DNA of 64,000 nucleotides from Ignavibacteria bacterium (GTDB taxonomy: Bacteria; Bacteroidota; Ignavibacteria; UBA10030; F1-140-MAGs086). The position numbers and the translations under genes are program-made. The notes beneath the pieces were generated by a model. It was not told where the DNA came from. It did no database searches and was given only the letters and a program-made list of their open reading frames with translations. The DNA is taken from the NCBI GenBank assembly GCA_016873775.1, contig VGWC01000002.1:4832-68831 (forward strand), given 5' to 3'. Positions 1 through 64,000 of the stretch are shown here, piece after piece. The stretch's first letter is position 1. Each line of letters starts with the position of its first letter.

Positions 1-945
1 CAAGAAAAAGTTACGTTCAACAAACTTGGTTTCATCGTGATTGACGAGCAACATCGTTTCGGCGTAATGCAAAGAACAGCAATGCGAGAAAAAGCAAACG
101 GAATTGAACCCGATGTTTTGATAATGACAGCAACGCCAATTCCGCGAACGCTTTCGATGACACTCTACGGCGATATGGACGTTTCAACCATTACCGAACT
201 TCCGAGCAACAGAAAACCAATCATAACGAAAATTGTATCGAAAGAAAAGTCGAAGAAATTGAAAGAATTCCTTTTCAAAAAAATAAATGAAGGAAGACAA
301 TTATATATCGTATATCCGTTGATTGAAGAATCAGAAAAATTGGATTTGAAAGCCGCACTCGATGGATTTGAAATTTTACGAACACAAACATTTCCGCACT
401 TGAAAGAACGCATTGGAATAGTTCACGGAAAATTATCGAGCGAAGAAAAAGATGATACAATGAAAAAGTTTCTTGCGCACGAATTGGACATTCTCGTTTC
501 AACAACCGTGATTGAAGTTGGTATTGATGTCCCGAATGCAACTGGAATGGTCATTGTGAATGCAGAACGATTCGGACTTTCGCAACTTCATCAACTTCGC
601 GGAAGAGTTGGAAGAGGAAGCGAACAATCGTTTTGTTTTTTGCAAACAAATGATGAAAACAATATACGTTTGAAAACAATTGCGAAAACAACCAATGGAT
701 TTCACATTGCAGAAGAAGATTTGCAACAACGCGGGCCCGGAGATTATTTCGGAACACGGCAAAGCGGAATCCCGGAATTTCACCATGTGAACTTTGGGGA
801 AGATAAAGAACTTTTTTCCGCGGCACGAACAGAAGCATTTCACATTGCAGAAACCGATGCACAACTTCGACTTCCGCAACATCAAAAAATAAAAAATGAA
901 TTTGAAAAAAAATACAACGAGAGAATGAACATTGCAAGTAGTTAG
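1..945 (+). CDS. recG: ATP-dependent DNA helicase RecG, C-terminal part (5' end outside the window)
   Basis: The frame is open from nt 1. Helicase motifs: IDEQHRFGV, TATPIPRTL (motif III), and HQLRGRVGRG (motif VI arginine finger). Confidence 0.85.
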   Translation, partial: QEKVTFNKLGFIVIDEQHRFGVMQRTAMREKANGIEPDVLIMTATPIPRTLSMTLYGDMDVSTITELPSNRKPIITKIVSKEKSKKLKEFLFKKINEGRQLYIVYPLIEESEKLDLKAALDGFEILRTQTFPHLKERIGIVHGKLSSEEKDDTMKKFLAHELDILVSTTVIEVGIDVPNATGMVIVNAERFGLSQLHQLRGRVGRGSEQSFCFLQTNDENNIRLKTIAKTTNGFHIAEEDLQQRGPGDYFGTRQSGIPEFHHVNFGEDKELFSAARTEAFHIAETDAQLRLPQHQKIKNEFEKKYNERMNIASS

Positions 946-1074
946 AGCCGAAGAAAGATATTATGCTAAAGAATATTTTTCAAAACGATTTCCCGCGCAT
1001 GCTTCAATACTTACTTCAACACTTTTTTTCTCAATGTTTCTTTTCTCATTTTTATCCCGAAAAATTTTTCTGTT

Positions 1075-1848
1075 ATGCTACTCATTATTCCTGTTATAGA
1101 AATCAAAAACGGAAAATGCGCTCATATTGTGCAAGGAGGAATGGAACAACCGTTTCTTGATGACCCCGTTGAAATGGCGAGAATGTGGCGAAAAGAAAAT
1201 GCAAAGTGTCTCCATATCACCGATATTGATGGCGCTCGCATCGGAAAAATAGTGAACACGCACGTTATTTCCGAAATTGTTCGTTCCGTAGATATCCCCA
1301 TCGAACTTACCGGAGGAATTAGAAATTTTGAAGAAGTGAACAAAGCGTTTTCGCTTGGTGTTGCACGCGTTATTATCGGAACAATGACGATTGAAAAACC
1401 CGAAGATGCTATTCGCTCGTTGCAAACTTATGGACCAAGTACGGTAATTCTTGGTCTCGATTCACGGAACGGATTTGTAAAAACATACGGGGAAATTTCG
1501 GATACGGGATTACTTTCGGCTTCCGTCGCGCTGAATGCAAAACAGATGGGATTCACACGAGTTGTGTACAAAGATGTATTGCAATATGGAAAAATGATTG
1601 CTCCAAACTTCGGCGCTATTGAAACGCTGGCAAAACAATTACAAATGCAATCACAAGGAGTAAAAATGCGTATCACCATTGCCGGCGGAATCTCCAGTCT
1701 CAAAGATGTGCTTACGCTTCAAGGATACGAACCGCTTGGCATTGATTCCGTCATCATCGGACGTGCGTTGTACGAAAATTTGTTTTCTTGCCAACATTTA
1801 TGGAGAATGAGTGAAGCGGGAAATTTTCCTTACACGGCAAAAATCTAA
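1075..1848 (+). CDS. hisA: HisA-type (beta/alpha)8 ProFAR isomerase family protein, sitting outside any his operon
   Basis: N-terminal IIPVIEIKNGKC resembles the HisA IIPAIDLKDGKCVRL start. LHITDIDGA matches the HisA LHxVDLDGA motif. The C-terminal GGISSLKDV...VIIGRALYE matches the HisA phosphate-binding end. Confidence 0.6.
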   Translation: MLLIIPVIEIKNGKCAHIVQGGMEQPFLDDPVEMARMWRKENAKCLHITDIDGARIGKIVNTHVISEIVRSVDIPIELTGGIRNFEEVNKAFSLGVARVIIGTMTIEKPEDAIRSLQTYGPSTVILGLDSRNGFVKTYGEISDTGLLSASVALNAKQMGFTRVVYKDVLQYGKMIAPNFGAIETLAKQLQMQSQGVKMRITIAGGISSLKDVLTLQGYEPLGIDSVIIGRALYENLFSCQHLWRMSEAGNFPYTAKI

Positions 1849-1857
1849 TCAATGAAT

Positions 1858-1900
1858 AACGAACTAACTAACTAACTAACTAACCAACAAACCAACAAAC
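1858..1900. repeat. Simple sequence repeat: (CTAA)x4-5 followed by (CAACAAAC)x2
   Basis: The sequence reads gaactaactaactaactaaccaacaaaccaacaaac directly, and lies in the spacer immediately 5' of the pfkB-family gene. Confidence 0.8.
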
Positions 1901-1904
1901 GAAA

Positions 1905-2849
1905 TTGAAATTCACTGTTGTCGGACATATTTGCAAAGATTTTATTCATCCCAAGAAAAACGGAAAAGCAGAAAATATTGAACCGTTATGGGGAGGAATT
2001 TTCTTTGCCGTAGCAACGCTTGCCAACATCACTTCTTCCGATGATAAAATCTTTCCTGTTTTTCCTATTGGAGAAGACGATTATGACGCAATCATTGAGC
2101 GATTAAAACATTACCCCAATGTTGATACCGACGGTATTTACAAAATCAAAGGAGAAACGAATTCCGTCCACTTACTGTATTCAACAGCACAAACTCGCAG
2201 TGAATGCTCCAAAAATATTGCTCCTTCTATTCCATTGAAAAAAATTCAACCGTATCTGAAAACGGATGGACTCTTGCTCAATATGGTTTCGGGTTTTGAT
2301 ATTTCGTTGGAAACATTATACAATATCCGACTTGCTATCCGCGAACAAGACGTTATTTCACACATTGATTTACACAGCCTAACGCTCGGTATCAATGATG
2401 ATTTTACACGCTTTCGAACACCGCTTATCGAATGGCGGCAATGGGCATTCATGATGAATACCGTACAGATGAATCAGGAAGAAGCAAAAAGTTTAACCGT
2501 AGAACGATACAGCGAAGAAATGCTCGCGAAACAATTGCTCTCCGTAGAAGTTCAACAGTGTATCATTACCAAAGGCGCAAAAGGTGTTTCGTTGTTTGTA
2601 GCAGAAGAACACAAACATATTTCACAACATACAATTCCTCCGGCTGAAAAAATAAAAACCATAGACGCAACCGGTTGCGGCGATGTTTTTTCTGCCGCGT
2701 TTTTATATCAATTTGTCAAATCGAAAAACCCGGTTGCATCCGCCGAATTCGCAAACCTCATTGCCGCAATCAATACGCAATACATCGGTTCTAGCGAAAT
2801 TGATACCATTACAAATGCACAATTAGAAACAGAACATACACCCTTATGA
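1905..2849 (+). CDS. PfkB-family carbohydrate/nucleoside kinase with a TTG start
   Basis: C-terminal DATGCGDVFSAAFLY is the PfkB DTxGAGD anion-hole motif, and the ribokinase-like fold length fits. The start is TTG at 1905. Confidence 0.7.
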   Translation: MKFTVVGHICKDFIHPKKNGKAENIEPLWGGIFFAVATLANITSSDDKIFPVFPIGEDDYDAIIERLKHYPNVDTDGIYKIKGETNSVHLLYSTAQTRSECSKNIAPSIPLKKIQPYLKTDGLLLNMVSGFDISLETLYNIRLAIREQDVISHIDLHSLTLGINDDFTRFRTPLIEWRQWAFMMNTVQMNQEEAKSLTVERYSEEMLAKQLLSVEVQQCIITKGAKGVSLFVAEEHKHISQHTIPPAEKIKTIDATGCGDVFSAAFLYQFVKSKNPVASAEFANLIAAINTQYIGSSEIDTITNAQLETEHTPL

Positions 2850-3583
2850 ACATCGCACTGATTGGCTACGGAAAAATGGGAAAAGAAATTGAATCGTTGT
2901 CAAAAGAACGCGGAACAGTTATCAAAAAAATTTTTACTCGAGAAAATAATAGCGCGGGAAAATCCCTGAACAAACAATCCTTAAAAGATATTGACCTCTG
3001 TTTCGAATTTTCTGCTCCCGACGAAGCGTATTACAATATTGAAGCGTTGATTGCGGCTAAAAAAAATATTGTGTGCGGAACAACAGGATGGTTTGACAAA
3101 ATTTCTTCCGTAAAAAAACTCGTAGAAGAACATCAGATCGGTTTTGTGTATTCTTCGAACTTCTCTCTGGGAATGAATATTTTTATTAGCACAGTTGAGC
3201 GCGCCGCTTCGCTTCTCAACCGTTTCAACGAATACGATGTAAGCATTCACGAAACACATCATGTTCGCAAACCGGATTCGCCTAGCGGAACAGCGTTTGC
3301 GCTCGCATCACTTCTTCTCCAAAATTTTCCACGCAAAACAGAAATCATCACGGAAACGGCTCACCAACAATTGCAACCGCATCAACTGCACGTTTCTTCA
3401 ACTCGCATCGGAAACGTCGTTGGACAACATACCGTCTTGTTTGATTCCGAAGTGGATTCGCTCGAATTAATTCACACAGCAAAAAATCGGCGCGGATTTG
3501 CATTAGGTGCAATTATCGCTGCCGAATGGCTGTATTACACTCAACAGAAAGGATTTTTTACGATGAAGGACGTTCTCGGATGA
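2846..3583 (+). CDS. dapB: 4-hydroxy-tetrahydrodipicolinate reductase
   Basis: MNIALIGYGKMGK is the Rossmann motif. HETHHVRKPDSPSGTAFALA is the DapB catalytic motif. The gene overlaps upstream pfkB and downstream dapA in ATGA fashion. Confidence 0.9.
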   Translation: MNIALIGYGKMGKEIESLSKERGTVIKKIFTRENNSAGKSLNKQSLKDIDLCFEFSAPDEAYYNIEALIAAKKNIVCGTTGWFDKISSVKKLVEEHQIGFVYSSNFSLGMNIFISTVERAASLLNRFNEYDVSIHETHHVRKPDSPSGTAFALASLLLQNFPRKTEIITETAHQQLQPHQLHVSSTRIGNVVGQHTVLFDSEVDSLELIHTAKNRRGFALGAIIAAEWLYYTQQKGFFTMKDVLG

Positions 3584-4479
3584 AACAGCAAACAATCTTA
3601 TTCCGTGGCACTGGAACCGCACTCATTACTCCATTCACGAAAAAAAATACCATTGACGAACGCGCACTTCGCCGACTTATTGATTACCAAATCGAAGGTG
3701 GCGTGGAAGCGATTCTCCCTATCGGAACAACAGGCGAAAGTGCAACTCTTACCGAAGTGGAAATGCGTAAAGTTGTCGAAATTGTTGTTGCTCACAATAA
3801 CAAACGAAAAATTGTTATTGCTGGTACCGGAACAAATTCGACAATGAAAACGCTTGCACTCTCCAAAAAAGCGCGCGACATCGGCGTTGATGGTTTATTG
3901 ATAGTCGGTCCCTACTACAACAAACCGACGCAAGAAGGATTTTATCAGCATTATGCGAATATTGCCGAACATATTGAACTTCCCATCATTATCTATAACG
4001 TGCCATCGCGAACAGGTTCCAACATCACCGCCGAAACTACGTTGAAACTTGCTGAAACGTTTCCCAACATCGTTGGCATAAAAGAAGCGTCGGGAAATTT
4101 CGAACAAATTATGGAAATCCTTCGCAATCGTCCGAAACAATTTGCATTGTATTCCGGTGATGATGCCGTAACGCTTCCGATGATTGCACTCGGAGGCGAT
4201 GGCGTTGTTTCCGTTATTGCCAATCAAGCCCCGAAAATGTTTTCCGAAATGGTACGTTTGTGTTTGCAAGAAAAATTCCGCTATGCCTCCGCTCTGCATT
4301 ATCAACTGCTTCCCTTAATGAATTTCAATTTTATTGAATCCAATCCTATCCCCGTAAAAACTTCTCTTGCAATGATGGGTCTTATTGAAGAGAATTTCCG
4401 TTTGCCGCTCATTCAACTGAGCAGTAGAAATCGTCCGAAACTGGAAGAAATACTGAAAAATTTGAAGTTGATTTCTTAA
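3580..4479 (+). CDS. dapA: 4-hydroxy-tetrahydrodipicolinate synthase
   Basis: GTTGESATLT, IIYNVPSRTG and KEASG are DapA motifs. The start is taken at ATG 3580, overlapping the dapB stop, rather than at the longer ORF start 3526. Confidence 0.85.
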   Translation: MKQQTILFRGTGTALITPFTKKNTIDERALRRLIDYQIEGGVEAILPIGTTGESATLTEVEMRKVVEIVVAHNNKRKIVIAGTGTNSTMKTLALSKKARDIGVDGLLIVGPYYNKPTQEGFYQHYANIAEHIELPIIIYNVPSRTGSNITAETTLKLAETFPNIVGIKEASGNFEQIMEILRNRPKQFALYSGDDAVTLPMIALGGDGVVSVIANQAPKMFSEMVRLCLQEKFRYASALHYQLLPLMNFNFIESNPIPVKTSLAMMGLIEENFRLPLIQLSSRNRPKLEEILKNLKLIS

Positions 4480-4516
4480 AGAGGGCTTTGCAAAACCATA
4501 AAATGGAAACTGTCAT

Positions 4517-4556
4517 TGCGAGCGAAGCAATCTCTTCGAAATGACGCACTTTATAC
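4517..4556. repeat. Palindromic intergenic element, GTCATT...CGAA...AATGAC type
   Basis: gtcattgcgagcgaagcaatctcttcgaaatgac contains inverted GTCATT/AATGAC arms. Related hairpins occur at 10826-10890, 29838-29925, 38972-39030 and 59650-59677. Confidence 0.55.
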
Positions 4557-4605
4557 ATTTTGCGAAGACTTCTAATACTGAAGTAGAGCATTCACCCGAA
4601 AGCAA

Positions 4606-5136
4606 TCAATTGCTCGATTTCACAAATTTTAAAGATGCAGAATTGATACAGTATCGTAATCCTGTAGGTTTGGGTCCGTCGTCGAAAACATGTCCCAAAT
4701 GAGCATCGCAGCGATTGCAAAGAATTTCTATGCGACTCATTCCGTACATATTGTCTGTTTGCTCTTTGATGTTTTCTTTGGCAACGGGAGAAAAGAAACT
4801 TGGCCATCCGCTTCCGGATTCAAATTTTGTTTCGGAAGAAAACAGCGGGAGTTCGCAGCAAACGCAGGAGTACACTCCTTGTTCGTGATTATTCCAATAC
4901 GTTCCTGTAAATGCTCGTTCGGTTCCTTTTTTCCGTGTTATGCAAAATTGTTCGTTCGATAATTGCGCTTCCCATTCGTCATCTGTTTTTATGATTTTTT
5001 TGTGCATAGTTGTTGAATCATTTTGTCGAAAATTGCTTTTCGTTGATTGTGGAGGTACGTTGTTGGATTTGTTTTCCGTACAGGAATAAAAAACATTGCA
5101 AAGGAAAAGAGCAACTGTTATGAAAGAGGATGTCAT
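4606..5136 (-). CDS. msrB: Peptide-methionine (R)-S-oxide reductase MsrB, probably a lipoprotein
   Basis: GWPSF and RYCINS are SelR/MsrB motifs. There are two CxxC pairs (CVCC...CNRC) for a zinc site. The N-terminal signal has a Cys lipobox-like FYSC. Confidence 0.85.
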
Positions 5137-5140
5137 TGTG

Positions 5141-5944
5141 TTATTTCAGCAAGATAATCTTTGTTGATAGAGATGATGATGGCGTTTGGAAATAAACAAT
5201 ATACAAACCGCTTGCAATAAACGTTCTCGCAAACGGAACTTCATACGTTCCCGCATCCATCCATTGGTTTTCCAATAGCGTTGCAACGACTTTTCCCGAA
5301 ATATCGAAGATACGCAGTGAAATATGCGCTGGTTCTGTTTGCAGAAAACGAATGTTGGTTGAAGCGTTGAAAGGATTGGGATACGATGAAATCAAACGAA
5401 ACGAAGGTAACGAGTTTTCTTCTTCAGAAACTGCATTCGGTTCGTACGCCGTAAGAACAACATTTTCTCCGAAATTCCACTCGTCTTCCGTAGGAATACC
5501 GTTGAGATTGACACTGTTCGCAACCGCATACAATGTATCGGCGCCCGGAATGAATGGCGCGGTATAAGAAAAATTCCATCGTATCAAACCGGTTTCGGAA
5601 GGACGAAGCGGCGCGGTGCAGGTAAGTTCACTATCCAACACAACGAGAAACGTATCCAAAGAAGAAAGCGAACCGCGCAAAACTGCAACATTCATTCCCG
5701 CCGCGGAATCGGGACCGCCATAAACAGTGAGCGTATAATTTGCCGTTTCTCCGAGTGCAACCGAATCGGGTCCTGCAATCGTTATGTTGACATTGGGTGA
5801 GTGAAATTCATTATGGCAAACACAGCCAACACCGTTCTTTCGGGTAAGACCGACTTGCCTGCACGTTTTTTTTATGTCGTTGAATCCAAGAAAGAACATT
5901 CCAACAAGACATACAACGAGAAAAAAGGCATACTTCGAGAACAT
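5141..5944 (-). CDS. Secreted protein with a T9SS C-terminal sorting domain (Por_Secre_tail)
   Basis: The C-terminus [37 protein letters not shown]...GLYIVYFQT is a typical T9SS type-A CTD. The N-terminal signal peptide is [15 protein letters not shown]. The ORF extends to 5998, but the signal-peptide Met at 5944 is preferred. Confidence 0.7.
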
Positions 5945-6100
5945 TATGGTGTAAAGATTTATTTTGAGAAAATAAAAGAAGAAAAATGTTGTTCGCAAAA
6001 ATTTCCGAAGAAGTATTTCTCCTACGCGAAACTCATTTCTTTGTTTCGGTGTTTTTTTACCGTTCTATTTTTAGGTATTTTTTCCCCGCTTTAAAACTGT

Positions 6101-7687
6101 ATGAAACAACGTGAAACCCTGACAGAACCCAAGGGAACTATCCTTTGGGTTGACGACGAAATCGAACTCCTTCGCCCGCATATTCTCTTCTTAGAAGATA
6201 AAGCGTACGACGTAGAAACGGCATCCAACGGCGATGATGCACTGGAACTTGTTCGCCATCAACTTTTTGACATTATTCTGCTTGACGAAATGATGCCTGG
6301 AATGGGCGGCTTAAAAGTGCTGGCAGAAATCAAATCTCTTCGTCCCGGAATTCCTGTTGTTATGGTTACAAAAAACGAAGCGGAAAGTTTGATGGAAGAA
6401 GCCATTGGGGACAAGATTTCAGATTACTTAACGAAGCCGGTTAATCCTTCGCAAGTGCTGTTGACAATTAAAAAAATCCTCGAAGGAAAGAAAATAACTT
6501 CCGAGCATTTGCAAAGCGATTACGTCCGCGAGTTTAACCGTATTTCTGCATCGTTATCTACGGGATTGCTCGCGAATGAATGGCTCGAACTTTATACAAA
6601 ACTTACTCGATGGGCAATAGATTTTGACGAACATCCGGAACTGGGATTGCGACAAACGCTGAATGACCAGTTTCGTGAAGCAAATATGGAGTTTGGAAAA
6701 TGTATTGATAGAAATTACACAAAGTGGGTTTCATCAACTCCTGATAAACGTCCAACGTTTTCGACGGACATCGTGGATAAATATCTCATTCCGGAACTGC
6801 AAAAAGATAAATCTGTTTTTTTTTTCGTAATAGATTGTATGCGTCTTGACCAATGGTTTGTGTTTGAGGAAATTCTTCGTGAATATTTTACTGTAAAACG
6901 CGATGCGTATTTTTCTATCCTACCAACGGCAACTCCTTATTCCCGCAACGCTATTTTCAGCGGCTCGTTTCCCGACGAAATTGAAAAACGGTATCCGGAA
7001 ATTTGGGCAAAATGGGAAGATGATGAAAACAGTTTGAATAAATTTGAGAAAGAAATGCTCGACAAATTACTGGAGCGAAGAAAGATTGCAATGAAGCCCG
7101 AACAAAAATACATCAAAATTCTCGATGGGGGTTACGGCAGAGGTATTGAACAAAATATTCTTTCGTACACTGCAAACCGTTTGACTTCAGTTGTTGTTAA
7201 TTTTGTTGATATGCTCGCACACGGACGTTCCGATTCTCCGCTGTTGAAGGAAATTGCCCCTGATGAATCGGCTTATCGCTTGCTTACAAAAACCTGGTTT
7301 CTCTATTCTTCGTTATTCGGAATGTTGAAATCGCTTGCGGAACAAAAAAATGTTTCCATCATCATTACCACCGACCACGGAAGCATTCGTTGTTTGCGAA
7401 GCGCAAAAGTCATTGGCGATAAAGAAGCCGCATCAAATCTGCGATATAAATACGGACGCAATTTAAAATGCGACGAGAAGAATTGCATCTTTATCAAAAA
7501 TCCAACGGATTACCGATTACCAAAACGCGGTGCCGCAATCAATTATATTATCGCAAAAGAAGATTATTACTTTGTGTACCCGACAGATTTTCATCATTAC
7601 GTTACACAGTATCGCGATACGTTTCAACACGGCGGCGTTTCGCTCGAAGAAATGATTCTTCCGATTGCAACATTAGAACCGAAGTAA
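6101..7687 (+). CDS. porX: PorX-type response regulator: CheY-like receiver plus PglZ (alkaline-phosphatase superfamily) domain
   Basis: The REC domain has ILWVDDE, the phospho-acceptor in IILLDEMMPG, and VMVTKN...LTKP. The C-terminal PglZ features are FFFVIDCMRLDQW and ITTDHGS. The length of 528 aa is typical for PorX. Confidence 0.75.
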   Translation: MKQRETLTEPKGTILWVDDEIELLRPHILFLEDKAYDVETASNGDDALELVRHQLFDIILLDEMMPGMGGLKVLAEIKSLRPGIPVVMVTKNEAESLMEEAIGDKISDYLTKPVNPSQVLLTIKKILEGKKITSEHLQSDYVREFNRISASLSTGLLANEWLELYTKLTRWAIDFDEHPELGLRQTLNDQFREANMEFGKCIDRNYTKWVSSTPDKRPTFSTDIVDKYLIPELQKDKSVFFFVIDCMRLDQWFVFEEILREYFTVKRDAYFSILPTATPYSRNAIFSGSFPDEIEKRYPEIWAKWEDDENSLNKFEKEMLDKLLERRKIAMKPEQKYIKILDGGYGRGIEQNILSYTANRLTSVVVNFVDMLAHGRSDSPLLKEIAPDESAYRLLTKTWFLYSSLFGMLKSLAEQKNVSIIITTDHGSIRCLRSAKVIGDKEAASNLRYKYGRNLKCDEKNCIFIKNPTDYRLPKRGAAINYIIAKEDYYFVYPTDFHHYVTQYRDTFQHGGVSLEEMILPIATLEPK

Positions 7688-8160
7688 TGAACAGTTCCGG
7701 CGACCCTTTCTTACCATCCACATTCGTTTCTCGTTCGGAAACAGATACAATAGATTTAGGAAAAACATTCGCACGCCAATTGCGTTCAAACGATATTGTT
7801 GCCCTGTTCGGAAATTTAGGAAGCGGAAAAACGCGATTTGTGCAAGGAATTTGTAACGCGTTGAACGTTGAACACAATATTTCCAGTCCAACGTTTACTC
7901 TTATCAACGAATACAAAAGCGACAAAGGAAAAATATTTCATTTCGATTTTTACCGTATCCATTCCGTTGATGAAATATTGCAACTGGGATTTTATGAATA
8001 TCTGGAATCCGACGGAATCTGCATCATTGAATGGGCAGAACGCACAAAAGAATTTCTTCCTGCAGTTCGATATGATGTGTATTTTGAGTTCGGAGAAAAT
8101 GAAAACGAAAGAATGATTTGCATAGAAAAATTCCTGAACGATGAGTATCCTCGGAATTGA
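7687..8160 (+). CDS. tsaE: tRNA threonylcarbamoyladenosine biosynthesis protein TsaE
   Basis: GNLGSGKTRFVQGI is the P-loop and SPTFTLINEY is the TsaE signature. The start is the in-frame ATG overlapping the porX stop, not the longer ORF start 7468. Confidence 0.8.
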   Translation: MNSSGDPFLPSTFVSRSETDTIDLGKTFARQLRSNDIVALFGNLGSGKTRFVQGICNALNVEHNISSPTFTLINEYKSDKGKIFHFDFYRIHSVDEILQLGFYEYLESDGICIIEWAERTKEFLPAVRYDVYFEFGENENERMICIEKFLNDEYPRN

Positions 8161-8890
8161 AACAGCAACGGAAACTTGCGGAGTTGCACTTATGCGCGAG
8201 GGCATACTGCTCGACGAATTTTCACGAGAAGAAAAACATATTCACGCCGAACAACTTGTTCCAATGGTAGAGCAATTGCTCAAAAAAAATAATACAGAAC
8301 TCGCATCACTTGATGGTGTCGCAATTTCCATTGGACCGGGCTCATTTACCGGTTTACGTATCGGATTAAGCGTTGCAAAAGGATTAGCGGAATCCGTCAA
8401 TCTTCCGCTCGTTGCTGTTCCAACATTGACATCCGTTGCATTTGCTTTGAAAAATACGTTACACGCAAGCGAACAAACAATGGTATCTGTTTTGGAAATA
8501 CAGCGAAATGAATTTGCCGTTGCATCATTTTCTTCGAAAAGATTTTTTGAGCATCATTCCGAAGTAATTTCTGTTTTGCAACATACGGATTCAACAGCAG
8601 CGATAGAACAATACTTTATGCAACGTAGCGAACAGTTATTACTCTGCGGTCCTGCATCGGAAAAAATATTTCGAGTGTTGCAGAACTATCATTCGCTCCA
8701 GGAAAAAATTTTTCTTGCAGGAAACGCATTTCGAAAATGTAACGCACGTTTTGTTGCATTCCTCGGAGCGCAACTTTTGCAACAGAATGATATTGCAGAC
8801 ATTCCATCGTTACAACCATTGTACGGAAAAGATTTTGTTGCAAAACAATCGACAATTTTTGCAAGAATAACAAGGAACAACAGTAACTAA
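8141..8890 (+). CDS. tsaB: tRNA threonylcarbamoyladenosine biosynthesis protein TsaB (YeaZ)
   Basis: MSILGIETATETCGVAL and ISIGPGSFTGLRIGLSVAKGLA are TsaB motifs. The gene sits directly downstream of tsaE. Confidence 0.85.
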   Translation: MSILGIETATETCGVALMREGILLDEFSREEKHIHAEQLVPMVEQLLKKNNTELASLDGVAISIGPGSFTGLRIGLSVAKGLAESVNLPLVAVPTLTSVAFALKNTLHASEQTMVSVLEIQRNEFAVASFSSKRFFEHHSEVISVLQHTDSTAAIEQYFMQRSEQLLLCGPASEKIFRVLQNYHSLQEKIFLAGNAFRKCNARFVAFLGAQLLQQNDIADIPSLQPLYGKDFVAKQSTIFARITRNNSN

Positions 8891-8924
8891 CTATACATTA
8901 CTCTTATCAATTATTTATTGAACA

Positions 8925-9767
8925 ATGTCCTGGTTTCGACGAAATAAAGAAAACATCTTAACAGAATCTACTGAACGCAATGAAACACCCGAAGGCGTGT
9001 GGACAAAATGCGAACGATGCGATGAAATTATTCACCGCAAACAACTGGAACAAAATTATTTCACGTGTCAGAAATGTGAGTACCATTTTCGTATAACGAG
9101 TTCAGAATATATTTCATTTTTTCTTGACGAACATTCGTTCAAAGAAATGGACAGAAAAATTCGTTCTGCCGACCCGTTGAAGTTTGAAGATACAAAACCT
9201 TATCGTACGCGTTTGCAGGCAACAATGAAGGCGACCAATCTCTACGATGCAATCAAAACAGGAACTGGAACAATTGAAAAAATTCCTCTCGTTGTCGGTT
9301 GTATGGATTTTTCTTTCATCGGAGGAAGTATGGGTTCTGTTGTCGGTGAAAAAGTCGCGCGCGCCGTTGACCAATCAAAACGAAAAAAACTTCCACTCGT
9401 TCTTATTTCTTCAAGCGGCGGCGCACGAATGATGGAAGCCGCGCTTTCGTTAATGCAACTTGCAAAAACCTGCGGAAAACTTTCGCAACTCCACGAACTC
9501 CATATTCCTTTCATTTCCATTCTCACTGACCCAACAACCGGAGGAGTTACTGCAAGTTTTTCGATGATGGGCGATATCAATATCGGAGAACCCGGTGCGC
9601 TTATTGGATTTGCAGGTCCGCGCGTTATCAAACAAACCATCGGAAAAGATTTACCCGAAGGATTTCAACGAAGCGAGTTTTTACTTGAACACGGATTTCT
9701 TGACCTCGTCGTACATCGCAGAGATATGAAAAAAACCGTTGCGACATTGTTGAGAATGATAATGTAG
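8925..9767 (+). CDS. accD: Acetyl-CoA carboxylase carboxyltransferase beta subunit
   Basis: N-terminal zinc ribbon CERCDEIIHRK...CQKCEYHFRI, plus GGSMG and SGGARM carboxyltransferase motifs. Confidence 0.9.
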   Translation: MSWFRRNKENILTESTERNETPEGVWTKCERCDEIIHRKQLEQNYFTCQKCEYHFRITSSEYISFFLDEHSFKEMDRKIRSADPLKFEDTKPYRTRLQATMKATNLYDAIKTGTGTIEKIPLVVGCMDFSFIGGSMGSVVGEKVARAVDQSKRKKLPLVLISSSGGARMMEAALSLMQLAKTCGKLSQLHELHIPFISILTDPTTGGVTASFSMMGDINIGEPGALIGFAGPRVIKQTIGKDLPEGFQRSEFLLEHGFLDLVVHRRDMKKTVATLLRMIM

Positions 9768-9969
9768 TGAAATTTGAAATTGGGATTTGAGTTTTCAGAT
9801 TTTCATTTGTACCTTCTCCGCAAAATTTATTGTAGAAAAATCAACGAAGGAAATTTACTATGAGGCAATTACATTTAACTATAATTGCAATTTCAATAAT
9901 AGCAATAATTACAATTCAATTTGCTTGCAAAGAAAAACCAACCGAAACTACTCAACTCGAAACAACAAT

Positions 9970-10824
9970 ATGAAAATCATTTCTTCAATTTCCGAAATGC
10001 AATCGCTTTCTGGATCGTTACGATTGAAAGAAAAGAAAATTGCTGTTGTTCCGACGATGGGCTCATTACACGAAGGTCATCTTTCGCTTATTCGCATCGC
10101 AAAACAAAACGCTGATATCGTTATCGCAACAATTTTCGTCAATCCCGTGCAATTCTCACCAAACGAAGATTTCAATAAATATCCGCGAAACATTGAACGA
10201 GATATTGCATTGATTCAAAAGGAAAATGCTGACGTTGTGTTCACTCCTTCACTTGAGGAAATCTATCCAAAGAATTTTGAAACGTATGTAACAACAGAAA
10301 AATCAAGCACCGTTCTCGAAGGAAAGTTTCGTCCGACACATTTCAAAGGTGTTACGACAATAGTTGCAAAACTTTTCAATATTACGAAACCGCACGTCGC
10401 AATCTTCGGACAAAAAGATGCACAGCAAGTTTTCATTATTCAAAAAATGATACGCGATTTGAATTTCGATATTCACATCGTTGTTGCGCCGATTGTTCGG
10501 GAACACGATGGACTTGCAATGAGTTCGCGCAATGTGTATTTGAATGTACAAGAACGAAATGATGCGACTGTTGTTTTTCAATCTCTTCAGTATGCGGAAC
10601 AATTAATTACAAACGGTGAATTCAATACTTTTTCTATAAAAAACGCAATGAAGAAAATGATTTCTTCAAAACGAACAGTAACAGAAATTGATTACATTTC
10701 GATTGCAAACGCAGAAACGCTGGATGAACTCGACATGATTCTTCTAAATAGTAAAACACTCATTTCACTCGCCGTTCGACTTGAGAATACTCGGCTCATT
10801 GATAATATTGTTATTGGGAATTAG
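9970..10824 (+). CDS. panC: Pantoate--beta-alanine ligase
   Basis: VPTMGSLHEGHLSLI is the HIGH-type motif with the conserved PanC start. The upstream 60 codons of the long ORF (from 9787) are low-complexity N/Y-rich and were rejected. Confidence 0.85.
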   Translation: MKIISSISEMQSLSGSLRLKEKKIAVVPTMGSLHEGHLSLIRIAKQNADIVIATIFVNPVQFSPNEDFNKYPRNIERDIALIQKENADVVFTPSLEEIYPKNFETYVTTEKSSTVLEGKFRPTHFKGVTTIVAKLFNITKPHVAIFGQKDAQQVFIIQKMIRDLNFDIHIVVAPIVREHDGLAMSSRNVYLNVQERNDATVVFQSLQYAEQLITNGEFNTFSIKNAMKKMISSKRTVTEIDYISIANAETLDELDMILLNSKTLISLAVRLENTRLIDNIVIGN

Positions 10825-10825
10825 T

Positions 10826-10890
10826 CATTTGTCATTCGTAACTTTACTAATGACAAATTACCAATGACGAATGACATGTATATTCAGGAA
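10826..10890. repeat. Palindromic intergenic element containing the 17-mer AATGACAAATTACCAAT
   Basis: The sequence is gtcatttgtcattcgtaactttactaatgacaaattaccaatgacgaatgacatg. The 17-mer is identical at 39011-39027 and has one mismatch at 59660-59676. Confidence 0.6.
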
Positions 10891-10913
10891 CTAAATTACG
10901 ATTCTAAATAAAC

Positions 10914-11672
10914 TTGAAACTCGAAACTCAGAACTCAAAACTTTGTGTAGCAATTCTCGCTGCGGGAAAAGGCAAGCGAATGTTGAATCCCGATAAAGCG
11001 AAAGTGATGTTCGAACTTAACGGCAAACCAATGCTGGGTTACGTTGTTGAAACCGCGCAACAACTTTCTCCGCAAAAAATTATTCTTATTGTCGGTTGGC
11101 AAAAAGATTCAGTGATTGAATATGTTTCTTCCATTCGAAAAGAAATAATTTTTGTTGAACAGAAAGAGCAACTTGGAACGGGACATGCAATAATGCAAAT
11201 TGAAAAAGCGCTGAATAATTTTGATGGAAACGTTCTCGTGCTTTCCGGCGATGTTCCTTTGCTTTCTATTTCCACATTGCAAATACTGCTTCAAACGCAT
11301 ATAAGAACAAATGCGATTGCAACAATTCTCGCTGCACAAATTGAAAATCCATTTGGTTACGGAAGAATAATTCACAATGAAAACGGAAGCGTGCAAAAAA
11401 TTGTAGAAGAAAAAGACGCGAACAATGAAGAAAAAAAAGTGAACGAAATAAATTCCGGAATTTATCTTTTCAATAAAGAATACTTGTTTGATGCTTTGAA
11501 AGAAATTACTCCGAATAATTCACAGCAAGAATATTATCTCACCGATGTGTTTCATTATTTTTGGAAACACAATTTGAAAGTTGCTGCAGTGAGAGCAAAT
11601 AATCCGAAAGAAATTCTGGGCGTAAATAACGTTGACGATTTGAAACAACTCGAACTATTGATGCGGGGATAA
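10914..11672 (+). CDS. Sugar-phosphate nucleotidyltransferase (GlmU N-terminal-like)
   Basis: LAAGKGKRM matches the nucleotidyltransferase GxGxR(M/L) motif, and the fold continues with VVGW, LGTGHA and LSGDVPLL. The TTG start lies inside a heptamer repeat, so the true start is uncertain. Confidence 0.6.
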   Translation: MKLETQNSKLCVAILAAGKGKRMLNPDKAKVMFELNGKPMLGYVVETAQQLSPQKIILIVGWQKDSVIEYVSSIRKEIIFVEQKEQLGTGHAIMQIEKALNNFDGNVLVLSGDVPLLSISTLQILLQTHIRTNAIATILAAQIENPFGYGRIIHNENGSVQKIVEEKDANNEEKKVNEINSGIYLFNKEYLFDALKEITPNNSQQEYYLTDVFHYFWKHNLKVAAVRANNPKEILGVNNVDDLKQLELLMRG

Positions 11673-11677
11673 TTTTT

Positions 11678-12565
11678 ATGGACAAACAACACGCTCAAAA
11701 TACGTGGACGATTCTTTCACTAATGAATTGGGCAACGAAATATCTGCAAGAACGCAATTTTGAAAATCCACGTTTGAATGTTGAACTTCTTCTCTCCCAT
11801 TCTCTTCAACTTTCCCGCGTTCAACTTTATACGTGTTTTGAAAAACCGCTTTCGAAAGATGAACTCGCACAGTTTAAACAACTTTTTCAAAAACGATTAC
11901 AACACGAACCGCTTCAATACATTCTCGGCGAAACGGAATTTTTTGGATTGAAATTTTTCACTGATGCGCGCGCGTTCATTCCTCGTCCCGAAACGGAAAT
12001 TCTTATTGAAGAAGTAATAAACTTTTGCAAAGTATTTTCAGAAAACGAGCAGATAAATATTCTCGATATCGGAACGGGAAGCGGAAATATTTCAATCTCA
12101 CTTGCTAAACATATTTCTAATGCAAGAATTACTTCGATAGATATAAGTAAAGATGCTATTGATATTGCAACAGAAAATGCTAAGCGAAATGCAGTAGAAA
12201 ACAACATTGAATTTATCCTTGATGACATTTTTAATCTGCAATCGAAAATCGACAAACATACGTTTAACATTCTCGTTTCCAATCCACCGTACATTTCAAA
12301 AAACGAATTTGAAACATTACAACCGGAAATACAACTCTTCGAACCAAGAATTGCAACAACTGATGAAACTGATGGACTATCTTTCTACAAACGAATTGCA
12401 GAACTTGAAGGCGTATGTTTGAGCAAGCACGGATTGATTGCGGTTGAAATTGCATACAATCAATGTGCGCAAGTAAAAAATATTTTTACTCATACCGGAT
12501 ACAAAAACATTTCTACAAGAACAGATTACAACGGAATCGAACGAGTGGTGATTTGCAACAACTGA
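11678..12565 (+). CDS. prmC: Release-factor glutamine methyltransferase
   Basis: LVSNPPYIS is the NPPY motif and ILDIGTGSGNI is SAM motif I. The N-terminal domain resembles the HemK N-terminus. Confidence 0.85.
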   Translation: MDKQHAQNTWTILSLMNWATKYLQERNFENPRLNVELLLSHSLQLSRVQLYTCFEKPLSKDELAQFKQLFQKRLQHEPLQYILGETEFFGLKFFTDARAFIPRPETEILIEEVINFCKVFSENEQINILDIGTGSGNISISLAKHISNARITSIDISKDAIDIATENAKRNAVENNIEFILDDIFNLQSKIDKHTFNILVSNPPYISKNEFETLQPEIQLFEPRIATTDETDGLSFYKRIAELEGVCLSKHGLIAVEIAYNQCAQVKNIFTHTGYKNISTRTDYNGIERVVICNN

Positions 12566-12610
12566 TAACAATTATTACAAACTCTATTATCCACGAGCGT
12601 AATCTTTTCT

Positions 12611-13159
12611 TTGTATATTTTCTCCGAAAATTTTTCGATGGAATTACGCAGTTCACAAATCGCAGTTTATTTTTTTGCAATCGGATTAGTGCTTTGGCTT
12701 GGAGGAATCATCATTCGTGGAGTTATTAGCAACGAACTTCTTCAAGCGGGAACTCTTGAATTCAAGCCGAACATCAATCCAAGCGCAGAGCGAACAATAT
12801 ATTCCCTCATCGCAAACGCAACTACTGTCGTTCTGCTGGGATATATCGTAACGTGGATTTCCGGAATTATTTTCTTACTCACAACAACACTTTCACCCAA
12901 AGAACATGGGTGGCTAATGATGTCTGCAATTTTTCTGTACTTTTTTACTCCCGTAGAAATTTATACGTTCTACCTCGATATTCAAATGATGATGATGAAT
13001 TTTTATGGTTCCAATGATTTAACAGAATACCGAAAACTGCTGATTCACCGGCTTGGTGCGCTTTCAGGAGTGCCGTTTATTGCACTTCTCTGTTACTTTA
13101 CATTGCTTGGTTGCATCGTGTTTCAGCCGTTGCGAAAACACATTTCCGCTGAAGAATAA
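12611..13159 (+). CDS. Hypothetical integral membrane protein
   Basis: Four to five hydrophobic segments and no recognisable motif. The start is ambiguous between 12611 and 12638. Confidence 0.4.
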   Translation: MYIFSENFSMELRSSQIAVYFFAIGLVLWLGGIIIRGVISNELLQAGTLEFKPNINPSAERTIYSLIANATTVVLLGYIVTWISGIIFLLTTTLSPKEHGWLMMSAIFLYFFTPVEIYTFYLDIQMMMMNFYGSNDLTEYRKLLIHRLGALSGVPFIALLCYFTLLGCIVFQPLRKHISAEE

Positions 13160-13180
13160 TTTCCTTTTCATTGTACCTCT

Positions 13181-13453
13181 ATGACACCCGAAGAATTCCT
13201 TACTGAATTACAATCGCTCGCAAAACAATTGCAAATCACCGTTCGTTTTGAAAAAGGAGATTTTACCGGAGGATATTGCATTATCAAACAACAACGAACA
13301 ATTCTTGCAAATAAAAAACTTCCGTTACAAAAAAAACTCAACGTTCTCGCACAAGGATTATCGGAAATCGGACTCGAAGAAATTTACTTAAAACCGTTAC
13401 TTCGAGAATTTATTGACGACGAAGTTGCAAAAGCGAAAAAGAATTTCCAATGA
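13181..13453 (+). CDS. Hypothetical small protein (90 aa)
   Basis: Compact ORF tightly spaced in a co-directional operon. Its stop overlaps the start of the downstream HAD gene in ATGA fashion. Confidence 0.4.
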   Translation: MTPEEFLTELQSLAKQLQITVRFEKGDFTGGYCIIKQQRTILANKKLPLQKKLNVLAQGLSEIGLEEIYLKPLLREFIDDEVAKAKKNFQ

Positions 13454-14148
13454 TACGCGCAATCATTTTTGATTTGGATAATACGCTTGTAGATTTTATG
13501 GCAATGAAGCGCATTGCTGTTGATGCCGCAATTACCGCAATGATTGATGCAGGACTTACTCTCTCACGCGAAGAAATTCTTGAAAAAATCAATCTCATCT
13601 ACAATGAAAAAGGAATGGAATATCAACACGTTTTTGACACACTTCTATACGAACAATTTCAAAAAGTGGATTACAAAATTCTTTCCGCAGGAATTATTGC
13701 CTATCGAAAAGCGCGAGAAGCATCACTTGTTCCGTATCCTCACATAACATCAACGCTGTTCGAATTATTAAAACAACAACTCAAACTCGCGGTAGTTTCC
13801 GACGCGCCGAAACGTGAGGCGTGGCTGCGACTTTCATACTTAAATTTTGCACACGTTTTTGATTTCGTCATAACGTTCGAAGACACAGGCGAACGAAAAC
13901 CCAATCCTGGTCCTTTTTTGAAAGCGTTAGAACTTCTCAACGTAAACGCAAACGAAGCAATAATGGTTGGAGATTGGGCGGAACGCGATATGGTAGGCGC
14001 CGCAAACGTTGGAATGAAAACGGTCTTTGCGCGCTACGGTGACGCGTTCGGAACAGTTGAAGCCCAAGCGGATTATGAGATAACTGATATTCGGCAGTTG
14101 CTCGATATTATTGAAAAAGAAAATGCACTTTCTTTCGGCAATGATTGA
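13450..14148 (+). CDS. HAD-superfamily hydrolase (subfamily IA, phosphatase-like)
   Basis: IIFDLDNTL is HAD motif I. VVSDAPKRE/K and MVGDWAERDMVGAANVGM are motifs III and IV. Confidence 0.75.
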   Translation: MIRAIIFDLDNTLVDFMAMKRIAVDAAITAMIDAGLTLSREEILEKINLIYNEKGMEYQHVFDTLLYEQFQKVDYKILSAGIIAYRKAREASLVPYPHITSTLFELLKQQLKLAVVSDAPKREAWLRLSYLNFAHVFDFVITFEDTGERKPNPGPFLKALELLNVNANEAIMVGDWAERDMVGAANVGMKTVFARYGDAFGTVEAQADYEITDIRQLLDIIEKENALSFGND

Positions 14149-14509
14149 TGGTATTGGCGTTGACGTTCTTGATTTGAAACGTTTGGAGCGCATATTGAAA
14201 CAATGGGGAAATATTTTTCACGAAAAAATTCTGACGGAAAAAGAAATTGCGTATTGTCTATCGAAGCAAAATTCCGCACAGCACATTGCCGCACGATTTG
14301 CCGCGAAAGAAGCAATTGCAAAATCATTCTCTTTCGGATGGCGAGGCGTTTTTCGTTGGAAAGATATTGAAATCATCAACGATGAATCGGGAAAACCTCA
14401 CGTATTCCTTGCTAACAAATTGCAGAATCTCTTAGCAGATAGAAAAATTCATCTCTCTCTTTCACATTCCGAGACAACCGTCATTGCATTTGCAGTAATT
14501 GAGAAATGA
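14141..14509 (+). CDS. acpS: Holo-[acyl-carrier-protein] synthase
   Basis: MIDGIGVDVLDLKRLE and FAAKEAIAKSF...WKDIEI are AcpS motifs. The ATGATTGA overlap with the HAD gene stop supports the start at 14141. Confidence 0.8.
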   Translation: MIDGIGVDVLDLKRLERILKQWGNIFHEKILTEKEIAYCLSKQNSAQHIAARFAAKEAIAKSFSFGWRGVFRWKDIEIINDESGKPHVFLANKLQNLLADRKIHLSLSHSETTVIAFAVIEK

Positions 14510-14722
14510 AAAAGTTGAACGATGTGAATACATTCTTGGTGGTTATTCTGCATTTCAAATGAAACACATTTTATTGATTCTCAAAAAAAATAATTTCTAT
14601 ACTTTCACGTAATTTTTTGAATTCAGTATTTTATGAAAGATAATATTCTATATCGTATGGGCTTGTTCGCTTAACTATATCAGTGGTAGTTATTCCGAAT
14701 CACATTGTGTTCTATGAATAGT

Positions 14723-15184
14723 TCAATTTAAATTTCTTAAAAAGTCTTTCAGCAATATGAAACTCCTGAATATTTTCGTACAACATCCCAACACCCAACC
14801 GGGAATTTCTTGTAAAGACATTTCTGAAATGAGATAGACTGGTTTCCCAAAATATTTTGCAAGCGTAAGTTCACCTTTTGTTCCCGCACCTTTTGCTGCG
14901 CTTTCATCCCAATAGCAAATTACATAATCACTTCGCTTTACAATTTCCTCGCAATCAATTTCAACAAGTTCACGAACAATTTCCGTATAACGTTCGATGT
15001 TGTCAAATTTCAGTTTGCGGAAATCTACGTTGTTGTATTTTGTTGCAAACAGTTCTTTGCTTTTTTCTGTCGGATTGAAAACTTCGTGATGTAATTCTTG
15101 TTCGAGAAATCGTTGCAGTTCTTCTCGCCAATCGCCACCATCGTTAGTAGCGTATTCCATTCCGCCGGAGAGATACACATTCAT
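14723..15184 (-). CDS. YtoQ / nucleoside 2-deoxyribosyltransferase-like (SLOG/LOG superfamily) protein
   Basis: N-terminal VYLSGGMEY...DWREE matches the YtoQ-type YLAGEIH..WRE pattern. GAGTKGELTLAKYFGKPVYLI parallels the LOG PGGxGTxEEL...KPV.LL motif. The gene is isolated between two roughly 200-bp non-coding regions. Confidence 0.5.
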   Translation of the reverse strand: MNVYLSGGMEYATNDGGDWREELQRFLEQELHHEVFNPTEKSKELFATKYNNVDFRKLKFDNIERYTEIVRELVEIDCEEIVKRSDYVICYWDESAAKGAGTKGELTLAKYFGKPVYLISEMSLQEIPGWVLGCCTKIFRSFILLKDFLRNLN

Positions 15185-15382
15185 AGTTGTTTGTTATTCG
15201 TTAATAGTAATTTGTTATTTGATGTTTCTATTTTCTAACCGCAGAGTTCACAAAGTTTATCGCAAAGTCCACGAAGTAAAATTTTTATCTCTGCGAAACT
15301 TTGCGCCAAACTCTGCGTTACTTCGCGGTTAAATACACACATTGAATACTTTCAATTAACTATTAACTAATAACAGATAACT

Positions 15383-16933
15383 TTATTCATTCGTCACAGA
15401 AATAAATTCTCTCTCAATCGTATGAACAATTTCCTTCAATGTTTCAATATCGAAAGAAATATCTCTATCCTTATCAACGAATGGAATGCCAAGCCCGTTA
15501 CGAATCATTTCGAAAAAGTTTTTCGTTCCTTCACCAAGTTGCGCTTTCGGATTTTGTCGCAAACGAAAATCAATCGCTTGACACGAGCAGAGAATTTCAA
15601 TCGCAATAATGTATTCAACATTGGAAACAACTTCTGCCGCGTGGCGTGCAGCAATTGTTCCCATCGAGTTGTGGTCTTCCTGATTCGCAGAAGTCGGAAT
15701 TGAATCACCGCTTGCGGGATGAATGAGAACTTTGTTTTCGGAAACGAGGGAAGCAGCAGTATATTGCGCAATCATCAAACCGGATTGAACGCCGCCATCA
15801 ACACACAGAAACGCAGGTAAACCGTTATTATGATTTTTGTCGAGAAGTTTTGCAATGCGACGTTCGGAAATATTTCCAAGTTCGGCAATTGCAAGTTTTA
15901 AGAAATCTAATGCAAGTGCGAGCGGTTGTCCGTGAAAATTTCCTGCGCTGACAACTTCATTTTCATCAGCAAAAATATGCGGATTATCGGTAACGGAATT
16001 AAGTTCGATTTCGATGATTGCTTGCACATACGAAAGCGCATCGAACGTTGCTCCGTGAACTTGAGGAATACATCGCAGCGAATACGAGTCTTGAATTTTA
16101 TCGTTCGTGTCGTCATCAACGCAATCGAGCAATGAACTTCCGCTTGTAAATTCCCGAATCATATTCGCAACAAATTGCTGTCCAACATACGGACGAAGTT
16201 TTTGCACATTTGACTGAAACGGAGAACTCTTTCCTTTCAATGCTTCAAGCGATAACGATGCAGCGACGTTTGCTAACTTAAAAAGATTTTTTGCATCGCC
16301 AAGTGCAAGCGTTCCGACTGCGAGCATTGCTTGTGTTCCATTCAACAACGCAAGCCCTTCTTTCGCTTGAAGTATGAGCGGCGGAATTTTCATTTGCTCC
16401 AACGCTTCTTTTCCCGTTACAACTTCGCCATATTCACCGATTGCAGCCCAACCTTCGCCAATCATTACCGAAGCGATATGCGAAAGCGGAGCCAAATCTC
16501 CACTAGAACCAACAGAACCTTTCGACGGGACAACGGGATGAACTTGTTTATTCAACATTGCGAGCAGCATTTCGACAACTTCAACACGTACACCGGAATA
16601 TCCCGCCGCAAGCGCATTCGCTCGAAGCAATATCATCGCGCGTACAACTTCATCGGGAAATGGTTCGCCAACTCCCGCGCAATGACTCAACACAAGATTC
16701 CGCTGTAATTCCTCAACTTGATTTTGTTGCAAACGAACATTTTGAAATGCGCCGAACCCCGTCGTAACTCCATACACGCTTTTATTTTGCTTCACTGCAT
16801 CTTCAATCCATTTTCGAGAAGCAAGCATTTTCTTTTTTGCAGATGGAGAAAGCGTTACTTCCTGAAAATTTCTTGCAACGGAGAAAATATTTTCGATGGT
16901 GAGTGATGTGCCGGTGAGTTCGAGTGGAGACAT
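15383..16933 (-). CDS. hutH: Histidine ammonia-lyase
   Basis: GSVGSSGDLAPLSH is the MIO-forming triad region, here Ser-Ser-Gly. LSHCAGVG carries the Ser-His selectivity pair of HALs. TGFG is at the N-terminus. Length is 516 aa. Confidence 0.85.
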   Translation of the reverse strand: MSPLELTGTSLTIENIFSVARNFQEVTLSPSAKKKMLASRKWIEDAVKQNKSVYGVTTGFGAFQNVRLQQNQVEELQRNLVLSHCAGVGEPFPDEVVRAMILLRANALAAGYSGVRVEVVEMLLAMLNKQVHPVVPSKGSVGSSGDLAPLSHIASVMIGEGWAAIGEYGEVVTGKEALEQMKIPPLILQAKEGLALLNGTQAMLAVGTLALGDAKNLFKLANVAASLSLEALKGKSSPFQSNVQKLRPYVGQQFVANMIREFTSGSSLLDCVDDDTNDKIQDSYSLRCIPQVHGATFDALSYVQAIIEIELNSVTDNPHIFADENEVVSAGNFHGQPLALALDFLKLAIAELGNISERRIAKLLDKNHNNGLPAFLCVDGGVQSGLMIAQYTAASLVSENKVLIHPASGDSIPTSANQEDHNSMGTIAARHAAEVVSNVEYIIAIEILCSCQAIDFRLRQNPKAQLGEGTKNFFEMIRNGLGIPFVDKDRDISFDIETLKEIVHTIEREFISVTNE

Positions 16934-16992
16934 AGTTGTTGTTTGTTAACGGTTATTAGTTCATTGATGTAATACAAGAAATATTTTTTTTA

Positions 16993-17087
16993 GAAAATAG
17001 AATACAGATGTCACGGATTTTGCTAATGTTCACTGATTCCTTTATCTTCGAATAATCTGTTGTATCAGCGTCATCCGTGTTCTATTT
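16993..17087. repeat. Inverted-repeat (MITE-like) element, AAATAGAACAC..GATGA family
   Basis: The left arm is aaaatagaatacagatgtcacggatttt and the right arm is atcagcgtcatccgtgttctattt, which is its reverse complement. Sibling copies are at 48124-48217 and 59559-59655. Confidence 0.6.
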
Positions 17088-17181
17088 CTTACTTTAACAT
17101 AACTTCAGTCAGTTCAAATGAATTAACGGTACTACAATTAACTGATAACATATAACAATTAACATAATAACGATTTTGCTT

Positions 17182-18603
17182 TTATTTCAACAATGATTGA
17201 ATTGAAGAAAGAAGTTGAGGACGAGAAACAACAACTTGCGCTTGCTTTGTCGCTTTGATGTATTCTTCTTTGTTCGATGCATCAACATTTTTTCCAGCTC
17301 GTAAATCTTTTAACGTAACTTCGTTCTTTTCAAATTCGTTTGAGCCGATAATAACGGCAAGCGGAATTTGCATTTTGTTGGCGTATTGCAATTGCTTCCC
17401 CAATCCTTTTTCTTCTCCGAGATAAAGTTCCGTGTTAATACCGGCGCTGCGTAATTCACGGGTAAGTTGTTGGTAATCGAGCATTTTATCTTTTTCCATC
17501 ACTGTTACAAGCACATGCGCAGTGGAAGAAACAGTTTCAAGTCGCTCAAGTTTTTGTAACGCGGCAAGCAATCTATCAATTCCTGTTGATGCGCCAACTG
17601 CGGGAATATTTTTCCCGAGAAATCGCTGCACTAAATCGTCATAGCGTCCTCCTCCAAAAACAGAACCAAATTCCGGTGCATCGAGTAATATTGCTTCAAA
17701 CACAGGTCCGGTGTAATAATCTAATCCGCGAGCAAGAGAAAAATCAATCGTAATTTTTTCGTCGGAAAGTTTGAGCGCATCGAGAGAAGAACATATTTCT
17801 TTTAACTCGTTGATTCCTTCTTGTGCAGAAGATACATTGGTAAAGAGACGTTCAATGTTAACAAGCGATTCGTTTCTTGTCGCGTTTGGTAAATCAAGGA
17901 ACTGTTTTATTTTTGTAACGCTCTCATCATTTAGTCCAAGTCCACGAATGGTATCGCCCGACACATCAACTCTTCCTTCCGTTAATTCCAATGCAACTTC
18001 ATCGAAACTAATTTTATCGAGTTTATCAAGAATACGAAAAACATTTTTTCCTAATCCCTGAGGTACGTTCGCAAAATCTAAAAGTGCATTGAGTATTTTT
18101 CTATTGCTGAATCGCAGACGAAATCGCTCAATTCCCAAAGCAGAGAGAACATCGTACATCCCGCAAAGTATTTCAGTATCTGCCGCCATTGAAGAACTTC
18201 CAACTGTATCTAAATCAAATTGAATGAATTCTCGAAATCTTCCCGGGTCAGGTTTATCTGCTCTCCAAACTGGTGCAACATGATAGCGACGAAATGGTTT
18301 CGGTAATTCGGAATATTGAGATACTACGCGAGCGAGTGGGACAGTTAAATCGAATCGTAATGCAATGTCTTCTCCCTCTGGGATTTTTGAACGGAAAATA
18401 TTTTTAGATGTATCACCGTGCCCAACCAATGTTTCAACATATTCTAACGCCGGTGTATCAAGGGGAACAAATCCATATCGCTCAAAAACTGTTCGCACGG
18501 TTTCGATAATTTTTCTTCGTGCGATAACTGTTTCGGGAAGATAATCGCGCATTCCTTTAACAGTGCGAGGTTCGATTATTTTATTTTGGTTTTCGTTCGA
18601 CAT
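17182..18603 (-). CDS. hisS: Histidine--tRNA ligase
   Basis: VKGMRDYLPE is the class II aaRS motif, with GGRYD and the anticodon-binding C-terminus. The start is chosen at Met 18603 (MSNENQ...) because the further-upstream Mets lie in repeat DNA. Confidence 0.9.
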   Translation of the reverse strand: MSNENQNKIIEPRTVKGMRDYLPETVIARRKIIETVRTVFERYGFVPLDTPALEYVETLVGHGDTSKNIFRSKIPEGEDIALRFDLTVPLARVVSQYSELPKPFRRYHVAPVWRADKPDPGRFREFIQFDLDTVGSSSMAADTEILCGMYDVLSALGIERFRLRFSNRKILNALLDFANVPQGLGKNVFRILDKLDKISFDEVALELTEGRVDVSGDTIRGLGLNDESVTKIKQFLDLPNATRNESLVNIERLFTNVSSAQEGINELKEICSSLDALKLSDEKITIDFSLARGLDYYTGPVFEAILLDAPEFGSVFGGGRYDDLVQRFLGKNIPAVGASTGIDRLLAALQKLERLETVSSTAHVLVTVMEKDKMLDYQQLTRELRSAGINTELYLGEEKGLGKQLQYANKMQIPLAVIIGSNEFEKNEVTLKDLRAGKNVDASNKEEYIKATKQAQVVVSRPQLLSSIQSLLK

Positions 18604-18652
18604 AAAATAGAATTTTACATTTGACATTTTATATTTTAGATTGAAACAAAAT

Positions 18653-18674
18653 TGTAAAATGTTCAATATAAAAT
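18653..18674 (-). promoter_or_regulatory. 22-nt motif TGTAAAATGTTCAATATAAAAT in the hisS leader, with an exact second copy at 21963-21984
   Basis: Exact 22-mer duplicate seen directly. On the coding (minus) strand it reads ATTTTATATTGAACATTTTACA, followed 40-50 nt later by ATCTAAAAT.TAAAAT and then the ATG. Confidence 0.5.
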
Positions 18675-18730
18675 GTAAAAAAAAATGTCGGTTTCGAACT
18701 CACCTAGAGACGACAACTGACACTTGAAAG

Positions 18731-18804
18731 TACTGATGACTGGATTCGAACCGGTGACCCTCAGATCCACAATCTGATGCTCTAACCAACTGAGCTACAT
18801 CAGC
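18731..18804 (-). tRNA. tRNA-His (anticodon GTG), atypical: A73, no encoded G-1, G1-U72
   Basis: Manual cloverleaf. Acceptor GCTGATG/CATCAGT, D-arm GCTC-AGTTGGTTA-GAGC, anticodon stem TCAGA/TCTGA with loop TTGTGGA, T-arm ACCGG-TTCGAAT-CCAGT. No CCA is encoded. It lies 49 nt upstream of hisS on the same strand. Confidence 0.7.
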
Positions 18805-18841
18805 ATTTAAAAAAAATTTTCGGGAAAAATATAGCAAATCT

Positions 18842-20029
18842 CTACCGAACAAGAAACGCCAATAAAACCGTTGTTACGATTGCATATTGCAACGAAGTCG
18901 AAATCTTTCCATAATTATTTTTTCCCCAATGCCAACCGAATGCGAGAACATACATTGCCGCGATAAGTGCAAAAGACAACACAAAACATTCAACACAACC
19001 AAGTGTTTTACCGTATTGGTGAATCATACTCCAATGTATCATTACCGAACCATACACAACCCAAAGGTGAACGACGTACACTAATAACGATTCTTGTCCG
19101 AATATTTTCATTGCAGAAACAATTGATGAGAAATTTTTACGAATTACAATAATGTGACTTTGCAATGCTGATTCAATTTTTTGTTCGTACATCCACCACC
19201 CGCAGAAAAACAAAACAACAAAGCCAAGCCGCATAAAAAAGAACTCCGGGCTTGCTTTCCAAAAATTGTGGTTCGGATAAATATCAAAGGGAAGCATTTC
19301 AATGAGAAGTGAAAGTATAATTCCACTCACTGCGAGCAACGAAATATTTTTTATGAATTGCTGCTCACGATTATTCTCTTTCGCATTCATAAACATTGCG
19401 CCGATAATTGTTCCACTCATCAAAAATGCAGACCAAGGAAAAAGTGGAAATTGTGATTTTACATTCATCGTCAAATACGGACGAATCCACATAGGGGAAT
19501 TACTATAATCCAATTCACGAATTATCGGACTACTAAAAATAATGAGAAGTGCAATTATTCCGGCAACAAAAAAATAAATTTTCTTATTACGAATAATTGC
19601 AACAAGAAATGCAAGAAATATCAACGTCAATGAAATCGCTTGTAAAACATCTGCCTGATAAAACGAAGAAAGAATTTTTTCGTCGTGTAATTCCGTCATC
19701 ATTCTCAATGAAAACAATGGAAGGTGCAACGCATAACCGACACAAAAAATAAAAAGCAATCGCGCATTATATCTCCAAAATGTTGAACCGAGCGAAATGA
19801 ACCTGTCCCATTTTTTATGTATCGCAATAGCCAACGATAATCCGGCGCAAAATAAAAACGACGGCGCGACAAATCCATTGCAGAACGTCAGTACTTTGTA
19901 CGAAAACTCATCCCGCAAAACAGGAAGTAGCAACGCATTGACTACGTGTGTTTCAATCATAAAAAACACCGCGCAACCTCGAAATATATCTATGAAATGA
20001 AAGCGAGAAGCCGATGGAGAATGATTCAT
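18842..20029 (-). CDS. DUF1624-family (heparan-alpha-glucosaminide N-acetyltransferase-like) membrane protein
   Basis: N-terminal HFIDIFRGCAVFFMIETHV is typical of DUF1624/acyltransferase-3-like proteins. The protein has about 10 TM helices. Confidence 0.55.
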   Translation of the reverse strand: MNHSPSASRFHFIDIFRGCAVFFMIETHVVNALLLPVLRDEFSYKVLTFCNGFVAPSFLFCAGLSLAIAIHKKWDRFISLGSTFWRYNARLLFIFCVGYALHLPLFSLRMMTELHDEKILSSFYQADVLQAISLTLIFLAFLVAIIRNKKIYFFVAGIIALLIIFSSPIIRELDYSNSPMWIRPYLTMNVKSQFPLFPWSAFLMSGTIIGAMFMNAKENNREQQFIKNISLLAVSGIILSLLIEMLPFDIYPNHNFWKASPEFFFMRLGFVVLFFCGWWMYEQKIESALQSHIIVIRKNFSSIVSAMKIFGQESLLVYVVHLWVVYGSVMIHWSMIHQYGKTLGCVECFVLSFALIAAMYVLAFGWHWGKNNYGKISTSLQYAIVTTVLLAFLVR

Positions 20030-20206
20030 TGTTTTTTGTTAGATGAAAAGAATAGCAACTTAAATTCCAAATTCAAAACTCAAATATCAAATAAATTTCA
20101 AATTTCGAAACGGGAAATATTATCCGTTCATTAAATCAAATACCAGAATTTAAAATTTGAGTTTTGAATTTTATTTGACATTTGGAATTTGTCCTTTGAA
20201 ATTTTC

Positions 20207-21901
20207 TCACGCTTTTCCCCTCTTCCCTTGCTCTTCCACCGTAAAAATCCACGCGGCAAGTTTTCCTGGCTCAATTGAATTGAAATCGTTCCAATAACTT
20301 TTTCTACGGAAGTACCGAGAACTTGTTTCTTCTACAGAAATTTTTTCGGCTTCGGCAATTATTATGTTCATTCGCGATTTCCATTTTTCCATATTCGCTA
20401 CACGCAAATCAACCCAACCATCGCGCGACCACGTTGCAATTTTTTCGGAAGAAATTTTCAATTCATTCTCGCCAAGAAACGCAGGAATTTTTATTTCCTT
20501 TCCACGCAACAATGTTTTTCCATCGGGCATTAAAATAGGAATGCCGACAGAAATAATTTGCGAGCGTAGTGATTTGTTCTTTGCAATTTCATTCGATAAT
20601 TGTTTTGAAAGTATGTTCGCATTCGCTTTCATCACTGATCTCATTGACAAAAAACATTTCTTTAACAAATATGCTTCAAACAATAGTTTTGAAAGTCGCG
20701 GCGGACCAAGAATTTCAAACGCTATACTCTCAACGTTGTGTTTCTTTTCCAACTCTTCCAATTTTTGAATTGCACTGTTCCACATAAATCCCGCGCGATA
20801 CGTTGGGTCAAGCACAGCATTATCGAGCGCGTTCACAATATCGTGTCCTGTGTTTCCGCCTTTTATTTCCATCACAACAGCATCGGCTATTTCTTCCGGC
20901 GTAACATATTCCATTTGCCCCGCAGTGGAAATTGCTTCGAATTCATTTTTAGAAAACAATCCGTTCTCTCCCGTATCAATGAATACCGATTTCATCGGCT
21001 GATTCAATTCAATACCGATTTTTTCATCGCGAATTTTTATTATCTCTTTCAGTTGAAATCCATTCTTCGGCGGACAATCAACAAGTGAAATTACTTTACC
21101 GCGTTTTTTTATTTCTCCGTACGAAATTTTTTTCCACGCAATCGCCGCCGTCGGTTTTATCTCTTTGATAATCGGAGCATCAGGAGTTCTTCCCATCAAA
21201 AACAACAACATCGTATGCGCGCCGGCAACAGAAGATTTTGAAAGCAACACGCGCGACGGACGTTCTTCGCTATGCGTGTACGGGATGTTGAGCCCCATTC
21301 CTCCTGTTCCACTCGTTCCGATTTTCACATAAATTTTTGTTTGCAGAAGTTGCATCGAACGATATAATAATTGCACGTGGCGAATAAGTTGCGGCGTGTA
21401 TTGTGTGCAGAGCAATCGTTCGATTTTTTCTTTTACGTTTCCGTTTTGTTTATCCAACGCTTGCAACACATCGCGCGAACTTTGAAAAATATCTTGATAC
21501 GCAATTCCCGTTGCAGAGTTCACGCAATCAACAACAATCGACGGTTTGAATTTTTTCAGAAGTTGATACACCGATGATTGCTCCAGAACCGTTGAAGTCA
21601 TTTCATTGAGAATATCGTCAATCAACGTTCTGCGATATTTTTCGTTGGAAAGAATTTCTTCGCGCGGCAAATCTTTGAATGCATTGCGCACAAAAATATT
21701 TCCCCACCACGATTGAAACATTTCTTTTTTCAACTTCGGATATTCTTTGCGAAGTTGCGTAACTGCATCATCCGTTTCTTCTTTTTTCAGCGAAGTGATG
21801 ATAACTTTTTTCGGTTGCTCTTCAAGAATACGATGACAAACTGCGGAGCCAACCAATCCCCAGCCGCCAATTACTAATACTGTTTGACCTTTGATGTTCA
21901 T
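20207..21901 (-). CDS. Uncharacterised 564-aa protein with an N-terminal NAD(P)-binding Rossmann fold
   Basis: GQTVLVIGGWGLVGSAV is a GxxGxxG Rossmann motif. The remaining 480 aa carry no motif I recognise. Confidence 0.5.
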   Translation of the reverse strand: MNIKGQTVLVIGGWGLVGSAVCHRILEEQPKKVIITSLKKEETDDAVTQLRKEYPKLKKEMFQSWWGNIFVRNAFKDLPREEILSNEKYRRTLIDDILNEMTSTVLEQSSVYQLLKKFKPSIVVDCVNSATGIAYQDIFQSSRDVLQALDKQNGNVKEKIERLLCTQYTPQLIRHVQLLYRSMQLLQTKIYVKIGTSGTGGMGLNIPYTHSEERPSRVLLSKSSVAGAHTMLLFLMGRTPDAPIIKEIKPTAAIAWKKISYGEIKKRGKVISLVDCPPKNGFQLKEIIKIRDEKIGIELNQPMKSVFIDTGENGLFSKNEFEAISTAGQMEYVTPEEIADAVVMEIKGGNTGHDIVNALDNAVLDPTYRAGFMWNSAIQKLEELEKKHNVESIAFEILGPPRLSKLLFEAYLLKKCFLSMRSVMKANANILSKQLSNEIAKNKSLRSQIISVGIPILMPDGKTLLRGKEIKIPAFLGENELKISSEKIATWSRDGWVDLRVANMEKWKSRMNIIIAEAEKISVEETSSRYFRRKSYWNDFNSIEPGKLAAWIFTVEEQGKRGKA

Positions 21902-21962
21902 TTTATTTTACATTTTAGATTTCACATTGAACATTTATTGTTACATCTCTCATTTAAAAAAA

Positions 21963-22013
21963 TGTAAAATGTTCAATATAAAATTACAATAATCTCAATA
22001 ATTCCAAGTGAAA
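21963..22013. promoter_or_regulatory. Composite of two recurring motifs: 22-mer TGTAAAATGTTCAATATAAAAT plus 27-mer CAATAATCTCAATAATTCCAAGTGAAA
   Basis: Both motifs recur elsewhere: the 22-mer at 18653, and the 27-mer family at 27949 and 29956. The composite lies upstream of the minus-strand gene 20207-21901 and just 3' of era. Confidence 0.5.
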
Positions 22014-22014
22014 A

Positions 22015-22929
22015 CTACTTATATCCATACTCTCTCAAAAACGTATCGTTCTCGCGCCAATCTTCTCGCACTTTCACAAAGAGTTCAAGAAAAACTTTTC
22101 TTCCGAGAAATTGTTCGATGTCTTTTCGCGCTCGTGTTCCGATGTTTTTCAGCATCATACCTCTTGCGCCAATCACGATTCCTTTTTGCGACTGCCGCTC
22201 CACAACAATCTCAGCAGAAATTTTATCGGGCTTTCCAGGACGTTCAATAAATTCAACAACATTCACTGCGGTGGAATAGGGAATTTCTTGTTTGAGAAGT
22301 TGAAAAACTTTTTCGCGAATAATTTCCGAAACAAAAAATCGCTCGTTCTTATCGCTCAATTCATCTTCGGAATAATACGGCGGATGAAGCGGCAAATACA
22401 TTTCAATCGTTTTCAGTAAATCGGAAATACCAACCATATTCAACGCAGAAATCGGAATGTATTCTTTGAATGCAAACTGTTGGGAAATCATTGAAATGAT
22501 TTCTAAAATTTTTCCTTTCTCCACCGCATCAACTTTATTGATAATAAGAAAAGTTGGCTTCGTCGTTTTATGAATTGCTTGAAAAGAAATATCGTCGCCA
22601 ACTTTTTCTAATCGCTGCGGCGAGTGAATGTCGAAATCCGTTGCGTCAATCATCAGCAACACAACGTCCGCATCATCGAGCGAACTATGCGCGGACTGCA
22701 TCATTACGCTGTGCAATTTATATTTCGGCTCGATAATTCCCGGCGTATCGAGAAAAAGAATTTGACAATTCTCTCTGTTATAAATTCCTAAAATCTTGTC
22801 GCGCGTAGTTTGCGGTTTCGGTGTTACGATGGAAAGTTTATGCTGCAAAATACAATTCATCAACGTTGATTTTCCAACATTCGGTTTTCCAACAATTGCT
22901 ACAAAACCTGCGCGAAAGTTATTCGTCAT
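22015..22929 (-). CDS. era: GTPase Era
   Basis: GKPNVGKSTL is G1, DTPG is G3 and NKVD is G4. The C-terminal KH domain (VIGARGMMLKNIGTRARKDIE...LELFVKV) has the KH-type fold of Era. Confidence 0.9.
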   Translation of the reverse strand: MTNNFRAGFVAIVGKPNVGKSTLMNCILQHKLSIVTPKPQTTRDKILGIYNRENCQILFLDTPGIIEPKYKLHSVMMQSAHSSLDDADVVLLMIDATDFDIHSPQRLEKVGDDISFQAIHKTTKPTFLIINKVDAVEKGKILEIISMISQQFAFKEYIPISALNMVGISDLLKTIEMYLPLHPPYYSEDELSDKNERFFVSEIIREKVFQLLKQEIPYSTAVNVVEFIERPGKPDKISAEIVVERQSQKGIVIGARGMMLKNIGTRARKDIEQFLGRKVFLELFVKVREDWRENDTFLREYGYK

Positions 22930-23623
22930 TTGTAGTGTTCTTTATTCTTTTTTCTAATGCAACTTGCCTCAACAACGGCGAAATCCTATATCTGTCATCT
23001 CCCAACTCTCTATGCAACGCAGAAAGCACGGCGACTACATTTTCATAACCGATTTTTTCTCCCCATTCAATCGGACCAAACGGATAATTTGTTCCGAGTT
23101 TCATTGCCGTATCAATCGCTTCGGGAGTTGCGATTTCTTCCTGCAGCGCAAAGAACGATTCATTCACAAGCATACACACGATGCGCGGCAACACCATTCC
23201 CACTCTATCTTGCACTACGGAAAATTGTTTTCCGATTTGCAGAACAAATGTTTGCACAACGTCCCATGTTTTTTTTGTAACATTTGTCGGAGATGCAATT
23301 TCAATAAGTTCACCCGAAAGAAAAGTTGGTAAGGCAGAAATTCCAAGCAGTTGTGTTTCTTTGTCGAGCCACAACAACTGTTCGCTTGCAGTAACAGTAA
23401 TTGATGAAGAAAGAATAGCTGTGTTTTTATATAGCGAACGGAGAAATTTTAAATTCTCTTTCTTCTTTTCAACATCACAAAGCGACAACTCAATTGCAAG
23501 AAAAATATTTTGCGATGAATGGAAGTTTATAACAACGTCAAATCCTTTCATTTCGCAAAATGATTTCCATTCATTAAGTAATGGTTCTTCGCCGAGGAGG
23601 AGGAGGTTTTTTTTATCAATCAT
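22919..23623 (-). CDS. 3-hydroxyacyl-CoA dehydrogenase family homolog with degenerate active-site motifs (probable pseudoenzyme)
   Basis: It aligns along its full length with Hbd-type 3HCDH (C-terminal domain VGMVLPRIVCMLVNESFFALQEEIATPEAIDTAMKLGTNYPFGPIEWGEKIGY). However, the GxGxMG NAD motif is GEEPLL and the catalytic His of HFFNP is absent (GISALPTF). Confidence 0.6.
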   Translation of the reverse strand: MIDKKNLLLLGEEPLLNEWKSFCEMKGFDVVINFHSSQNIFLAIELSLCDVEKKKENLKFLRSLYKNTAILSSSITVTASEQLLWLDKETQLLGISALPTFLSGELIEIASPTNVTKKTWDVVQTFVLQIGKQFSVVQDRVGMVLPRIVCMLVNESFFALQEEIATPEAIDTAMKLGTNYPFGPIEWGEKIGYENVVAVLSALHRELGDDRYRISPLLRQVALEKRIKNTTNDE

Positions 23624-23692
23624 ATTTATTTATCACGCAAAGTCGCCAAGATGCAAAGAACTCTTTTCAATTTTGCGTCTTTGCGAGAGACA

Positions 23693-24814
23693 TCACTCCA
23701 CAACTTCATCAATCACTCCACCGCCAATAACATCATCGCCTTCGTAAAGCGCAACGGATTGTCCCGGCGTAATGGCGCGTTTCGGTTCGTCAAACAGCAC
23801 GTGCAGTTTTCCTTCCGTATCAATGTATGCTTTCGCAGAACTTCCGCTATCGCCGTACCGAATTTTCGCCGTAACGTTGATGGGAACGGAAATATTTTCG
23901 TACGCAATTAAATTCACATTGCTTGCAATAAGTCCGCGATGAAATAATTCCACATCGCGTCCGACATAAATCGTATTTTCCTTCGCATCAATTTCTGTAA
24001 TATAAATTTTTTCTCCGACAGCAACGCCAAGTCCTTCGCGCTGACCAATCGTGTAAAACGGAAATCCGCGATGCGTTCCTATTTCTTTTCCTTCAAACAT
24101 AATTTTTCCTCCGCGAACATCTTCTTCCAAATTTGTAATGCGCTCTTTCAAAAATCGCTCGTAATTGTTGTCGGGAATAAAACAGATTTCGTAACTCTCG
24201 CCTTTCTTTGCAACACGCAAGTTGTGTTTCTCACCGATTGCGCGCGCTTCGGGCTTCGTGAGTTCTGCAAGCGGAAACATTGTGCGCGCGAGGGAATGTT
24301 GCGTTAGTCCCCACAGCGCATACGATTGGTCTTTGCTCGCATCTTTTCCGCGCGAAACGATATAGCGTTGTTTTGTTTCATCGAATCGCACGTTTGCATA
24401 ATGTCCAGTTGCAATAAAATCCGCACCGAGTGATTCTGCTTTACGAATGAGTTCTGCCCATTTGATTTCACGATTGCAAATCACGCACGGATTCGGTGTT
24501 CGTCCACTGAGATATTCGCTGGAAAATTTATCAATCACCGTGCGCGCAAACACTTCGGAAAAATCTAACACGTAATGCGGAAAACCAAGTTGAGATGCAA
24601 CACCGCGCGCATCGTTAATTCCATCGAGCGAGCAGCAACTCGATTCGTTTCCGATATTGCCGCCAACGTCTTCGTAACGATATGTTTTTATCGTAATGCC
24701 GATGAGGTTGTAACCTTGTTCAGCCAGAATCGCCGCTGCAACAGACGAATCCACTCCGCCGCTCATTGCTACGACTACAGTTGTATCTTTTGGTGATTTG
24801 TGAATTGGTTTCAT
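23693..24814 (-). CDS. mnmA: tRNA-specific 2-thiouridylase
   Basis: VVVAMSGGVDSSVAA is the PP-loop motif. Catalytic cysteines are present, and the central and C-terminal barrel domains are conserved. Confidence 0.9.
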   Translation of the reverse strand: MKPIHKSPKDTTVVVAMSGGVDSSVAAAILAEQGYNLIGITIKTYRYEDVGGNIGNESSCCSLDGINDARGVASQLGFPHYVLDFSEVFARTVIDKFSSEYLSGRTPNPCVICNREIKWAELIRKAESLGADFIATGHYANVRFDETKQRYIVSRGKDASKDQSYALWGLTQHSLARTMFPLAELTKPEARAIGEKHNLRVAKKGESYEICFIPDNNYERFLKERITNLEEDVRGGKIMFEGKEIGTHRGFPFYTIGQREGLGVAVGEKIYITEIDAKENTIYVGRDVELFHRGLIASNVNLIAYENISVPINVTAKIRYGDSGSSAKAYIDTEGKLHVLFDEPKRAITPGQSVALYEGDDVIGGGVIDEVVE

Positions 24815-24932
24815 TAAAAATGCGAGGAAAAGATAGGGAAAAGTCGAATGATTTTAGATTTACATTTTAGATTTCTGATTGAAAAAGTTTCTTTGCTTTC
24901 GTATCTTATGCATATAAAATTTTATCTCACGT

Positions 24933-25424
24933 ATGAAACATTCAGATTTTTTTACACTGATTATTCGTCTCACTGTTGGAATTTTCTTTTTGTATGTCGG
25001 CGTTCAGAAAATAAACAGCGGATGGCTTACCTCGAATGAACGATTAAATAAATCGTTGTATGATTACAATGACAATGCAACAGGAATACAAAATACATAT
25101 CTTGATAAATTAGCAATTCCTTTCTCTTCCATTTGGGCGCCGCTTATTGCTCTCGGAGAAACCGCATTAGGAGTTTCGTTGCTTATCGGGCTTTTTACAC
25201 GCACTTCAACACTTATGGGATTATTGATGATTCTCAATTTTCATTTCGCAAACGGAAATTTATTTTCAGCAGATTTTTTTGAAAGTAGTGGAGCAATTGT
25301 TTTATGCGGAACACTCCTTTATTTATTTTTCAGTTACTGCGGATATTCGTATGGTCTTGATGCACTTATCTCTGTAAACGTTCATAAACGAAAAGGAAAA
25401 TCGAAGTCTGCAAAAATCAGTTAA
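24933..25424 (+). CDS. DoxX-family membrane protein
   Basis: RLTVGIFFLYVGVQKI plus four TM helices are typical of DoxX. Confidence 0.6.
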   Translation: MKHSDFFTLIIRLTVGIFFLYVGVQKINSGWLTSNERLNKSLYDYNDNATGIQNTYLDKLAIPFSSIWAPLIALGETALGVSLLIGLFTRTSTLMGLLMILNFHFANGNLFSADFFESSGAIVLCGTLLYLFFSYCGYSYGLDALISVNVHKRKGKSKSAKIS

Positions 25425-25431
25425 TAACAGA

Positions 25432-26841
25432 ATGAATAACGAACTCATCGAAATTAATCTTTCCAAAGTCGAACATTCACCACTCATCAACAAAGACATT
25501 GCGCCGACAACAATTTCGCAACGTACGTGGGGAACATACAATATCGCCGCTTTGTGGATTGGAATGAGCGTGTGCATTCCAACATATATGCTTGCAAGCG
25601 GATTGATTGCCGGTGGAATGAATTGGTGGCAAGCGATTCTCACGATTGCATTAGGAAATATTATCGTTCTCATTCCAATGATTTTAAACGCGCACGCCGG
25701 AACAAAATATGGAATTCCGTTTCCCGTTCTTACGCGCGCTTCATTCGGAACAATCGGCTCGAACATTCCTGCATTACTTCGCGCGCTCGTTGCGTGCGGT
25801 TGGTTCGGCATTCAAACGTGGATTGGCGGACAAGCAATTGATGCAATGCTCGTCGTTCTTATTCCAGCGTGGAGTACGCTTGGTTTCGGTCAGTGGATTT
25901 CGTTTGCAATTTTTTGGATGATGAACGTGTATTTCATTATCAAAGGAACGGAATCAATTCGTTGGCTCGAATCACTTGCCGCGCCGTTTCTTATTGTTGT
26001 TGGATTAGGATTGCTTGCGTGGGCGTACGTGCAAGGAGGTGGCTGGGGTCCAATTCTTTCGCAGCAAAGTAAATTTCAAACAGCAGAAGAGTTTTGGAAA
26101 TTTTTTGTTCCATCGCTGACGGGAATGGTGGGATTTTGGGCAACACTTTCGCTCAATATTCCGGATTTTTCTCGCTACGCAAAAAGTCAGCGAGCGCAAA
26201 TTCTTGGACAAGCATTCGGACTTCCGCCAACTATGGCATTGTATTCATTCATCGGCGTTGCAGTTACATCGGCAACGATTGTAATTTTTGGTGAAGCAAT
26301 TTGGGATCCCGTTGCATTGCTTGCTAAGTTTCACAATCCGATTATCATTTTGCTTTCGATGCTTTCACTTCTTGTTGCAACGCTGACGACAAACATTGCG
26401 GCAAACGTTGTTTCTCCCGCGAACGATTTCGCAAACTTAATGCCGAAGAAAATTACATTCAAAATCGGCGGATTGATTACTGCGTTTGTTGGAATCGCGA
26501 TGATGCCGTGGAAACTTCTTTCAGATTTTGGAACGTATATTTTCGTTTGGCTCATTGGTTACTCGAGTTTTCTTGGTCCCATTGCCGGCGTGATGATTGC
26601 GGATTATTTCATCATTCGCAAACTGAAATTGAACGTAGAAGATTTATATTTGCGCAATGGCGAATACGAATTCAGCAACGGTTTCAATTTTAAAGCGCTC
26701 CTTTCTCTTTTCGCCGGCGTGTTTGTCGGATTGATTGGCTTATTCGTTTCCGACCTTCGCTTTTTGTATGATTATGCGTGGTTTGTTGGGTTTGGTGTGG
26801 CAATGGTTTGTTACAAACTTATTATGAAAAAGAAGGATTAG
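25432..26841 (+). CDS. NCS1-family nucleobase:cation symporter
   Basis: Twelve TM helices. The N-terminal RTWGTYNIAALWIGMSVCIPTY and GWFGIQTWIGG motifs are typical of the cytosine/uracil/allantoin permease family. Confidence 0.7.
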   Translation: MNNELIEINLSKVEHSPLINKDIAPTTISQRTWGTYNIAALWIGMSVCIPTYMLASGLIAGGMNWWQAILTIALGNIIVLIPMILNAHAGTKYGIPFPVLTRASFGTIGSNIPALLRALVACGWFGIQTWIGGQAIDAMLVVLIPAWSTLGFGQWISFAIFWMMNVYFIIKGTESIRWLESLAAPFLIVVGLGLLAWAYVQGGGWGPILSQQSKFQTAEEFWKFFVPSLTGMVGFWATLSLNIPDFSRYAKSQRAQILGQAFGLPPTMALYSFIGVAVTSATIVIFGEAIWDPVALLAKFHNPIIILLSMLSLLVATLTTNIAANVVSPANDFANLMPKKITFKIGGLITAFVGIAMMPWKLLSDFGTYIFVWLIGYSSFLGPIAGVMIADYFIIRKLKLNVEDLYLRNGEYEFSNGFNFKALLSLFAGVFVGLIGLFVSDLRFLYDYAWFVGFGVAMVCYKLIMKKKD

Positions 26842-26842
26842 A

Positions 26843-27523
26843 ATGGTTTCTTACGTAGATAAAATATTTCAATTCTATAATGAAATTTGTGAAGGAAAAT
26901 ATTTTTGGATGAAAGAGAGGCTAGAAAAAGAAAATATTTTTATACTTGATGAGTTTCTAATTAACGAATCTTTTATGAGATTGTTTTATGATACTTACGT
27001 TGTACCACACTCCCCTAAAATCGTTATATGTGGAATTAACCCTGGAAGAAAAGGAGCCGGAAAAACTGGCGTTCCTTTTTTAGATCTTAAGTCTCTATCA
27101 AAATTATTAAACGGCTTAAATAAAATAGAAGAAGAGCGTAGCGCGCAATTTTTTTATTCCATTATTGAAAACTATGGTTGTAAAGTTTTTTATTCCAGTT
27201 TTTATGTTACAAATATTTCTTGTTTAGGTTTTATAAAAAAAGAAAAACGATATAGAAACATCAATTATTTCGACCTACCAATAGAAGTTCAGACTATTAT
27301 TTTAGAGAAATTTGTTGACGAAATGAATTTAGTTAAACCTTTACGTATTATCCCTTGCAGTATTGATGTTGAAATAACATTAAACGAGCTAAAACAAAAC
27401 GATAAAATAAATGCAATTATTGAAAATAGATTACCTCATCCTTATTACTGTTCAATTGACAGAAATAAGATCACTCAAAAGCAGAATTATATTAATACAT
27501 TAAATAGATTCATTACTTTATAA
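26843..27523 (+). CDS. Divergent uracil-DNA glycosylase superfamily protein (MUG/SMUG-like GINPG motif) in a low-GC islet
   Basis: IVICGINPGRKGAGKTGVPF parallels MUG motif A, VVFCGINPGLSSAGTGFPF. A candidate motif-B analogue is IIPCS. Its codon usage and GC are visibly lower than flanking genes. It starts 1 nt after the NCS1 stop. Confidence 0.45.
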   Translation: MVSYVDKIFQFYNEICEGKYFWMKERLEKENIFILDEFLINESFMRLFYDTYVVPHSPKIVICGINPGRKGAGKTGVPFLDLKSLSKLLNGLNKIEEERSAQFFYSIIENYGCKVFYSSFYVTNISCLGFIKKEKRYRNINYFDLPIEVQTIILEKFVDEMNLVKPLRIIPCSIDVEITLNELKQNDKINAIIENRLPHPYYCSIDRNKITQKQNYINTLNRFITL

Positions 27524-27567
27524 TTACGATCATTGAAAAGATGAGTTATTTCCTGATTTGAAAACTT

Positions 27568-27912
27568 ATGAACACACAACTTAACATCCTTCAACTTCTC
27601 CAACAACTTCCCGAAGAAAAGCAAGTGGAAGTTCTTCACTATGTTGAATTTCTCTTGCAAAAATATTCTCCGACAAAACACAATGTTGTCAAAGAAGAAA
27701 CGCAAGAATACGGAGTGCAAGAAACAACAACAATAAACCGCGAAGAACTCAAACAAGAAATTGACCAACTTCCTGAACAAATTTTAGAAGAAGTGTATCG
27801 TTTGCTTCATCCGATGCAGAAAGAGAAAAAGAGACGAGTGCCATTCAAAACATACAACTTAGGTGGACAACTTGACAAAGTGAACATAAGAAAATTTGCT
27901 TATGAAGAATGA
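27568..27912 (+). CDS. DUF2281-like putative antitoxin-like protein with no adjacent toxin gene
   Basis: N-terminal LPEEKQVEVLHYVEFLLQK matches the DUF2281 pattern. The basic, Gly-containing C-terminal tail RRVPFKTYNLGGQLDKVNIRKFAYEE matches the C-terminal tail of DUF2281/VapB-like antitoxins. Confidence 0.45.
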   Translation: MNTQLNILQLLQQLPEEKQVEVLHYVEFLLQKYSPTKHNVVKEETQEYGVQETTTINREELKQEIDQLPEQILEEVYRLLHPMQKEKKRRVPFKTYNLGGQLDKVNIRKFAYEE

Positions 27913-27948
27913 ACTTGTTCTCACTACATTGTAGCTGCATTGCAATTT

Positions 27949-27974
27949 CAATAATACCAATTATTCCAAGTGAA
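27949..27974 (+). promoter_or_regulatory. 27-nt motif CAATAATACCAATTATTCCAAGTGAA overlapping the recQ start
   Basis: Member of the CAATAATnnCAAT(A/T)AT..CAAGTGAA family, also at 21987-22013 and 29956-29984. The recQ GTG start codon lies within the motif. Confidence 0.5.
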
Positions 27975-29757
27975 CCTCCTCTCTCCGCTCAAACAATACT
28001 TCGGTTACACGACTTTTCACCCGTTGCAGGAAGAAATCATATCAGATATTCTTCAAAAAAAAGATGTGTTTGTTTTGATGCCAACGGGCGGAGGAAAATC
28101 GTTGTGTTATCAATTGCCTTCGATTATCAATGATGGAATGACAATTGTCGTTTCACCATTGATAGCATTGATGAAAGACCAAGTTGATAGTTTGCGAGAG
28201 AATGGAGTTCCTTCTGCGTTTATCAATAGTTCGTTGAATGAAAATGAAATTCATAATGTAAAAGCACAACTTCTTCGCAACGAAATCAAACTTCTCTACG
28301 TTGCGCCGGAAAGAATTATGATGCCGTCGTTTCTTCCTTTCTTGCAAACGTTGAACATCGGTTTGTTTGCGATTGACGAAGCGCATTGCATCTCTGAATG
28401 GGGACACGACTTTCGTCCCGAATACAGGCAACTCAAAACATTGCGAACAACATTTCCAACTATTCCGATTTCTGCATTTACCGCGACAGCAATTCCCGCA
28501 GTGCAGAACGATATTGTTCACCAACTCAATCTGCGCGATGCAAAAATTTACGTTGCAAGTTTCAATCGGAAAAATCTTTTCTACTCTGTTCAACCGAAAC
28601 AAGATTCGTACAAACAACTTCTCGTTTATCTGCGCGCTCACAAAAAAGATTCGGGAATTATTTATTGTTTCAGCCGCGAAAAAACGGAAACACTTGCGCA
28701 ACGTTTGAACGACGACGGTTTTCGCGCTTTACCGTACCACGCAGGACTTGATGCAAAAGTTCGAACCGAAAATCAAGAAAAGTTTATCAAAGATGACGTA
28801 GAAATTATTGTTGCAACTATTGCATTCGGAATGGGCATCAACAAATCGAACGTGCGCTTTGTTATTCATTACGACTTGCCGAAAAATTTAGAAAGTTATT
28901 ATCAGGAAACGGGACGCGCGGGACGTGATGGTTTGCCGGGCGATTGCATTTTGTTTTACGGTTACGGCGATAGAAGAAAAATTGAATACTTCATCGAAGA
29001 AATGCAAAACGAGCAAAACAAAAAAATTGCTTTTGAAAAACTTGAAAAAATAATCGAGTTTTGCGAAAACAATCATTGGTGCCGAAGAAAAATTCTTCTG
29101 AAATATTTCGGTGAAGAATATGTTCAAACAAATTGCGGCAACTGCGATACGTGCATTTCTCCGAAAGATAAGATTGACGGAACAATTCCTGCGCAAAAAA
29201 TTCTTTCGTGTATCAAACGAACGGGTGAACGATTCGGTGCAACGTATATTGTTGACGTCCTGCGCGGTTCTGAGAATGAAAAAATTCAGCACAACAAACA
29301 CGTGCAACTTTCTACGTATGGCATTGGAAAAGATTTCTCTGCAAAACAATGGAAAGCGTTTATTCGTGAACTTGTTCGGCTCGGTTTTATTTCTGTTGAT
29401 GAAGAATTTCGCAGTTTGAAATTGAACGAGCGAAGCAACGAGATTTTATTCAACAACGAAAAAGTTTTTCTCACCAAACCGGAAAAAGAAAAAGTGCGTT
29501 CAAAAGTAAGCGAACCAACCGACGATAATTTCGACTCAAAACTTTTCGATGAATTAAAACATTTACGAAAAATTCTCGCCGATGATGAGGGTGTTCCTCC
29601 GTATGTCGTTTTTCACGATACAGCATTGAAAGAAATGGCAATGTTCAAACCAACAACAGAGAGTGATTTGAAAATGATTACAGGTGTGGGAGAAAGAAAA
29701 TTGGCAAAGTATGGAGATGAGTTTTTATCTATTATACAAAGTTATTTGAAAAAATAA
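27970..29757 (+). CDS. recQ: ATP-dependent DNA helicase RecQ
   Basis: TGGGKSLCYQLP is Walker A and DEAHCISEWGHDFRPEY is DEAH. The Zn-binding Cys cluster is CRRK...CGNCDTC. The C-terminal winged helix (RQC domain) and an HRDC domain follow. Confidence 0.9.
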   Translation: MNLLSPLKQYFGYTTFHPLQEEIISDILQKKDVFVLMPTGGGKSLCYQLPSIINDGMTIVVSPLIALMKDQVDSLRENGVPSAFINSSLNENEIHNVKAQLLRNEIKLLYVAPERIMMPSFLPFLQTLNIGLFAIDEAHCISEWGHDFRPEYRQLKTLRTTFPTIPISAFTATAIPAVQNDIVHQLNLRDAKIYVASFNRKNLFYSVQPKQDSYKQLLVYLRAHKKDSGIIYCFSREKTETLAQRLNDDGFRALPYHAGLDAKVRTENQEKFIKDDVEIIVATIAFGMGINKSNVRFVIHYDLPKNLESYYQETGRAGRDGLPGDCILFYGYGDRRKIEYFIEEMQNEQNKKIAFEKLEKIIEFCENNHWCRRKILLKYFGEEYVQTNCGNCDTCISPKDKIDGTIPAQKILSCIKRTGERFGATYIVDVLRGSENEKIQHNKHVQLSTYGIGKDFSAKQWKAFIRELVRLGFISVDEEFRSLKLNERSNEILFNNEKVFLTKPEKEKVRSKVSEPTDDNFDSKLFDELKHLRKILADDEGVPPYVVFHDTALKEMAMFKPTTESDLKMITGVGERKLAKYGDEFLSIIQSYLKK

Positions 29758-29955
29758 ATCATGTTTCACTTGTTATTATTGAAATTATTGAAGTTCTCAT
29801 TACGAGAATGTTTTGCAAAAAGCACAAAGGGTGTCATTTTGAAGAACGAACCGACGAAAAATCTTCTTTCATCTTGCAATATTTCAGAGTAGATTCCTCA
29901 CTTCGTTCGGAATGACAATTTTTTTTTATTTTGTAAAACTTTCTAAAAATAAATT

Positions 29956-29984
29956 CCAATAATCTCAATAATATCAAGTGAAAG
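29956..29984 (+). promoter_or_regulatory. 27-nt motif CCAATAATCTCAATAATATCAAGTGAAAG upstream of the CoA-transferase gene
   Basis: It shares the 16-mer CAATAATCTCAATAAT exactly with the copy at 21987. Confidence 0.5.
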
Positions 29985-29998
29985 AAATAAAATCTAAA

Positions 29999-31186
29999 AT
30001 GCAATTACCTCTTCACGGAATAAAAGTTCTTGACTTCACACGAATTCTCTCAGGTCCATTTTGCACGATGAAACTCGGCGATATGGGAGCGGAAGTAATT
30101 AAAATCGAACAACCAAACAGCGGCGACGATACACGCAGTTGGGGACCGCCGTTTGTGAATGGTGAAAGCGCGTATTTTCTTTCCGTCAATCGCAACAAAA
30201 AAAGTTTAACGCTCAATTTGAAAACGAGTGAAGCAAAAGAAATTATTCGGAAACTACTTTTACAAAGCGATGTTGTTGTAGAAAATTTTCGCGCAGGAGT
30301 GATGGAGAAACTTGGATTCGGTTTCGATGATGTGCAAAAAATAAATCCGAAAATTATTTATGCTTCGATTTCCGGTTATGGACAAACGAGTTCGCGAAGT
30401 CATCAGCCGAGTTACGATTTGATTGTGCAAGGCGAATCGGGATTGATGGATGTTACCGGTTTTCCCGATGGCGCGCCAACGAAAGCGGGAATTTCTCTTG
30501 CCGATGTTACTGCGGGAACGTTGTGCTTCGAAGGAATTTTACTCGCACTGTTTCAACGAGAGAAAACAGGAAAAGGCGAGCGCGTTGATATTAGTTTGCT
30601 CGATGGCTTGCTATCATTGTTCACCTATCAATCGCAAATTGCGTTGTCATCAAATCGAAAAGTTACACGCAAGGGAAATCAGCATCCGACGATTACGCCG
30701 TACGAAACATATCAAACAAAAAACGGATTTCTGAATGTTGCCATCGGGAGTGAATCGCATTGGGAAAATTTCTGTGAAGCAATTCATCGAACGGATTTGA
30801 TGCGTGATGCTTGTTTTATTACGAATGCAAAGCGAGTTGAAAACCGCGCGTTACTGGAAAGTGAACTCAAACCTATTTTTCTTACGAAAACAAGTGAAGA
30901 GTGGATTTCTCTTTTACAAAAAGCAGATGTTCCTGTTGGAAAAATAAATTCGCTTAATGATGCTTTACAAATGGATGTGTTGAACGAGCGTGAAATGCTT
31001 GCTTTGGTTCAACATCCGAAAGTTGGTGAAATAAAAATTGTAGGAAATCCGATTAAACTTTCTTCCACTTCACAACAACAATTTTCTCCGCCGCCGTTAC
31101 TTGGCGAACATACAGAAGAGATTTTGCTTTCGATTGGGTACTCGAAAAATACGATTGGCGAACTGCAAAAAGGAAATGTGATTTAA
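29999..31186 (+). CDS. CoA-transferase family III (CaiB/BaiF) protein
   Basis: N-terminal GIKVLDFTRILSGPFCTMKLGDMGAEVIKIE and the catalytic-Asp region are typical of CaiB/BaiF. The start is preferred at ATG 29999 rather than at GTG 29978, which sits inside the repeat motif. Confidence 0.8.
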   Translation: MQLPLHGIKVLDFTRILSGPFCTMKLGDMGAEVIKIEQPNSGDDTRSWGPPFVNGESAYFLSVNRNKKSLTLNLKTSEAKEIIRKLLLQSDVVVENFRAGVMEKLGFGFDDVQKINPKIIYASISGYGQTSSRSHQPSYDLIVQGESGLMDVTGFPDGAPTKAGISLADVTAGTLCFEGILLALFQREKTGKGERVDISLLDGLLSLFTYQSQIALSSNRKVTRKGNQHPTITPYETYQTKNGFLNVAIGSESHWENFCEAIHRTDLMRDACFITNAKRVENRALLESELKPIFLTKTSEEWISLLQKADVPVGKINSLNDALQMDVLNEREMLALVQHPKVGEIKIVGNPIKLSSTSQQQFSPPPLLGEHTEEILLSIGYSKNTIGELQKGNVI

Positions 31187-31489
31187 TTTTTTTTGAAATA
31201 CATTTTACAATTAAGAACCTACTCATTGTGATACGATTACTTCACACGGACGTTATGCGATTTACACGATACGACACGCTCCGTATCCAAATGCGAATGA
31301 ACCGGCGCACATTCACGTTGTGCTTAAGGAATCGAATATCAAGAACGAATAATTTATTTATGCATTTGTTTTCTACGATGATATACTGCTGACAACCTCG
31401 ATACGAACTATCAAGAAACCAAAGTAAAAACAGTAATACAAAAAAATATGAAACACATAATCAAAACTCCTAAACAATAGATAGAACAA

Positions 31490-31903
31490 TTGCCCGACGA
31501 CCGGAAAAAAGTAATAAAAGAATTGCGTCGTGTCATTACTCAAAATCTTCCGAAAGGATTCATGGAAACGATGAGTTACGGAATGATTGGATACGTCGTT
31601 CCACATAAACTTTATCCCAACGGATACCATTGCGACCCAAAACAACCGCTTCCCTTTATGGGTATCGCTTCACAAAAAAATTATATTACCCTCTACCACA
31701 TGGGAATGTATGCAAACGAACAATTATTGCAATGGTTCACAAGGGAATTTCCGAAACATAGTTCGACAAAATTAGATATGGGAAAAGGTTGTATTCGTTT
31801 CAAGAAACCTGAACACATTCCCTATCAACTCATCGGCGAATTGGTAAAAAAAATGAGCGTTGATGAATGGATTGAAGTGTATGTAACAGGTGTGAAACGT
31901 TAA
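31490..31903 (+). CDS. DUF1801 (YdhG-like) domain protein
   Basis: METMSYGMIGYVV...GIASQKNYITLYHMG matches DUF1801. A TTG start is inferred. Confidence 0.5.
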   Translation: MPDDRKKVIKELRRVITQNLPKGFMETMSYGMIGYVVPHKLYPNGYHCDPKQPLPFMGIASQKNYITLYHMGMYANEQLLQWFTREFPKHSSTKLDMGKGCIRFKKPEHIPYQLIGELVKKMSVDEWIEVYVTGVKR

Positions 31904-31925
31904 TATTGTTTTGAATTCTATGTAA

Positions 31926-32375
31926 AAATTACACCTTGAAATCATCATCAATGCATCGCAGGAAAAAATCTGGGATACCATTACTAACGACAGAAAATAT
32001 CGCGAATGGAAAAGCGCATTCCACGAAGGTTCATACTTAAAGAAATTGGAATATGGGCGATTCAATAAAATTCATTGCAGTCAATAACGATGGAAAAACA
32101 GAAGGTATGATTTCTGAAATTGATGAAAGTAGGTATCCGGAATTTATTTCCATAAAACACATAGGATATATTTTGAACGGTGTTGAAGATACACAAGCGA
32201 CGGAGTAAAAAAATGGGTTCCTTCGTACGAAAACTACACGATAGAAAAAATGGAATCGCAAAAAAAAACATTTATACTCGAAATGGATGTGCTCGAAGAA
32301 TATTATGATATGTTCATGGACGTATGGCCAAAAGCTTTGAAGAAATTCAATGAAGTTAGTGAGAACAATGATTGA
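31926..32375 (+). pseudogene. SRPBCC (Aha1/START-like) family gene disrupted by two frameshifts or stops, with no start codon
   Basis: Three collinear pieces: EIIINASQEKIWDTITNDRKYREWKSAFHEGSY (frame 0, 31926-32084), MISEIDESRYPEFISIKHIGYILNG (frame 1, 32107-32205) and TFILEMDVLEEYYDMFMDVWPKALKKF (frame 0, 32214-32372). Together they span about 150 codons. Confidence 0.55.
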
Positions 32376-32447
32376 AAACAATAAGAAGTTTCATTGAACT
32401 CATAGCAAAATCTGTGAATGAAATTCTTATATTTGTCGCACTTTTTT

Positions 32448-32520
32448 GGGGCTGTAGCTCAGTTGGGAGAGCGTTCGGTTCGCATCCGAAAGGTCGAGAG
32501 TTCGAATCTCTTCAGCTCCA
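32448..32520 (+). tRNA. tRNA-Ala (anticodon CGC)
   Basis: Manual cloverleaf GGGGCTG-TA-GCTC-AGTTGGGA-GAGC-G-TTCGG-TTCGCAT-CCGAA-AGGTC-GAGAG-TTCGAAT-CTCTT-CAGCTCC-A. It carries the G3:U70 alanine identity pair. No CCA is encoded. Confidence 0.85.
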
Positions 32521-32672
32521 CTAATAAATGGATAATCATTGTGCGGGAATTGCTTGTCATTTTTTTGACAAGCATTTTTCTTTTAAAATACTTCAAATGA
32601 TTTCGACGCAACAAAAAAATCCGTTCAAAAAACAATACTTCACTGGTATACAAAGCATCGCAGAAAACTTAT

Positions 32673-32918
32673 TTGGAGAAATTCAAACAATCCTTACGAA
32701 ATTGTTGTTTCAGAAATTATGTAGCAACAAACGCAAACGAAACGTATGTTTCTACCGATGTATTGTTGAGAAACATATTCGATGAAAACGATATTCATCC
32801 TTCATTTGCTCGCGAAAAAGTATTCAAAAAAATTTTTTCAGAATTGGCAACTGATGGAATACTCGAATCAATCATTTGCGCTAAAAAATCTTATTTGCGA
32901 TTGCAAGAAACTTTATGA
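32673..32918 (+). CDS. Hypothetical small protein (81 aa)
   Basis: Its stop overlaps the downstream gene start (ATGA). There is no recognisable motif. Confidence 0.3.
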   Translation: MEKFKQSLRNCCFRNYVATNANETYVSTDVLLRNIFDENDIHPSFAREKVFKKIFSELATDGILESIICAKKSYLRLQETL

Positions 32919-33199
32919 CAAACTCAAAAGCACAAGCGCTGAAAGAATTTCAGCAAATTCCAGGCGTAGGAAAAAGTATTGCAAACGATTTATGGGAACT
33001 TGGGTTCCGTTCGGTTCAGGATTTGAAATACAACAACCCGGAAGAAATGTACGAACGATACTGTTCGTTAGTCGGAACTACCGTTGACCGATGTTTGCTT
33101 TATGTGTTTCGTTGCGCGGTATATTTTGCTTCAAATAAAAAGCACGAACCAGAATTATTGAAATGGTGGAATTGGAAATATGATCAAAAATTATTGTAG
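32915..33199 (+). CDS. Helix-hairpin-helix DNA-binding protein (Cdd1-like)
   Basis: IPGVGKSIANDLWELGFRSVQDL is an HhH motif. The size of 94 aa fits Cdd1-family proteins. Confidence 0.55.
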   Translation: MTNSKAQALKEFQQIPGVGKSIANDLWELGFRSVQDLKYNNPEEMYERYCSLVGTTVDRCLLYVFRCAVYFASNKKHEPELLKWWNWKYDQKLL

Positions 33200-33421
33200 C
33201 CACTTAATGTTTATGGAAGGTTTTTTTCGTAGATTTTTTCCGCATCTTAAAACAATATTTTACATTCAATTATTATTTTTGGGGAGAAAATTATAAGATA
33301 AGATTTCACAAAATAATTACTTTCTTACTTTAATCTCAATACAGATTACAATTTTGGTAAATATAATTCTGCAAGCGGGGTATTAACATTTATAATCTAA
33401 CAGTTTCATTGTATAAACTGA

Positions 33422-33451
33422 AGGCAGATTTTTTTGAATCTGCCTTTTTTG
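33422..33451 (+). terminator. Rho-independent terminator hairpin
   Basis: aggcagat-ttttttga-atctgcct is followed by tttttt. It lies inside a 370-bp non-coding region. Confidence 0.6.
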
Positions 33452-33568
33452 TTGTTTCAAAAAAATCCTCTTGGAGAAAAGTATAAAACACATCCATCAA
33501 TTTTCACCGTTTATCTTGTTTATTTACTGTTTTACTCGTATATATTTCCCAACTTTTTTTAATTCATT

Positions 33569-33841
33569 ATGAAGGTAGGTTGTAAAATACATGTCAGCGG
33601 TATCGTGCAAGGAGTTGGTTTTCGCTACTTTGTCTTTAAAAAAGCAGGGAATTTGTCATTAGTAGGATTTGTAAAAAATCTTACAAACAGCAACGTAGAA
33701 ATTTATGCAGAAGGAGAACGCTCACTCGTAGAAGAACTGATTACACGTGTAAAAATTGGTCCTCCCAACGCACACGTGAGCGGATTACATATAACATGGG
33801 AAGAATGGAAAGGGACATATTCTAATTTTAAGATTCACTAA
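33569..33841 (+). CDS. acyP: Acylphosphatase
   Basis: VSGIVQGVGFRYF is the acylphosphatase signature 1. Length is 90 aa. Confidence 0.8.
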   Translation: MKVGCKIHVSGIVQGVGFRYFVFKKAGNLSLVGFVKNLTNSNVEIYAEGERSLVEELITRVKIGPPNAHVSGLHITWEEWKGTYSNFKIH

Positions 33842-33864
33842 CACTATAACACTATTGAATAATA

Positions 33865-34359
33865 ATGCGTTTTGGTTTTGGTTTTGATATTCACCAACTC
33901 GTAGAAAATCGAAAACTGATTCTTGGCGGGATTGAAATTCCTTTCAACAAAGGATTACTTGGACATTCGGATGCCGACGCTCTTTCTCATGCTATTTGCG
34001 ATGCATTGTTAGGTGCAGCAACATTGGGAAATATCGGCACACAATTTCCCAATACAGATGTGCAATACAAAAACATCTCAAGTCTCCTGCTACTTGAACG
34101 AACTGCATTGCTTATTCGCGAGAATCATTTTGAAATTTCTAATATAGATTCAACCATTGTTTTACAGGAGCCAATCATACATACATTCATTTCTTATTTA
34201 CGAAAAAACATCGCTCATTCGCTTTCGCTTGAACTTCAACAAGTTTCTGTAAAAGCAACTACTTCCGAGCATCTTGGTTTTATCGGACGCAACGAAGGAA
34301 TTGCCGTGTTTGCAGTCGCATCACTTTATGACAGCACTTCACCAAAATCAGAACTATAA
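33865..34359 (+). CDS. ispF: 2-C-methyl-D-erythritol 2,4-cyclodiphosphate synthase
   Basis: FGFGFDIHQL and GHSDADALSHAICDALLGA are the IspF metal-site motifs. Confidence 0.9.
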   Translation: MRFGFGFDIHQLVENRKLILGGIEIPFNKGLLGHSDADALSHAICDALLGAATLGNIGTQFPNTDVQYKNISSLLLLERTALLIRENHFEISNIDSTIVLQEPIIHTFISYLRKNIAHSLSLELQQVSVKATTSEHLGFIGRNEGIAVFAVASLYDSTSPKSEL

Positions 34360-34363
34360 AATT

Positions 34364-35614
34364 ATGCGCATGCTCATCATATTCGCATTTTTCTTTTGCA
34401 AGTGTTCCATTGAAACACTTGCACAACAAACAACTCTCACAAGAGAAATTCTTGAACAACATTTGACCGAACATTCTTCGTTGAATGAACAAATCGGAAC
34501 AATATCGAATATGTTCAAAGAAAGTTTAGGAAGTGAACGAACCCGCGTCATCGTAATGGATTTTACAACGAACCGTAAAGAAATATCGCTCCTCGGAAAT
34601 TATATACGCAGAACAATCGGAAAAACAATCGGAACAAACGATAAATACGAAATAGTTGACCAAGTTCTTGTCCTCAAAGAAATTGCTGTAAAAAAATTAC
34701 CGTTAGGAGTATCACTTCCTACTACTCGCGTTTATTCATTTGCCGAAATGTTTTTATTTACTGATGCAGTTATTACAGGTTCGGTGGAATTCGATGGAAC
34801 AGTATGCAAAATATCTGCTCAATTGTACTCCGAAGATGCTCTCATAACTTCGTATAACGCAAAATGTACTTCCGACGATATACTCAAACAGTCAGTATTG
34901 CAATTGACAAATAATTATCCGGAAGAATTACTCATTGCGCAAAAAGAAAACCCTGCTCCATCGTTCTTCGTGTATTACACGGAAAAGTTAATTGAAAAAC
35001 TCGAAAATTTGGAACCCTTCTGGATTTACTTTATCGTTTCATTCATTGCATTTATTGAAAACGTGTTTCCACCATTTCCAAGCGACGCCATTGTCGTTTT
35101 CGGAGGATTTCTTGTTGGTGTTGGAAAAGTGAAATATTGGCTCCTTCTTCTTGGTTCAACCATCGGCAGCACTCTTGGATTTATGCTTGCATATTATATC
35201 GGAGTAAAATGTTCGACGACAAAAATTTCCTCATTGAAAATTCGTTACGTTCCTGTTGACGCATTGCTGAAAGTAGGCGCATGGTTCTCCAAATTCGGAT
35301 ACACATTAATTGTCGTGAACAGATTTTTAGCAGGAACAAGAGCAGTGATTTCATTTTTTGCTGGTCTATCAGGTTTACCGTTGTTAACAACAACCATCTT
35401 AAGTTTTCTCAGCGCGTTAGCGTGGAATGCGCTTTTGCTTTACGCTGGAACCAGTTTAGGGAAAAACTGGCAAGTCGCGCTTGAATACATCGGACAATAT
35501 AGTAACGCAATGTTCAATGTTCTTATTACTATCGCGGTTATCAGTATCGTTGTCTATCTTTGGAAAATCAACAAAAAAAATAACAAACAACAAAACGAAG
35601 AGAAAACTTCGTAG
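34364..35614 (+). CDS. Fusion protein: signal peptide, a ~230-aa periplasmic domain, and a C-terminal DedA/VTT membrane domain
   Basis: The C-terminal FIENVFPPFPSDAIVVFGGFLVG...NRFLAGTRAVISFFAGL is the DedA (SNARE-associated/TVP38) core. The N-terminal half has its own signal MRMLIIFAFFF and an alpha/beta pattern (RVIVMDFTTN...LLGNYIRRTI). The preferred start is 34364, after the ispF stop. Confidence 0.6.
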   Translation: MRMLIIFAFFFCKCSIETLAQQTTLTREILEQHLTEHSSLNEQIGTISNMFKESLGSERTRVIVMDFTTNRKEISLLGNYIRRTIGKTIGTNDKYEIVDQVLVLKEIAVKKLPLGVSLPTTRVYSFAEMFLFTDAVITGSVEFDGTVCKISAQLYSEDALITSYNAKCTSDDILKQSVLQLTNNYPEELLIAQKENPAPSFFVYYTEKLIEKLENLEPFWIYFIVSFIAFIENVFPPFPSDAIVVFGGFLVGVGKVKYWLLLLGSTIGSTLGFMLAYYIGVKCSTTKISSLKIRYVPVDALLKVGAWFSKFGYTLIVVNRFLAGTRAVISFFAGLSGLPLLTTTILSFLSALAWNALLLYAGTSLGKNWQVALEYIGQYSNAMFNVLITIAVISIVVYLWKINKKNNKQQNEEKTS

Positions 35615-35632
35615 GAACACTTCTTCCCCATT

Positions 35633-36208
35633 ATGTTCGATTTATTACTTTCTTTCGATCGGGAAATTTTTTATTTCTTCAATTCCACATTTACGTTCCT
35701 TCCATTCGATTCACTGATGCCTTTCTTAACGGATTACCACAAGAACACATATATTATTTGTGGTATTCTTCTTCTTCTCATTTATCTTTTTTGGAAAGGA
35801 GAAAAAAATATCCGTGTTGCAATTCTGCTCGTCATTCCCACACTTATTATTTCTGACCAACTCAGCAGTACCGTGTTGAAGCATTTCTTTGAACGCCAAC
35901 GACCGTGTATCGCATTGGAAAACGTTCGATTGCTTGTAACTTGCGGCAGCGGATTTTCATTTCCTTCATCGCACGCAGTTAATAATTTTGCGGTTGCAAC
36001 ATTATTCGGTGCGTTCTTCAAGCAACATCGTTGGAAATATTTTGCCTTTACCAGCATCATTGCATACTCTCGTGTCTATGTTGGCGTGCATTATCCTTCT
36101 GATATTTTTGCTGGAGCAATCATCGGTGTTTGCTGTGGTTTGGGAGTTTATAAAAGTTGGAAATTTTTCTCTATAAAATTTCAACACACTGAATCACTTC
36201 CGTTATGA
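35633..36208 (+). CDS. PAP2-family phosphatase (undecaprenyl-diphosphatase/PgpB-like)
   Basis: KxxxxxRP (ERQRP), PSSH and SRVYVGVHYPSD are the three PAP2 motifs. Confidence 0.8.
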   Translation: MFDLLLSFDREIFYFFNSTFTFLPFDSLMPFLTDYHKNTYIICGILLLLIYLFWKGEKNIRVAILLVIPTLIISDQLSSTVLKHFFERQRPCIALENVRLLVTCGSGFSFPSSHAVNNFAVATLFGAFFKQHRWKYFAFTSIIAYSRVYVGVHYPSDIFAGAIIGVCCGLGVYKSWKFFSIKFQHTESLPL

Positions 36209-37872
36209 ATCGTGGGAAAAACAACTTGAAAAATATAACATCAAATAATATTCAACGCGATTATTTGTTCTGTATTTTTTCCGGCATTGTTTTCGGAATT
36301 TCATTCCCACCAAATTCTGTAGGCATACAAGCATTGTTCGCGTTTGTTCCGCTTCTTCTCGTTTTACTGAACGCAAAAAATCATCTTCATGCATTTCGAT
36401 ATGCTTATGTGATGTTGTTTGTGTGTAGTTTAATTTCAATGTACTGGATTGGAGGATTCACCCACGGACGCGATAATTATTTACTGCTTGCAGGAGGTTT
36501 GCTGTTATTCGTTCATCCGATTTTTTACTTTCTCCCTATTGCCGCATTTACTTTCATTCGCAAAAATTTGAATCAGAACATCGCTTTGTTCTCGTTTCCA
36601 TTCCTTTGGATATCAAACGAATATTTTCGAGCGCATACCGATTTTGCTTTTCCTTGGCTCACGATTGGAAACACTCAAACGTATGATCTTTCGTTGATAC
36701 AAATCGCTTCTATTGTTGGCGTGTACGGAATTTCTTTTATCATTTTACTCATCAATTGCGTCATAGTTTTTGTTTTCAGAAATATTACAACACGACAATG
36801 GAAAACGATTTCCTGGCAAAGTGGAATGTGCATTCTTTTTATTATCTGTCTGTACGGAATTCCAAAATTCATTGGCAATAAAATTTTAGAAGAACACTCA
36901 AACAATGAAAAACAAACTCATACAATTCGAGTCGCGATTGTTCAACCGAATATTGATCCTTGGGAAAAATGGCAGAACACTATCGATTTTCAAATGGACG
37001 TGTTGCTGAAAATGAGCAATGAAGTTTCTGCGTTCAAACCTGATTTACTTGTTTATCCCGAAACAGCGATTCCATCGTATATTTTGTTGCCAAACAATGA
37101 GCAAAGTTTATCGCAATTGAAATCGTTTGTTCATAAAAACAGAATCGCATTGTTCACAGGAATTCCCGATGTGAAATATTTCGATGATTCAACGTTCGCA
37201 CCATCAAGCAGTAAAATATTTTCAGAATCACGAATGCGATACAATACGTACAATTCATCAATGTTGTTAAAACCAAACTCCAATGAAATTCAAACGTGCG
37301 CGAAATCCATTCTTGTACCATTTGCTGAACGAGTTCCCTATGCCGATTATTTTTCATTCTCCAAATTGTTTGAATGGGGAATCGGAATTTCAGGTTGGGG
37401 AAAAGGTACCGATTCGACAATTTTTAATTTCACAACAACCACCGGAAAAATAATTCATTTTGCTAATCTTATATGTTTTGAATCCGTGTTTCCGCAACTT
37501 GCAACGAAGTTTGCGAAGAACGGCGCAGATTTTTTTACGGTGATTACGAACGACAGTTGGTGGGGAAATACGTCCGGCGTGTATCAGCATTTACGTTTCG
37601 GAATTTTTCGCGCAATTGAAAATCGCAAATGGCTCGTGCGCTGTGCAAACTCAGGAATTTCCTGCTTCATTGACCCGTACGGAAGGATATACTACTCAAC
37701 TGATTTCAACACTCAGCAAGTGATAATGAAAGAAATTTCTCTTTCCAACGAAAAAACTTTTTACAATGAACACAGCGATTGGTTTACGTTGTGGAATGTG
37801 ATTATTGCTTCATTACTATTAGCAATAGCATTTACAAAGAAATATTTATTCAACGAAAAAATCATCCATTGA
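36205..37872 (+). CDS. lnt: Apolipoprotein N-acyltransferase
   Basis: An N-terminal multi-TM region precedes a CN-hydrolase domain (IRVAIVQPNI...E, K in FGIFRAIENRKW, C in NSGIS). The start overlaps the PAP2 stop in ATGA fashion. Confidence 0.85.
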   Translation: MNRGKNNLKNITSNNIQRDYLFCIFSGIVFGISFPPNSVGIQALFAFVPLLLVLLNAKNHLHAFRYAYVMLFVCSLISMYWIGGFTHGRDNYLLLAGGLLLFVHPIFYFLPIAAFTFIRKNLNQNIALFSFPFLWISNEYFRAHTDFAFPWLTIGNTQTYDLSLIQIASIVGVYGISFIILLINCVIVFVFRNITTRQWKTISWQSGMCILFIICLYGIPKFIGNKILEEHSNNEKQTHTIRVAIVQPNIDPWEKWQNTIDFQMDVLLKMSNEVSAFKPDLLVYPETAIPSYILLPNNEQSLSQLKSFVHKNRIALFTGIPDVKYFDDSTFAPSSSKIFSESRMRYNTYNSSMLLKPNSNEIQTCAKSILVPFAERVPYADYFSFSKLFEWGIGISGWGKGTDSTIFNFTTTTGKIIHFANLICFESVFPQLATKFAKNGADFFTVITNDSWWGNTSGVYQHLRFGIFRAIENRKWLVRCANSGISCFIDPYGRIYYSTDFNTQQVIMKEISLSNEKTFYNEHSDWFTLWNVIIASLLLAIAFTKKYLFNEKIIH

Positions 37873-37925
37873 AAATTCAATATTTCTTTCAATGTTGAAT
37901 GGAGAACTACTACTAAAAAAATATT

Positions 37926-38963
37926 ATGCATCAAACATTTATTGACTTACGAAGCGATACAGTTACAAAACCTTCTTTTGCGATGCGCGATGCAATGGCA
38001 AAAGCGGAAGTAGGCGACGACGTATTCGGTGATGACCCAACTGTTCTTCTTTTGCAAAAACACGTTGCAGATTTACTCGGAAAAGACGCGGCGTTGTTTT
38101 TTCCGTCGGGAACAATGAGCAATCAAGTGTGCATCAAGTGCCACACGGAACCAAGTGATGAAATTATTTGCGAAGAAGGTGCGCATATTTTTAATTATGA
38201 AACTGGCGGACCTGCGTTTCTTTCCGGCGTTCTTGTCAAAACATTGAAAGGAATTCGCGGCGTATTTACTGCCGAACAAATCAAACAAGTCATTCGTCCG
38301 CGAGCGTATTATATGCCAGTAACAAAATTGATTGTTATTGAGAATACACACAACCGCGCGGGCGGAACAATTTTTCCACTCGAAGAAATAAAAAAGATTC
38401 GAGAACTTGCGGTGAGTGAAGGAATACGTTTGCATCTCGACGGAGCGCGTTTATGGAATGCGTTTGTCTCGACAGGAATTCATCCGAAAGAGTACGCATC
38501 GTATTTCGATTCTGTTTCAGTGTGTTTATCGAAAGGGCTTGGTGCGCCGGTTGGTTCGGTTTGCGCAAGCGATAGAATGCTGGTTGAACGCGCAAGAAAG
38601 TTCAGAAAAATTTTTGGCGGTGGAATGAGACAAGCAGGAATTCTCGCAGCAGCAGGAATTTATGCATTGCAAAATAATATTACGCGATTGAAAAAAGACC
38701 ACGAGAAAGCACAACTCTTCGCACAAACAGTTGCAAAAATTCCCGGTATGTATATTGACTTGGAATCTGTTCAAACAAATATCGTTATCATCGAAGTTGA
38801 TAAAACAGGAAAATCCCCGAATGAGGTGTTAGCAATGTTGAAGGAAAACAATGTGCTTCTCACGCCGGGAAATTGGAACAGTATTCGCGCCGTATTTCAT
38901 CTTGATGTATCAATGGAAGAAACACAACAAGCATCGCGAGTTTTTTATGAACTCTTCAAGTAG
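37926..38963 (+). CDS. ltaE: Low-specificity L-threonine aldolase
   Basis: [12 protein letters not shown] is the N-terminus. The PLP-lysine is in the [11 protein letters not shown] region. It has a Beta_elim_lyase fold. Confidence 0.8.
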
Positions 38964-38971
38964 AAGTATTT

Positions 38972-39030
38972 CGTCATTAGTCATTCTTGAATCTCGCTAA
39001 ACTCATTATCAATGACAAATTACCAATTCC
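38972..39030. repeat. Palindromic intergenic element with the 17-mer AATGACAAATTACCAAT
   Basis: The sequence is tcgtcattagtcattcttgaatctcgctaaactcattatcaatgacaaattaccaatt. The 17-mer is identical to the copy at 10849-10865. Confidence 0.6.
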
Positions 39031-39033
39031 TCT

Positions 39034-39207
39034 ATGGATAAAAAAGATTTCAACTTCAAAACTCAAATGCGCATTCGCAATTACGAAATAGATTTGCAAG
39101 GAATTGTTCACAATGCAAATTATTTACTGTATTTCGAAATAGTGAGAATGGAACACTTAAAGCAACTCGACGTAAGCGTAGATGTTCATTCCATACGAAA
39201 CGGATGA
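39034..39207 (+). pseudogene. Truncated 4HBT/YbgC-type acyl-CoA thioesterase (N-terminal 57 codons only)
   Basis: MDKKDFNFKTQMRIRNYEIDLQGIVHNANYLLYFEIVRMEHL is the canonical hotdog thioesterase N-terminus. A stop at 39205-39207 cuts it short, where full proteins are about 135 aa. Confidence 0.55.
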
Positions 39208-39252
39208 ATTCCGATGAAAGTAATAGAGTTTGAAAAGTAAATATGTTCACAC

Positions 39253-39939
39253 GTGCCTGATACGAATTTTTCTTACTACACAAAACATCTTTCTGCTGAA
39301 AATTTACAACGCGTTTATGAAATTGCTCCACCCCGCGTTCAACAATATTTTGATGCAGAAATACATTACCTTCTTTCAAAAATAACTGCAAACGATGTAG
39401 TTTTGGAATTGGGTTGCGGCTATGGTCGTATCATTCCGACGTTGGCGAACAAAGCAAAATTTGTCGTTGGCATTGATACATCGTTGCAGAGTTTACTCCT
39501 TGGTCAGCAGTTTCTTCGCAATGTTTCAAATAGCCTTCTATTTCAAATGAATGCAACAAAACTTGATTTTCTTTCTCACACATTTGATGTTGTCGTTTGT
39601 ATTCAAAACGGAATTTCTGCATTTCACGTCAATCAACACGAATTAATCAAAGAAAGTATTCGCGTAACAAAACCCGGTGGAAAAATTTTCTTTTCAAGTT
39701 ATTCCGAAAAATTTTGGGACCATCGGCTTCATTGGTTTCGGTTGCAAGAGAGGGAAGGACTTATTGGTGAAATTGATGAAGAACATACAATGAATGGCAT
39801 GATTGTTTGCAAAGATGGGTTTACGGCAACGACAGTGAATGAAAAAAATTTCCTTGGTTTGGTTTCTGAGTTCAATGTAAGCGTAAACATTTCAGAAGTA
39901 GATGAATCAGTAATCTTTTGTGAAATGGACGTTCGTTGA
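39253..39939 (+). CDS. Class I SAM-dependent methyltransferase
   Basis: VLELGCGYGRI is motif I and VVGIDTS is motif II. GTG start at 39253. Confidence 0.7.
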   Translation: MPDTNFSYYTKHLSAENLQRVYEIAPPRVQQYFDAEIHYLLSKITANDVVLELGCGYGRIIPTLANKAKFVVGIDTSLQSLLLGQQFLRNVSNSLLFQMNATKLDFLSHTFDVVVCIQNGISAFHVNQHELIKESIRVTKPGGKIFFSSYSEKFWDHRLHWFRLQEREGLIGEIDEEHTMNGMIVCKDGFTATTVNEKNFLGLVSEFNVSVNISEVDESVIFCEMDVR

Positions 39940-40050
39940 ATGCACACTTGAAAATTCAGAAAATAATAATTGTTGTTGCAACATTTTAAAAACACTTCAA
40001 GTCTAACACAAATATCTTTCAAAATATTTATTCACAAATTCAAAAATACA

Positions 40051-42573
40051 ATGAGGCAATTATTCTATCTCTATCTAATCTTCCTATCACTTTCATTTAC
40101 CTCTAATTCCCAGGAACGTTTCGGCGACATTTCCGGAAAAATTTTCGACGTTAAAACATTAGAGCCGATTCCTTCAGCAAATATTTTCCTTGTTGAAAAA
40201 CCTGAGCTCGGAACTTCTTCCAATCTCGACGGTGTATTTCTATTGAAAACCATTCCTGTTGGAACATACAGTTTGAAAATTTCTGCCTTAGGTTATAGTT
40301 CGCAAATTGTTACCAATACTGTTGTTGTAACAGGTCGCGCAACTCCGATTACCATTAAACTTGAAGAGAAATCCATAGAAATGCAAACAGTTACAGCAGA
40401 AGCGACATATTTCAGCAGAGCGCAACAGATGAGTCCCGTAAGTTCAAGCGTGTTTGTTCGCGCGGAAGTGTTGCGTTCTCCCGGTGGAATTCAAGATGTG
40501 CAGCGAGTTGCGCAATCGCTTCCCGGTGTTGCGAGTTCAACGGATAACATTAACGAACTCATTGTACGAGGAGGCGCACCGTTCGAAAATCTTACGATTC
40601 TTGACCAAATGGAAATTCCTTCCATCAATCATTACTCGAATCAATTTAATTCCGCTGGTCCCATCAATATGGTGAACGCCGATATGATTGAAGATGTGCA
40701 ATTTTCTTCGGGAGGATTTCCTGCGCAATACGGCGATAAAACTTCCTCCGTTATGAATTTAACGGTGCGCGAAGGTGATAAAAAGAAATCGTTCGCTTCC
40801 AATACGGCAATGAATATGGCAGGGCTCGGAATGCTGATCGAAGGAGGTTTTGCAAACGAAAAAGGTTCATACATTTTTTCTATTCGCAATAGTTTGCTCG
40901 AAGTTATTGATAAGGCAGTTGGTATTTCAAAAATTTCGCTTACCGCCATTCCGAAATATTGGGATATGCAATCAAAATTGACGTACGATTTTTCGCAATC
41001 GCAAAAACTGATATTCAATGTTTTGTATGGAGATAGCCGCATCAATTTTGTTGGAGACCCGAAGTTGCAAGATACGTTACGCCGTAACGTTCTCGATTCA
41101 TCATCGGTTGAAACGCTTTATCCTGTTACAAAACAATACGCCGTAGGATTGAGTCTTCGTAGTTTGTTCGGAAAAGAAGGATACTCGATGTTCACACTTT
41201 ATTCATCGGGAACAAGCACTGATATAACCGTGCAGGAAGATTTTGCAGTTCGTCAACGCGATGCAAACGGCGATGTCAATTCGTACACCATTCTCAACAC
41301 TCAAAAAGTTTTTGCCAATAATATGTTCGAATCATTTCTCGGTGCAAAGTACGAATTGTTTTACCAACCACATCCACTTCATTCACTTTCACTCGGAGGA
41401 CAAATTCAAACAGCGCAAAAGTGGAGAGACGATTTATTTTTCGGAGGAGATACGTCGCGTTACGATTTTGACAACGATGGAATTTTTGAAACAGGTCCGA
41501 TTGCTGTAAATGCGGCAACGTTTTTGCAGCATTTCAAATTCGGCGATGCGAGTAAATACTATCTGTTTGCAAGTGATAAATATTTACTGACTTCTTCATT
41601 CGCATTTACTTTAGGTTTTCGGTACGACCATTTTACGTACGCGGGCAAAGGTGCATTTTCTCCTCGAGCAAGTTTATCGTATCAATTTATTCCATCAATT
41701 AGTACTGCAACATTTGCAGTCGGTGAATATGCGCAGGTTCATCCGCTCCCCTTTTACGGCGACAGATTTCATATCGGATTCAATCGCAATCTCGATTATA
41801 TGAAAGCGACGCATTATGTTCTCGGTTACGAACATATTCTCGGTGAAGGTTTCAAATTCAGCGTAGAAACGTATTACAAAAATTATCGCAACATTGCGGT
41901 GAGTGAAGAATTTATTTATCAAGCAGCAGAAACGGTTCGCACCGATAAAATTCACACGATTGGCAAACGACACTCCTATGGAACAGAATTATTTCTCGAA
42001 CAAAAGCAAGTCGCAGACTATTTCGGAACATTGAGCGTGTCGTTTTCAAAAACTGAGATGAAAGATTCGCGAATTCCACCAATGAAACGTTGGTACACAT
42101 CAGAATTTGATTATCCTGTTATCCTCACTGCGCTTGGAGGAAAGGTGGTGAAAGGTGTTCGTGATTGGTGCGATAACGCTCCGTTCTACATAAAATATCC
42201 TTCGTACATTTTTCCATTTTCGAACGAAATGGAAATCAGTTTTAAATTTCGATATCAATCGGGAAGACCATACACGCCGCTCGAATACGTATTGTGGAAA
42301 CAAAACAGAGAAGGCGGAGTACATTGGTCACCAGGCGCGTGGGTTTCCAGTAAGAAAGAAAATTCCGTTCGTTATCCCGATTACAGTCGCTTGGATTTTC
42401 AGTGGTTAAGCAGATACAATCATTCCGGGTACAACATCAACGTGTACATCGCGATGATGAATATCTTCAACACAAAAAATGTTTTCTATGAAAATCACCG
42501 CAGCGATGGAACAATAGAAACAGTTTACCAGTTTGCGTTTTTCCCCGTTGCAGGAGTGGAAGTTGAGTTTTGA
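40051..42573 (+). CDS. TonB-dependent outer-membrane receptor with an N-terminal carboxypeptidase-regulatory-like domain
   Basis: Signal peptide, a CarbopepD_reg-like beta-sandwich (GKIFDVKTLEPIPSANIFLVE...GTYSLKISALGYSS), a plug domain, and a long beta-barrel ending in an aromatic C-terminal residue (VEVEF). Confidence 0.75.
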   Translation: MRQLFYLYLIFLSLSFTSNSQERFGDISGKIFDVKTLEPIPSANIFLVEKPELGTSSNLDGVFLLKTIPVGTYSLKISALGYSSQIVTNTVVVTGRATPITIKLEEKSIEMQTVTAEATYFSRAQQMSPVSSSVFVRAEVLRSPGGIQDVQRVAQSLPGVASSTDNINELIVRGGAPFENLTILDQMEIPSINHYSNQFNSAGPINMVNADMIEDVQFSSGGFPAQYGDKTSSVMNLTVREGDKKKSFASNTAMNMAGLGMLIEGGFANEKGSYIFSIRNSLLEVIDKAVGISKISLTAIPKYWDMQSKLTYDFSQSQKLIFNVLYGDSRINFVGDPKLQDTLRRNVLDSSSVETLYPVTKQYAVGLSLRSLFGKEGYSMFTLYSSGTSTDITVQEDFAVRQRDANGDVNSYTILNTQKVFANNMFESFLGAKYELFYQPHPLHSLSLGGQIQTAQKWRDDLFFGGDTSRYDFDNDGIFETGPIAVNAATFLQHFKFGDASKYYLFASDKYLLTSSFAFTLGFRYDHFTYAGKGAFSPRASLSYQFIPSISTATFAVGEYAQVHPLPFYGDRFHIGFNRNLDYMKATHYVLGYEHILGEGFKFSVETYYKNYRNIAVSEEFIYQAAETVRTDKIHTIGKRHSYGTELFLEQKQVADYFGTLSVSFSKTEMKDSRIPPMKRWYTSEFDYPVILTALGGKVVKGVRDWCDNAPFYIKYPSYIFPFSNEMEISFKFRYQSGRPYTPLEYVLWKQNREGGVHWSPGAWVSSKKENSVRYPDYSRLDFQWLSRYNHSGYNINVYIAMMNIFNTKNVFYENHRSDGTIETVYQFAFFPVAGVEVEF

Positions 42574-42639
42574 GAAGAGTCATTTAAAACATAGAGCAGA
42601 AATCTTGTTTCTGCTCTATTCGTAAACAAAATTTGCATA

Positions 42640-44295
42640 TTACATTCTTTCCGGCGCAGTAATTCCTAAAATTGAAAGTCCATTTCCTAAAACAATTTTT
42701 GTTCCCGAACACAATGCCAATCGCGCCGATGTTAATTCTCTATCATCCGTTACAACGCGATGGTCGTGATAAAAGCGATGAAATGAACTTGCGACGTTAT
42801 GTAAATATTCGCAGAGTAAATGCGGCTCAAAATTTGTTGCGACATTTTCTACAACTTCGGGAAATGTTCGTAATAATTTCATCAAATCAATTTCTGCACT
42901 TTCTTCCAGCAAAGACAGATTTGCTATTTGCTCTTGGCTTTTTTCTCTACGCTCTATACTCTCTGCTCCTTGCTCACTTGCAAATCGAATGATGCTTGCA
43001 ATTCTCGCATGAGCATATTGTAGATAATACACAGGGTTTTCGTCCGATTGTTGTTTCGCAAGTTTCAAATCGAAATTGAGATGACTTCCGATACTGCGCA
43101 TCAAAAAGAAATAGCGAACGACATCCGCGCTAACTTCATCTATCAACTCATCGAGTGTAATAAAATTTGCTTTCCGTGTGGACATTTTCACGACTTCACC
43201 ATCTTGTAATATCGTAACAAACTGGTGAATCAGTACTTTGATCTTTTCAGGATTTTCTCCGAGGGCGCGTAAACTTGCAAGCACATCGGGATACGTTGCA
43301 ATATGGTCGCTTCCTAAAATATCAATCATCACATCAAATCCGCGATGAATTTTATTTCGATGATACGCAATATCCGGCAAACGATACGTCGGCTCACCTG
43401 TGCTTTTCACAATCACTTTATCTTTTTCGCTGCCGAGAATTTCTTTCTTCAACCACAATGCACCTTCGCTTTCGTATGCAATGCCGATGCGTTTGAATTC
43501 ATCTATCAACTCCTTTACTTTTCCTGTTTCGTATAAAGAATTTTCATTGAAGAAAACATCAAACACTATTCCCAGTCGCTTGCACGTTTTTTTTATGTCT
43601 TCAAAAATTTCTGCTTCCGCTTGTTGTTTGAATTTTCCTTCTGCGTTTTCGTTGCGAAGTGTATTGCCGAATTCCTTCTGCAAGTTTTTTGCGATGTCAA
43701 TAATGTATTCGCCTTGATAATAATCTTCGGGAAAAGAAATTTGCTCGCCGAGTAATTGCAAATACCTCAAACGAACTGAATCGCCAAGCAGGCGCATTTG
43801 TCTTCCCGCATTGTTGAAATAATATTCGCGCGTAATATTATATCCGCTCCATTCAAGAACTCGCGCAACCGTATCACCGAACACTGCGTTTCTTCCGTGT
43901 CCGACCGTTAATGGTCCCGTTGGATTTGCGGAAACAAACTCAACTTGCGCTGTTTTATTATTTCCATTCTCATTTTTTCCGAAAGAGATATTTGTTGCAA
44001 GAATACTTCTCAATTCATTTTGAAAATAATTTTTTGTAAAATGAAAATTGATAAATCCAGGACCGGCGATTTCCACTTTTTCAATAATAGTTGAATCAAA
44101 TCGAAGCGAAGCGATGAGTTCCGTTGCAATTTGGCGAGGATTCTTTTTGAGCGATTTGGAAAGTTGCATTGCAATGTTGGTTGAAATATCGCCGTGTTCC
44201 ACAACTTTCGGTTTCTCAAAAAAAATTGTTTGGTTTTCTATCCCAAACAATTTCTGAATTACTGAACCTATGTTTTGATGAAGATAATCTTTCAT
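42640..44295 (-). CDS. argS: Arginine--tRNA ligase
   Basis: SANPTGPLTVGHGRN is the HIGH region. The KMSK-like motif is MSTRK. The anticodon-binding DALR domain is at the C-terminus. Confidence 0.9.
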   Translation of the reverse strand: MKDYLHQNIGSVIQKLFGIENQTIFFEKPKVVEHGDISTNIAMQLSKSLKKNPRQIATELIASLRFDSTIIEKVEIAGPGFINFHFTKNYFQNELRSILATNISFGKNENGNNKTAQVEFVSANPTGPLTVGHGRNAVFGDTVARVLEWSGYNITREYYFNNAGRQMRLLGDSVRLRYLQLLGEQISFPEDYYQGEYIIDIAKNLQKEFGNTLRNENAEGKFKQQAEAEIFEDIKKTCKRLGIVFDVFFNENSLYETGKVKELIDEFKRIGIAYESEGALWLKKEILGSEKDKVIVKSTGEPTYRLPDIAYHRNKIHRGFDVMIDILGSDHIATYPDVLASLRALGENPEKIKVLIHQFVTILQDGEVVKMSTRKANFITLDELIDEVSADVVRYFFLMRSIGSHLNFDLKLAKQQSDENPVYYLQYAHARIASIIRFASEQGAESIERREKSQEQIANLSLLEESAEIDLMKLLRTFPEVVENVATNFEPHLLCEYLHNVASSFHRFYHDHRVVTDDRELTSARLALCSGTKIVLGNGLSILGITAPERM

Positions 44296-44693
44296 TTCTC
44301 TACGGATTTCTTTTTCGCTTTTGTTGCCGGCAATTTTGGTTTTGCAATTTTTTCTTCGATGTATTCTATTTTTGCATCACCCCATAATTTTTCCAAATTG
44401 TAATATGTGCGTGTGGATTTTTGAAATATGTGTACGACAACATCAACAAAATCAATAATCACCCAATCGGCAACGTCCATTCCTTCGTTATGCCAAGGAT
44501 ACAACCCATCTTTCTTCGCCGTTTCCATTATAGCATTTGCAATAGCACGCACTTGAATATCCGAATCGCCGGAACAGAGAATGAAAAAATCCGTTACATC
44601 AGAAACTTTGCGAATATCAAGCAACGCAACATCCGATGCCTTTTTGAGAAAACACATTTGCGCAATTTTTTTTGCGAGAACTTTTGTAGCCAA
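44292..44693 (-). CDS. rsfS: Ribosomal silencing factor RsfS (Iojap)
   Basis: DVTDFFILCSGDSDIQVRAIA and DWVIIDFVDVVVHIF are the Iojap signature. The gene overlaps the argS start. Confidence 0.85.
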   Translation of the reverse strand: MATKVLAKKIAQMCFLKKASDVALLDIRKVSDVTDFFILCSGDSDIQVRAIANAIMETAKKDGLYPWHNEGMDVADWVIIDFVDVVVHIFQKSTRTYYNLEKLWGDAKIEYIEEKIAKPKLPATKAKKKSVEK

Positions 44694-44702
44694 GATAAAT
44701 TC

Positions 44703-45239
44703 CTATCTCTTTTCTTCTAAATTGTTTGTAAAAAATCGTTGATAATCTTTTCCGAGAACGAGTGAGATATTCACGATATACTCGCGAGAAATTTGTTGTA
44801 CAATTTTATTTGAATCAATGCCAACAATGTTCGCAAACGTTGCTGCGTTGCGTTTATTTCCCACTCTGTCTATAATAAAACTTTCGTTTGTTTCTGTTGA
44901 AAAATTTCCGACATCAATCACATCCACGCCAATATTGCGTAACTGTTTCGTGAGTTTCATACCGATTCCCGAAACACCACTCGCATTAAGTATATCCACT
45001 TGCACCGCATTAGGCAATGATAGAATTTTTTGTTCGGCAAGTTCCTTCGAAGTAAAAAACAGAGAAAGAATTCCATACAGTAACACAAACAATAGCAAGA
45101 AAAAAATTACAATCAACGAATTGAGCGCGATGTATTGCCATTGAAATTTTCTTTTCAGAACAAGAGTATCGTTTGTCGTCGAAGACGAATCTGATGGCTC
45201 GAATAACGTTCGTTGTTCTTGCGGCGAGAAATCAGCCAT
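44703..45239 (-). CDS. LytR_C (cell-envelope-related attenuator C-terminal) domain membrane protein
   Basis: A single TM helix is followed by VQVDILNASGVSGIGMKLTKQLRNIGVDVIDVGN, the LytR_C pattern. Confidence 0.6.
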   Translation of the reverse strand: MADFSPQEQRTLFEPSDSSSTTNDTLVLKRKFQWQYIALNSLIVIFFLLLFVLLYGILSLFFTSKELAEQKILSLPNAVQVDILNASGVSGIGMKLTKQLRNIGVDVIDVGNFSTETNESFIIDRVGNKRNAATFANIVGIDSNKIVQQISREYIVNISLVLGKDYQRFFTNNLEEKR

Positions 45240-45339
45240 CAGAAATTACACCTACGAAAATAAAAAAGATTTTCTCTGTCGAAATTTCGATTGAGAAAAT
45301 CTATTTCAAAAAAAATATGTCTCAAATGCAGAGGAAAAA

Positions 45340-45825
45340 TTATTCGTCTCCAAAAGGATGAGAATAGTATGAACCGGAAAGCAAAAACGGATTGTAGTAA
45401 TATGAGCCAAGTGGAAGTTGGCGATACTGAATTTGAAACAGTACATTATCCCACGGACGAAAATCAAGTTGCGCGCGATTCAAATAAATTCCGGAAACTG
45501 ATTGCTGTCCACGAAAACCTGTTGCATACGGAGAATACATCATACTAACATCGGCGCGCGCAGAAATTAAATCTGAAAAAATATATTGCATTGAGTTCGT
45601 GTATTGACTGATGGAAAGATTTTGCGCTCCGCTTGTTGCATAGTTAATCGAAAAATTATGATGCATTGAAAATTTATTCGGGTCAATCCAACCGAAAAGC
45701 GAATTCGATTGTATCGTTGAGAATCCAGTGTTTTGCGATGGAGTTTGCTGATTTCGAAATTGCGCAAAGGAATTTGTAAGTCCGAAAACAAGAACTACTG
45801 TGATTGCGAATGTAAATTTTTTCAT
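45340..45825 (-). CDS. Hypothetical secreted protein (161 aa)
   Basis: Signal peptide MKKFTFAITVVLVFGLTNSFAQ and a Tyr/Ser-rich, beta-rich composition. Confidence 0.45.
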   Translation of the reverse strand: MKKFTFAITVVLVFGLTNSFAQFRNQQTPSQNTGFSTIQSNSLFGWIDPNKFSMHHNFSINYATSGAQNLSISQYTNSMQYIFSDLISARADVSMMYSPYATGFRGQQSVSGIYLNRAQLDFRPWDNVLFQIQYRQLPLGSYYYNPFLLSGSYYSHPFGDE

Positions 45826-45873
45826 AGTGTTGGTGAATAATTTATGCCAATAATAAAATAGAGAATATCGAAT

Positions 45874-46071
45874 TTATAATCCAAACTTCCTTTTTACTTC
45901 TTCAAGTGTAGTTGTTGAAGCAAATCCCTCTTGCTGTTTTGCTAATCGTAAATCGCGAAGGTCTTCAATATCTTCTAAAGTTTCTTGCAATTTCTTAAAT
46001 TCTTGGTAAGGGAGAACAACAAATTCATTTTTCCCTTCTTTGCTAATTATTTGGGGATGGAGTTCAATCAT
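45874..46071 (-). CDS. Putative antitoxin (Phd/YefM-like C-terminal region), partner of the frameshifted RelE/ParE gene
   Basis: EFVVLPYQEFKKLQETLEDIEDLRDLRLAKQQ parallels the YefM/Phd strand-helix core. It lies 9 nt downstream of the toxin-like ORF on the same strand. Confidence 0.45.
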   Translation of the reverse strand: MIELHPQIISKEGKNEFVVLPYQEFKKLQETLEDIEDLRDLRLAKQQEGFASTTTLEEVKRKFGL

Positions 46072-46080
46072 ATTTTTGAT

Positions 46081-46339
46081 TTATTTATATGCTTCGTTTC
46101 TGTGCTTGATACGATAAATTACCAAACTCGTGCCTTCGATTTCAAATAATACTCTATAGTTTCCTACACGCAAACGATATTCCGGCGTAAAATTCGTCAA
46201 GTGTTTTACATCGCCGAAAAGATTTTCTTTCATCGCTTCTATTTTTTCTACTATGTGTTTCGCGTTCTTCGTTTGTGCGTTTTTCTAAATCTCGCAAAGA
46301 TTTTGGCTTGAAAACAATGTCATAACGCATTTCATTCAA
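46081..46339 (-). pseudogene. RelE/ParE-family toxin gene with a +1 frameshift at an A5 run
   Basis: The first frame gives MNEMRYDIVFKPKSLRDLEK. The +1 frame gives KNAKHIVEKIEAMKENLFGDVKHLTNFTPEYRLRVGNYRVLFEIEGTSLVIYRIKHRNEAYK, the RelE/ParE core. The 259-nt span equals 3n+1. The shift occurs at gaaaaac (plus-strand T5 at 46280-46284). Confidence 0.7.
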
Positions 46340-46399
46340 TCAACGGAAGTAATTTTTCGTGAAAATTATACTAAAATTTATTGAGTTTGCAAAGTTGCT

Positions 46400-46945
46400 C
46401 TACTTCATTTTATGCTGTTTGTGTTTTTTTGTCTCGGCTTTTGGAATATATCCACGTGCTTCGTCGTATTTCGCAACTTGCTCCGCAGTTAAAATTTTTT
46501 TCGTTGCAACATGCGCGATGAGATGAATTGAACGAAGTTCGCCGTGTAGTATTCCTATTTCTTCCGTATTTGATTTCAATGTTTGTTCGTCAATTGAATT
46601 ACTTGCAAACAAACTATCCAATTCTTTTTCCTTCATAATAATTTTATTTCCAGCGCGAACTGCATTTTCACTCATCGTTTTGAAAATCGTTTGGATTGTG
46701 TTTTTCTGTTCATCGGTAATTTTCAAAACGTCGGCAATGTCGAAAACGTGTTTTGGTCCGGGGTAATGATTGAGTTCCGCCGCTTTCGCTAATCCCATTC
46801 CGTTTCCTTCTTTCAGATTTTGAATGTCTTCATCGGAAAGCGATTTAATAGAACGTTTTTCTTCGCCTACATATTTTGAATGTTTATGCTGCGTAAAAAG
46901 AAATGAGTTGAAGAGGACGAAACTTAAAAGAAAAAATGTCTTCAT
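46400..46945 (-). CDS. Periplasmic Spy/CpxP/ZraP-like (LTxxQ-motif) protein
   Basis: Signal peptide, two LTxEQ motifs (LKITDEQK and LTAEQV), and a helical, charged composition. Confidence 0.5.
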   Translation of the reverse strand: MKTFFLLSFVLFNSFLFTQHKHSKYVGEEKRSIKSLSDEDIQNLKEGNGMGLAKAAELNHYPGPKHVFDIADVLKITDEQKNTIQTIFKTMSENAVRAGNKIIMKEKELDSLFASNSIDEQTLKSNTEEIGILHGELRSIHLIAHVATKKILTAEQVAKYDEARGYIPKAETKKHKQHKMK

Positions 46946-47012
46946 AGAAAATAGTTTTTTGAAATTGAATTACAGTTTTCTAACGAAGAAATGAATGGAA
47001 AAGTTTCAAAAA

Positions 47013-48101
47013 TTATTTTCCCGATTCTGCTTTCAATTCTGCTGTTCGCTTTCGTTCGGCAATCGTCAAAAACCAAACTGCGACGAGAATGAAACCGAGT
47101 GATACCCAATCTTGCAACTTCGGGAATTTAGCGCCGAATATAATCGCTGAAAGGAGTGTGGCGGTTGTCCCTGCAACAAGTGATGTAAGTCGATTTACTA
47201 ATCCCGCAAACGTTGCCGTTCTGCCTTTGAACATAAACAGGAACACAGAAAAGAATGCGACGAGACCGAATGCTGTTCCACTCATCACCCCAAAACTCCA
47301 TAACGAATTTGCAACATCAAACGAATTTTTAAATAATATGACTTGGGGAACATCCCATCCAAATGATTGCGAACCAAAATAAACTAAAAATGAAATTGAA
47401 AGAATAAAAATGAATGCAAATATTTGTTCGATTCCAAAAAATCCGTGATTGTCAAGTGGAACTCCTTTCGCTCGTGTATTTTTGAAATAGTTCATTATAT
47501 AAATGCGAATCAAATACGCAATTATGTAACTCGATAAAATACCGACAGCGGCTGTATTATTGAGAAAATCGAAATCACCCGCTTGCACAAAAACTAAATT
47601 TACTCCCGCCGCAAGCAATGCAAACACCACTGCAAAATTTTCTTCTTTGTACACTTTCTTTTTTAAAATTCCTTGCGCAATTTGCACGGCATCAACGCTT
47701 CTACTGATAACGATTACGCTTGCTCGCATAATCACCATCGCAACCATTACTGACATTCCTTCAAACGTGTACATCAATGTTGTTGTCGGAATAACAATCG
47801 CCGTCATCAAACCGGAAGGAAGAATGTATTTTATTTCTTCAGGAAGAGAAAGTCCCGCAACAGAAATCATATTATTCGATTTCAATCTATACCAACGCAT
47901 CGCAATTACAATGCCAAGCGCAGTAATCATTCCGCCAATCGTGTTATACACCATATATTCGATTTGGTTGAAATGGAGTGAACTTGCGATGTGTTGGTCG
48001 GTAAAAAGTTTTGCGCTGATTCCCGTAATGACGTAAAAAATAAAATAGCCAACACAGAGTTGAATCAATCGCGCAGTACTTCCTTCTTCAGTTTTCCACA
48101 T
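47013..48101 (-). CDS. Hypothetical polytopic membrane protein (about 10 TM)
   Basis: Hydrophobic segments throughout and no recognisable motif. Confidence 0.45.
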   Translation of the reverse strand: MWKTEEGSTARLIQLCVGYFIFYVITGISAKLFTDQHIASSLHFNQIEYMVYNTIGGMITALGIVIAMRWYRLKSNNMISVAGLSLPEEIKYILPSGLMTAIVIPTTTLMYTFEGMSVMVAMVIMRASVIVISRSVDAVQIAQGILKKKVYKEENFAVVFALLAAGVNLVFVQAGDFDFLNNTAAVGILSSYIIAYLIRIYIMNYFKNTRAKGVPLDNHGFFGIEQIFAFIFILSISFLVYFGSQSFGWDVPQVILFKNSFDVANSLWSFGVMSGTAFGLVAFFSVFLFMFKGRTATFAGLVNRLTSLVAGTTATLLSAIIFGAKFPKLQDWVSLGFILVAVWFLTIAERKRTAELKAESGK

Positions 48102-48123
48102 AATTTTTATGTTGTTATTAAAG

Positions 48124-48217
48124 AAAATAGAACACTGATGAAACGGATTTGACCGATGTACACTGATTTTTTTTATCAGTGAAAATCTGTTTCATCAGTG
48201 TCATCTGTGTTCTATTT
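48124..48217. repeat. Inverted-repeat (MITE-like) element with a nested hairpin
   Basis: The left arm is aaaatagaacactgatgaaacggattt. The right arm is aaatctgtttcatcagtgtcatctgtgttctattt, with an internal 9-nt duplication. The central sub-hairpin is cactgat-T8-atcagtg. Confidence 0.65.
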
Positions 48218-48241
48218 ATTTTTGACATTTGAATTTTGAAA

Positions 48242-48952
48242 TTACTTTTTCATCGTCCAAAGTTTTGTAGTCGCTCGTTCTAATTCTTGTGCAATCAAAT
48301 TTTTGTCAAGCGTTTTTTCCGGTTCGTTTTCAAACACAGCGTACGGAACGTTGAATCCTTTCACTTCGATGTAATCCGGATTTTTTGCCGCTATTTTTTC
48401 CCAATCATTTATCTTGTAATAAAAATCCATTTTCTCATCGGGAAGCGAATGATACAAAATGGAATCTTCCATTCCGGGTTTTGCGCGGCGACGATTTTTT
48501 CTCACCGATTCTTCATACGAAACTTTGATGTAGAGCAATGTCGCGCGTTTCAAAATATCTTCGTGTAAATAATTCAACGCTTCGTTGATTCCGTTTTCTC
48601 CCCCGCGCGCAAACTCAATGAGTGTCGTCATTTTCTCGTGATAGTTTGGATTACGCGCAAGTTTTTTTCTGTATTCCAAATTGATGCGCTCGATGTATAA
48701 ATTCCAAATAAACCCATCTTTAAACCAATATTTTTCATCGCTCCAAACACGTGGCTTTTTATGTCGAGAAAGAATATCGTCTATCTCGAATGTTTCCCAA
48801 ACATACACGAAATCATCAAGTTCTTCAAAATCGGAAATGTGAAATTGCTGCAAACGTTCATCTGTATTTGTGTGTTTGAGAAAATCAATGACTTCGGATT
48901 TTCCAGCGGCTGGCCTTCCGGTAATAATGAGAATAGGAAAGTTGTTTTGCAC
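48242..48952 (-). CDS. P-loop kinase, PPK2-like (polyphosphate kinase 2 family-like); assignment uncertain
   Basis: ILIITGRPAAGKS is Walker A. The region LLYIKVSYEESVRKNRRRAKP resembles the PPK2 region FLHISKEEQ..R. Confidence 0.35.
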   Translation of the reverse strand: MQNNFPILIITGRPAAGKSEVIDFLKHTNTDERLQQFHISDFEELDDFVYVWETFEIDDILSRHKKPRVWSDEKYWFKDGFIWNLYIERINLEYRKKLARNPNYHEKMTTLIEFARGGENGINEALNYLHEDILKRATLLYIKVSYEESVRKNRRRAKPGMEDSILYHSLPDEKMDFYYKINDWEKIAAKNPDYIEVKGFNVPYAVFENEPEKTLDKNLIAQELERATTKLWTMKK

Positions 48953-48980
48953 AGTTATACGTAAATATTTTTAAAAGTCT

Positions 48981-50474
48981 TTATTTTACTTTTTCAATCC
49001 GTTGTTCAACTCCGGTTGAAATAGTTTTCATTTCACGGGCATATTTTACAATTTCTGAAAATACCATTGAGTTGGAATAGATTGGCTGTGAAATTTCTAT
49101 CCCGATATATCGTTTTGCTTCTCCGACAAAATAATCGCTCGCAGCGCAAATGTACATTTTAGTTTCATCCAATGGTTTTCCATTGATTGTACATTCAACA
49201 AATTCTATTCCATCGTTTTCTTTTTTCCATTTACATAAAATTCCTGACGTTTGAATCTGCGGTTTATCTTTAATATAATACCGAAGTACATCAGCAAGTT
49301 GCGCACCGCTTAACTGAAACGTCGTGAGAATATTTTGAAATGGAAGAACTTCAAACAATGTTTTTTTAGTTAATGGACCTTTCAATACATCTTTACGAAT
49401 ACCGTGATTGTTCATAAATCCAACATCCGCAAACGCCGCAATACGTTGCGCATCCGAAATAAAATTTCCGATTCCGCTTTCTCCATCACGACGACGCCAA
49501 TCAACCGTCAGTTCAGCAATCACTTCACTATAATCGTTTTCAATTTGCTGCTGCATTGAATCAATAAAGTTTGTGAGTGCATTTTGAGGACGGTCATCGC
49601 GCTTCCACATCGTAATCAGTTTTCCGTCGTATGAAGTTACTTTATCATTTTCAACAACAATTTCAAGTTCACCAAGATTTTCACAATTCGCTCCCGCTTG
49701 AACAATGATAACATCGTTTATGACTCTGGGTTTTGTCAATCGCGTATGCGAATGACCGCCGACAATCACATCCAAACCTTCAACATTTTCTGCCAAAAGC
49801 GAATCATCGTCAACACCTTCGTGGGTAAGAGCAATAAGCACATCGGTCTTCGCATCAATCTCGTCAATATATTTCTGCGCAGTTTCTACAGGCGAAAGAA
49901 CTTTTATACCTACAAGATTTTTCTGATTCACAAGATTATAGAGATACTGTGACATAATGCCGATAATTCCAATTCGTAATCCGTTTTTTTCAATGATGGT
50001 ATAAGGATGATGATTGAGAACAAACTTTCCATGCTCATTCACAACGTTTGCGGAAAGAACGGGAAACTGAACAATGCGTGTAATCCCTAATAAATTTTCC
50101 TGCGATGCGTCAAAATCGTGATTGCCAAAACTCCACGCATCATAGCCGATTTTATTCATCATTGCAAACAAAGCGCCTCCATATACATTTTCATATTTGT
50201 ATTCCGTAATTGGATTTCCCGTCATTACATCTCCGGCATCAAGCAATAACAACGGTTTTTCATTTCGAATACTATCAACAAGAAAATACAATTCTGAAAA
50301 ACCACCCACCATCGGCTTCGGGTCTTTTCTACTCCACGTCGCCTCATGCTGAACAAAACTTGCATGCATATCGTTCGTGTGTAAAATTGTAATGGTTTTC
50401 TGTTGCGAAAATAACTGTAAAGAAATTGGAAGTGGTAGAATTGCTACAAAAAAGAAACGCAAGAAATGATACAT
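48981..50474 (-). CDS. Bifunctional metallophosphatase/5'-nucleotidase (UshA-like), secreted
   Basis: Signal peptide. ILHTNDMHA, GNHDFD and GGHSH are metallophosphoesterase motifs. The C-terminal 5'-nucleotidase substrate-binding domain is present. Confidence 0.8.
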   Translation of the reverse strand: MYHFLRFFFVAILPLPISLQLFSQQKTITILHTNDMHASFVQHEATWSRKDPKPMVGGFSELYFLVDSIRNEKPLLLLDAGDVMTGNPITEYKYENVYGGALFAMMNKIGYDAWSFGNHDFDASQENLLGITRIVQFPVLSANVVNEHGKFVLNHHPYTIIEKNGLRIGIIGIMSQYLYNLVNQKNLVGIKVLSPVETAQKYIDEIDAKTDVLIALTHEGVDDDSLLAENVEGLDVIVGGHSHTRLTKPRVINDVIIVQAGANCENLGELEIVVENDKVTSYDGKLITMWKRDDRPQNALTNFIDSMQQQIENDYSEVIAELTVDWRRRDGESGIGNFISDAQRIAAFADVGFMNNHGIRKDVLKGPLTKKTLFEVLPFQNILTTFQLSGAQLADVLRYYIKDKPQIQTSGILCKWKKENDGIEFVECTINGKPLDETKMYICAASDYFVGEAKRYIGIEISQPIYSNSMVFSEIVKYAREMKTISTGVEQRIEKVK

Positions 50475-50484
50475 AAGAAAAACT

Positions 50485-51171
50485 TTAAAATGAATTGATT
50501 GGAAATTCTGGAAGAAACACTTGATACATTCCCCATAATAAAAAACCTATCGTCAACGGAATGGCAAGATTATCATCGAGAAAATCGAACGAAAACAATT
50601 CGGCAATCGCTCCGCCAATTGCTGCAATAAATGCGTATGCGTATTCAACAAATGAATATCGTACTTTGGGAGTAAGAAGAATCACTGCGAACGCTGAAAT
50701 GACAAATGCAATACTTCCTTCCCAACTTTTTTTCCCACCGGCAATTGAATTAAATTTATGTCTTCCAAATTTTCTTCCGAACAACGCCGAAGCCGTATCG
50801 GAAATAATGAGAATAAAAAAACTTGTGATTGCAATGAGTTTCGGAAAAAGAGCAACACACAATACCGCGGAAATAAGTACGTACGTTGCTCCTGTTAAAT
50901 TTTTTTTCTTATCTGTCGTTTCGTGTTCACGAAGAATGGATTGAAAAATTATATTGTAAAATTGAGAGAATGATGTATGATATAATCGCGCAATATCAAT
51001 AGCCAATGAGATAACAGCAAGAATAATTAGCAAGAAAAGCGTAGTTTCTTTCGAAAACCAAAACCAATAACTTATCGGTATTGTCAGCGAAATTAAATGA
51101 ATGAACTTCCGAACAAGTTCTTTCTTAAAATCTATTTCGCCGGAAATTGAACGAACGTTTTGATGGCTCAT
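50485..51171 (-). CDS. CTP_transf_1-family (CdsA/dolichol-kinase-like) membrane protein lacking the CdsA C-terminal signature
   Basis: GRKFGRHKF...GGKKSWEGSIAF parallels the CdsA core, but there is no PGHGGxLDRxDS motif. Compare the genuine cdsA at 59665-60468. Confidence 0.45.
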   Translation of the reverse strand: MSHQNVRSISGEIDFKKELVRKFIHLISLTIPISYWFWFSKETTLFLLIILAVISLAIDIARLYHTSFSQFYNIIFQSILREHETTDKKKNLTGATYVLISAVLCVALFPKLIAITSFFILIISDTASALFGRKFGRHKFNSIAGGKKSWEGSIAFVISAFAVILLTPKVRYSFVEYAYAFIAAIGGAIAELFSFDFLDDNLAIPLTIGFLLWGMYQVFLPEFPINSF

Positions 51172-53195
51172 TACTCAACTGATGAAACGGCATTCTCGAT
51201 TTCTTTTTCACCGCGCGGCGTAACAGAATCTCCATTTTTCGGAATCGGGGCAAGCGATTCCCCACGAATTATCATATCAATTTCTTCACCGTCAAGAATT
51301 TCCCGTTCAAGCAATGTATTGGCTAACGAATGAAGTTTTTCAACATTATCCCTTAAAATGCGTTCTGCTTTTACCATACATTGTTCAACAATCTGTTTTA
51401 CTTCTTCATCAATTTTCTGCTGCGTCAATTCGCTGAAGTTTTTTGTTTTCGTTACTTCTCTTCCCAAAAACAATTCTTCTTCTTTCGCTCCGTAGGCAAT
51501 TGGACCCAACGTCGAACTCATTCCCCATTCACAAATCATTTTCCTTGCAAGTTCAGTCGCACGTTCAATATCGTTTCCTGCTCCAGTTGTTAACTGATTG
51601 AAAATAAGAAATTCGGCGGCTCTTCCACCTAATGCGTACGTAATCATCGCTTCCAAATATTCTTTGGAATACGTGTGTTTTTCATCTATCGGAAGATATG
51701 TTGTAACGCCAAGAGCGCGACCGCGGGGAATTATCGTTACTTTATGAACAGGGTCTGCATCAGGAAGATGCTTTGCAACCAATACGTGACCGCTTTCATG
51801 ATACGACGTAACTTTCTTTTCTTTTTCGGAAATAATCAAACTTTTCCGCTCCGTTCCCATCATCACTTTATCTTTTGCTTCTTCAAAACAATGCATATCA
51901 ACCAAATCTTGATTTTTCCTTGCAGCAAGAAGCGCGGCTTCGTTCACTAAATTTGCGAGGTCTGCACCCGAAAGCCCAGGAGTTCCTTTTGCCAAAGTTT
52001 CCAACGTAACATTATCTGCAAGAGGAATACTTCGCGTATGAACTCTCAAAATTCCTTCGCGCCCTTTCACATCCGGACGGTCAACAACAACTTGTCTATC
52101 GAAGCGTCCAGGACGTAGCAAAGCCGGGTCAAGAACATCGGGACGATTCGTTGCTGCAACAACGATGATTCCGCTATTCTGTTCAAATCCATCCATCTCG
52201 ACAAGTAGTTGATTGAGCGTTTGTTCACGCTCATCGTGTCCTCCTCCAAGTCCTGCGCCGCGATGACGACCAACAGCGTCAATTTCATCAATAAAGATTA
52301 TACATGGTGCATTTTTCTTTCCCGTTTCAAATAAATCACGAACGCGGCTTGCGCCAACACCGACAAACATTTCGACAAAATCCGCTCCAGAAATTGAATA
52401 AAACGGAACTGATGCTTCGCCCGCAACGGCGCGCGCAAGTAATGTTTTTCCAGTTCCCGGTGAACCAAGAAGTAAAACACCCTTGGGAATTTTTCCGCCA
52501 AGTCGTTGAAATTTATCCGGCTCTCGCAGAAATTCTATGACTTCGCGTAATTCCTGTTTTGCTTCGTCTGCGCCGGCAACATCTTCAAACGTAACTTTGG
52601 CTGAATTCTCATTTAATATTCTCGCATTTATTTTTCCAAACGAAAATATTCCGCGTGGTCCGTTGATTCCACCTCCCTGCATTCTCCGCATAACAAATAA
52701 CCATACTACAAAAATCAATACCCACGGAAGCATGGAAACCAATGCATTCCACCACGAATAATCTTCTCGTATTATTTTATACTGAAATCCTGCTGCTTTC
52801 CATTTTTCGATGATTACATTATCTACAAAAGGAAGGACAAGATATACTCGTTTGTCTTGCGGGTCTTTTAAAACGGCGTGAAACTCGAAGTTATTAAAAT
52901 CTGATTTCTTCAATACTGCGGAAAGGATATTCTTTTCGTTCAAATACTGTTCGTACTCGGTATAGGGAATCTCCGTTTCCGCTTTGTCGCCGGGACGAAG
53001 CAATACCATTGTGAGGTACACAACGGCAATAATAATTGTCCAACTGAATATAACGCGTAATCCCTTTGACCAAGTAAAATCGTTATCGCCAATTTTTTGA
53101 GGAGGACGATTTTTTGGGCGAATAGGTTTTTGTCTGCGAGGAGGCGGTGATTTTCGTTCTGTTGATTTATTGCTTTTGATGTTCTTTTCTTCCAT
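51171..53195 (-). CDS. ftsH: ATP-dependent zinc metalloprotease FtsH
   Basis: [18 protein letters not shown] is Walker A, with DEID, the SRH, and the Zn site HESGHVL. The start is at Met 53195 (MEEKNIK) so that it does not overlap hpt. Confidence 0.9.
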
Positions 53196-53205
53196 AAAAA
53201 ATTTT

Positions 53206-53772
53206 TTACTTTCTCCTTTCACTCTGCGACGAGAGATGATAGATTGCACGTAAGTTTCTGTATTGTTGTGTATAATCAAGTCCATATCCGATAACAAACT
53301 CATCGGAAATTTCAAAACCGACATAATCAATTTTCCGTTGTGCGTTGTTCTGGTTGTATTTTCTTTTTTTCAATAATAGCGAAGCAATGCGAACAGAAGA
53401 AGGATTTCGCGGTTCAATAAGTTTTTGTATAAAATTGATAGAGAGTCCTGTATCAACGATATCTTCAACAATAATGATATCCCGTCCGCCAAGATGCACA
53501 TCGAGGTCTTTTAGCATTTTTACACTTCCCGAACTGAATTTTTCTTCGCCATAACTGGAAAGTTTCAGAAAATCTATTTCGAGTTTGATGCTCACGCAAC
53601 GAATTAAATCGGATAAAAAAATTGCCGCGCCGTTTAAAACGCCGACAAATATTGGAATTGTTCCAATATAATCTTCGGAAATTTTTTTCCCTAATTCACG
53701 AACTCGCTGTTGAATTTGTTCTTCACTCAAGAGCAACATGAATGTTTCTCCGTTAATTTGAATTTCGTTCAT
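53206..53772 (-). CDS. hpt: Hypoxanthine phosphoribosyltransferase
   Basis: IIIVEDIVDTGLSI is the PRPP-binding motif, with the N-terminal Hpt fold. Confidence 0.9.
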   Translation of the reverse strand: MNEIQINGETFMLLLSEEQIQQRVRELGKKISEDYIGTIPIFVGVLNGAAIFLSDLIRCVSIKLEIDFLKLSSYGEEKFSSGSVKMLKDLDVHLGGRDIIIVEDIVDTGLSINFIQKLIEPRNPSSVRIASLLLKKRKYNQNNAQRKIDYVGFEISDEFVIGYGLDYTQQYRNLRAIYHLSSQSERRK

Positions 53773-55145
53773 TGATTATGCTTTAATTCAAAAAATTCTA
53801 ATTTGGCAACACGTGTTGTTACATCGGTAATCTTAAACCGTTCATCTAATCGTTTTCCACATATCCATACGATATTGCCGTCGGATACTAAAATCGGAAT
53901 AGCGTGTTTTTTGTGTATCGGAATTTTTTCGTCTGTAAAATAATCGCTTACTTTCTTTTTTCCTTTCAAACCTAATGGATAAAAATATTCTCCCTCGTTC
54001 CAAGTCCGAAGAAATAATTTGTTATTCAAAGTATCAGCATCTACGTATTCAACGCAGGCATTCTTTTGAAATGCGATTGAACGAATATCCGTTTCGCTCG
54101 ACAAGAAAACAAAATTCAAAAAACGATATTCCTTTCCTATTTCTACAGAAATATTTAACTCGTCATTTGTTTCTTCGCGGCTGAAGATTAATTTTCCTCT
54201 GTCATTCAATACCCGTACGTCGCTCGTCAAAACAAAACTGCTTCCCGTTTCTGCATCCAAAAATTTTACGAGATTTTCAACAAGCAAATATTTTACTTCC
54301 GTTCGACTAAAATTGCGGACAAAATTATAGAAAAAATATTGTTGGAGAAACTTCGCTTCCCGTTTCAGTAACGATATTTCAACAAATACTTCGCCGTGTT
54401 GTTGCAATTGAACTGCAGAATTTGATAACACTTCGTACTGCATTTGCAGATATTCTTCTAAATCATTAAATAATTTGCTTTCTCGAAATAATGTATGTTG
54501 AACGTTAGAATTAATTTCTTTTTCAATCAAAGGAACAAGTTGGTTGCGTACGATATTTCTCGTGTAATCGTTTGTAACGTTCGATGAATCCGTACAAAAC
54601 GCTACCGAATGTTTAACTGCATAATCGGTAATCGTTTTTCTGTTTACATACAGTATCGGGCGAATGATATTTTTTCGTATCAATGGAATTCCGCATAATC
54701 CGAGAACACCGCTTCCACGTAAAAAATTAAATAGTATTGTCTCTGCATTATCATCCAGCGTATGTCCTGTTGCAATTTTCTTGAACGACGTAGAGGTTGT
54801 GATTTCCTGAAAAAAATTATACCGTATTTTTCTCGCACGTTCTTGAATCGAATGCCGCTCGTTTTCTTTCAAAAAAACTTTCTTGCAAAAGAATGGAACA
54901 TTATTTTCCTCTGTCAATGAGCGAACAAAATTTTCTTCTTCATCTGATTCATTTCCTCGCAAACCATAATTACAATGGGCTACGGCAAGTTGCAAATCGT
55001 ACTCCTTGCGTAAAGCGAGAAAAAGATGGAAGAGAACTGTTGAATCAATTCCGCCGCTCATTGCGATTACGATGGTATCATTCTTTTCAACGAGAGCGTG
55101 TTCGAGAATTACCTCACGAACAATATCGAGAAGTGTACGATTCAT
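53769..55145 (-). CDS. tilS: tRNA(Ile)-lysidine synthetase
   Basis: IVIAMSGGIDSTVLFHLF is the PP-loop SGGxDS. The tilS-hpt-ftsH order is conserved. Confidence 0.9.
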   Translation of the reverse strand: MNRTLLDIVREVILEHALVEKNDTIVIAMSGGIDSTVLFHLFLALRKEYDLQLAVAHCNYGLRGNESDEEENFVRSLTEENNVPFFCKKVFLKENERHSIQERARKIRYNFFQEITTSTSFKKIATGHTLDDNAETILFNFLRGSGVLGLCGIPLIRKNIIRPILYVNRKTITDYAVKHSVAFCTDSSNVTNDYTRNIVRNQLVPLIEKEINSNVQHTLFRESKLFNDLEEYLQMQYEVLSNSAVQLQQHGEVFVEISLLKREAKFLQQYFFYNFVRNFSRTEVKYLLVENLVKFLDAETGSSFVLTSDVRVLNDRGKLIFSREETNDELNISVEIGKEYRFLNFVFLSSETDIRSIAFQKNACVEYVDADTLNNKLFLRTWNEGEYFYPLGLKGKKKVSDYFTDEKIPIHKKHAIPILVSDGNIVWICGKRLDERFKITDVTTRVAKLEFFELKHNQ

Positions 55146-55189
55146 TGAGGAACGTGTAAGTTGAATTTACGGTGAAACTTCCCCATCAG

Positions 55190-55263
55190 TAGCGGAGGAG
55201 GGAGTTGAACCCCCGACACACGGATTATGATTCCGTTGCTCTAACCAACTGAGCTACTCCGCC
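55190..55263 (-). tRNA. tRNA with CAT anticodon (elongator Met or lysidine-modified Ile2), directly upstream of tilS
   Basis: Manual cloverleaf GGCGGAG-TA-GCTC-AGTTGGTTA-GAGC-A-ACGGA-ATCATAA-TCCGT-GTGTC-GGGGG-TTCAACT-CCCTC-CTCCGCT-A. The anticodon stem lacks the initiator 3xGC feature. Confidence 0.75.
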
Positions 55264-55494
55264 ATTATTGAATAAAAATGCGGCAAAATATATCATTAAA
55301 AGAAGTGATAACAAAAGCGATGTTTGAAATTCGTAAAGACGAATTATTTCTGAACATTTCTTTTGTACGACACAAAGAATTTTTTTTGAAAAACACGTAA
55401 TGCATTCCTTAGCGCTACTTCAAAACACTTGAATATTTTTTTTCTACAAAAAAATTACTTTATTTTCACAAGAAAAAATGTTATACAATTATCA

Positions 55495-56907
55495 ATGAAC
55501 ACATCCTTTCAAAATTTTGAAGATGAAGAGCCGCCGCAGAAGAAGAAATCGCGTTTAGAACAAGAGTTCGAAAAACTGAAAGACCGGTTATCGCAGGAAG
55601 GAATAAATCTTTCAAGTGTTGAAGCATTGGAAGAAATTGCAAATTTTTATTTACAGCATCATCACTACACCGAAGCGCTACATTTTGCTGATGCAATTCT
55701 TGCAACAATGTCGTATAATGCAGAGGCGTGGTTGCGAAAAGGAATCATCCTGCATAGTCTTCGAAGATACAAGGAAGCATTTTCCTGTTATCAGCAAGCA
55801 TTAGAAATTGACCCGGCTGATCCGTACATATATGTGAATAAAGGCATTACGTTAGAAGTTATCAATCATCTCGATGAAGCGTTGGAACATTATAACATTG
55901 CCCTCTCGCTCGATGAAGAAAACAGTGAAGCGCTCATCAATAAAGCAATTATTCTTGAACGACTCGAACGATATTCCGAAGCGGAAGTGATTCTGCGCGA
56001 ATTTATTGAATCTCAACCGGAACACCGTGCCGCCTGGTACGAACTCGGTTATTGTTACGATTTAATGGATCGGTTTAACGATGCACTCCATTGTTACGAG
56101 CAACATCTCGACATTTCTCCATATGATTATGAAGCGTGGTATAACCGCGGCATACTCTTACAACGAATGGGGTTACATTCCAGAGCCATTGAGAGTTACG
56201 ATTTTTCACTTGCTATTTATGAACAGTTTTTTCCGGCGTACTATCACAAAGGAAATGCACTTGCAGCTATCGGAAGATTGCTTGATGCAATTGAATGTTA
56301 TCATCAAGCCATTTCATTAGAAAAAAATGATTTCGTTATCTGGCACAATTTAGCCAACGCATACGAAGAACTTGGACAAATGAAAGAAGCCATTCAGTCA
56401 TTTTCAAAAGCAATTCAGTTGAATCCTGAACATTGCGATTCGTATTTCGGAAGAGGAAGTTGTTACGAAACAATGGAAGAATACAGAAAAGCGCTAAGCG
56501 ATTACGACAAAGCGCTATCGTTAAAACCAAACGACGCAGAAATTTGGTACGCAAAAGCAGATGTGGAATTTCAGTTAGGTAAATGGCGCGAAGCAATTTC
56601 CAGTTTTTCTACAATGCTGCGAAACGACCCAACAAATTGTGAAGGATGGTATGATTATGGCGAAGTGCTATGCAGTTCCGGATTTTATCAAGAAGCGCTT
56701 AAAGCGTTCAATCAATGCATTTCTCTTGCTCCTGCTTGGGCAGAATCGTATTATGCAAAAGGGAAAGTCTTAACATTTTTAGGGAAAACATCAGAAGCAA
56801 TTGAGTCTCTCAAAACGTCATTCCAATTAGACCCAACAAAAAAAGAATTTTTTCTTCAGGATTTTTCACATCTAAAAGTACTTCTTCAACAGTTCTCTTC
56901 GAGTTAA
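55495..56907 (+). CDS. TPR-repeat protein
   Basis: About 12 tandem 34-aa repeats (W/Y-x-x-G...A-x-x-x-Y pattern). The start is chosen at MNTSFQ (55495) because 55429-55494 looks like promoter DNA. Confidence 0.7.
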   Translation: MNTSFQNFEDEEPPQKKKSRLEQEFEKLKDRLSQEGINLSSVEALEEIANFYLQHHHYTEALHFADAILATMSYNAEAWLRKGIILHSLRRYKEAFSCYQQALEIDPADPYIYVNKGITLEVINHLDEALEHYNIALSLDEENSEALINKAIILERLERYSEAEVILREFIESQPEHRAAWYELGYCYDLMDRFNDALHCYEQHLDISPYDYEAWYNRGILLQRMGLHSRAIESYDFSLAIYEQFFPAYYHKGNALAAIGRLLDAIECYHQAISLEKNDFVIWHNLANAYEELGQMKEAIQSFSKAIQLNPEHCDSYFGRGSCYETMEEYRKALSDYDKALSLKPNDAEIWYAKADVEFQLGKWREAISSFSTMLRNDPTNCEGWYDYGEVLCSSGFYQEALKAFNQCISLAPAWAESYYAKGKVLTFLGKTSEAIESLKTSFQLDPTKKEFFLQDFSHLKVLLQQFSSS

Positions 56908-58200
56908 TTACCTCTTCCCTTTGCCCCACACTTCCCAAAGTGGAGTTACTAAACGATAATCACCGAAACCCGTTTCATCAACAAATGTAAAGCGGCGATT
57001 TTGGTCATAGTACGACCAAATCTCGTACGGCTTGATTTCTATGTCAAATGGATGACGTTCAATGTTATCGGGATTTCCAAAAATTATATAGACCATTCCT
57101 CTATCGGAACGCCAACCAGAACCTTGAACAGCATATTGTTTGTTTGCATACGTAACACGAGAAAAATATTCTTCCAACAATTCATTTCGCTCTGTTTGCG
57201 GCGTCGGGTCTCGACGTTTCCAAAACTGTTCGAATCGTTGTCGCCGTTCGTCATCCGAAATTGCCTTCTCTTGCAACGAATCCATCTCCTCGCTCGTCGA
57301 AATATACACCATTTGAGAAATCGCCTCGTCTATAATGGAAATGTTCGCTGGTATTCCCTTCCATCGCGTGCGAATAGCCATTGTACGTTTTGGCAACTCG
57401 TACGTTGAATCGGTTTGAATTTTCGATATTAATTCCAATGAATCTTCACCAACAGGTAATTCTAATTTCTTGAAATTAAAAACGATGGTATTTCTACCTT
57501 TCGCTAACGTTGTACTCATCGTATCACAAAATAATTCCTCCATTTGACGAGTAAAAATCCGAACCATAAATTTAGCATTTTGAGATTCGTTTTTTGCATA
57601 CACCTCATAATATAATTTCTGTTCATTTGTTTCTCGCTCCAAAATTTGACTAATGTTTGGCAATGGTTCATTTGTTTCGTCTCGCCCACGCATCAGCATT
57701 ATATCACTGATCTCAAACGCGGATTCGCCAAACTCCTGCACATGAACCGATTTTTGCATTCGGAATAATTTTCTTGTCTCAACATCTCGCACTTGCACTG
57801 ATATTATATATTCTTCGGGACGAAATAAAAACGAATGTGTGTGCATTGCAAACGATGTTGTAGAAGTCGTTTGTTCATACGATTGTAAGTACAGTTCTTC
57901 TCCCCATTGTTTTTCATAGAGTAACGAATTACGAACATCGAAAAATGAAATCTGTACTTCGTATGACGCAAAAAATCCTTGTTCAGATTTAATAAATTTC
58001 AATCCCGAGTACTCGACTTGCACATACACTTTTAATTTCGTTAGCGCAGAAGTATCACTTGCAAAACTAAGTGTCGTAAATGTAAATTTTGGTAGTCCAA
58101 GTTCTTCTCCTTGAAGCATCTGTTGTGCTATCAACGGCAAATCTATTATCGAAAACAACAGAATAATTACAATAAATATTTTTTTCATACCAATGTTCAT
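56908..58200 (-). CDS. GWxTD-domain protein, secreted
   Basis: Signal peptide. C-terminal QGSGWRSDRGMVYIIFGNPDNIERHPFDIEIKPYEIWSYY matches the GWxTD signature. Confidence 0.55.
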   Translation of the reverse strand: MNIGMKKIFIVIILLFSIIDLPLIAQQMLQGEELGLPKFTFTTLSFASDTSALTKLKVYVQVEYSGLKFIKSEQGFFASYEVQISFFDVRNSLLYEKQWGEELYLQSYEQTTSTTSFAMHTHSFLFRPEEYIISVQVRDVETRKLFRMQKSVHVQEFGESAFEISDIMLMRGRDETNEPLPNISQILERETNEQKLYYEVYAKNESQNAKFMVRIFTRQMEELFCDTMSTTLAKGRNTIVFNFKKLELPVGEDSLELISKIQTDSTYELPKRTMAIRTRWKGIPANISIIDEAISQMVYISTSEEMDSLQEKAISDDERRQRFEQFWKRRDPTPQTERNELLEEYFSRVTYANKQYAVQGSGWRSDRGMVYIIFGNPDNIERHPFDIEIKPYEIWSYYDQNRRFTFVDETGFGDYRLVTPLWEVWGKGKR

Positions 58201-58203
58201 TTT

Positions 58204-59541
58204 CTAAATTTTATTTTTCAAAATCTCCTGCGACACCTTTCCAAACACATCATAATGTTCCGCTTTCGTAATTGTAACATTATAAAAATTTCCAATTTGT
58301 AATTCTCGTTCGGAAGAAACATACACTTCTCCATCAACTTCTGGCGCATCACATTCACTTCTTCCAACATACGTACTTCCTGCGCCGCGTTCAATCAATA
58401 CTTTCACATTCTTTCCAATCTTTTCAGAATTTTTTTTCAACGAAATTTTTTGCTGCAGTTCCATCAATCGAGAATAACGTTCGTCTTTTTCTTTTTCTGA
58501 AATCACATCGCCAAACGGAAATGCTGTCGTATCATCTTCTTGCGAATATTTGAAAACGCCAACTCTATCAAATTCCATTTCTTCTACAAAATTGAGTAAA
58601 GTGCGAAAATCATTTTCAGTTTCATTCGGATAGCCAACAATGAATGTCGTTCGCATAGTAATGTTTGGAACAACCGAACGAATATGCGAAATCAATTCCC
58701 GCAAGGTACGATTAGTAATTCCGCGCCGCATTGATTTCAAAACTTCATCTGCCGCGTGTTGAATCGGCATATCGAGATACTTGCATATTTTTTTATTCGT
58801 CGCAATTTCTTCCAAAATATCGCGCGGAAATTTTGTCGGGTACGCATACAATAATCGAATCCACTCAATTCCGTTCACTCGCGAAAGATTTTGAAGTAGT
58901 GATTTCAATTCACGCGAATTTGACATATCCAAACCGTAGTAGGTTGTATCTTGCGCAATAATATTCAATTCTTTCACTCCTTGCGAAACGAGATGTTCCG
59001 CTTCATGCAGCAATTCATCCATCGGTTTGGAGATATGTTTTCCGCGCATAATCGGAATAGCGCAAAACGAACAAGGGTTATCACAACCTTCAGAAATTTT
59101 TAAGAATGCAGAAAACGTCGGTGTAAGCAAAACTCTCTCACCGAGTAATTCATATTTCAAATCTCCGCCAAGCGCGTGAACAATTTTTCCGATTTCTGAA
59201 ATCGTTCCGAAAAATCCATCTACTCCTGGAATTTCTTTTTGCAAATCACTTTTATATCGCTCGGATAAACACCCCATCACGAAAACTTTTTCCAACGCGC
59301 CCTTCGATTTTTTTTCTACTGCTTCGAGAATCGTGTTCACCGATTCTACTTTCGCGGGACCAATAAATCCACAAGTGTTAATAACAACAACAGAAGCATC
59401 GTTGTAACCTTTTGCGATTTGCATTTCATTCGAGCCGATTTGCCGAAGCAATTGTTCGCTATCAACTAAATTCTTCGCACAACCAAGCGAGTGAACGAAA
59501 ATGGAATTGCTTTTTCCGTTATGTTTTGTTTTGATTTTCAA
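58204..59541 (-). CDS. rimO: Ribosomal protein S12 methylthiotransferase RimO
   Basis: N-terminal MTTase domain (SLGCAKNLVDSE), a radical-SAM CxxxCxxC (CDNPCSFC) and a C-terminal TRAM. Length is 445 aa. Confidence 0.8.
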   Translation of the reverse strand: MKIKTKHNGKSNSIFVHSLGCAKNLVDSEQLLRQIGSNEMQIAKGYNDASVVVINTCGFIGPAKVESVNTILEAVEKKSKGALEKVFVMGCLSERYKSDLQKEIPGVDGFFGTISEIGKIVHALGGDLKYELLGERVLLTPTFSAFLKISEGCDNPCSFCAIPIMRGKHISKPMDELLHEAEHLVSQGVKELNIIAQDTTYYGLDMSNSRELKSLLQNLSRVNGIEWIRLLYAYPTKFPRDILEEIATNKKICKYLDMPIQHAADEVLKSMRRGITNRTLRELISHIRSVVPNITMRTTFIVGYPNETENDFRTLLNFVEEMEFDRVGVFKYSQEDDTTAFPFGDVISEKEKDERYSRLMELQQKISLKKNSEKIGKNVKVLIERGAGSTYVGRSECDAPEVDGEVYVSSERELQIGNFYNVTITKAEHYDVFGKVSQEILKNKI

Positions 59542-59558
59542 TTTCTTACTTCACTTGA

Positions 59559-59655
59559 ATAGAACACTGATGACGCTGATTAAACAGATGTTCACAGATT
59601 ATTATCCGTGATAATCAGTCACATCAGTGTAATCCGTGTTCTATTTTAAATTTCA
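59559..59655. repeat. Inverted-repeat (MITE-like) element
   Basis: The left arm is aatagaacactgatgacgctgat. The right arm is atcagtcacatcagtgtaatccgtgttctatttt. The central sub-hairpin is gattatta-tccgtg-ataatc. Confidence 0.6.
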
Positions 59656-59664
59656 AACGAATGA

Positions 59665-60468
59665 CTAATTACCAATTACAAACTTAAAATACATATACAC
59701 CATAGGAGCGACAAAAAGCAAACTATCAAATCTATCCAACACCCCTCCGTGTCCGGGAATTATTGTTGATGAATCCTTTATGTTTGCATCACGTTTCAAC
59801 AGCGATTCAAATAAATCTCCGAGTTGTCCAAAAACTCCTACAAATACCGAAAGCATTATCAATTCATTCAAAGAATAATTGTGGAGAATAGTATTGTAAA
59901 GTGCAAACACTGACATTATTGCTCCAAGAAATCCAGCTATCGCTCCTTCCCACGTTTTCTTCGGTGAAACTCGTAGAAACAATTTATGCTTTCCAAATGC
60001 TCTGCCTCCAAAATATGCAGCAGAATCGCAAATCCAGATTGAAATAAAAATAGCAATGACAAGTTCTGCATTTTGCATTTCACGCAATGCAAGCAATGTT
60101 CCAAAACTTCCTGCGATGTAAATAATTCCGAAAAATGTTGTTGCAAGATTTTGAATCGGGTTTTCTTTGTTGCGAAATAATTCTACAATGAAAATGAAAA
60201 ACGAAAACGAAAAAATGAAAAATGGAAGTTTCGTGAATAAGAATAATTCCTTAAAGAACATTACCAATAAAATTATTCCGAGAATAACTCCTAAAACTTT
60301 TTGCGGATGAGTTCCTTTCGCTTCTGCAAGTTTGTAATATTCTAACATTCCAAGAACAGTAAGCACGACAACGAACAAAAAGAAAACCCAATCTCCTTGA
60401 TACGTGATGAAGAAAATTGCAGGAATTGCAACAAGCGCAACGAGTGTACGAGAAGTTAAATTACTCAA
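59665..60468 (-). CDS. cdsA: Phosphatidate cytidylyltransferase
   Basis: SPKKTWEGAIAGF and IPGHGGVLDRFDS are the CdsA signature. Confidence 0.85.
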   Translation of the reverse strand: MSNLTSRTLVALVAIPAIFFITYQGDWVFFLFVVVLTVLGMLEYYKLAEAKGTHPQKVLGVILGIILLVMFFKELFLFTKLPFFIFSFSFFIFIVELFRNKENPIQNLATTFFGIIYIAGSFGTLLALREMQNAELVIAIFISIWICDSAAYFGGRAFGKHKLFLRVSPKKTWEGAIAGFLGAIMSVFALYNTILHNYSLNELIMLSVFVGVFGQLGDLFESLLKRDANIKDSSTIIPGHGGVLDRFDSLLFVAPMVYMYFKFVIGN

Positions 60469-61391
60469 GCGATTTGTTCCTTTGGTTCAATCGTTCTCAA
60501 AAAATAATATGTTGAAACGGCAAATATCATAGCAGAAATAATGCTCGTCGTTAACAATTCGAGCATCGAAAGTTCTTCCGGTTTTCCCGAAACAAGAAAA
60601 TCATCGCCAAGATTTAAATACACTGCATAACAAGCAAGCGCGTTGTTGAAAAAATGCGCAATAATAGCAACCCAAATACTTCCCGTGTGCGCAACAAGAA
60701 AGGAAAAATAAATTCCCAAAATGCAAAGCGGAATAATAAGAAATGGATTCAGATGATAAACTCCAAATAATATTCCCGTAACTATAAAACCGCGTTTCAC
60801 TCCAAGTCCGCGTTCAAAATTTTGCTGCACAAGTCCGCGGAATAATATTTCCTCACACAATGCCGGAACAATGGCAACAACAAGAATGACGAAAAATAAT
60901 TCGGGAATTGAATTTGCAGTTACAAGCGATTTATACATTTCGTCCATCATGTTCTTGAACGTATCAATAAGAGATTGCAATTCGCTCGGCAAGGGAATTT
61001 TTTCTTGCAACGTTACTACTACTTGCAGCGATTGTCCTAACGAAAACACGCCAACAATTGCAAGTACAATTTGCGATAGTTTTGGTTTCCTGAATCGCAA
61101 AAACTTTTTCAAATCGGTCGTTTGATATTGCGTAAATAAAAGTGTCGGTAAAAGCAAAAATAAAAATTGTGAAAGCATTGTAGCAATGCGTACGATATTA
61201 GTGTTTTCAGAAAAATCATTGCCGAAAACCAGCATCGCAGATAATCCTCCAATGATTTGATATGTGAAAAACACAACAACAAGCACAATAAATGCAAATG
61301 CCGTGTATGACATTCTGAACTTCGGTGAAATTATTGAAGTCGGAATTTCTACAATTGGTTCGAGAGAAATTGTTTCAGTTGTTTCAATCAT
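60465..61391 (-). CDS. CPBP-family (CAAX/Abi) intramembrane metalloprotease
   Basis: EEILFRG, FGVYHL and HFFNN are the three CPBP motifs. Confidence 0.8.
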   Translation of the reverse strand: MIETTETISLEPIVEIPTSIISPKFRMSYTAFAFIVLVVVFFTYQIIGGLSAMLVFGNDFSENTNIVRIATMLSQFLFLLLPTLLFTQYQTTDLKKFLRFRKPKLSQIVLAIVGVFSLGQSLQVVVTLQEKIPLPSELQSLIDTFKNMMDEMYKSLVTANSIPELFFVILVVAIVPALCEEILFRGLVQQNFERGLGVKRGFIVTGILFGVYHLNPFLIIPLCILGIYFSFLVAHTGSIWVAIIAHFFNNALACYAVYLNLGDDFLVSGKPEELSMLELLTTSIISAMIFAVSTYYFLRTIEPKEQIA

Positions 61392-61522
61392 TTAATCTTG
61401 GAAAGTACAATCTATAATTCTCTGCGCAAATCTGTGAAATCTGCGGGAGAATGTTTCCCGCAGATTACGCAGATGAACGCAGAAGAATTCTTGAAATGCT
61501 AATAACAAATAACGAATAACAA

Positions 61523-62515
61523 TTAACTATTCACTTTCAACTTAATCATCGCCGCAAGCAACGGAATCATAATCTCATGATGACCTACAAAATAAAATCC
61601 TCTTCCAGTTCCCTGCGTTGGACGAAGCATTACATTTTGCGTCGGACGATAATGCAAATTCATATCGAAGACAGCAGTTGTAAATCCTTGCGCTTTGTAT
61701 CCAAGATTTCGAGCGACCGTTAATGCTTTCAAAAATACTTCGGGAAGAATAACAGCAGAACCGATATTCAAAACTACTCCGCCGTTTTTCAAATCTTTCA
61801 CTACGTTCGCAAAAATTTTAAAATCGCGAAAACTCATCTCCCCAGTTGCCGCTCCGTCCATCGTCGGTTGCTGATGAATAATATCCGTTCCAATCGCGGC
61901 GTGAATTGTAATAGGAATATTTTTTTTCAAACACGCAACGAGAACACTTTGCGAAATGAATTTCGCTTTACGTTTTACAAGTTCATTTGCCAATGCTTCT
62001 CCGTAACCACACTCACTTTCTTTAAAATGTTTCTTCAATGTTTTATTGATAAACTCTCCCGTTTCTTTTGACATTCCAAACGTTCCATCGAGAAGATTCA
62101 CTGCAACGTCTTCGGAAGTATTTCCAAACAACGCAGTTTCGCTATCGTGAATTGCCGCCGCGCTATTCATTGCAATTCCGGTAATGATGTTTCGCTCAAT
62201 CAAATCAATAATAATCGGCGACAAACCAACTTTGATAACGTGCGCACCGAGCATCAAAATCACCGGCATTTTCTTCTTTCGTGATGAAATAATATCGTCA
62301 ATCAAAGTTCGCAAATCGTTTGCAACCAAAATATGCGGAAGTGATTCGGTAAATTGTGAAAACGAATTTTCTATTTCATTGTACACCTTTGCAAAATCAC
62401 TTGGCTGCACTTTGCTTTTCCGATTTGCAATTGAAATCGTTTTGATTTTTGAAAGTGAAATTTGTTTGTATTTGGATTTTTGTTTTTTCATTTTCTCTAT
62501 AGTTACAAGTTGCAA
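61523..62515 (-). CDS. Deoxyhypusine synthase-like family protein
   Basis: GAHVIKVGLSPIIIDLIERNIITGIAMNSAAAIHD parallels the DHS NAD/spermidine-binding core. Confidence 0.45.
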   Translation of the reverse strand: MQLVTIEKMKKQKSKYKQISLSKIKTISIANRKSKVQPSDFAKVYNEIENSFSQFTESLPHILVANDLRTLIDDIISSRKKKMPVILMLGAHVIKVGLSPIIIDLIERNIITGIAMNSAAAIHDSETALFGNTSEDVAVNLLDGTFGMSKETGEFINKTLKKHFKESECGYGEALANELVKRKAKFISQSVLVACLKKNIPITIHAAIGTDIIHQQPTMDGAATGEMSFRDFKIFANVVKDLKNGGVVLNIGSAVILPEVFLKALTVARNLGYKAQGFTTAVFDMNLHYRPTQNVMLRPTQGTGRGFYFVGHHEIMIPLLAAMIKLKVNS

Positions 62516-62562
62516 GTTACGGGTTACGAGTATAAAACTTGAAACTTGTAACTCAAAACTCG
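62503..62562. repeat. Palindromic array of 7-bp tandem repeats
   Basis: GTTACAA GTTGCAA GTTACGG GTTACGA GTATAAAACTTG AAACTTG TAACTCA AAACTCG TAAC lies between two minus-strand genes. Similar heptamer arrays are at 10913-10941 and 63352-63382. Confidence 0.6.
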
Positions 62563-62568
62563 TAACTT

Positions 62569-63399
62569 TTATTTCTTTGCTTTCATTGGATTTTTTATTC
62601 CGCCATATTGCTGCAATTCTGCAACAATCGCACCGACAATTATTTTCGAAGACATTTTCACAGGAATTTTATTTTCGTCGTCTGAGAGCCAAATTGTCAT
62701 ATTGCCTGTATTCTTAAATAATCCACCTTTCCGAATAAATGGCTGAATTTTCAAAGCGCGAAATTCTCCAGCACCGACATCTACTTCTTCTGTTCCAAAA
62801 TACTTTATGTCGAGCGCGTACGTTGAGTCTTTGTAAAAATTTTGCAAGTGAATTTCATCATTCGGTCTCAATGCAGTAAAATCAACCGTGCGGCAATAAT
62901 AAAAAGCGGAAACAATATCATGAACATAATCTGGAATTTTTATATACTCGATATCATTGCTCACTATTGTTTGGGCGAAATGATTTCGTTGGTCAAATTC
63001 TGCAACAAAATCACGGCGATAATTTCCCTCGCGAATATGCTGTTCAAACTTCCACGGAAAAATTCCCTGCACATCCACAAATGTAAAATACGAATCGCGC
63101 ACTGTATAAATCCAATCGAATCCTTTTGCAGAGCGAACTTTCACGGCAATTTTGTAACACTGTCGTTCATTCAATAATTCAATCGAAGGAATTTCCATTG
63201 TTGCAACGCCAGCAGTAATAAATCCGTAATCAATATCGAAGACAAGTTTTTCGCCAAGTGTGAATGCGTTATTTTTTTGAGTACGAAAAACGAATATGGA
63301 ATCAGATTGAGAAAAAGAATCAATTGGAATAAACAGAAAATAAATGTACAAGAATACAAATCGTAATTCATAATTCGTAATTCGTAATTTATCTACCAT
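62569..63399 (-). CDS. DUF3108-domain protein, secreted
   Basis: Signal peptide and GEKLVFDIDYGFITAGVATMEI, the DUF3108 N-terminal pattern. The first 13 codons are encoded by a heptamer tandem repeat. Confidence 0.5.
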   Translation of the reverse strand: MVDKLRITNYELRFVFLYIYFLFIPIDSFSQSDSIFVFRTQKNNAFTLGEKLVFDIDYGFITAGVATMEIPSIELLNERQCYKIAVKVRSAKGFDWIYTVRDSYFTFVDVQGIFPWKFEQHIREGNYRRDFVAEFDQRNHFAQTIVSNDIEYIKIPDYVHDIVSAFYYCRTVDFTALRPNDEIHLQNFYKDSTYALDIKYFGTEEVDVGAGEFRALKIQPFIRKGGLFKNTGNMTIWLSDDENKIPVKMSSKIIVGAIVAELQQYGGIKNPMKAKK

Positions 63400-64000
63400 T
63401 TGAATTTTGCAGTTTCGATTTTATCTTCTCAAACACTTCTTCCACCGAAATCGAGTTCATACACTCACATTCATTTACAGAAATACAATTGTTACAATCA
63501 ATCGGTTTGTTGTTTGGAGAAAATTCTATTTTATTTTCTGTGTACGGTCCCCAACGTGTTGAACTCAAATGTGGAATTTGTGGAAAGAAACCAACAACGA
63601 ATGAACCAACAGCAACAGCAAGATGAAGCGGTCCTGTTGAATTTGAAATGAACAATTTACCAAGAGAAAGCAACGCAATAAATTCTTTAAGAGAAAGCGT
63701 TTCATCCAACAGAATTGCTTTCTCGCCAATTATTTTGGAAACATTTATCAACAACTCTCTTTCATTTTTTCCACCGCTTACAAGAAGTTTTGTATTTGGA
63801 ATTTCTCCAATTTGCTTTCCGAGTAATCCAAAATTTTTCCAATGCCAATTTCTCGATGAACCTCCACTTCCCGGATGAAGAATGACAAGCGAATCTGTTT
63901 CAAAAATATGTTTTTGCTGCAAAAGTTTTTGAACTTTGTCTTTTGCTACTTCATCAACAACTAATTGGGGAAATATTTTTTCTTTTGAAACAACGCCAAG
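63389..64000 (-). CDS. Glycosyltransferase family 9 (LPS heptosyltransferase), partial (continues beyond the window end)
   Basis: LVILHPGSGGSSRNWHWKNF...GPLHLAVAVG is the GT9 C-terminal domain. The frame is open to nt 64000. Confidence 0.7.
   Translation of the reverse strand, partial: LGVVSKEKIFPQLVVDEVAKDKVQKLLQQKHIFETDSLVILHPGSGGSSRNWHWKNFGLLGKQIGEIPNTKLLVSGGKNERELLINVSKIIGEKAILLDETLSLKEFIALLSLGKLFISNSTGPLHLAVAVGSFVVGFFPQIPHLSSTRWGPYTENKIEFSPNNKPIDCNNCISVNECECMNSISVEEVFEKIKSKLQNSNGR

Follow-up and report, generated by a model that had tools for sequence, protein, structure and literature searches.

Among the described systems of short dispersed repeats, two come closest to the elements analyzed here. 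In the REPIN-RAYT systems, inverted doublets are dispersed and a small gene for an IS200-like HUH tyrosine transposase (RAYT) lies between inverted repeats; the REP sequences are species-specific and the RAYTs are vertically inherited. The bacterial MITEs derived from DDE transposons (Correia, RUP, Nezha and the IS630-type elements) are non-coding, multi-copy sequences of ~90 bp that possess terminal inverted repeats, fold into hairpins, occupy intergenic regions and have ends in common with a coding parent; the MITEs of IS630 relatives look like TA-GAAC...GTTC-TA within A/T-rich flanks. We describe here a family of elements, three copies of which are located in the window, i.e., the whole 64-kb stretch of DNA that was analyzed. 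The closest analogue of this family is REPIN-RAYT in logic and the MITEs in form, but the defining tests of both came out negative. Similarly to REPINs, its members are short intergenic palindromic doublets found for the most part downstream of genes, one small gene lies between inverted repeats, the non-coding copies far outnumber this gene, and there is no target-site duplication. Unlike REPIN-RAYT, with its HUH/Y1 enzyme and single REP hairpin, the gene in this case encodes a predicted PD-(D/E)XK nuclease, the GxxExxY protein (PF13366), and the arms consist of 3-4 phased 6-bp boxes; moreover, the GxxExxY gene is multi-copy and horizontally spread, and the termini are found in more than 15 phyla and in archaea. 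From the DDE-derived MITEs, the family differs in the lack of target-site duplication, in a parent of only 0.46-0.6 kb that has no DDE transposase, and in inverted repeats that are built of iterated sub-terminal boxes. We consider it probable that the window elements are MITE/REPIN-like, non-coding, gene-less hairpin derivatives of a very small mobile GxxExxY unit.

Several other systems resemble this design in part. IS200/IS605 elements, together with PATEs, are very small, occur in bacteria and archaea without target-site duplication and have non-autonomous hairpin derivatives, but IS200/IS605 employ HUH TnpA on single-stranded DNA with asymmetric sub-terminal hairpins, whereas the ends of the GxxExxY unit are mirror images and its enzyme is predicted to adopt the PD-(D/E)XK fold. 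Free-standing homing endonucleases, including those of the PD-(D/E)XK type such as I-Ssp6803I, are encoded by small selfish genes that likewise sit tightly among host genes and point in the same direction as these; however, homing endonucleases have one cognate site and neither inverted arms nor gene-less copies, whereas the insertion sites of the GxxExxY unit are many and unrelated. Several phased short binding motifs per end, inverted between the ends, are present in Tn7 (the TnsB sites), Mu, hAT and IR/DR elements, but those are kilobases long, encode DDE transposases and generate target duplications, and the PD-(D/E)XK protein of Tn7, TnsA, acts only together with TnsB. Integron attC sites were considered as well and rejected: the terminus ATAGAAC...GTTCTAT does not fit RYYYAAC/GTTRRRY, and the elements are isolated between housekeeping genes, without an integrase.

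The three copies of an inverted-repeat element that had been reported in the window by a sequence-only reading are all present (Table 1), with the correction that the third, originally placed at 59559-59655, had been extended ~10 nt too far to the right. Each copy is palindromic from end to end, albeit imperfectly, its 42-48-nt arms being 76-77% complementary, and the copies are alike along their full length, beyond the tips (mean column identity of 78% in the alignment; pairwise identity of 63-83%). The ends common to these near-palindromes are TAGAAYAC-N-GAT...ATC-N-GTGTTCTA, and the cores are as a rule bordered by AA on the left and TT on the right. In copy 2, on which the finding is focused, the left arm consists of the TAGAAC terminus and the boxes ACTGAT, ACGGAT, CCGATG (degenerate) and ACTGAT at a spacing of 9-10 bp, the right arm presents the mirror-image boxes ATCAGT, ATCTGT, ATCAGT and ATCTGT followed by GTTCTA, and the inverted repeat is extended by AA (48126-48127) and TT (48215-48216). 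Copy 1 is the most decayed, with a left tip of TAGAATAC and an inner arm-to-arm identity of just 44%, and copy 3 starts 21 nt past the stop codon of cdsA and ends 18 nt ahead of the start of rimO.

Table 1. Positions of the elements, the arms of copy 2 and a possible relative within the window
Feature	Coordinates	Length	Strand	Genomic context or composition	Evidence
Copy 1, gene-less element	16998-17084	87 bp		between hisS (17182-18666, -) and hutH (15383-16933, -)	
Copy 2, gene-less hairpin element	48128-48214	87 bp		between 236-aa gene (48242-48952, -) and 362-aa gene (47013-48101, -)	
Copy 2, left arm	48128-48168		+		arm HMM E 5e-10; column profile of 242 arms; alignment
Copy 2, right arm	48175-48214		-		arm HMM E 1e-10; column profile of 242 arms; alignment
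Copy 3, gene-less element	59560-59643	84 bp		between cdsA (59665-60468, -) and rimO (58204-59541, -)	
Possible degenerate relative, membership uncertain	61421-61487			palindrome of ATCTGCG / CGCAGAT boxes	arm HMM weak, E 0.055 and 1.3

The near identity of the terminal arms, also noted in that first reading, is borne out by the 16-mer AAATAGAACACNGATG, which at 0-1 mismatch has six occurrences in the window, exclusively within the three elements, and by an HMM derived from a profile of 242 arms, which retrieves exactly six arms from the window (E 1e-6 to 1e-11). The predicted folding energies of the copies range from -24 to -36 kcal/mol, with z values of -3.4 to -6.7 on either strand (-35.8 kcal/mol and z -6.7 for copy 2; -34.6 kcal/mol and z -6.6 for copy 3). 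Two further claims had to be abandoned. What had been taken for a different internal hairpin in each copy turned out to be more copies of the same ACNGAT box, and the supposed half-site at 14690-14712 matches the elements only in the 8-mer GTGTTCTA, of which ~1 occurrence is expected by chance, and yields no match to the arm HMM even at E<=100. With respect to the flanking genes, Pfam confirmed hisS/hutH and cdsA/rimO, but the assignment of the 236-aa protein as 'PPK2-like' is unsupported at Pfam thresholds, the only match being a sub-threshold one to a P-loop domain; for the neighboring 362-aa protein, the Pfam search gave no match.

The arm consensus, (A)A-T[A/G]GAAC-[A/G]C-N-GAT, is followed by 2-3 further ACNGAT-type boxes spaced at 9-10 bp, that is, approximately one helical turn; in the window arms, TAGAAC-AC-N-GAT is followed by three extra ACNGAT boxes at spacings of 9, 9 and 10 bp. 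In the opposite arm, this order is mirrored, and a short A/T loop lies between the two arms. Across the 242 arms, the box letters A, C, G, A and T are conserved at 85-100%, the middle N is free, with a preference of G > A > T (A or T in ~60% of the boxes of the three window copies, in an AT-rich genome), and the spacers of 3-4 nt between the boxes are essentially unconstrained. In some lineages (loci L043, L074, L077 and L109), all inner boxes have switched together to CCAGGAT, CATGAT or ACGAAT while the terminus was retained. In the compact version, which is 74-104 bp long (84-87 bp in the window), the gene is absent and the two arms, 40-nt mirror images, abut, so that the element resembles a long imperfect palindrome.

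With each GTDB species represented by one genome, a scan for TAGAAYACNGAT-N50-80-ATCNGTRTTCTA yielded at least 124 copies that share the ends and the box architecture and are distributed over at least 120 loci, in 15 or more bacterial phyla and in Methanoperedens/Methanosarcinales archaea. Among the matches listed, the hosts include Bacteroidota, Ignavibacteriota, Chloroflexota, Planctomycetota and Gammaproteobacteria (Methylobacter), along with Patescibacteria, Firmicutes, Gemmatimonadota, Calditrichota, KSB1, Nitrospira, Acidobacteriota, Zixibacteria and Cloacimonadota, and the archaeal share amounts to 23 loci, from Methanoperedens/Methanosarcinales assemblies that come from independent studies and include strain BLZ2. 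One of the archaeal hairpin loci carries an IleRS that is of the archaeal type, as read from its sequence, and another contains a trpCBA operon in which TrpC scores best against a haloarchaeal-type model. Some genomes contain many loci (CAZKEX01 and JAUVLO01), and the carriers include the cultured organisms Arcicella aurantiaca DSM 22214 and Fodinibius salsisoli. The search of viral contigs with the hairpin pattern returned 0 matches, and thus gives no sign of carriage by phages. A full-text search of the literature for the terminal sequences, GxxExxY, PF13366, PDDEXK_3 and TIGR04256 retrieved no description, and a GxxExxY unit with inverted ACNGAT arms is apparently undescribed so far.

When the open reading frames from the at least 120 hairpin loci listed were clustered, the ~130-aa GxxExxY protein emerged as the only small family common to several phyla. 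Its gene lies directly between arms at loci L095, L097 and L081 and also on a Methanosarcinales MAG contig (L041), where the arm-flanked protein shows 59% identity to a Bacteroidia one and the gene adjoins the trpCBA operon described above. The complete unit is 458-630 bp long and consists of a left arm, the ~125-aa GxxExxY gene and a mirror-image right arm, with the last codons of the open reading frame overlapping the inner boxes of the right arm. This anatomy is cleanly readable in 16 units and additionally in two loci recovered by exact-sequence look-up of abundant GxxExxY proteins: in the P0100 locus, the ATG comes immediately after the left arm, and the stop codon is followed by a hairpin or by an array of hairpins, and in the P0112 locus, short inverted ends surround a GxxExxY gene that is wedged between cheD and cheB. 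Exact-protein look-ups for P0100, P0112 and P0016 returned one genomic context each and no second one.

The association was also examined from the protein side, in 80 GxxExxY loci that were picked from metagenomes by protein similarity alone. According to the arm HMM, arms are found no more than 250 nt away in 59 of these 80 loci ('+' arms upstream in 50, arms downstream in 51 and arms on both sides in 42), and 45 of 76 loci have matches to the strict terminus pattern on both sides, compared to an expectation of 0.04 per search window. Of the 21 loci negative by HMM, most possess arms of a variant type, with termini of the form TAGAACGC and GCNGAT/TATGAT boxes, and the same design recurs in the divergent arms that accompany more distant GxxExxY genes (56% and 43% identity). 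The class of the arms agrees with that of the nearest-neighbor protein in 45 of 59 cases, versus 55% by chance, a modest co-variation that simple linkage would produce as well. Conversely, in ~1.3 Mb of loci, all 31 arm(+)...arm(-) pairs that are 150-4000 nt apart have inter-arm gaps of 200-600 nt, and 25 of the 31 enclose an intact GxxExxY gene; the 6 pairs without an intact gene include one recognizable fragment and two short non-coding spans, and neither other cargo nor a conventional transposase was seen between any of the 31. Thus, the arms and the gene form one unit across phyla, and sequence comparison identifies the hairpins as gene-less versions of this unit and the window elements as homologs of its arms. 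The initial suggestion of a MITE or a REP-like dispersed element was right in kind, given that the elements are short, non-coding, intergenic, multi-copy with presence and absence among relatives, bounded by terminal inverted repeats, and share their ends with a longer, gene-bearing parent. It is possible that an autonomous partner of another kind resides elsewhere in the host genomes, the present loci having been selected for hairpins or for the gene; within the ~1.3 Mb of loci, no larger autonomous element with the same ends was found.

The partner protein belongs to Pfam family PF13366 (PDDEXK_3; E 3e-41) and NCBIfam family TIGR04256 ('GxxExxY protein', function annotated as unknown), as judged by profile matches that exceed the curated cut-off and by the E...D...ExK core, which is intact and the catalytic residues of which are invariant in the aligned GxxExxY proteins. 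The AlphaFold model (pLDDT 86, pTM 0.80) is that of a minimal PD-(D/E)XK core, and we refer to the protein as a predicted nuclease. A sequence search of the PDB detected no related solved structure, PADLOC gave only marginal Cas4-like matches, and PHROGs gave none. The family is large, comprising, at E<=1e-3, 15,889 cluster representatives (clustering at 50% identity), and GxxExxY proteins at 72-78% identity are common to Methylobacter and Bacteroidota. That so large a family, annotated without a function, can be linked to defined DNA sequences suggests a concrete, testable role, namely that of a nuclease which binds the inverted arms of its own unit.

The derivation of the hairpins from the unit does not by itself imply that the hairpins move: they might be relics of deletion in situ, comparable to solo LTRs, in which the gene was deleted from between the arms. 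This scenario, which strikes us as rather unlikely, fits the observations that hairpins located beside a gene-bearing unit share the arms of that unit (L194 and L122) and that, in one Caldilineaceae genome, two hairpins (L017 and L040) have identical 40-nt arms and different loops, as independent internal deletions would give. Tandem hairpin arrays are compatible with it as well. Their periods of 84-121 bp include the spacer, which indicates that the arrays, whose copy number varies between samples, arise by local duplication, so that a part of the copy number was reached without transposition. However, hairpins outnumber gene-bearing units by ~25 to 1 (160 compact elements versus ~6 genes in the hairpin-selected loci listed), and with such an excess the deletion scenario would demand very frequent insertion and loss; furthermore, the window contains three hairpins and, in its 64 kb, no GxxExxY gene. 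As a side note, tandem hairpin arrays are mis-called as proteins of 67-209 aa in public gene sets.

For mobility of the gene-less copies, the genomic surroundings offer several hints. At the hisS-hutH junction, one relative, at 89% HutH identity, has a spacer of 97 nt without arms, and in another, at 71% HutH identity, hisS and hutH overlap and copy 1 is absent; going by presence and absence only, copy 1 would be an insertion in the window lineage. An exact empty site was not recovered among the relatives of HutH and RimO: the flanks of the relatives are too diverged for alignment, including the spacer of the HutH relatives, and the RimO relatives have a different gene order, which makes them unusable for this purpose. 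When the products of hutH and the 362-aa gene were looked up as exact proteins, only element-bearing contigs were returned (for HutH, JGI metagenome 3300020221 and a Logan assembly), and the corresponding look-up of RimO returned no record. The RimO of the window is 100% identical to an NCBI protein labeled 'Ignavibacteria bacterium'. In Methanoperedens, many hairpin copies are nested within a different MITE that has 9-10-bp duplications, and all copies of this outer MITE that we examined carry the hairpin, so that none represents a hairpin-free version.

Hairpins overlap a long open frame in 27% of the cases, compared to 85% of random windows, and favor positions downstream of genes, with co-directional neighbors in 41 cases, convergent ones in 20 and divergent ones in 9. 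This location, together with the stable hairpins that are predicted on both strands and the runs of A5-8 and T4-7 that frame the Caldilineaceae hairpin in the manner of a bidirectional terminator, is what one would expect of a host-selected RNA element conserved for its fold, be it a dispersed sRNA, an mRNA-stabilizing hairpin or a bidirectional intrinsic terminator. Nevertheless, when 50 aligned hairpins are fitted to the full-palindrome structure, 78.6% of the cells are paired, barely more than the 76.2% obtained after shuffling the partners; the covariation score of 0.164 versus 0.118 for shuffled partners is an excess that relatedness can produce; and pairing is lacking in 34-68% of the sequences at the N position of each box and in the spacer columns. 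It is thus the box sequence that is conserved rather than the pairs, which argues for recognition of double-stranded, helically phased boxes by a protein and against a selected RNA fold. In addition, the same ends are found 400 nt apart around the nuclease gene, and no Rfam family matches the element, with only three tRNAs in the window reaching the gathering threshold and only sub-threshold matches to miRNA-precursor hairpins appearing at a permissive E-value. As for intrinsic terminators, the full hairpins are not called by a simple consensus scan; the base of the stem is A/T-rich and the tails are UAUUUU-like. The hairpin therefore appears to be largely a by-product of the conserved inverted boxes; a structured RNA is unlikely, including the sRNA family that had been contemplated at the outset, and we deem selection by the host for such an RNA element quite improbable. 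A secondary, exapted effect of the hairpins on operon transcripts is possible, and the terminator or insulator role proposed at the outset is conceivable.

Returning to the interpretation of the hairpins as gene-less derivatives of a mobile GxxExxY unit, the flanks of the elements bear on the mode of insertion. Given the form TA-GAAC...GTTC-TA and the A/T-rich flanks, one could think of an ordinary DDE-derived MITE, such as one of the IS630/Tc1-mariner type, that inserts at TA with duplication of the TA and depends on a transposase located elsewhere. Position -1 is A in 114 of 120 and position +1 is T in 109 of 120 copies among the matches listed, positions -2 and +2 are A in 85 and T in 87 of the 120, respectively, and the farther flanks are at the background level; the bases at -1/+1 are accordingly complementary, not repeated. 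At boundary offsets 0-5 or at inward offsets, direct repeats of any length do not exceed the shuffled-partner control, and the target-site duplications for which the sequence-only reading had proposed a search are thus lacking at the element boundaries. When both terminal dinucleotides depart from TA, they do so as TG..CA (7 cases) and never as TG..TG (0 cases), which implies that the TA is part of the inverted repeat and is not duplicated. In the ~1.3 Mb of loci, no arm pair encloses a transposase-sized insert or a DDE gene, and the partner is a predicted PD-(D/E)XK nuclease rather than any known transposase. Both the classical DDE-type MITE and its IS630/Tc1-mariner variety were rejected on these grounds, and we regard a DDE origin as very improbable; the lack of target-site duplication suggests that integration is not a staggered DDE-type reaction.

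Mobilization by a RAYT, suggested by the analogous layout of dispersed inverted doublets and a small gene flanked by inverted repeats, is scarcely credible because the flanked gene encodes a PF13366/TIGR04256 PD-(D/E)XK protein instead of Y1_Tnp, no other cargo was found, and the termini are common to phyla and to two domains. Finally, chance resemblance or convergence of AT-rich terminators, conceivable in an AT-rich genome and for hairpins, which are common in intergenic DNA, can be practically dismissed: GTGTTCTA occurs six times in the window versus ~1 expected, the E-values of the arm HMM reach 1e-11, and a 22-base specified pattern with an identical terminus was encountered at no fewer than 120 loci in unrelated genomes.

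We propose that the GxxExxY nuclease binds, as a multimer, the phased boxes on both arms, pairs or synapses the ends and cuts at the outer edge of the arms. Gene-less copies, which keep the boxes, could then be acted on in trans, similarly to MITEs and REPINs; alternatively, some of them might be relics of deletion in situ. Integration might proceed via a non-staggered cut or through host repair. Strong arm-to-arm homogenization via a panhandle intermediate was considered as an additional step and not retained, the identity of the two arms within one element (0.65-0.69, versus 0.55-0.60 between elements) lending it only modest support; one striking case is locus L152, in which both arms contain the same 22-nt insertion. 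The units are located downstream of genes, the nuclease gene is co-oriented with its upstream neighbor in 55 of 66 loci and with both neighbors in 32 of 45, and there is often no room for a promoter between the arm and the ATG, which suggests that the gene is expressed by read-through and could live on the transcription of its neighbors.

A bolder proposition is that the ~125-aa GxxExxY nuclease itself is the mobilizing enzyme of a new class of transposable elements: at ~460 bp, this would be the smallest known autonomous DNA element of prokaryotes, one that reads phased ACNGAT boxes, does not duplicate its target, parasitizes operon transcription, spawns hairpin MITEs, and crosses phyla and reaches archaea. 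We advance this idea tentatively, as one that at present falls somewhat short of an even chance, and the status of the parent unit as a new class of transposable element is to be taken with the same reserve. We know of no case in which a hydrolytic PD-(D/E)XK enzyme performs strand transfer on its own. If the nuclease moves the unit, this would amount to a new enzymatic route to transposition and would set a new lower size limit for autonomous elements, and it would assign a function to ~16,000 50%-identity clusters that are annotated as 'unknown'. Furthermore, a small protein that reads phased 6-bp boxes could serve as a DNA-targeting module, and the occurrence of identical ends in Ignavibacteria, Bacteroidota, Chloroflexota, Planctomycetota, Gammaproteobacteria, Patescibacteria, Firmicutes and Methanoperedens qualifies the element as a marker of DNA traffic between phyla and between domains.

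As for the window copies themselves, the similarity of 63-83%, the mismatched arms and the ~60% of A or T at the N position suggest that they are probably old and inactive, and they are probably merely co-transcribed with hisS/hutH, cdsA/rimO and the neighboring pair of genes around copy 2. The weakly matching palindrome listed last in Table 1 may be a decayed relative of these elements.

In a set of Methanoperedens/Methanosarcinales loci, the hairpin, a gene-less near-palindrome, is a passenger of a conventional miniature inverted-repeat transposable element (MITE), which amplifies it: the hairpins lie inside a separate MITE of ~240 bp (loci L002, L014, L019, L041, L050, L051, L061, L066, L072, L084, and L117), with inverted ends CATKWGTCATCGGTTAAG and target duplications of 9-10 bp. 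Moreover, the hairpins of Methylobacter and its relatives (L008, L080, L089, L101, L106, and L115) have conserved outer flanks in common (..ACTACTCAGC.. / ..GTGCTGAGTA), which suggests that they are nested in yet another repeat family.

A different arrangement, the tandem hairpin array, is found beside GxxExxY genes, which encode PD-(D/E)XK nucleases and, together with the two inverted arms between which they lie, form GxxExxY units. These arrays consist of one to at least eight hairpins with a period of 84-96 bp, and their copy number differs from sample to sample (Table). In public gene calls, they appear as proteins of 67-209 aa.

With respect to genomic setting, a GxxExxY unit is located between the genes for a 1081-aa SNF2-PLD helicase and an MmeI-like methyltransferase (L121-L130, L232-L239), at an identical position in Saprospiraceae and Bacteroidales; the operon with these two genes is defense-island-like. 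In relatives of the window organism (L224-L226), rimO is also adjoined by an MmeI-like methyltransferase gene. In L152 (~1010-1070 and the downstream arm), both arms of one unit carry an identical 22-nt insertion, CCAAAAGTAGGCGCCTCTAGGCG, hinting that one arm can serve as the template for copying the other. Double-domain GxxExxY fusions of 250-270 aa were also detected (proteins P0361-P0365, P0372, and others).

Within the window, a degenerate palindrome is weakly matched (E 0.055) by the arm profile, an HMM built from 242 arms, and is a candidate for a decayed relative of the "GC-type" arms that surround other GxxExxY genes. The sequence-only reading had placed a degenerate half-site of the hairpin family at 14690-14712, an assignment that is not supported: TAGAACAC is present there on the minus strand, and CACTGAT follows ~30 nt inward, though out of register; the arm profile does not detect the site, which is either a chance occurrence or a solo arm in advanced decay.

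Further repeats in the window include low-complexity intergenic families, namely GTCATTTGTCATTCGTAA-type palindromes and AATAACAAATAACGAATAAC and AAACTTGAAACTCGAAACTC tracts; one of these repeats directly adjoins the third hairpin copy. Three of the four copies of a 36-48-nt motif directly precede ORFs that begin with GTG (at 22008, 27970, and 29978) and overlap their start codons; the motif may represent a shared promoter or leader. Finally, copies of a ~60-nt block are close to gene starts and a tRNA gene.

Table. Repeat features by position in the window or in collected loci (L numbers)
Feature	Position	Description
Degenerate palindrome	window 61421-61487	ATCTGCG / CGCAGAT boxes; inner stem perfect over 10 bp
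Tandem hairpin arrays	L121-L130 (~2377-3006); L232-L234 (~1877-2302); L194 1230-2000	beside GxxExxY genes
Low-complexity intergenic repeat families	window 10809-10876; 59657-59686; 15180-15219; 61501-61540; 10910-10944; 62535-62569	
36-48-nt motif ATTGCAATTTCAATAAT..CAATAATT.CAAGTGAA	window 9884-9919; 21977-22012; 27939-27974; 29947-29982	
~60-nt repeated block TTTACATTTTAGATTTC... / AAAATGTAAAATGTTCAATATAAAAT	window 18621-18687; 21899-21984; 24859-24894	direct and inverted orientation
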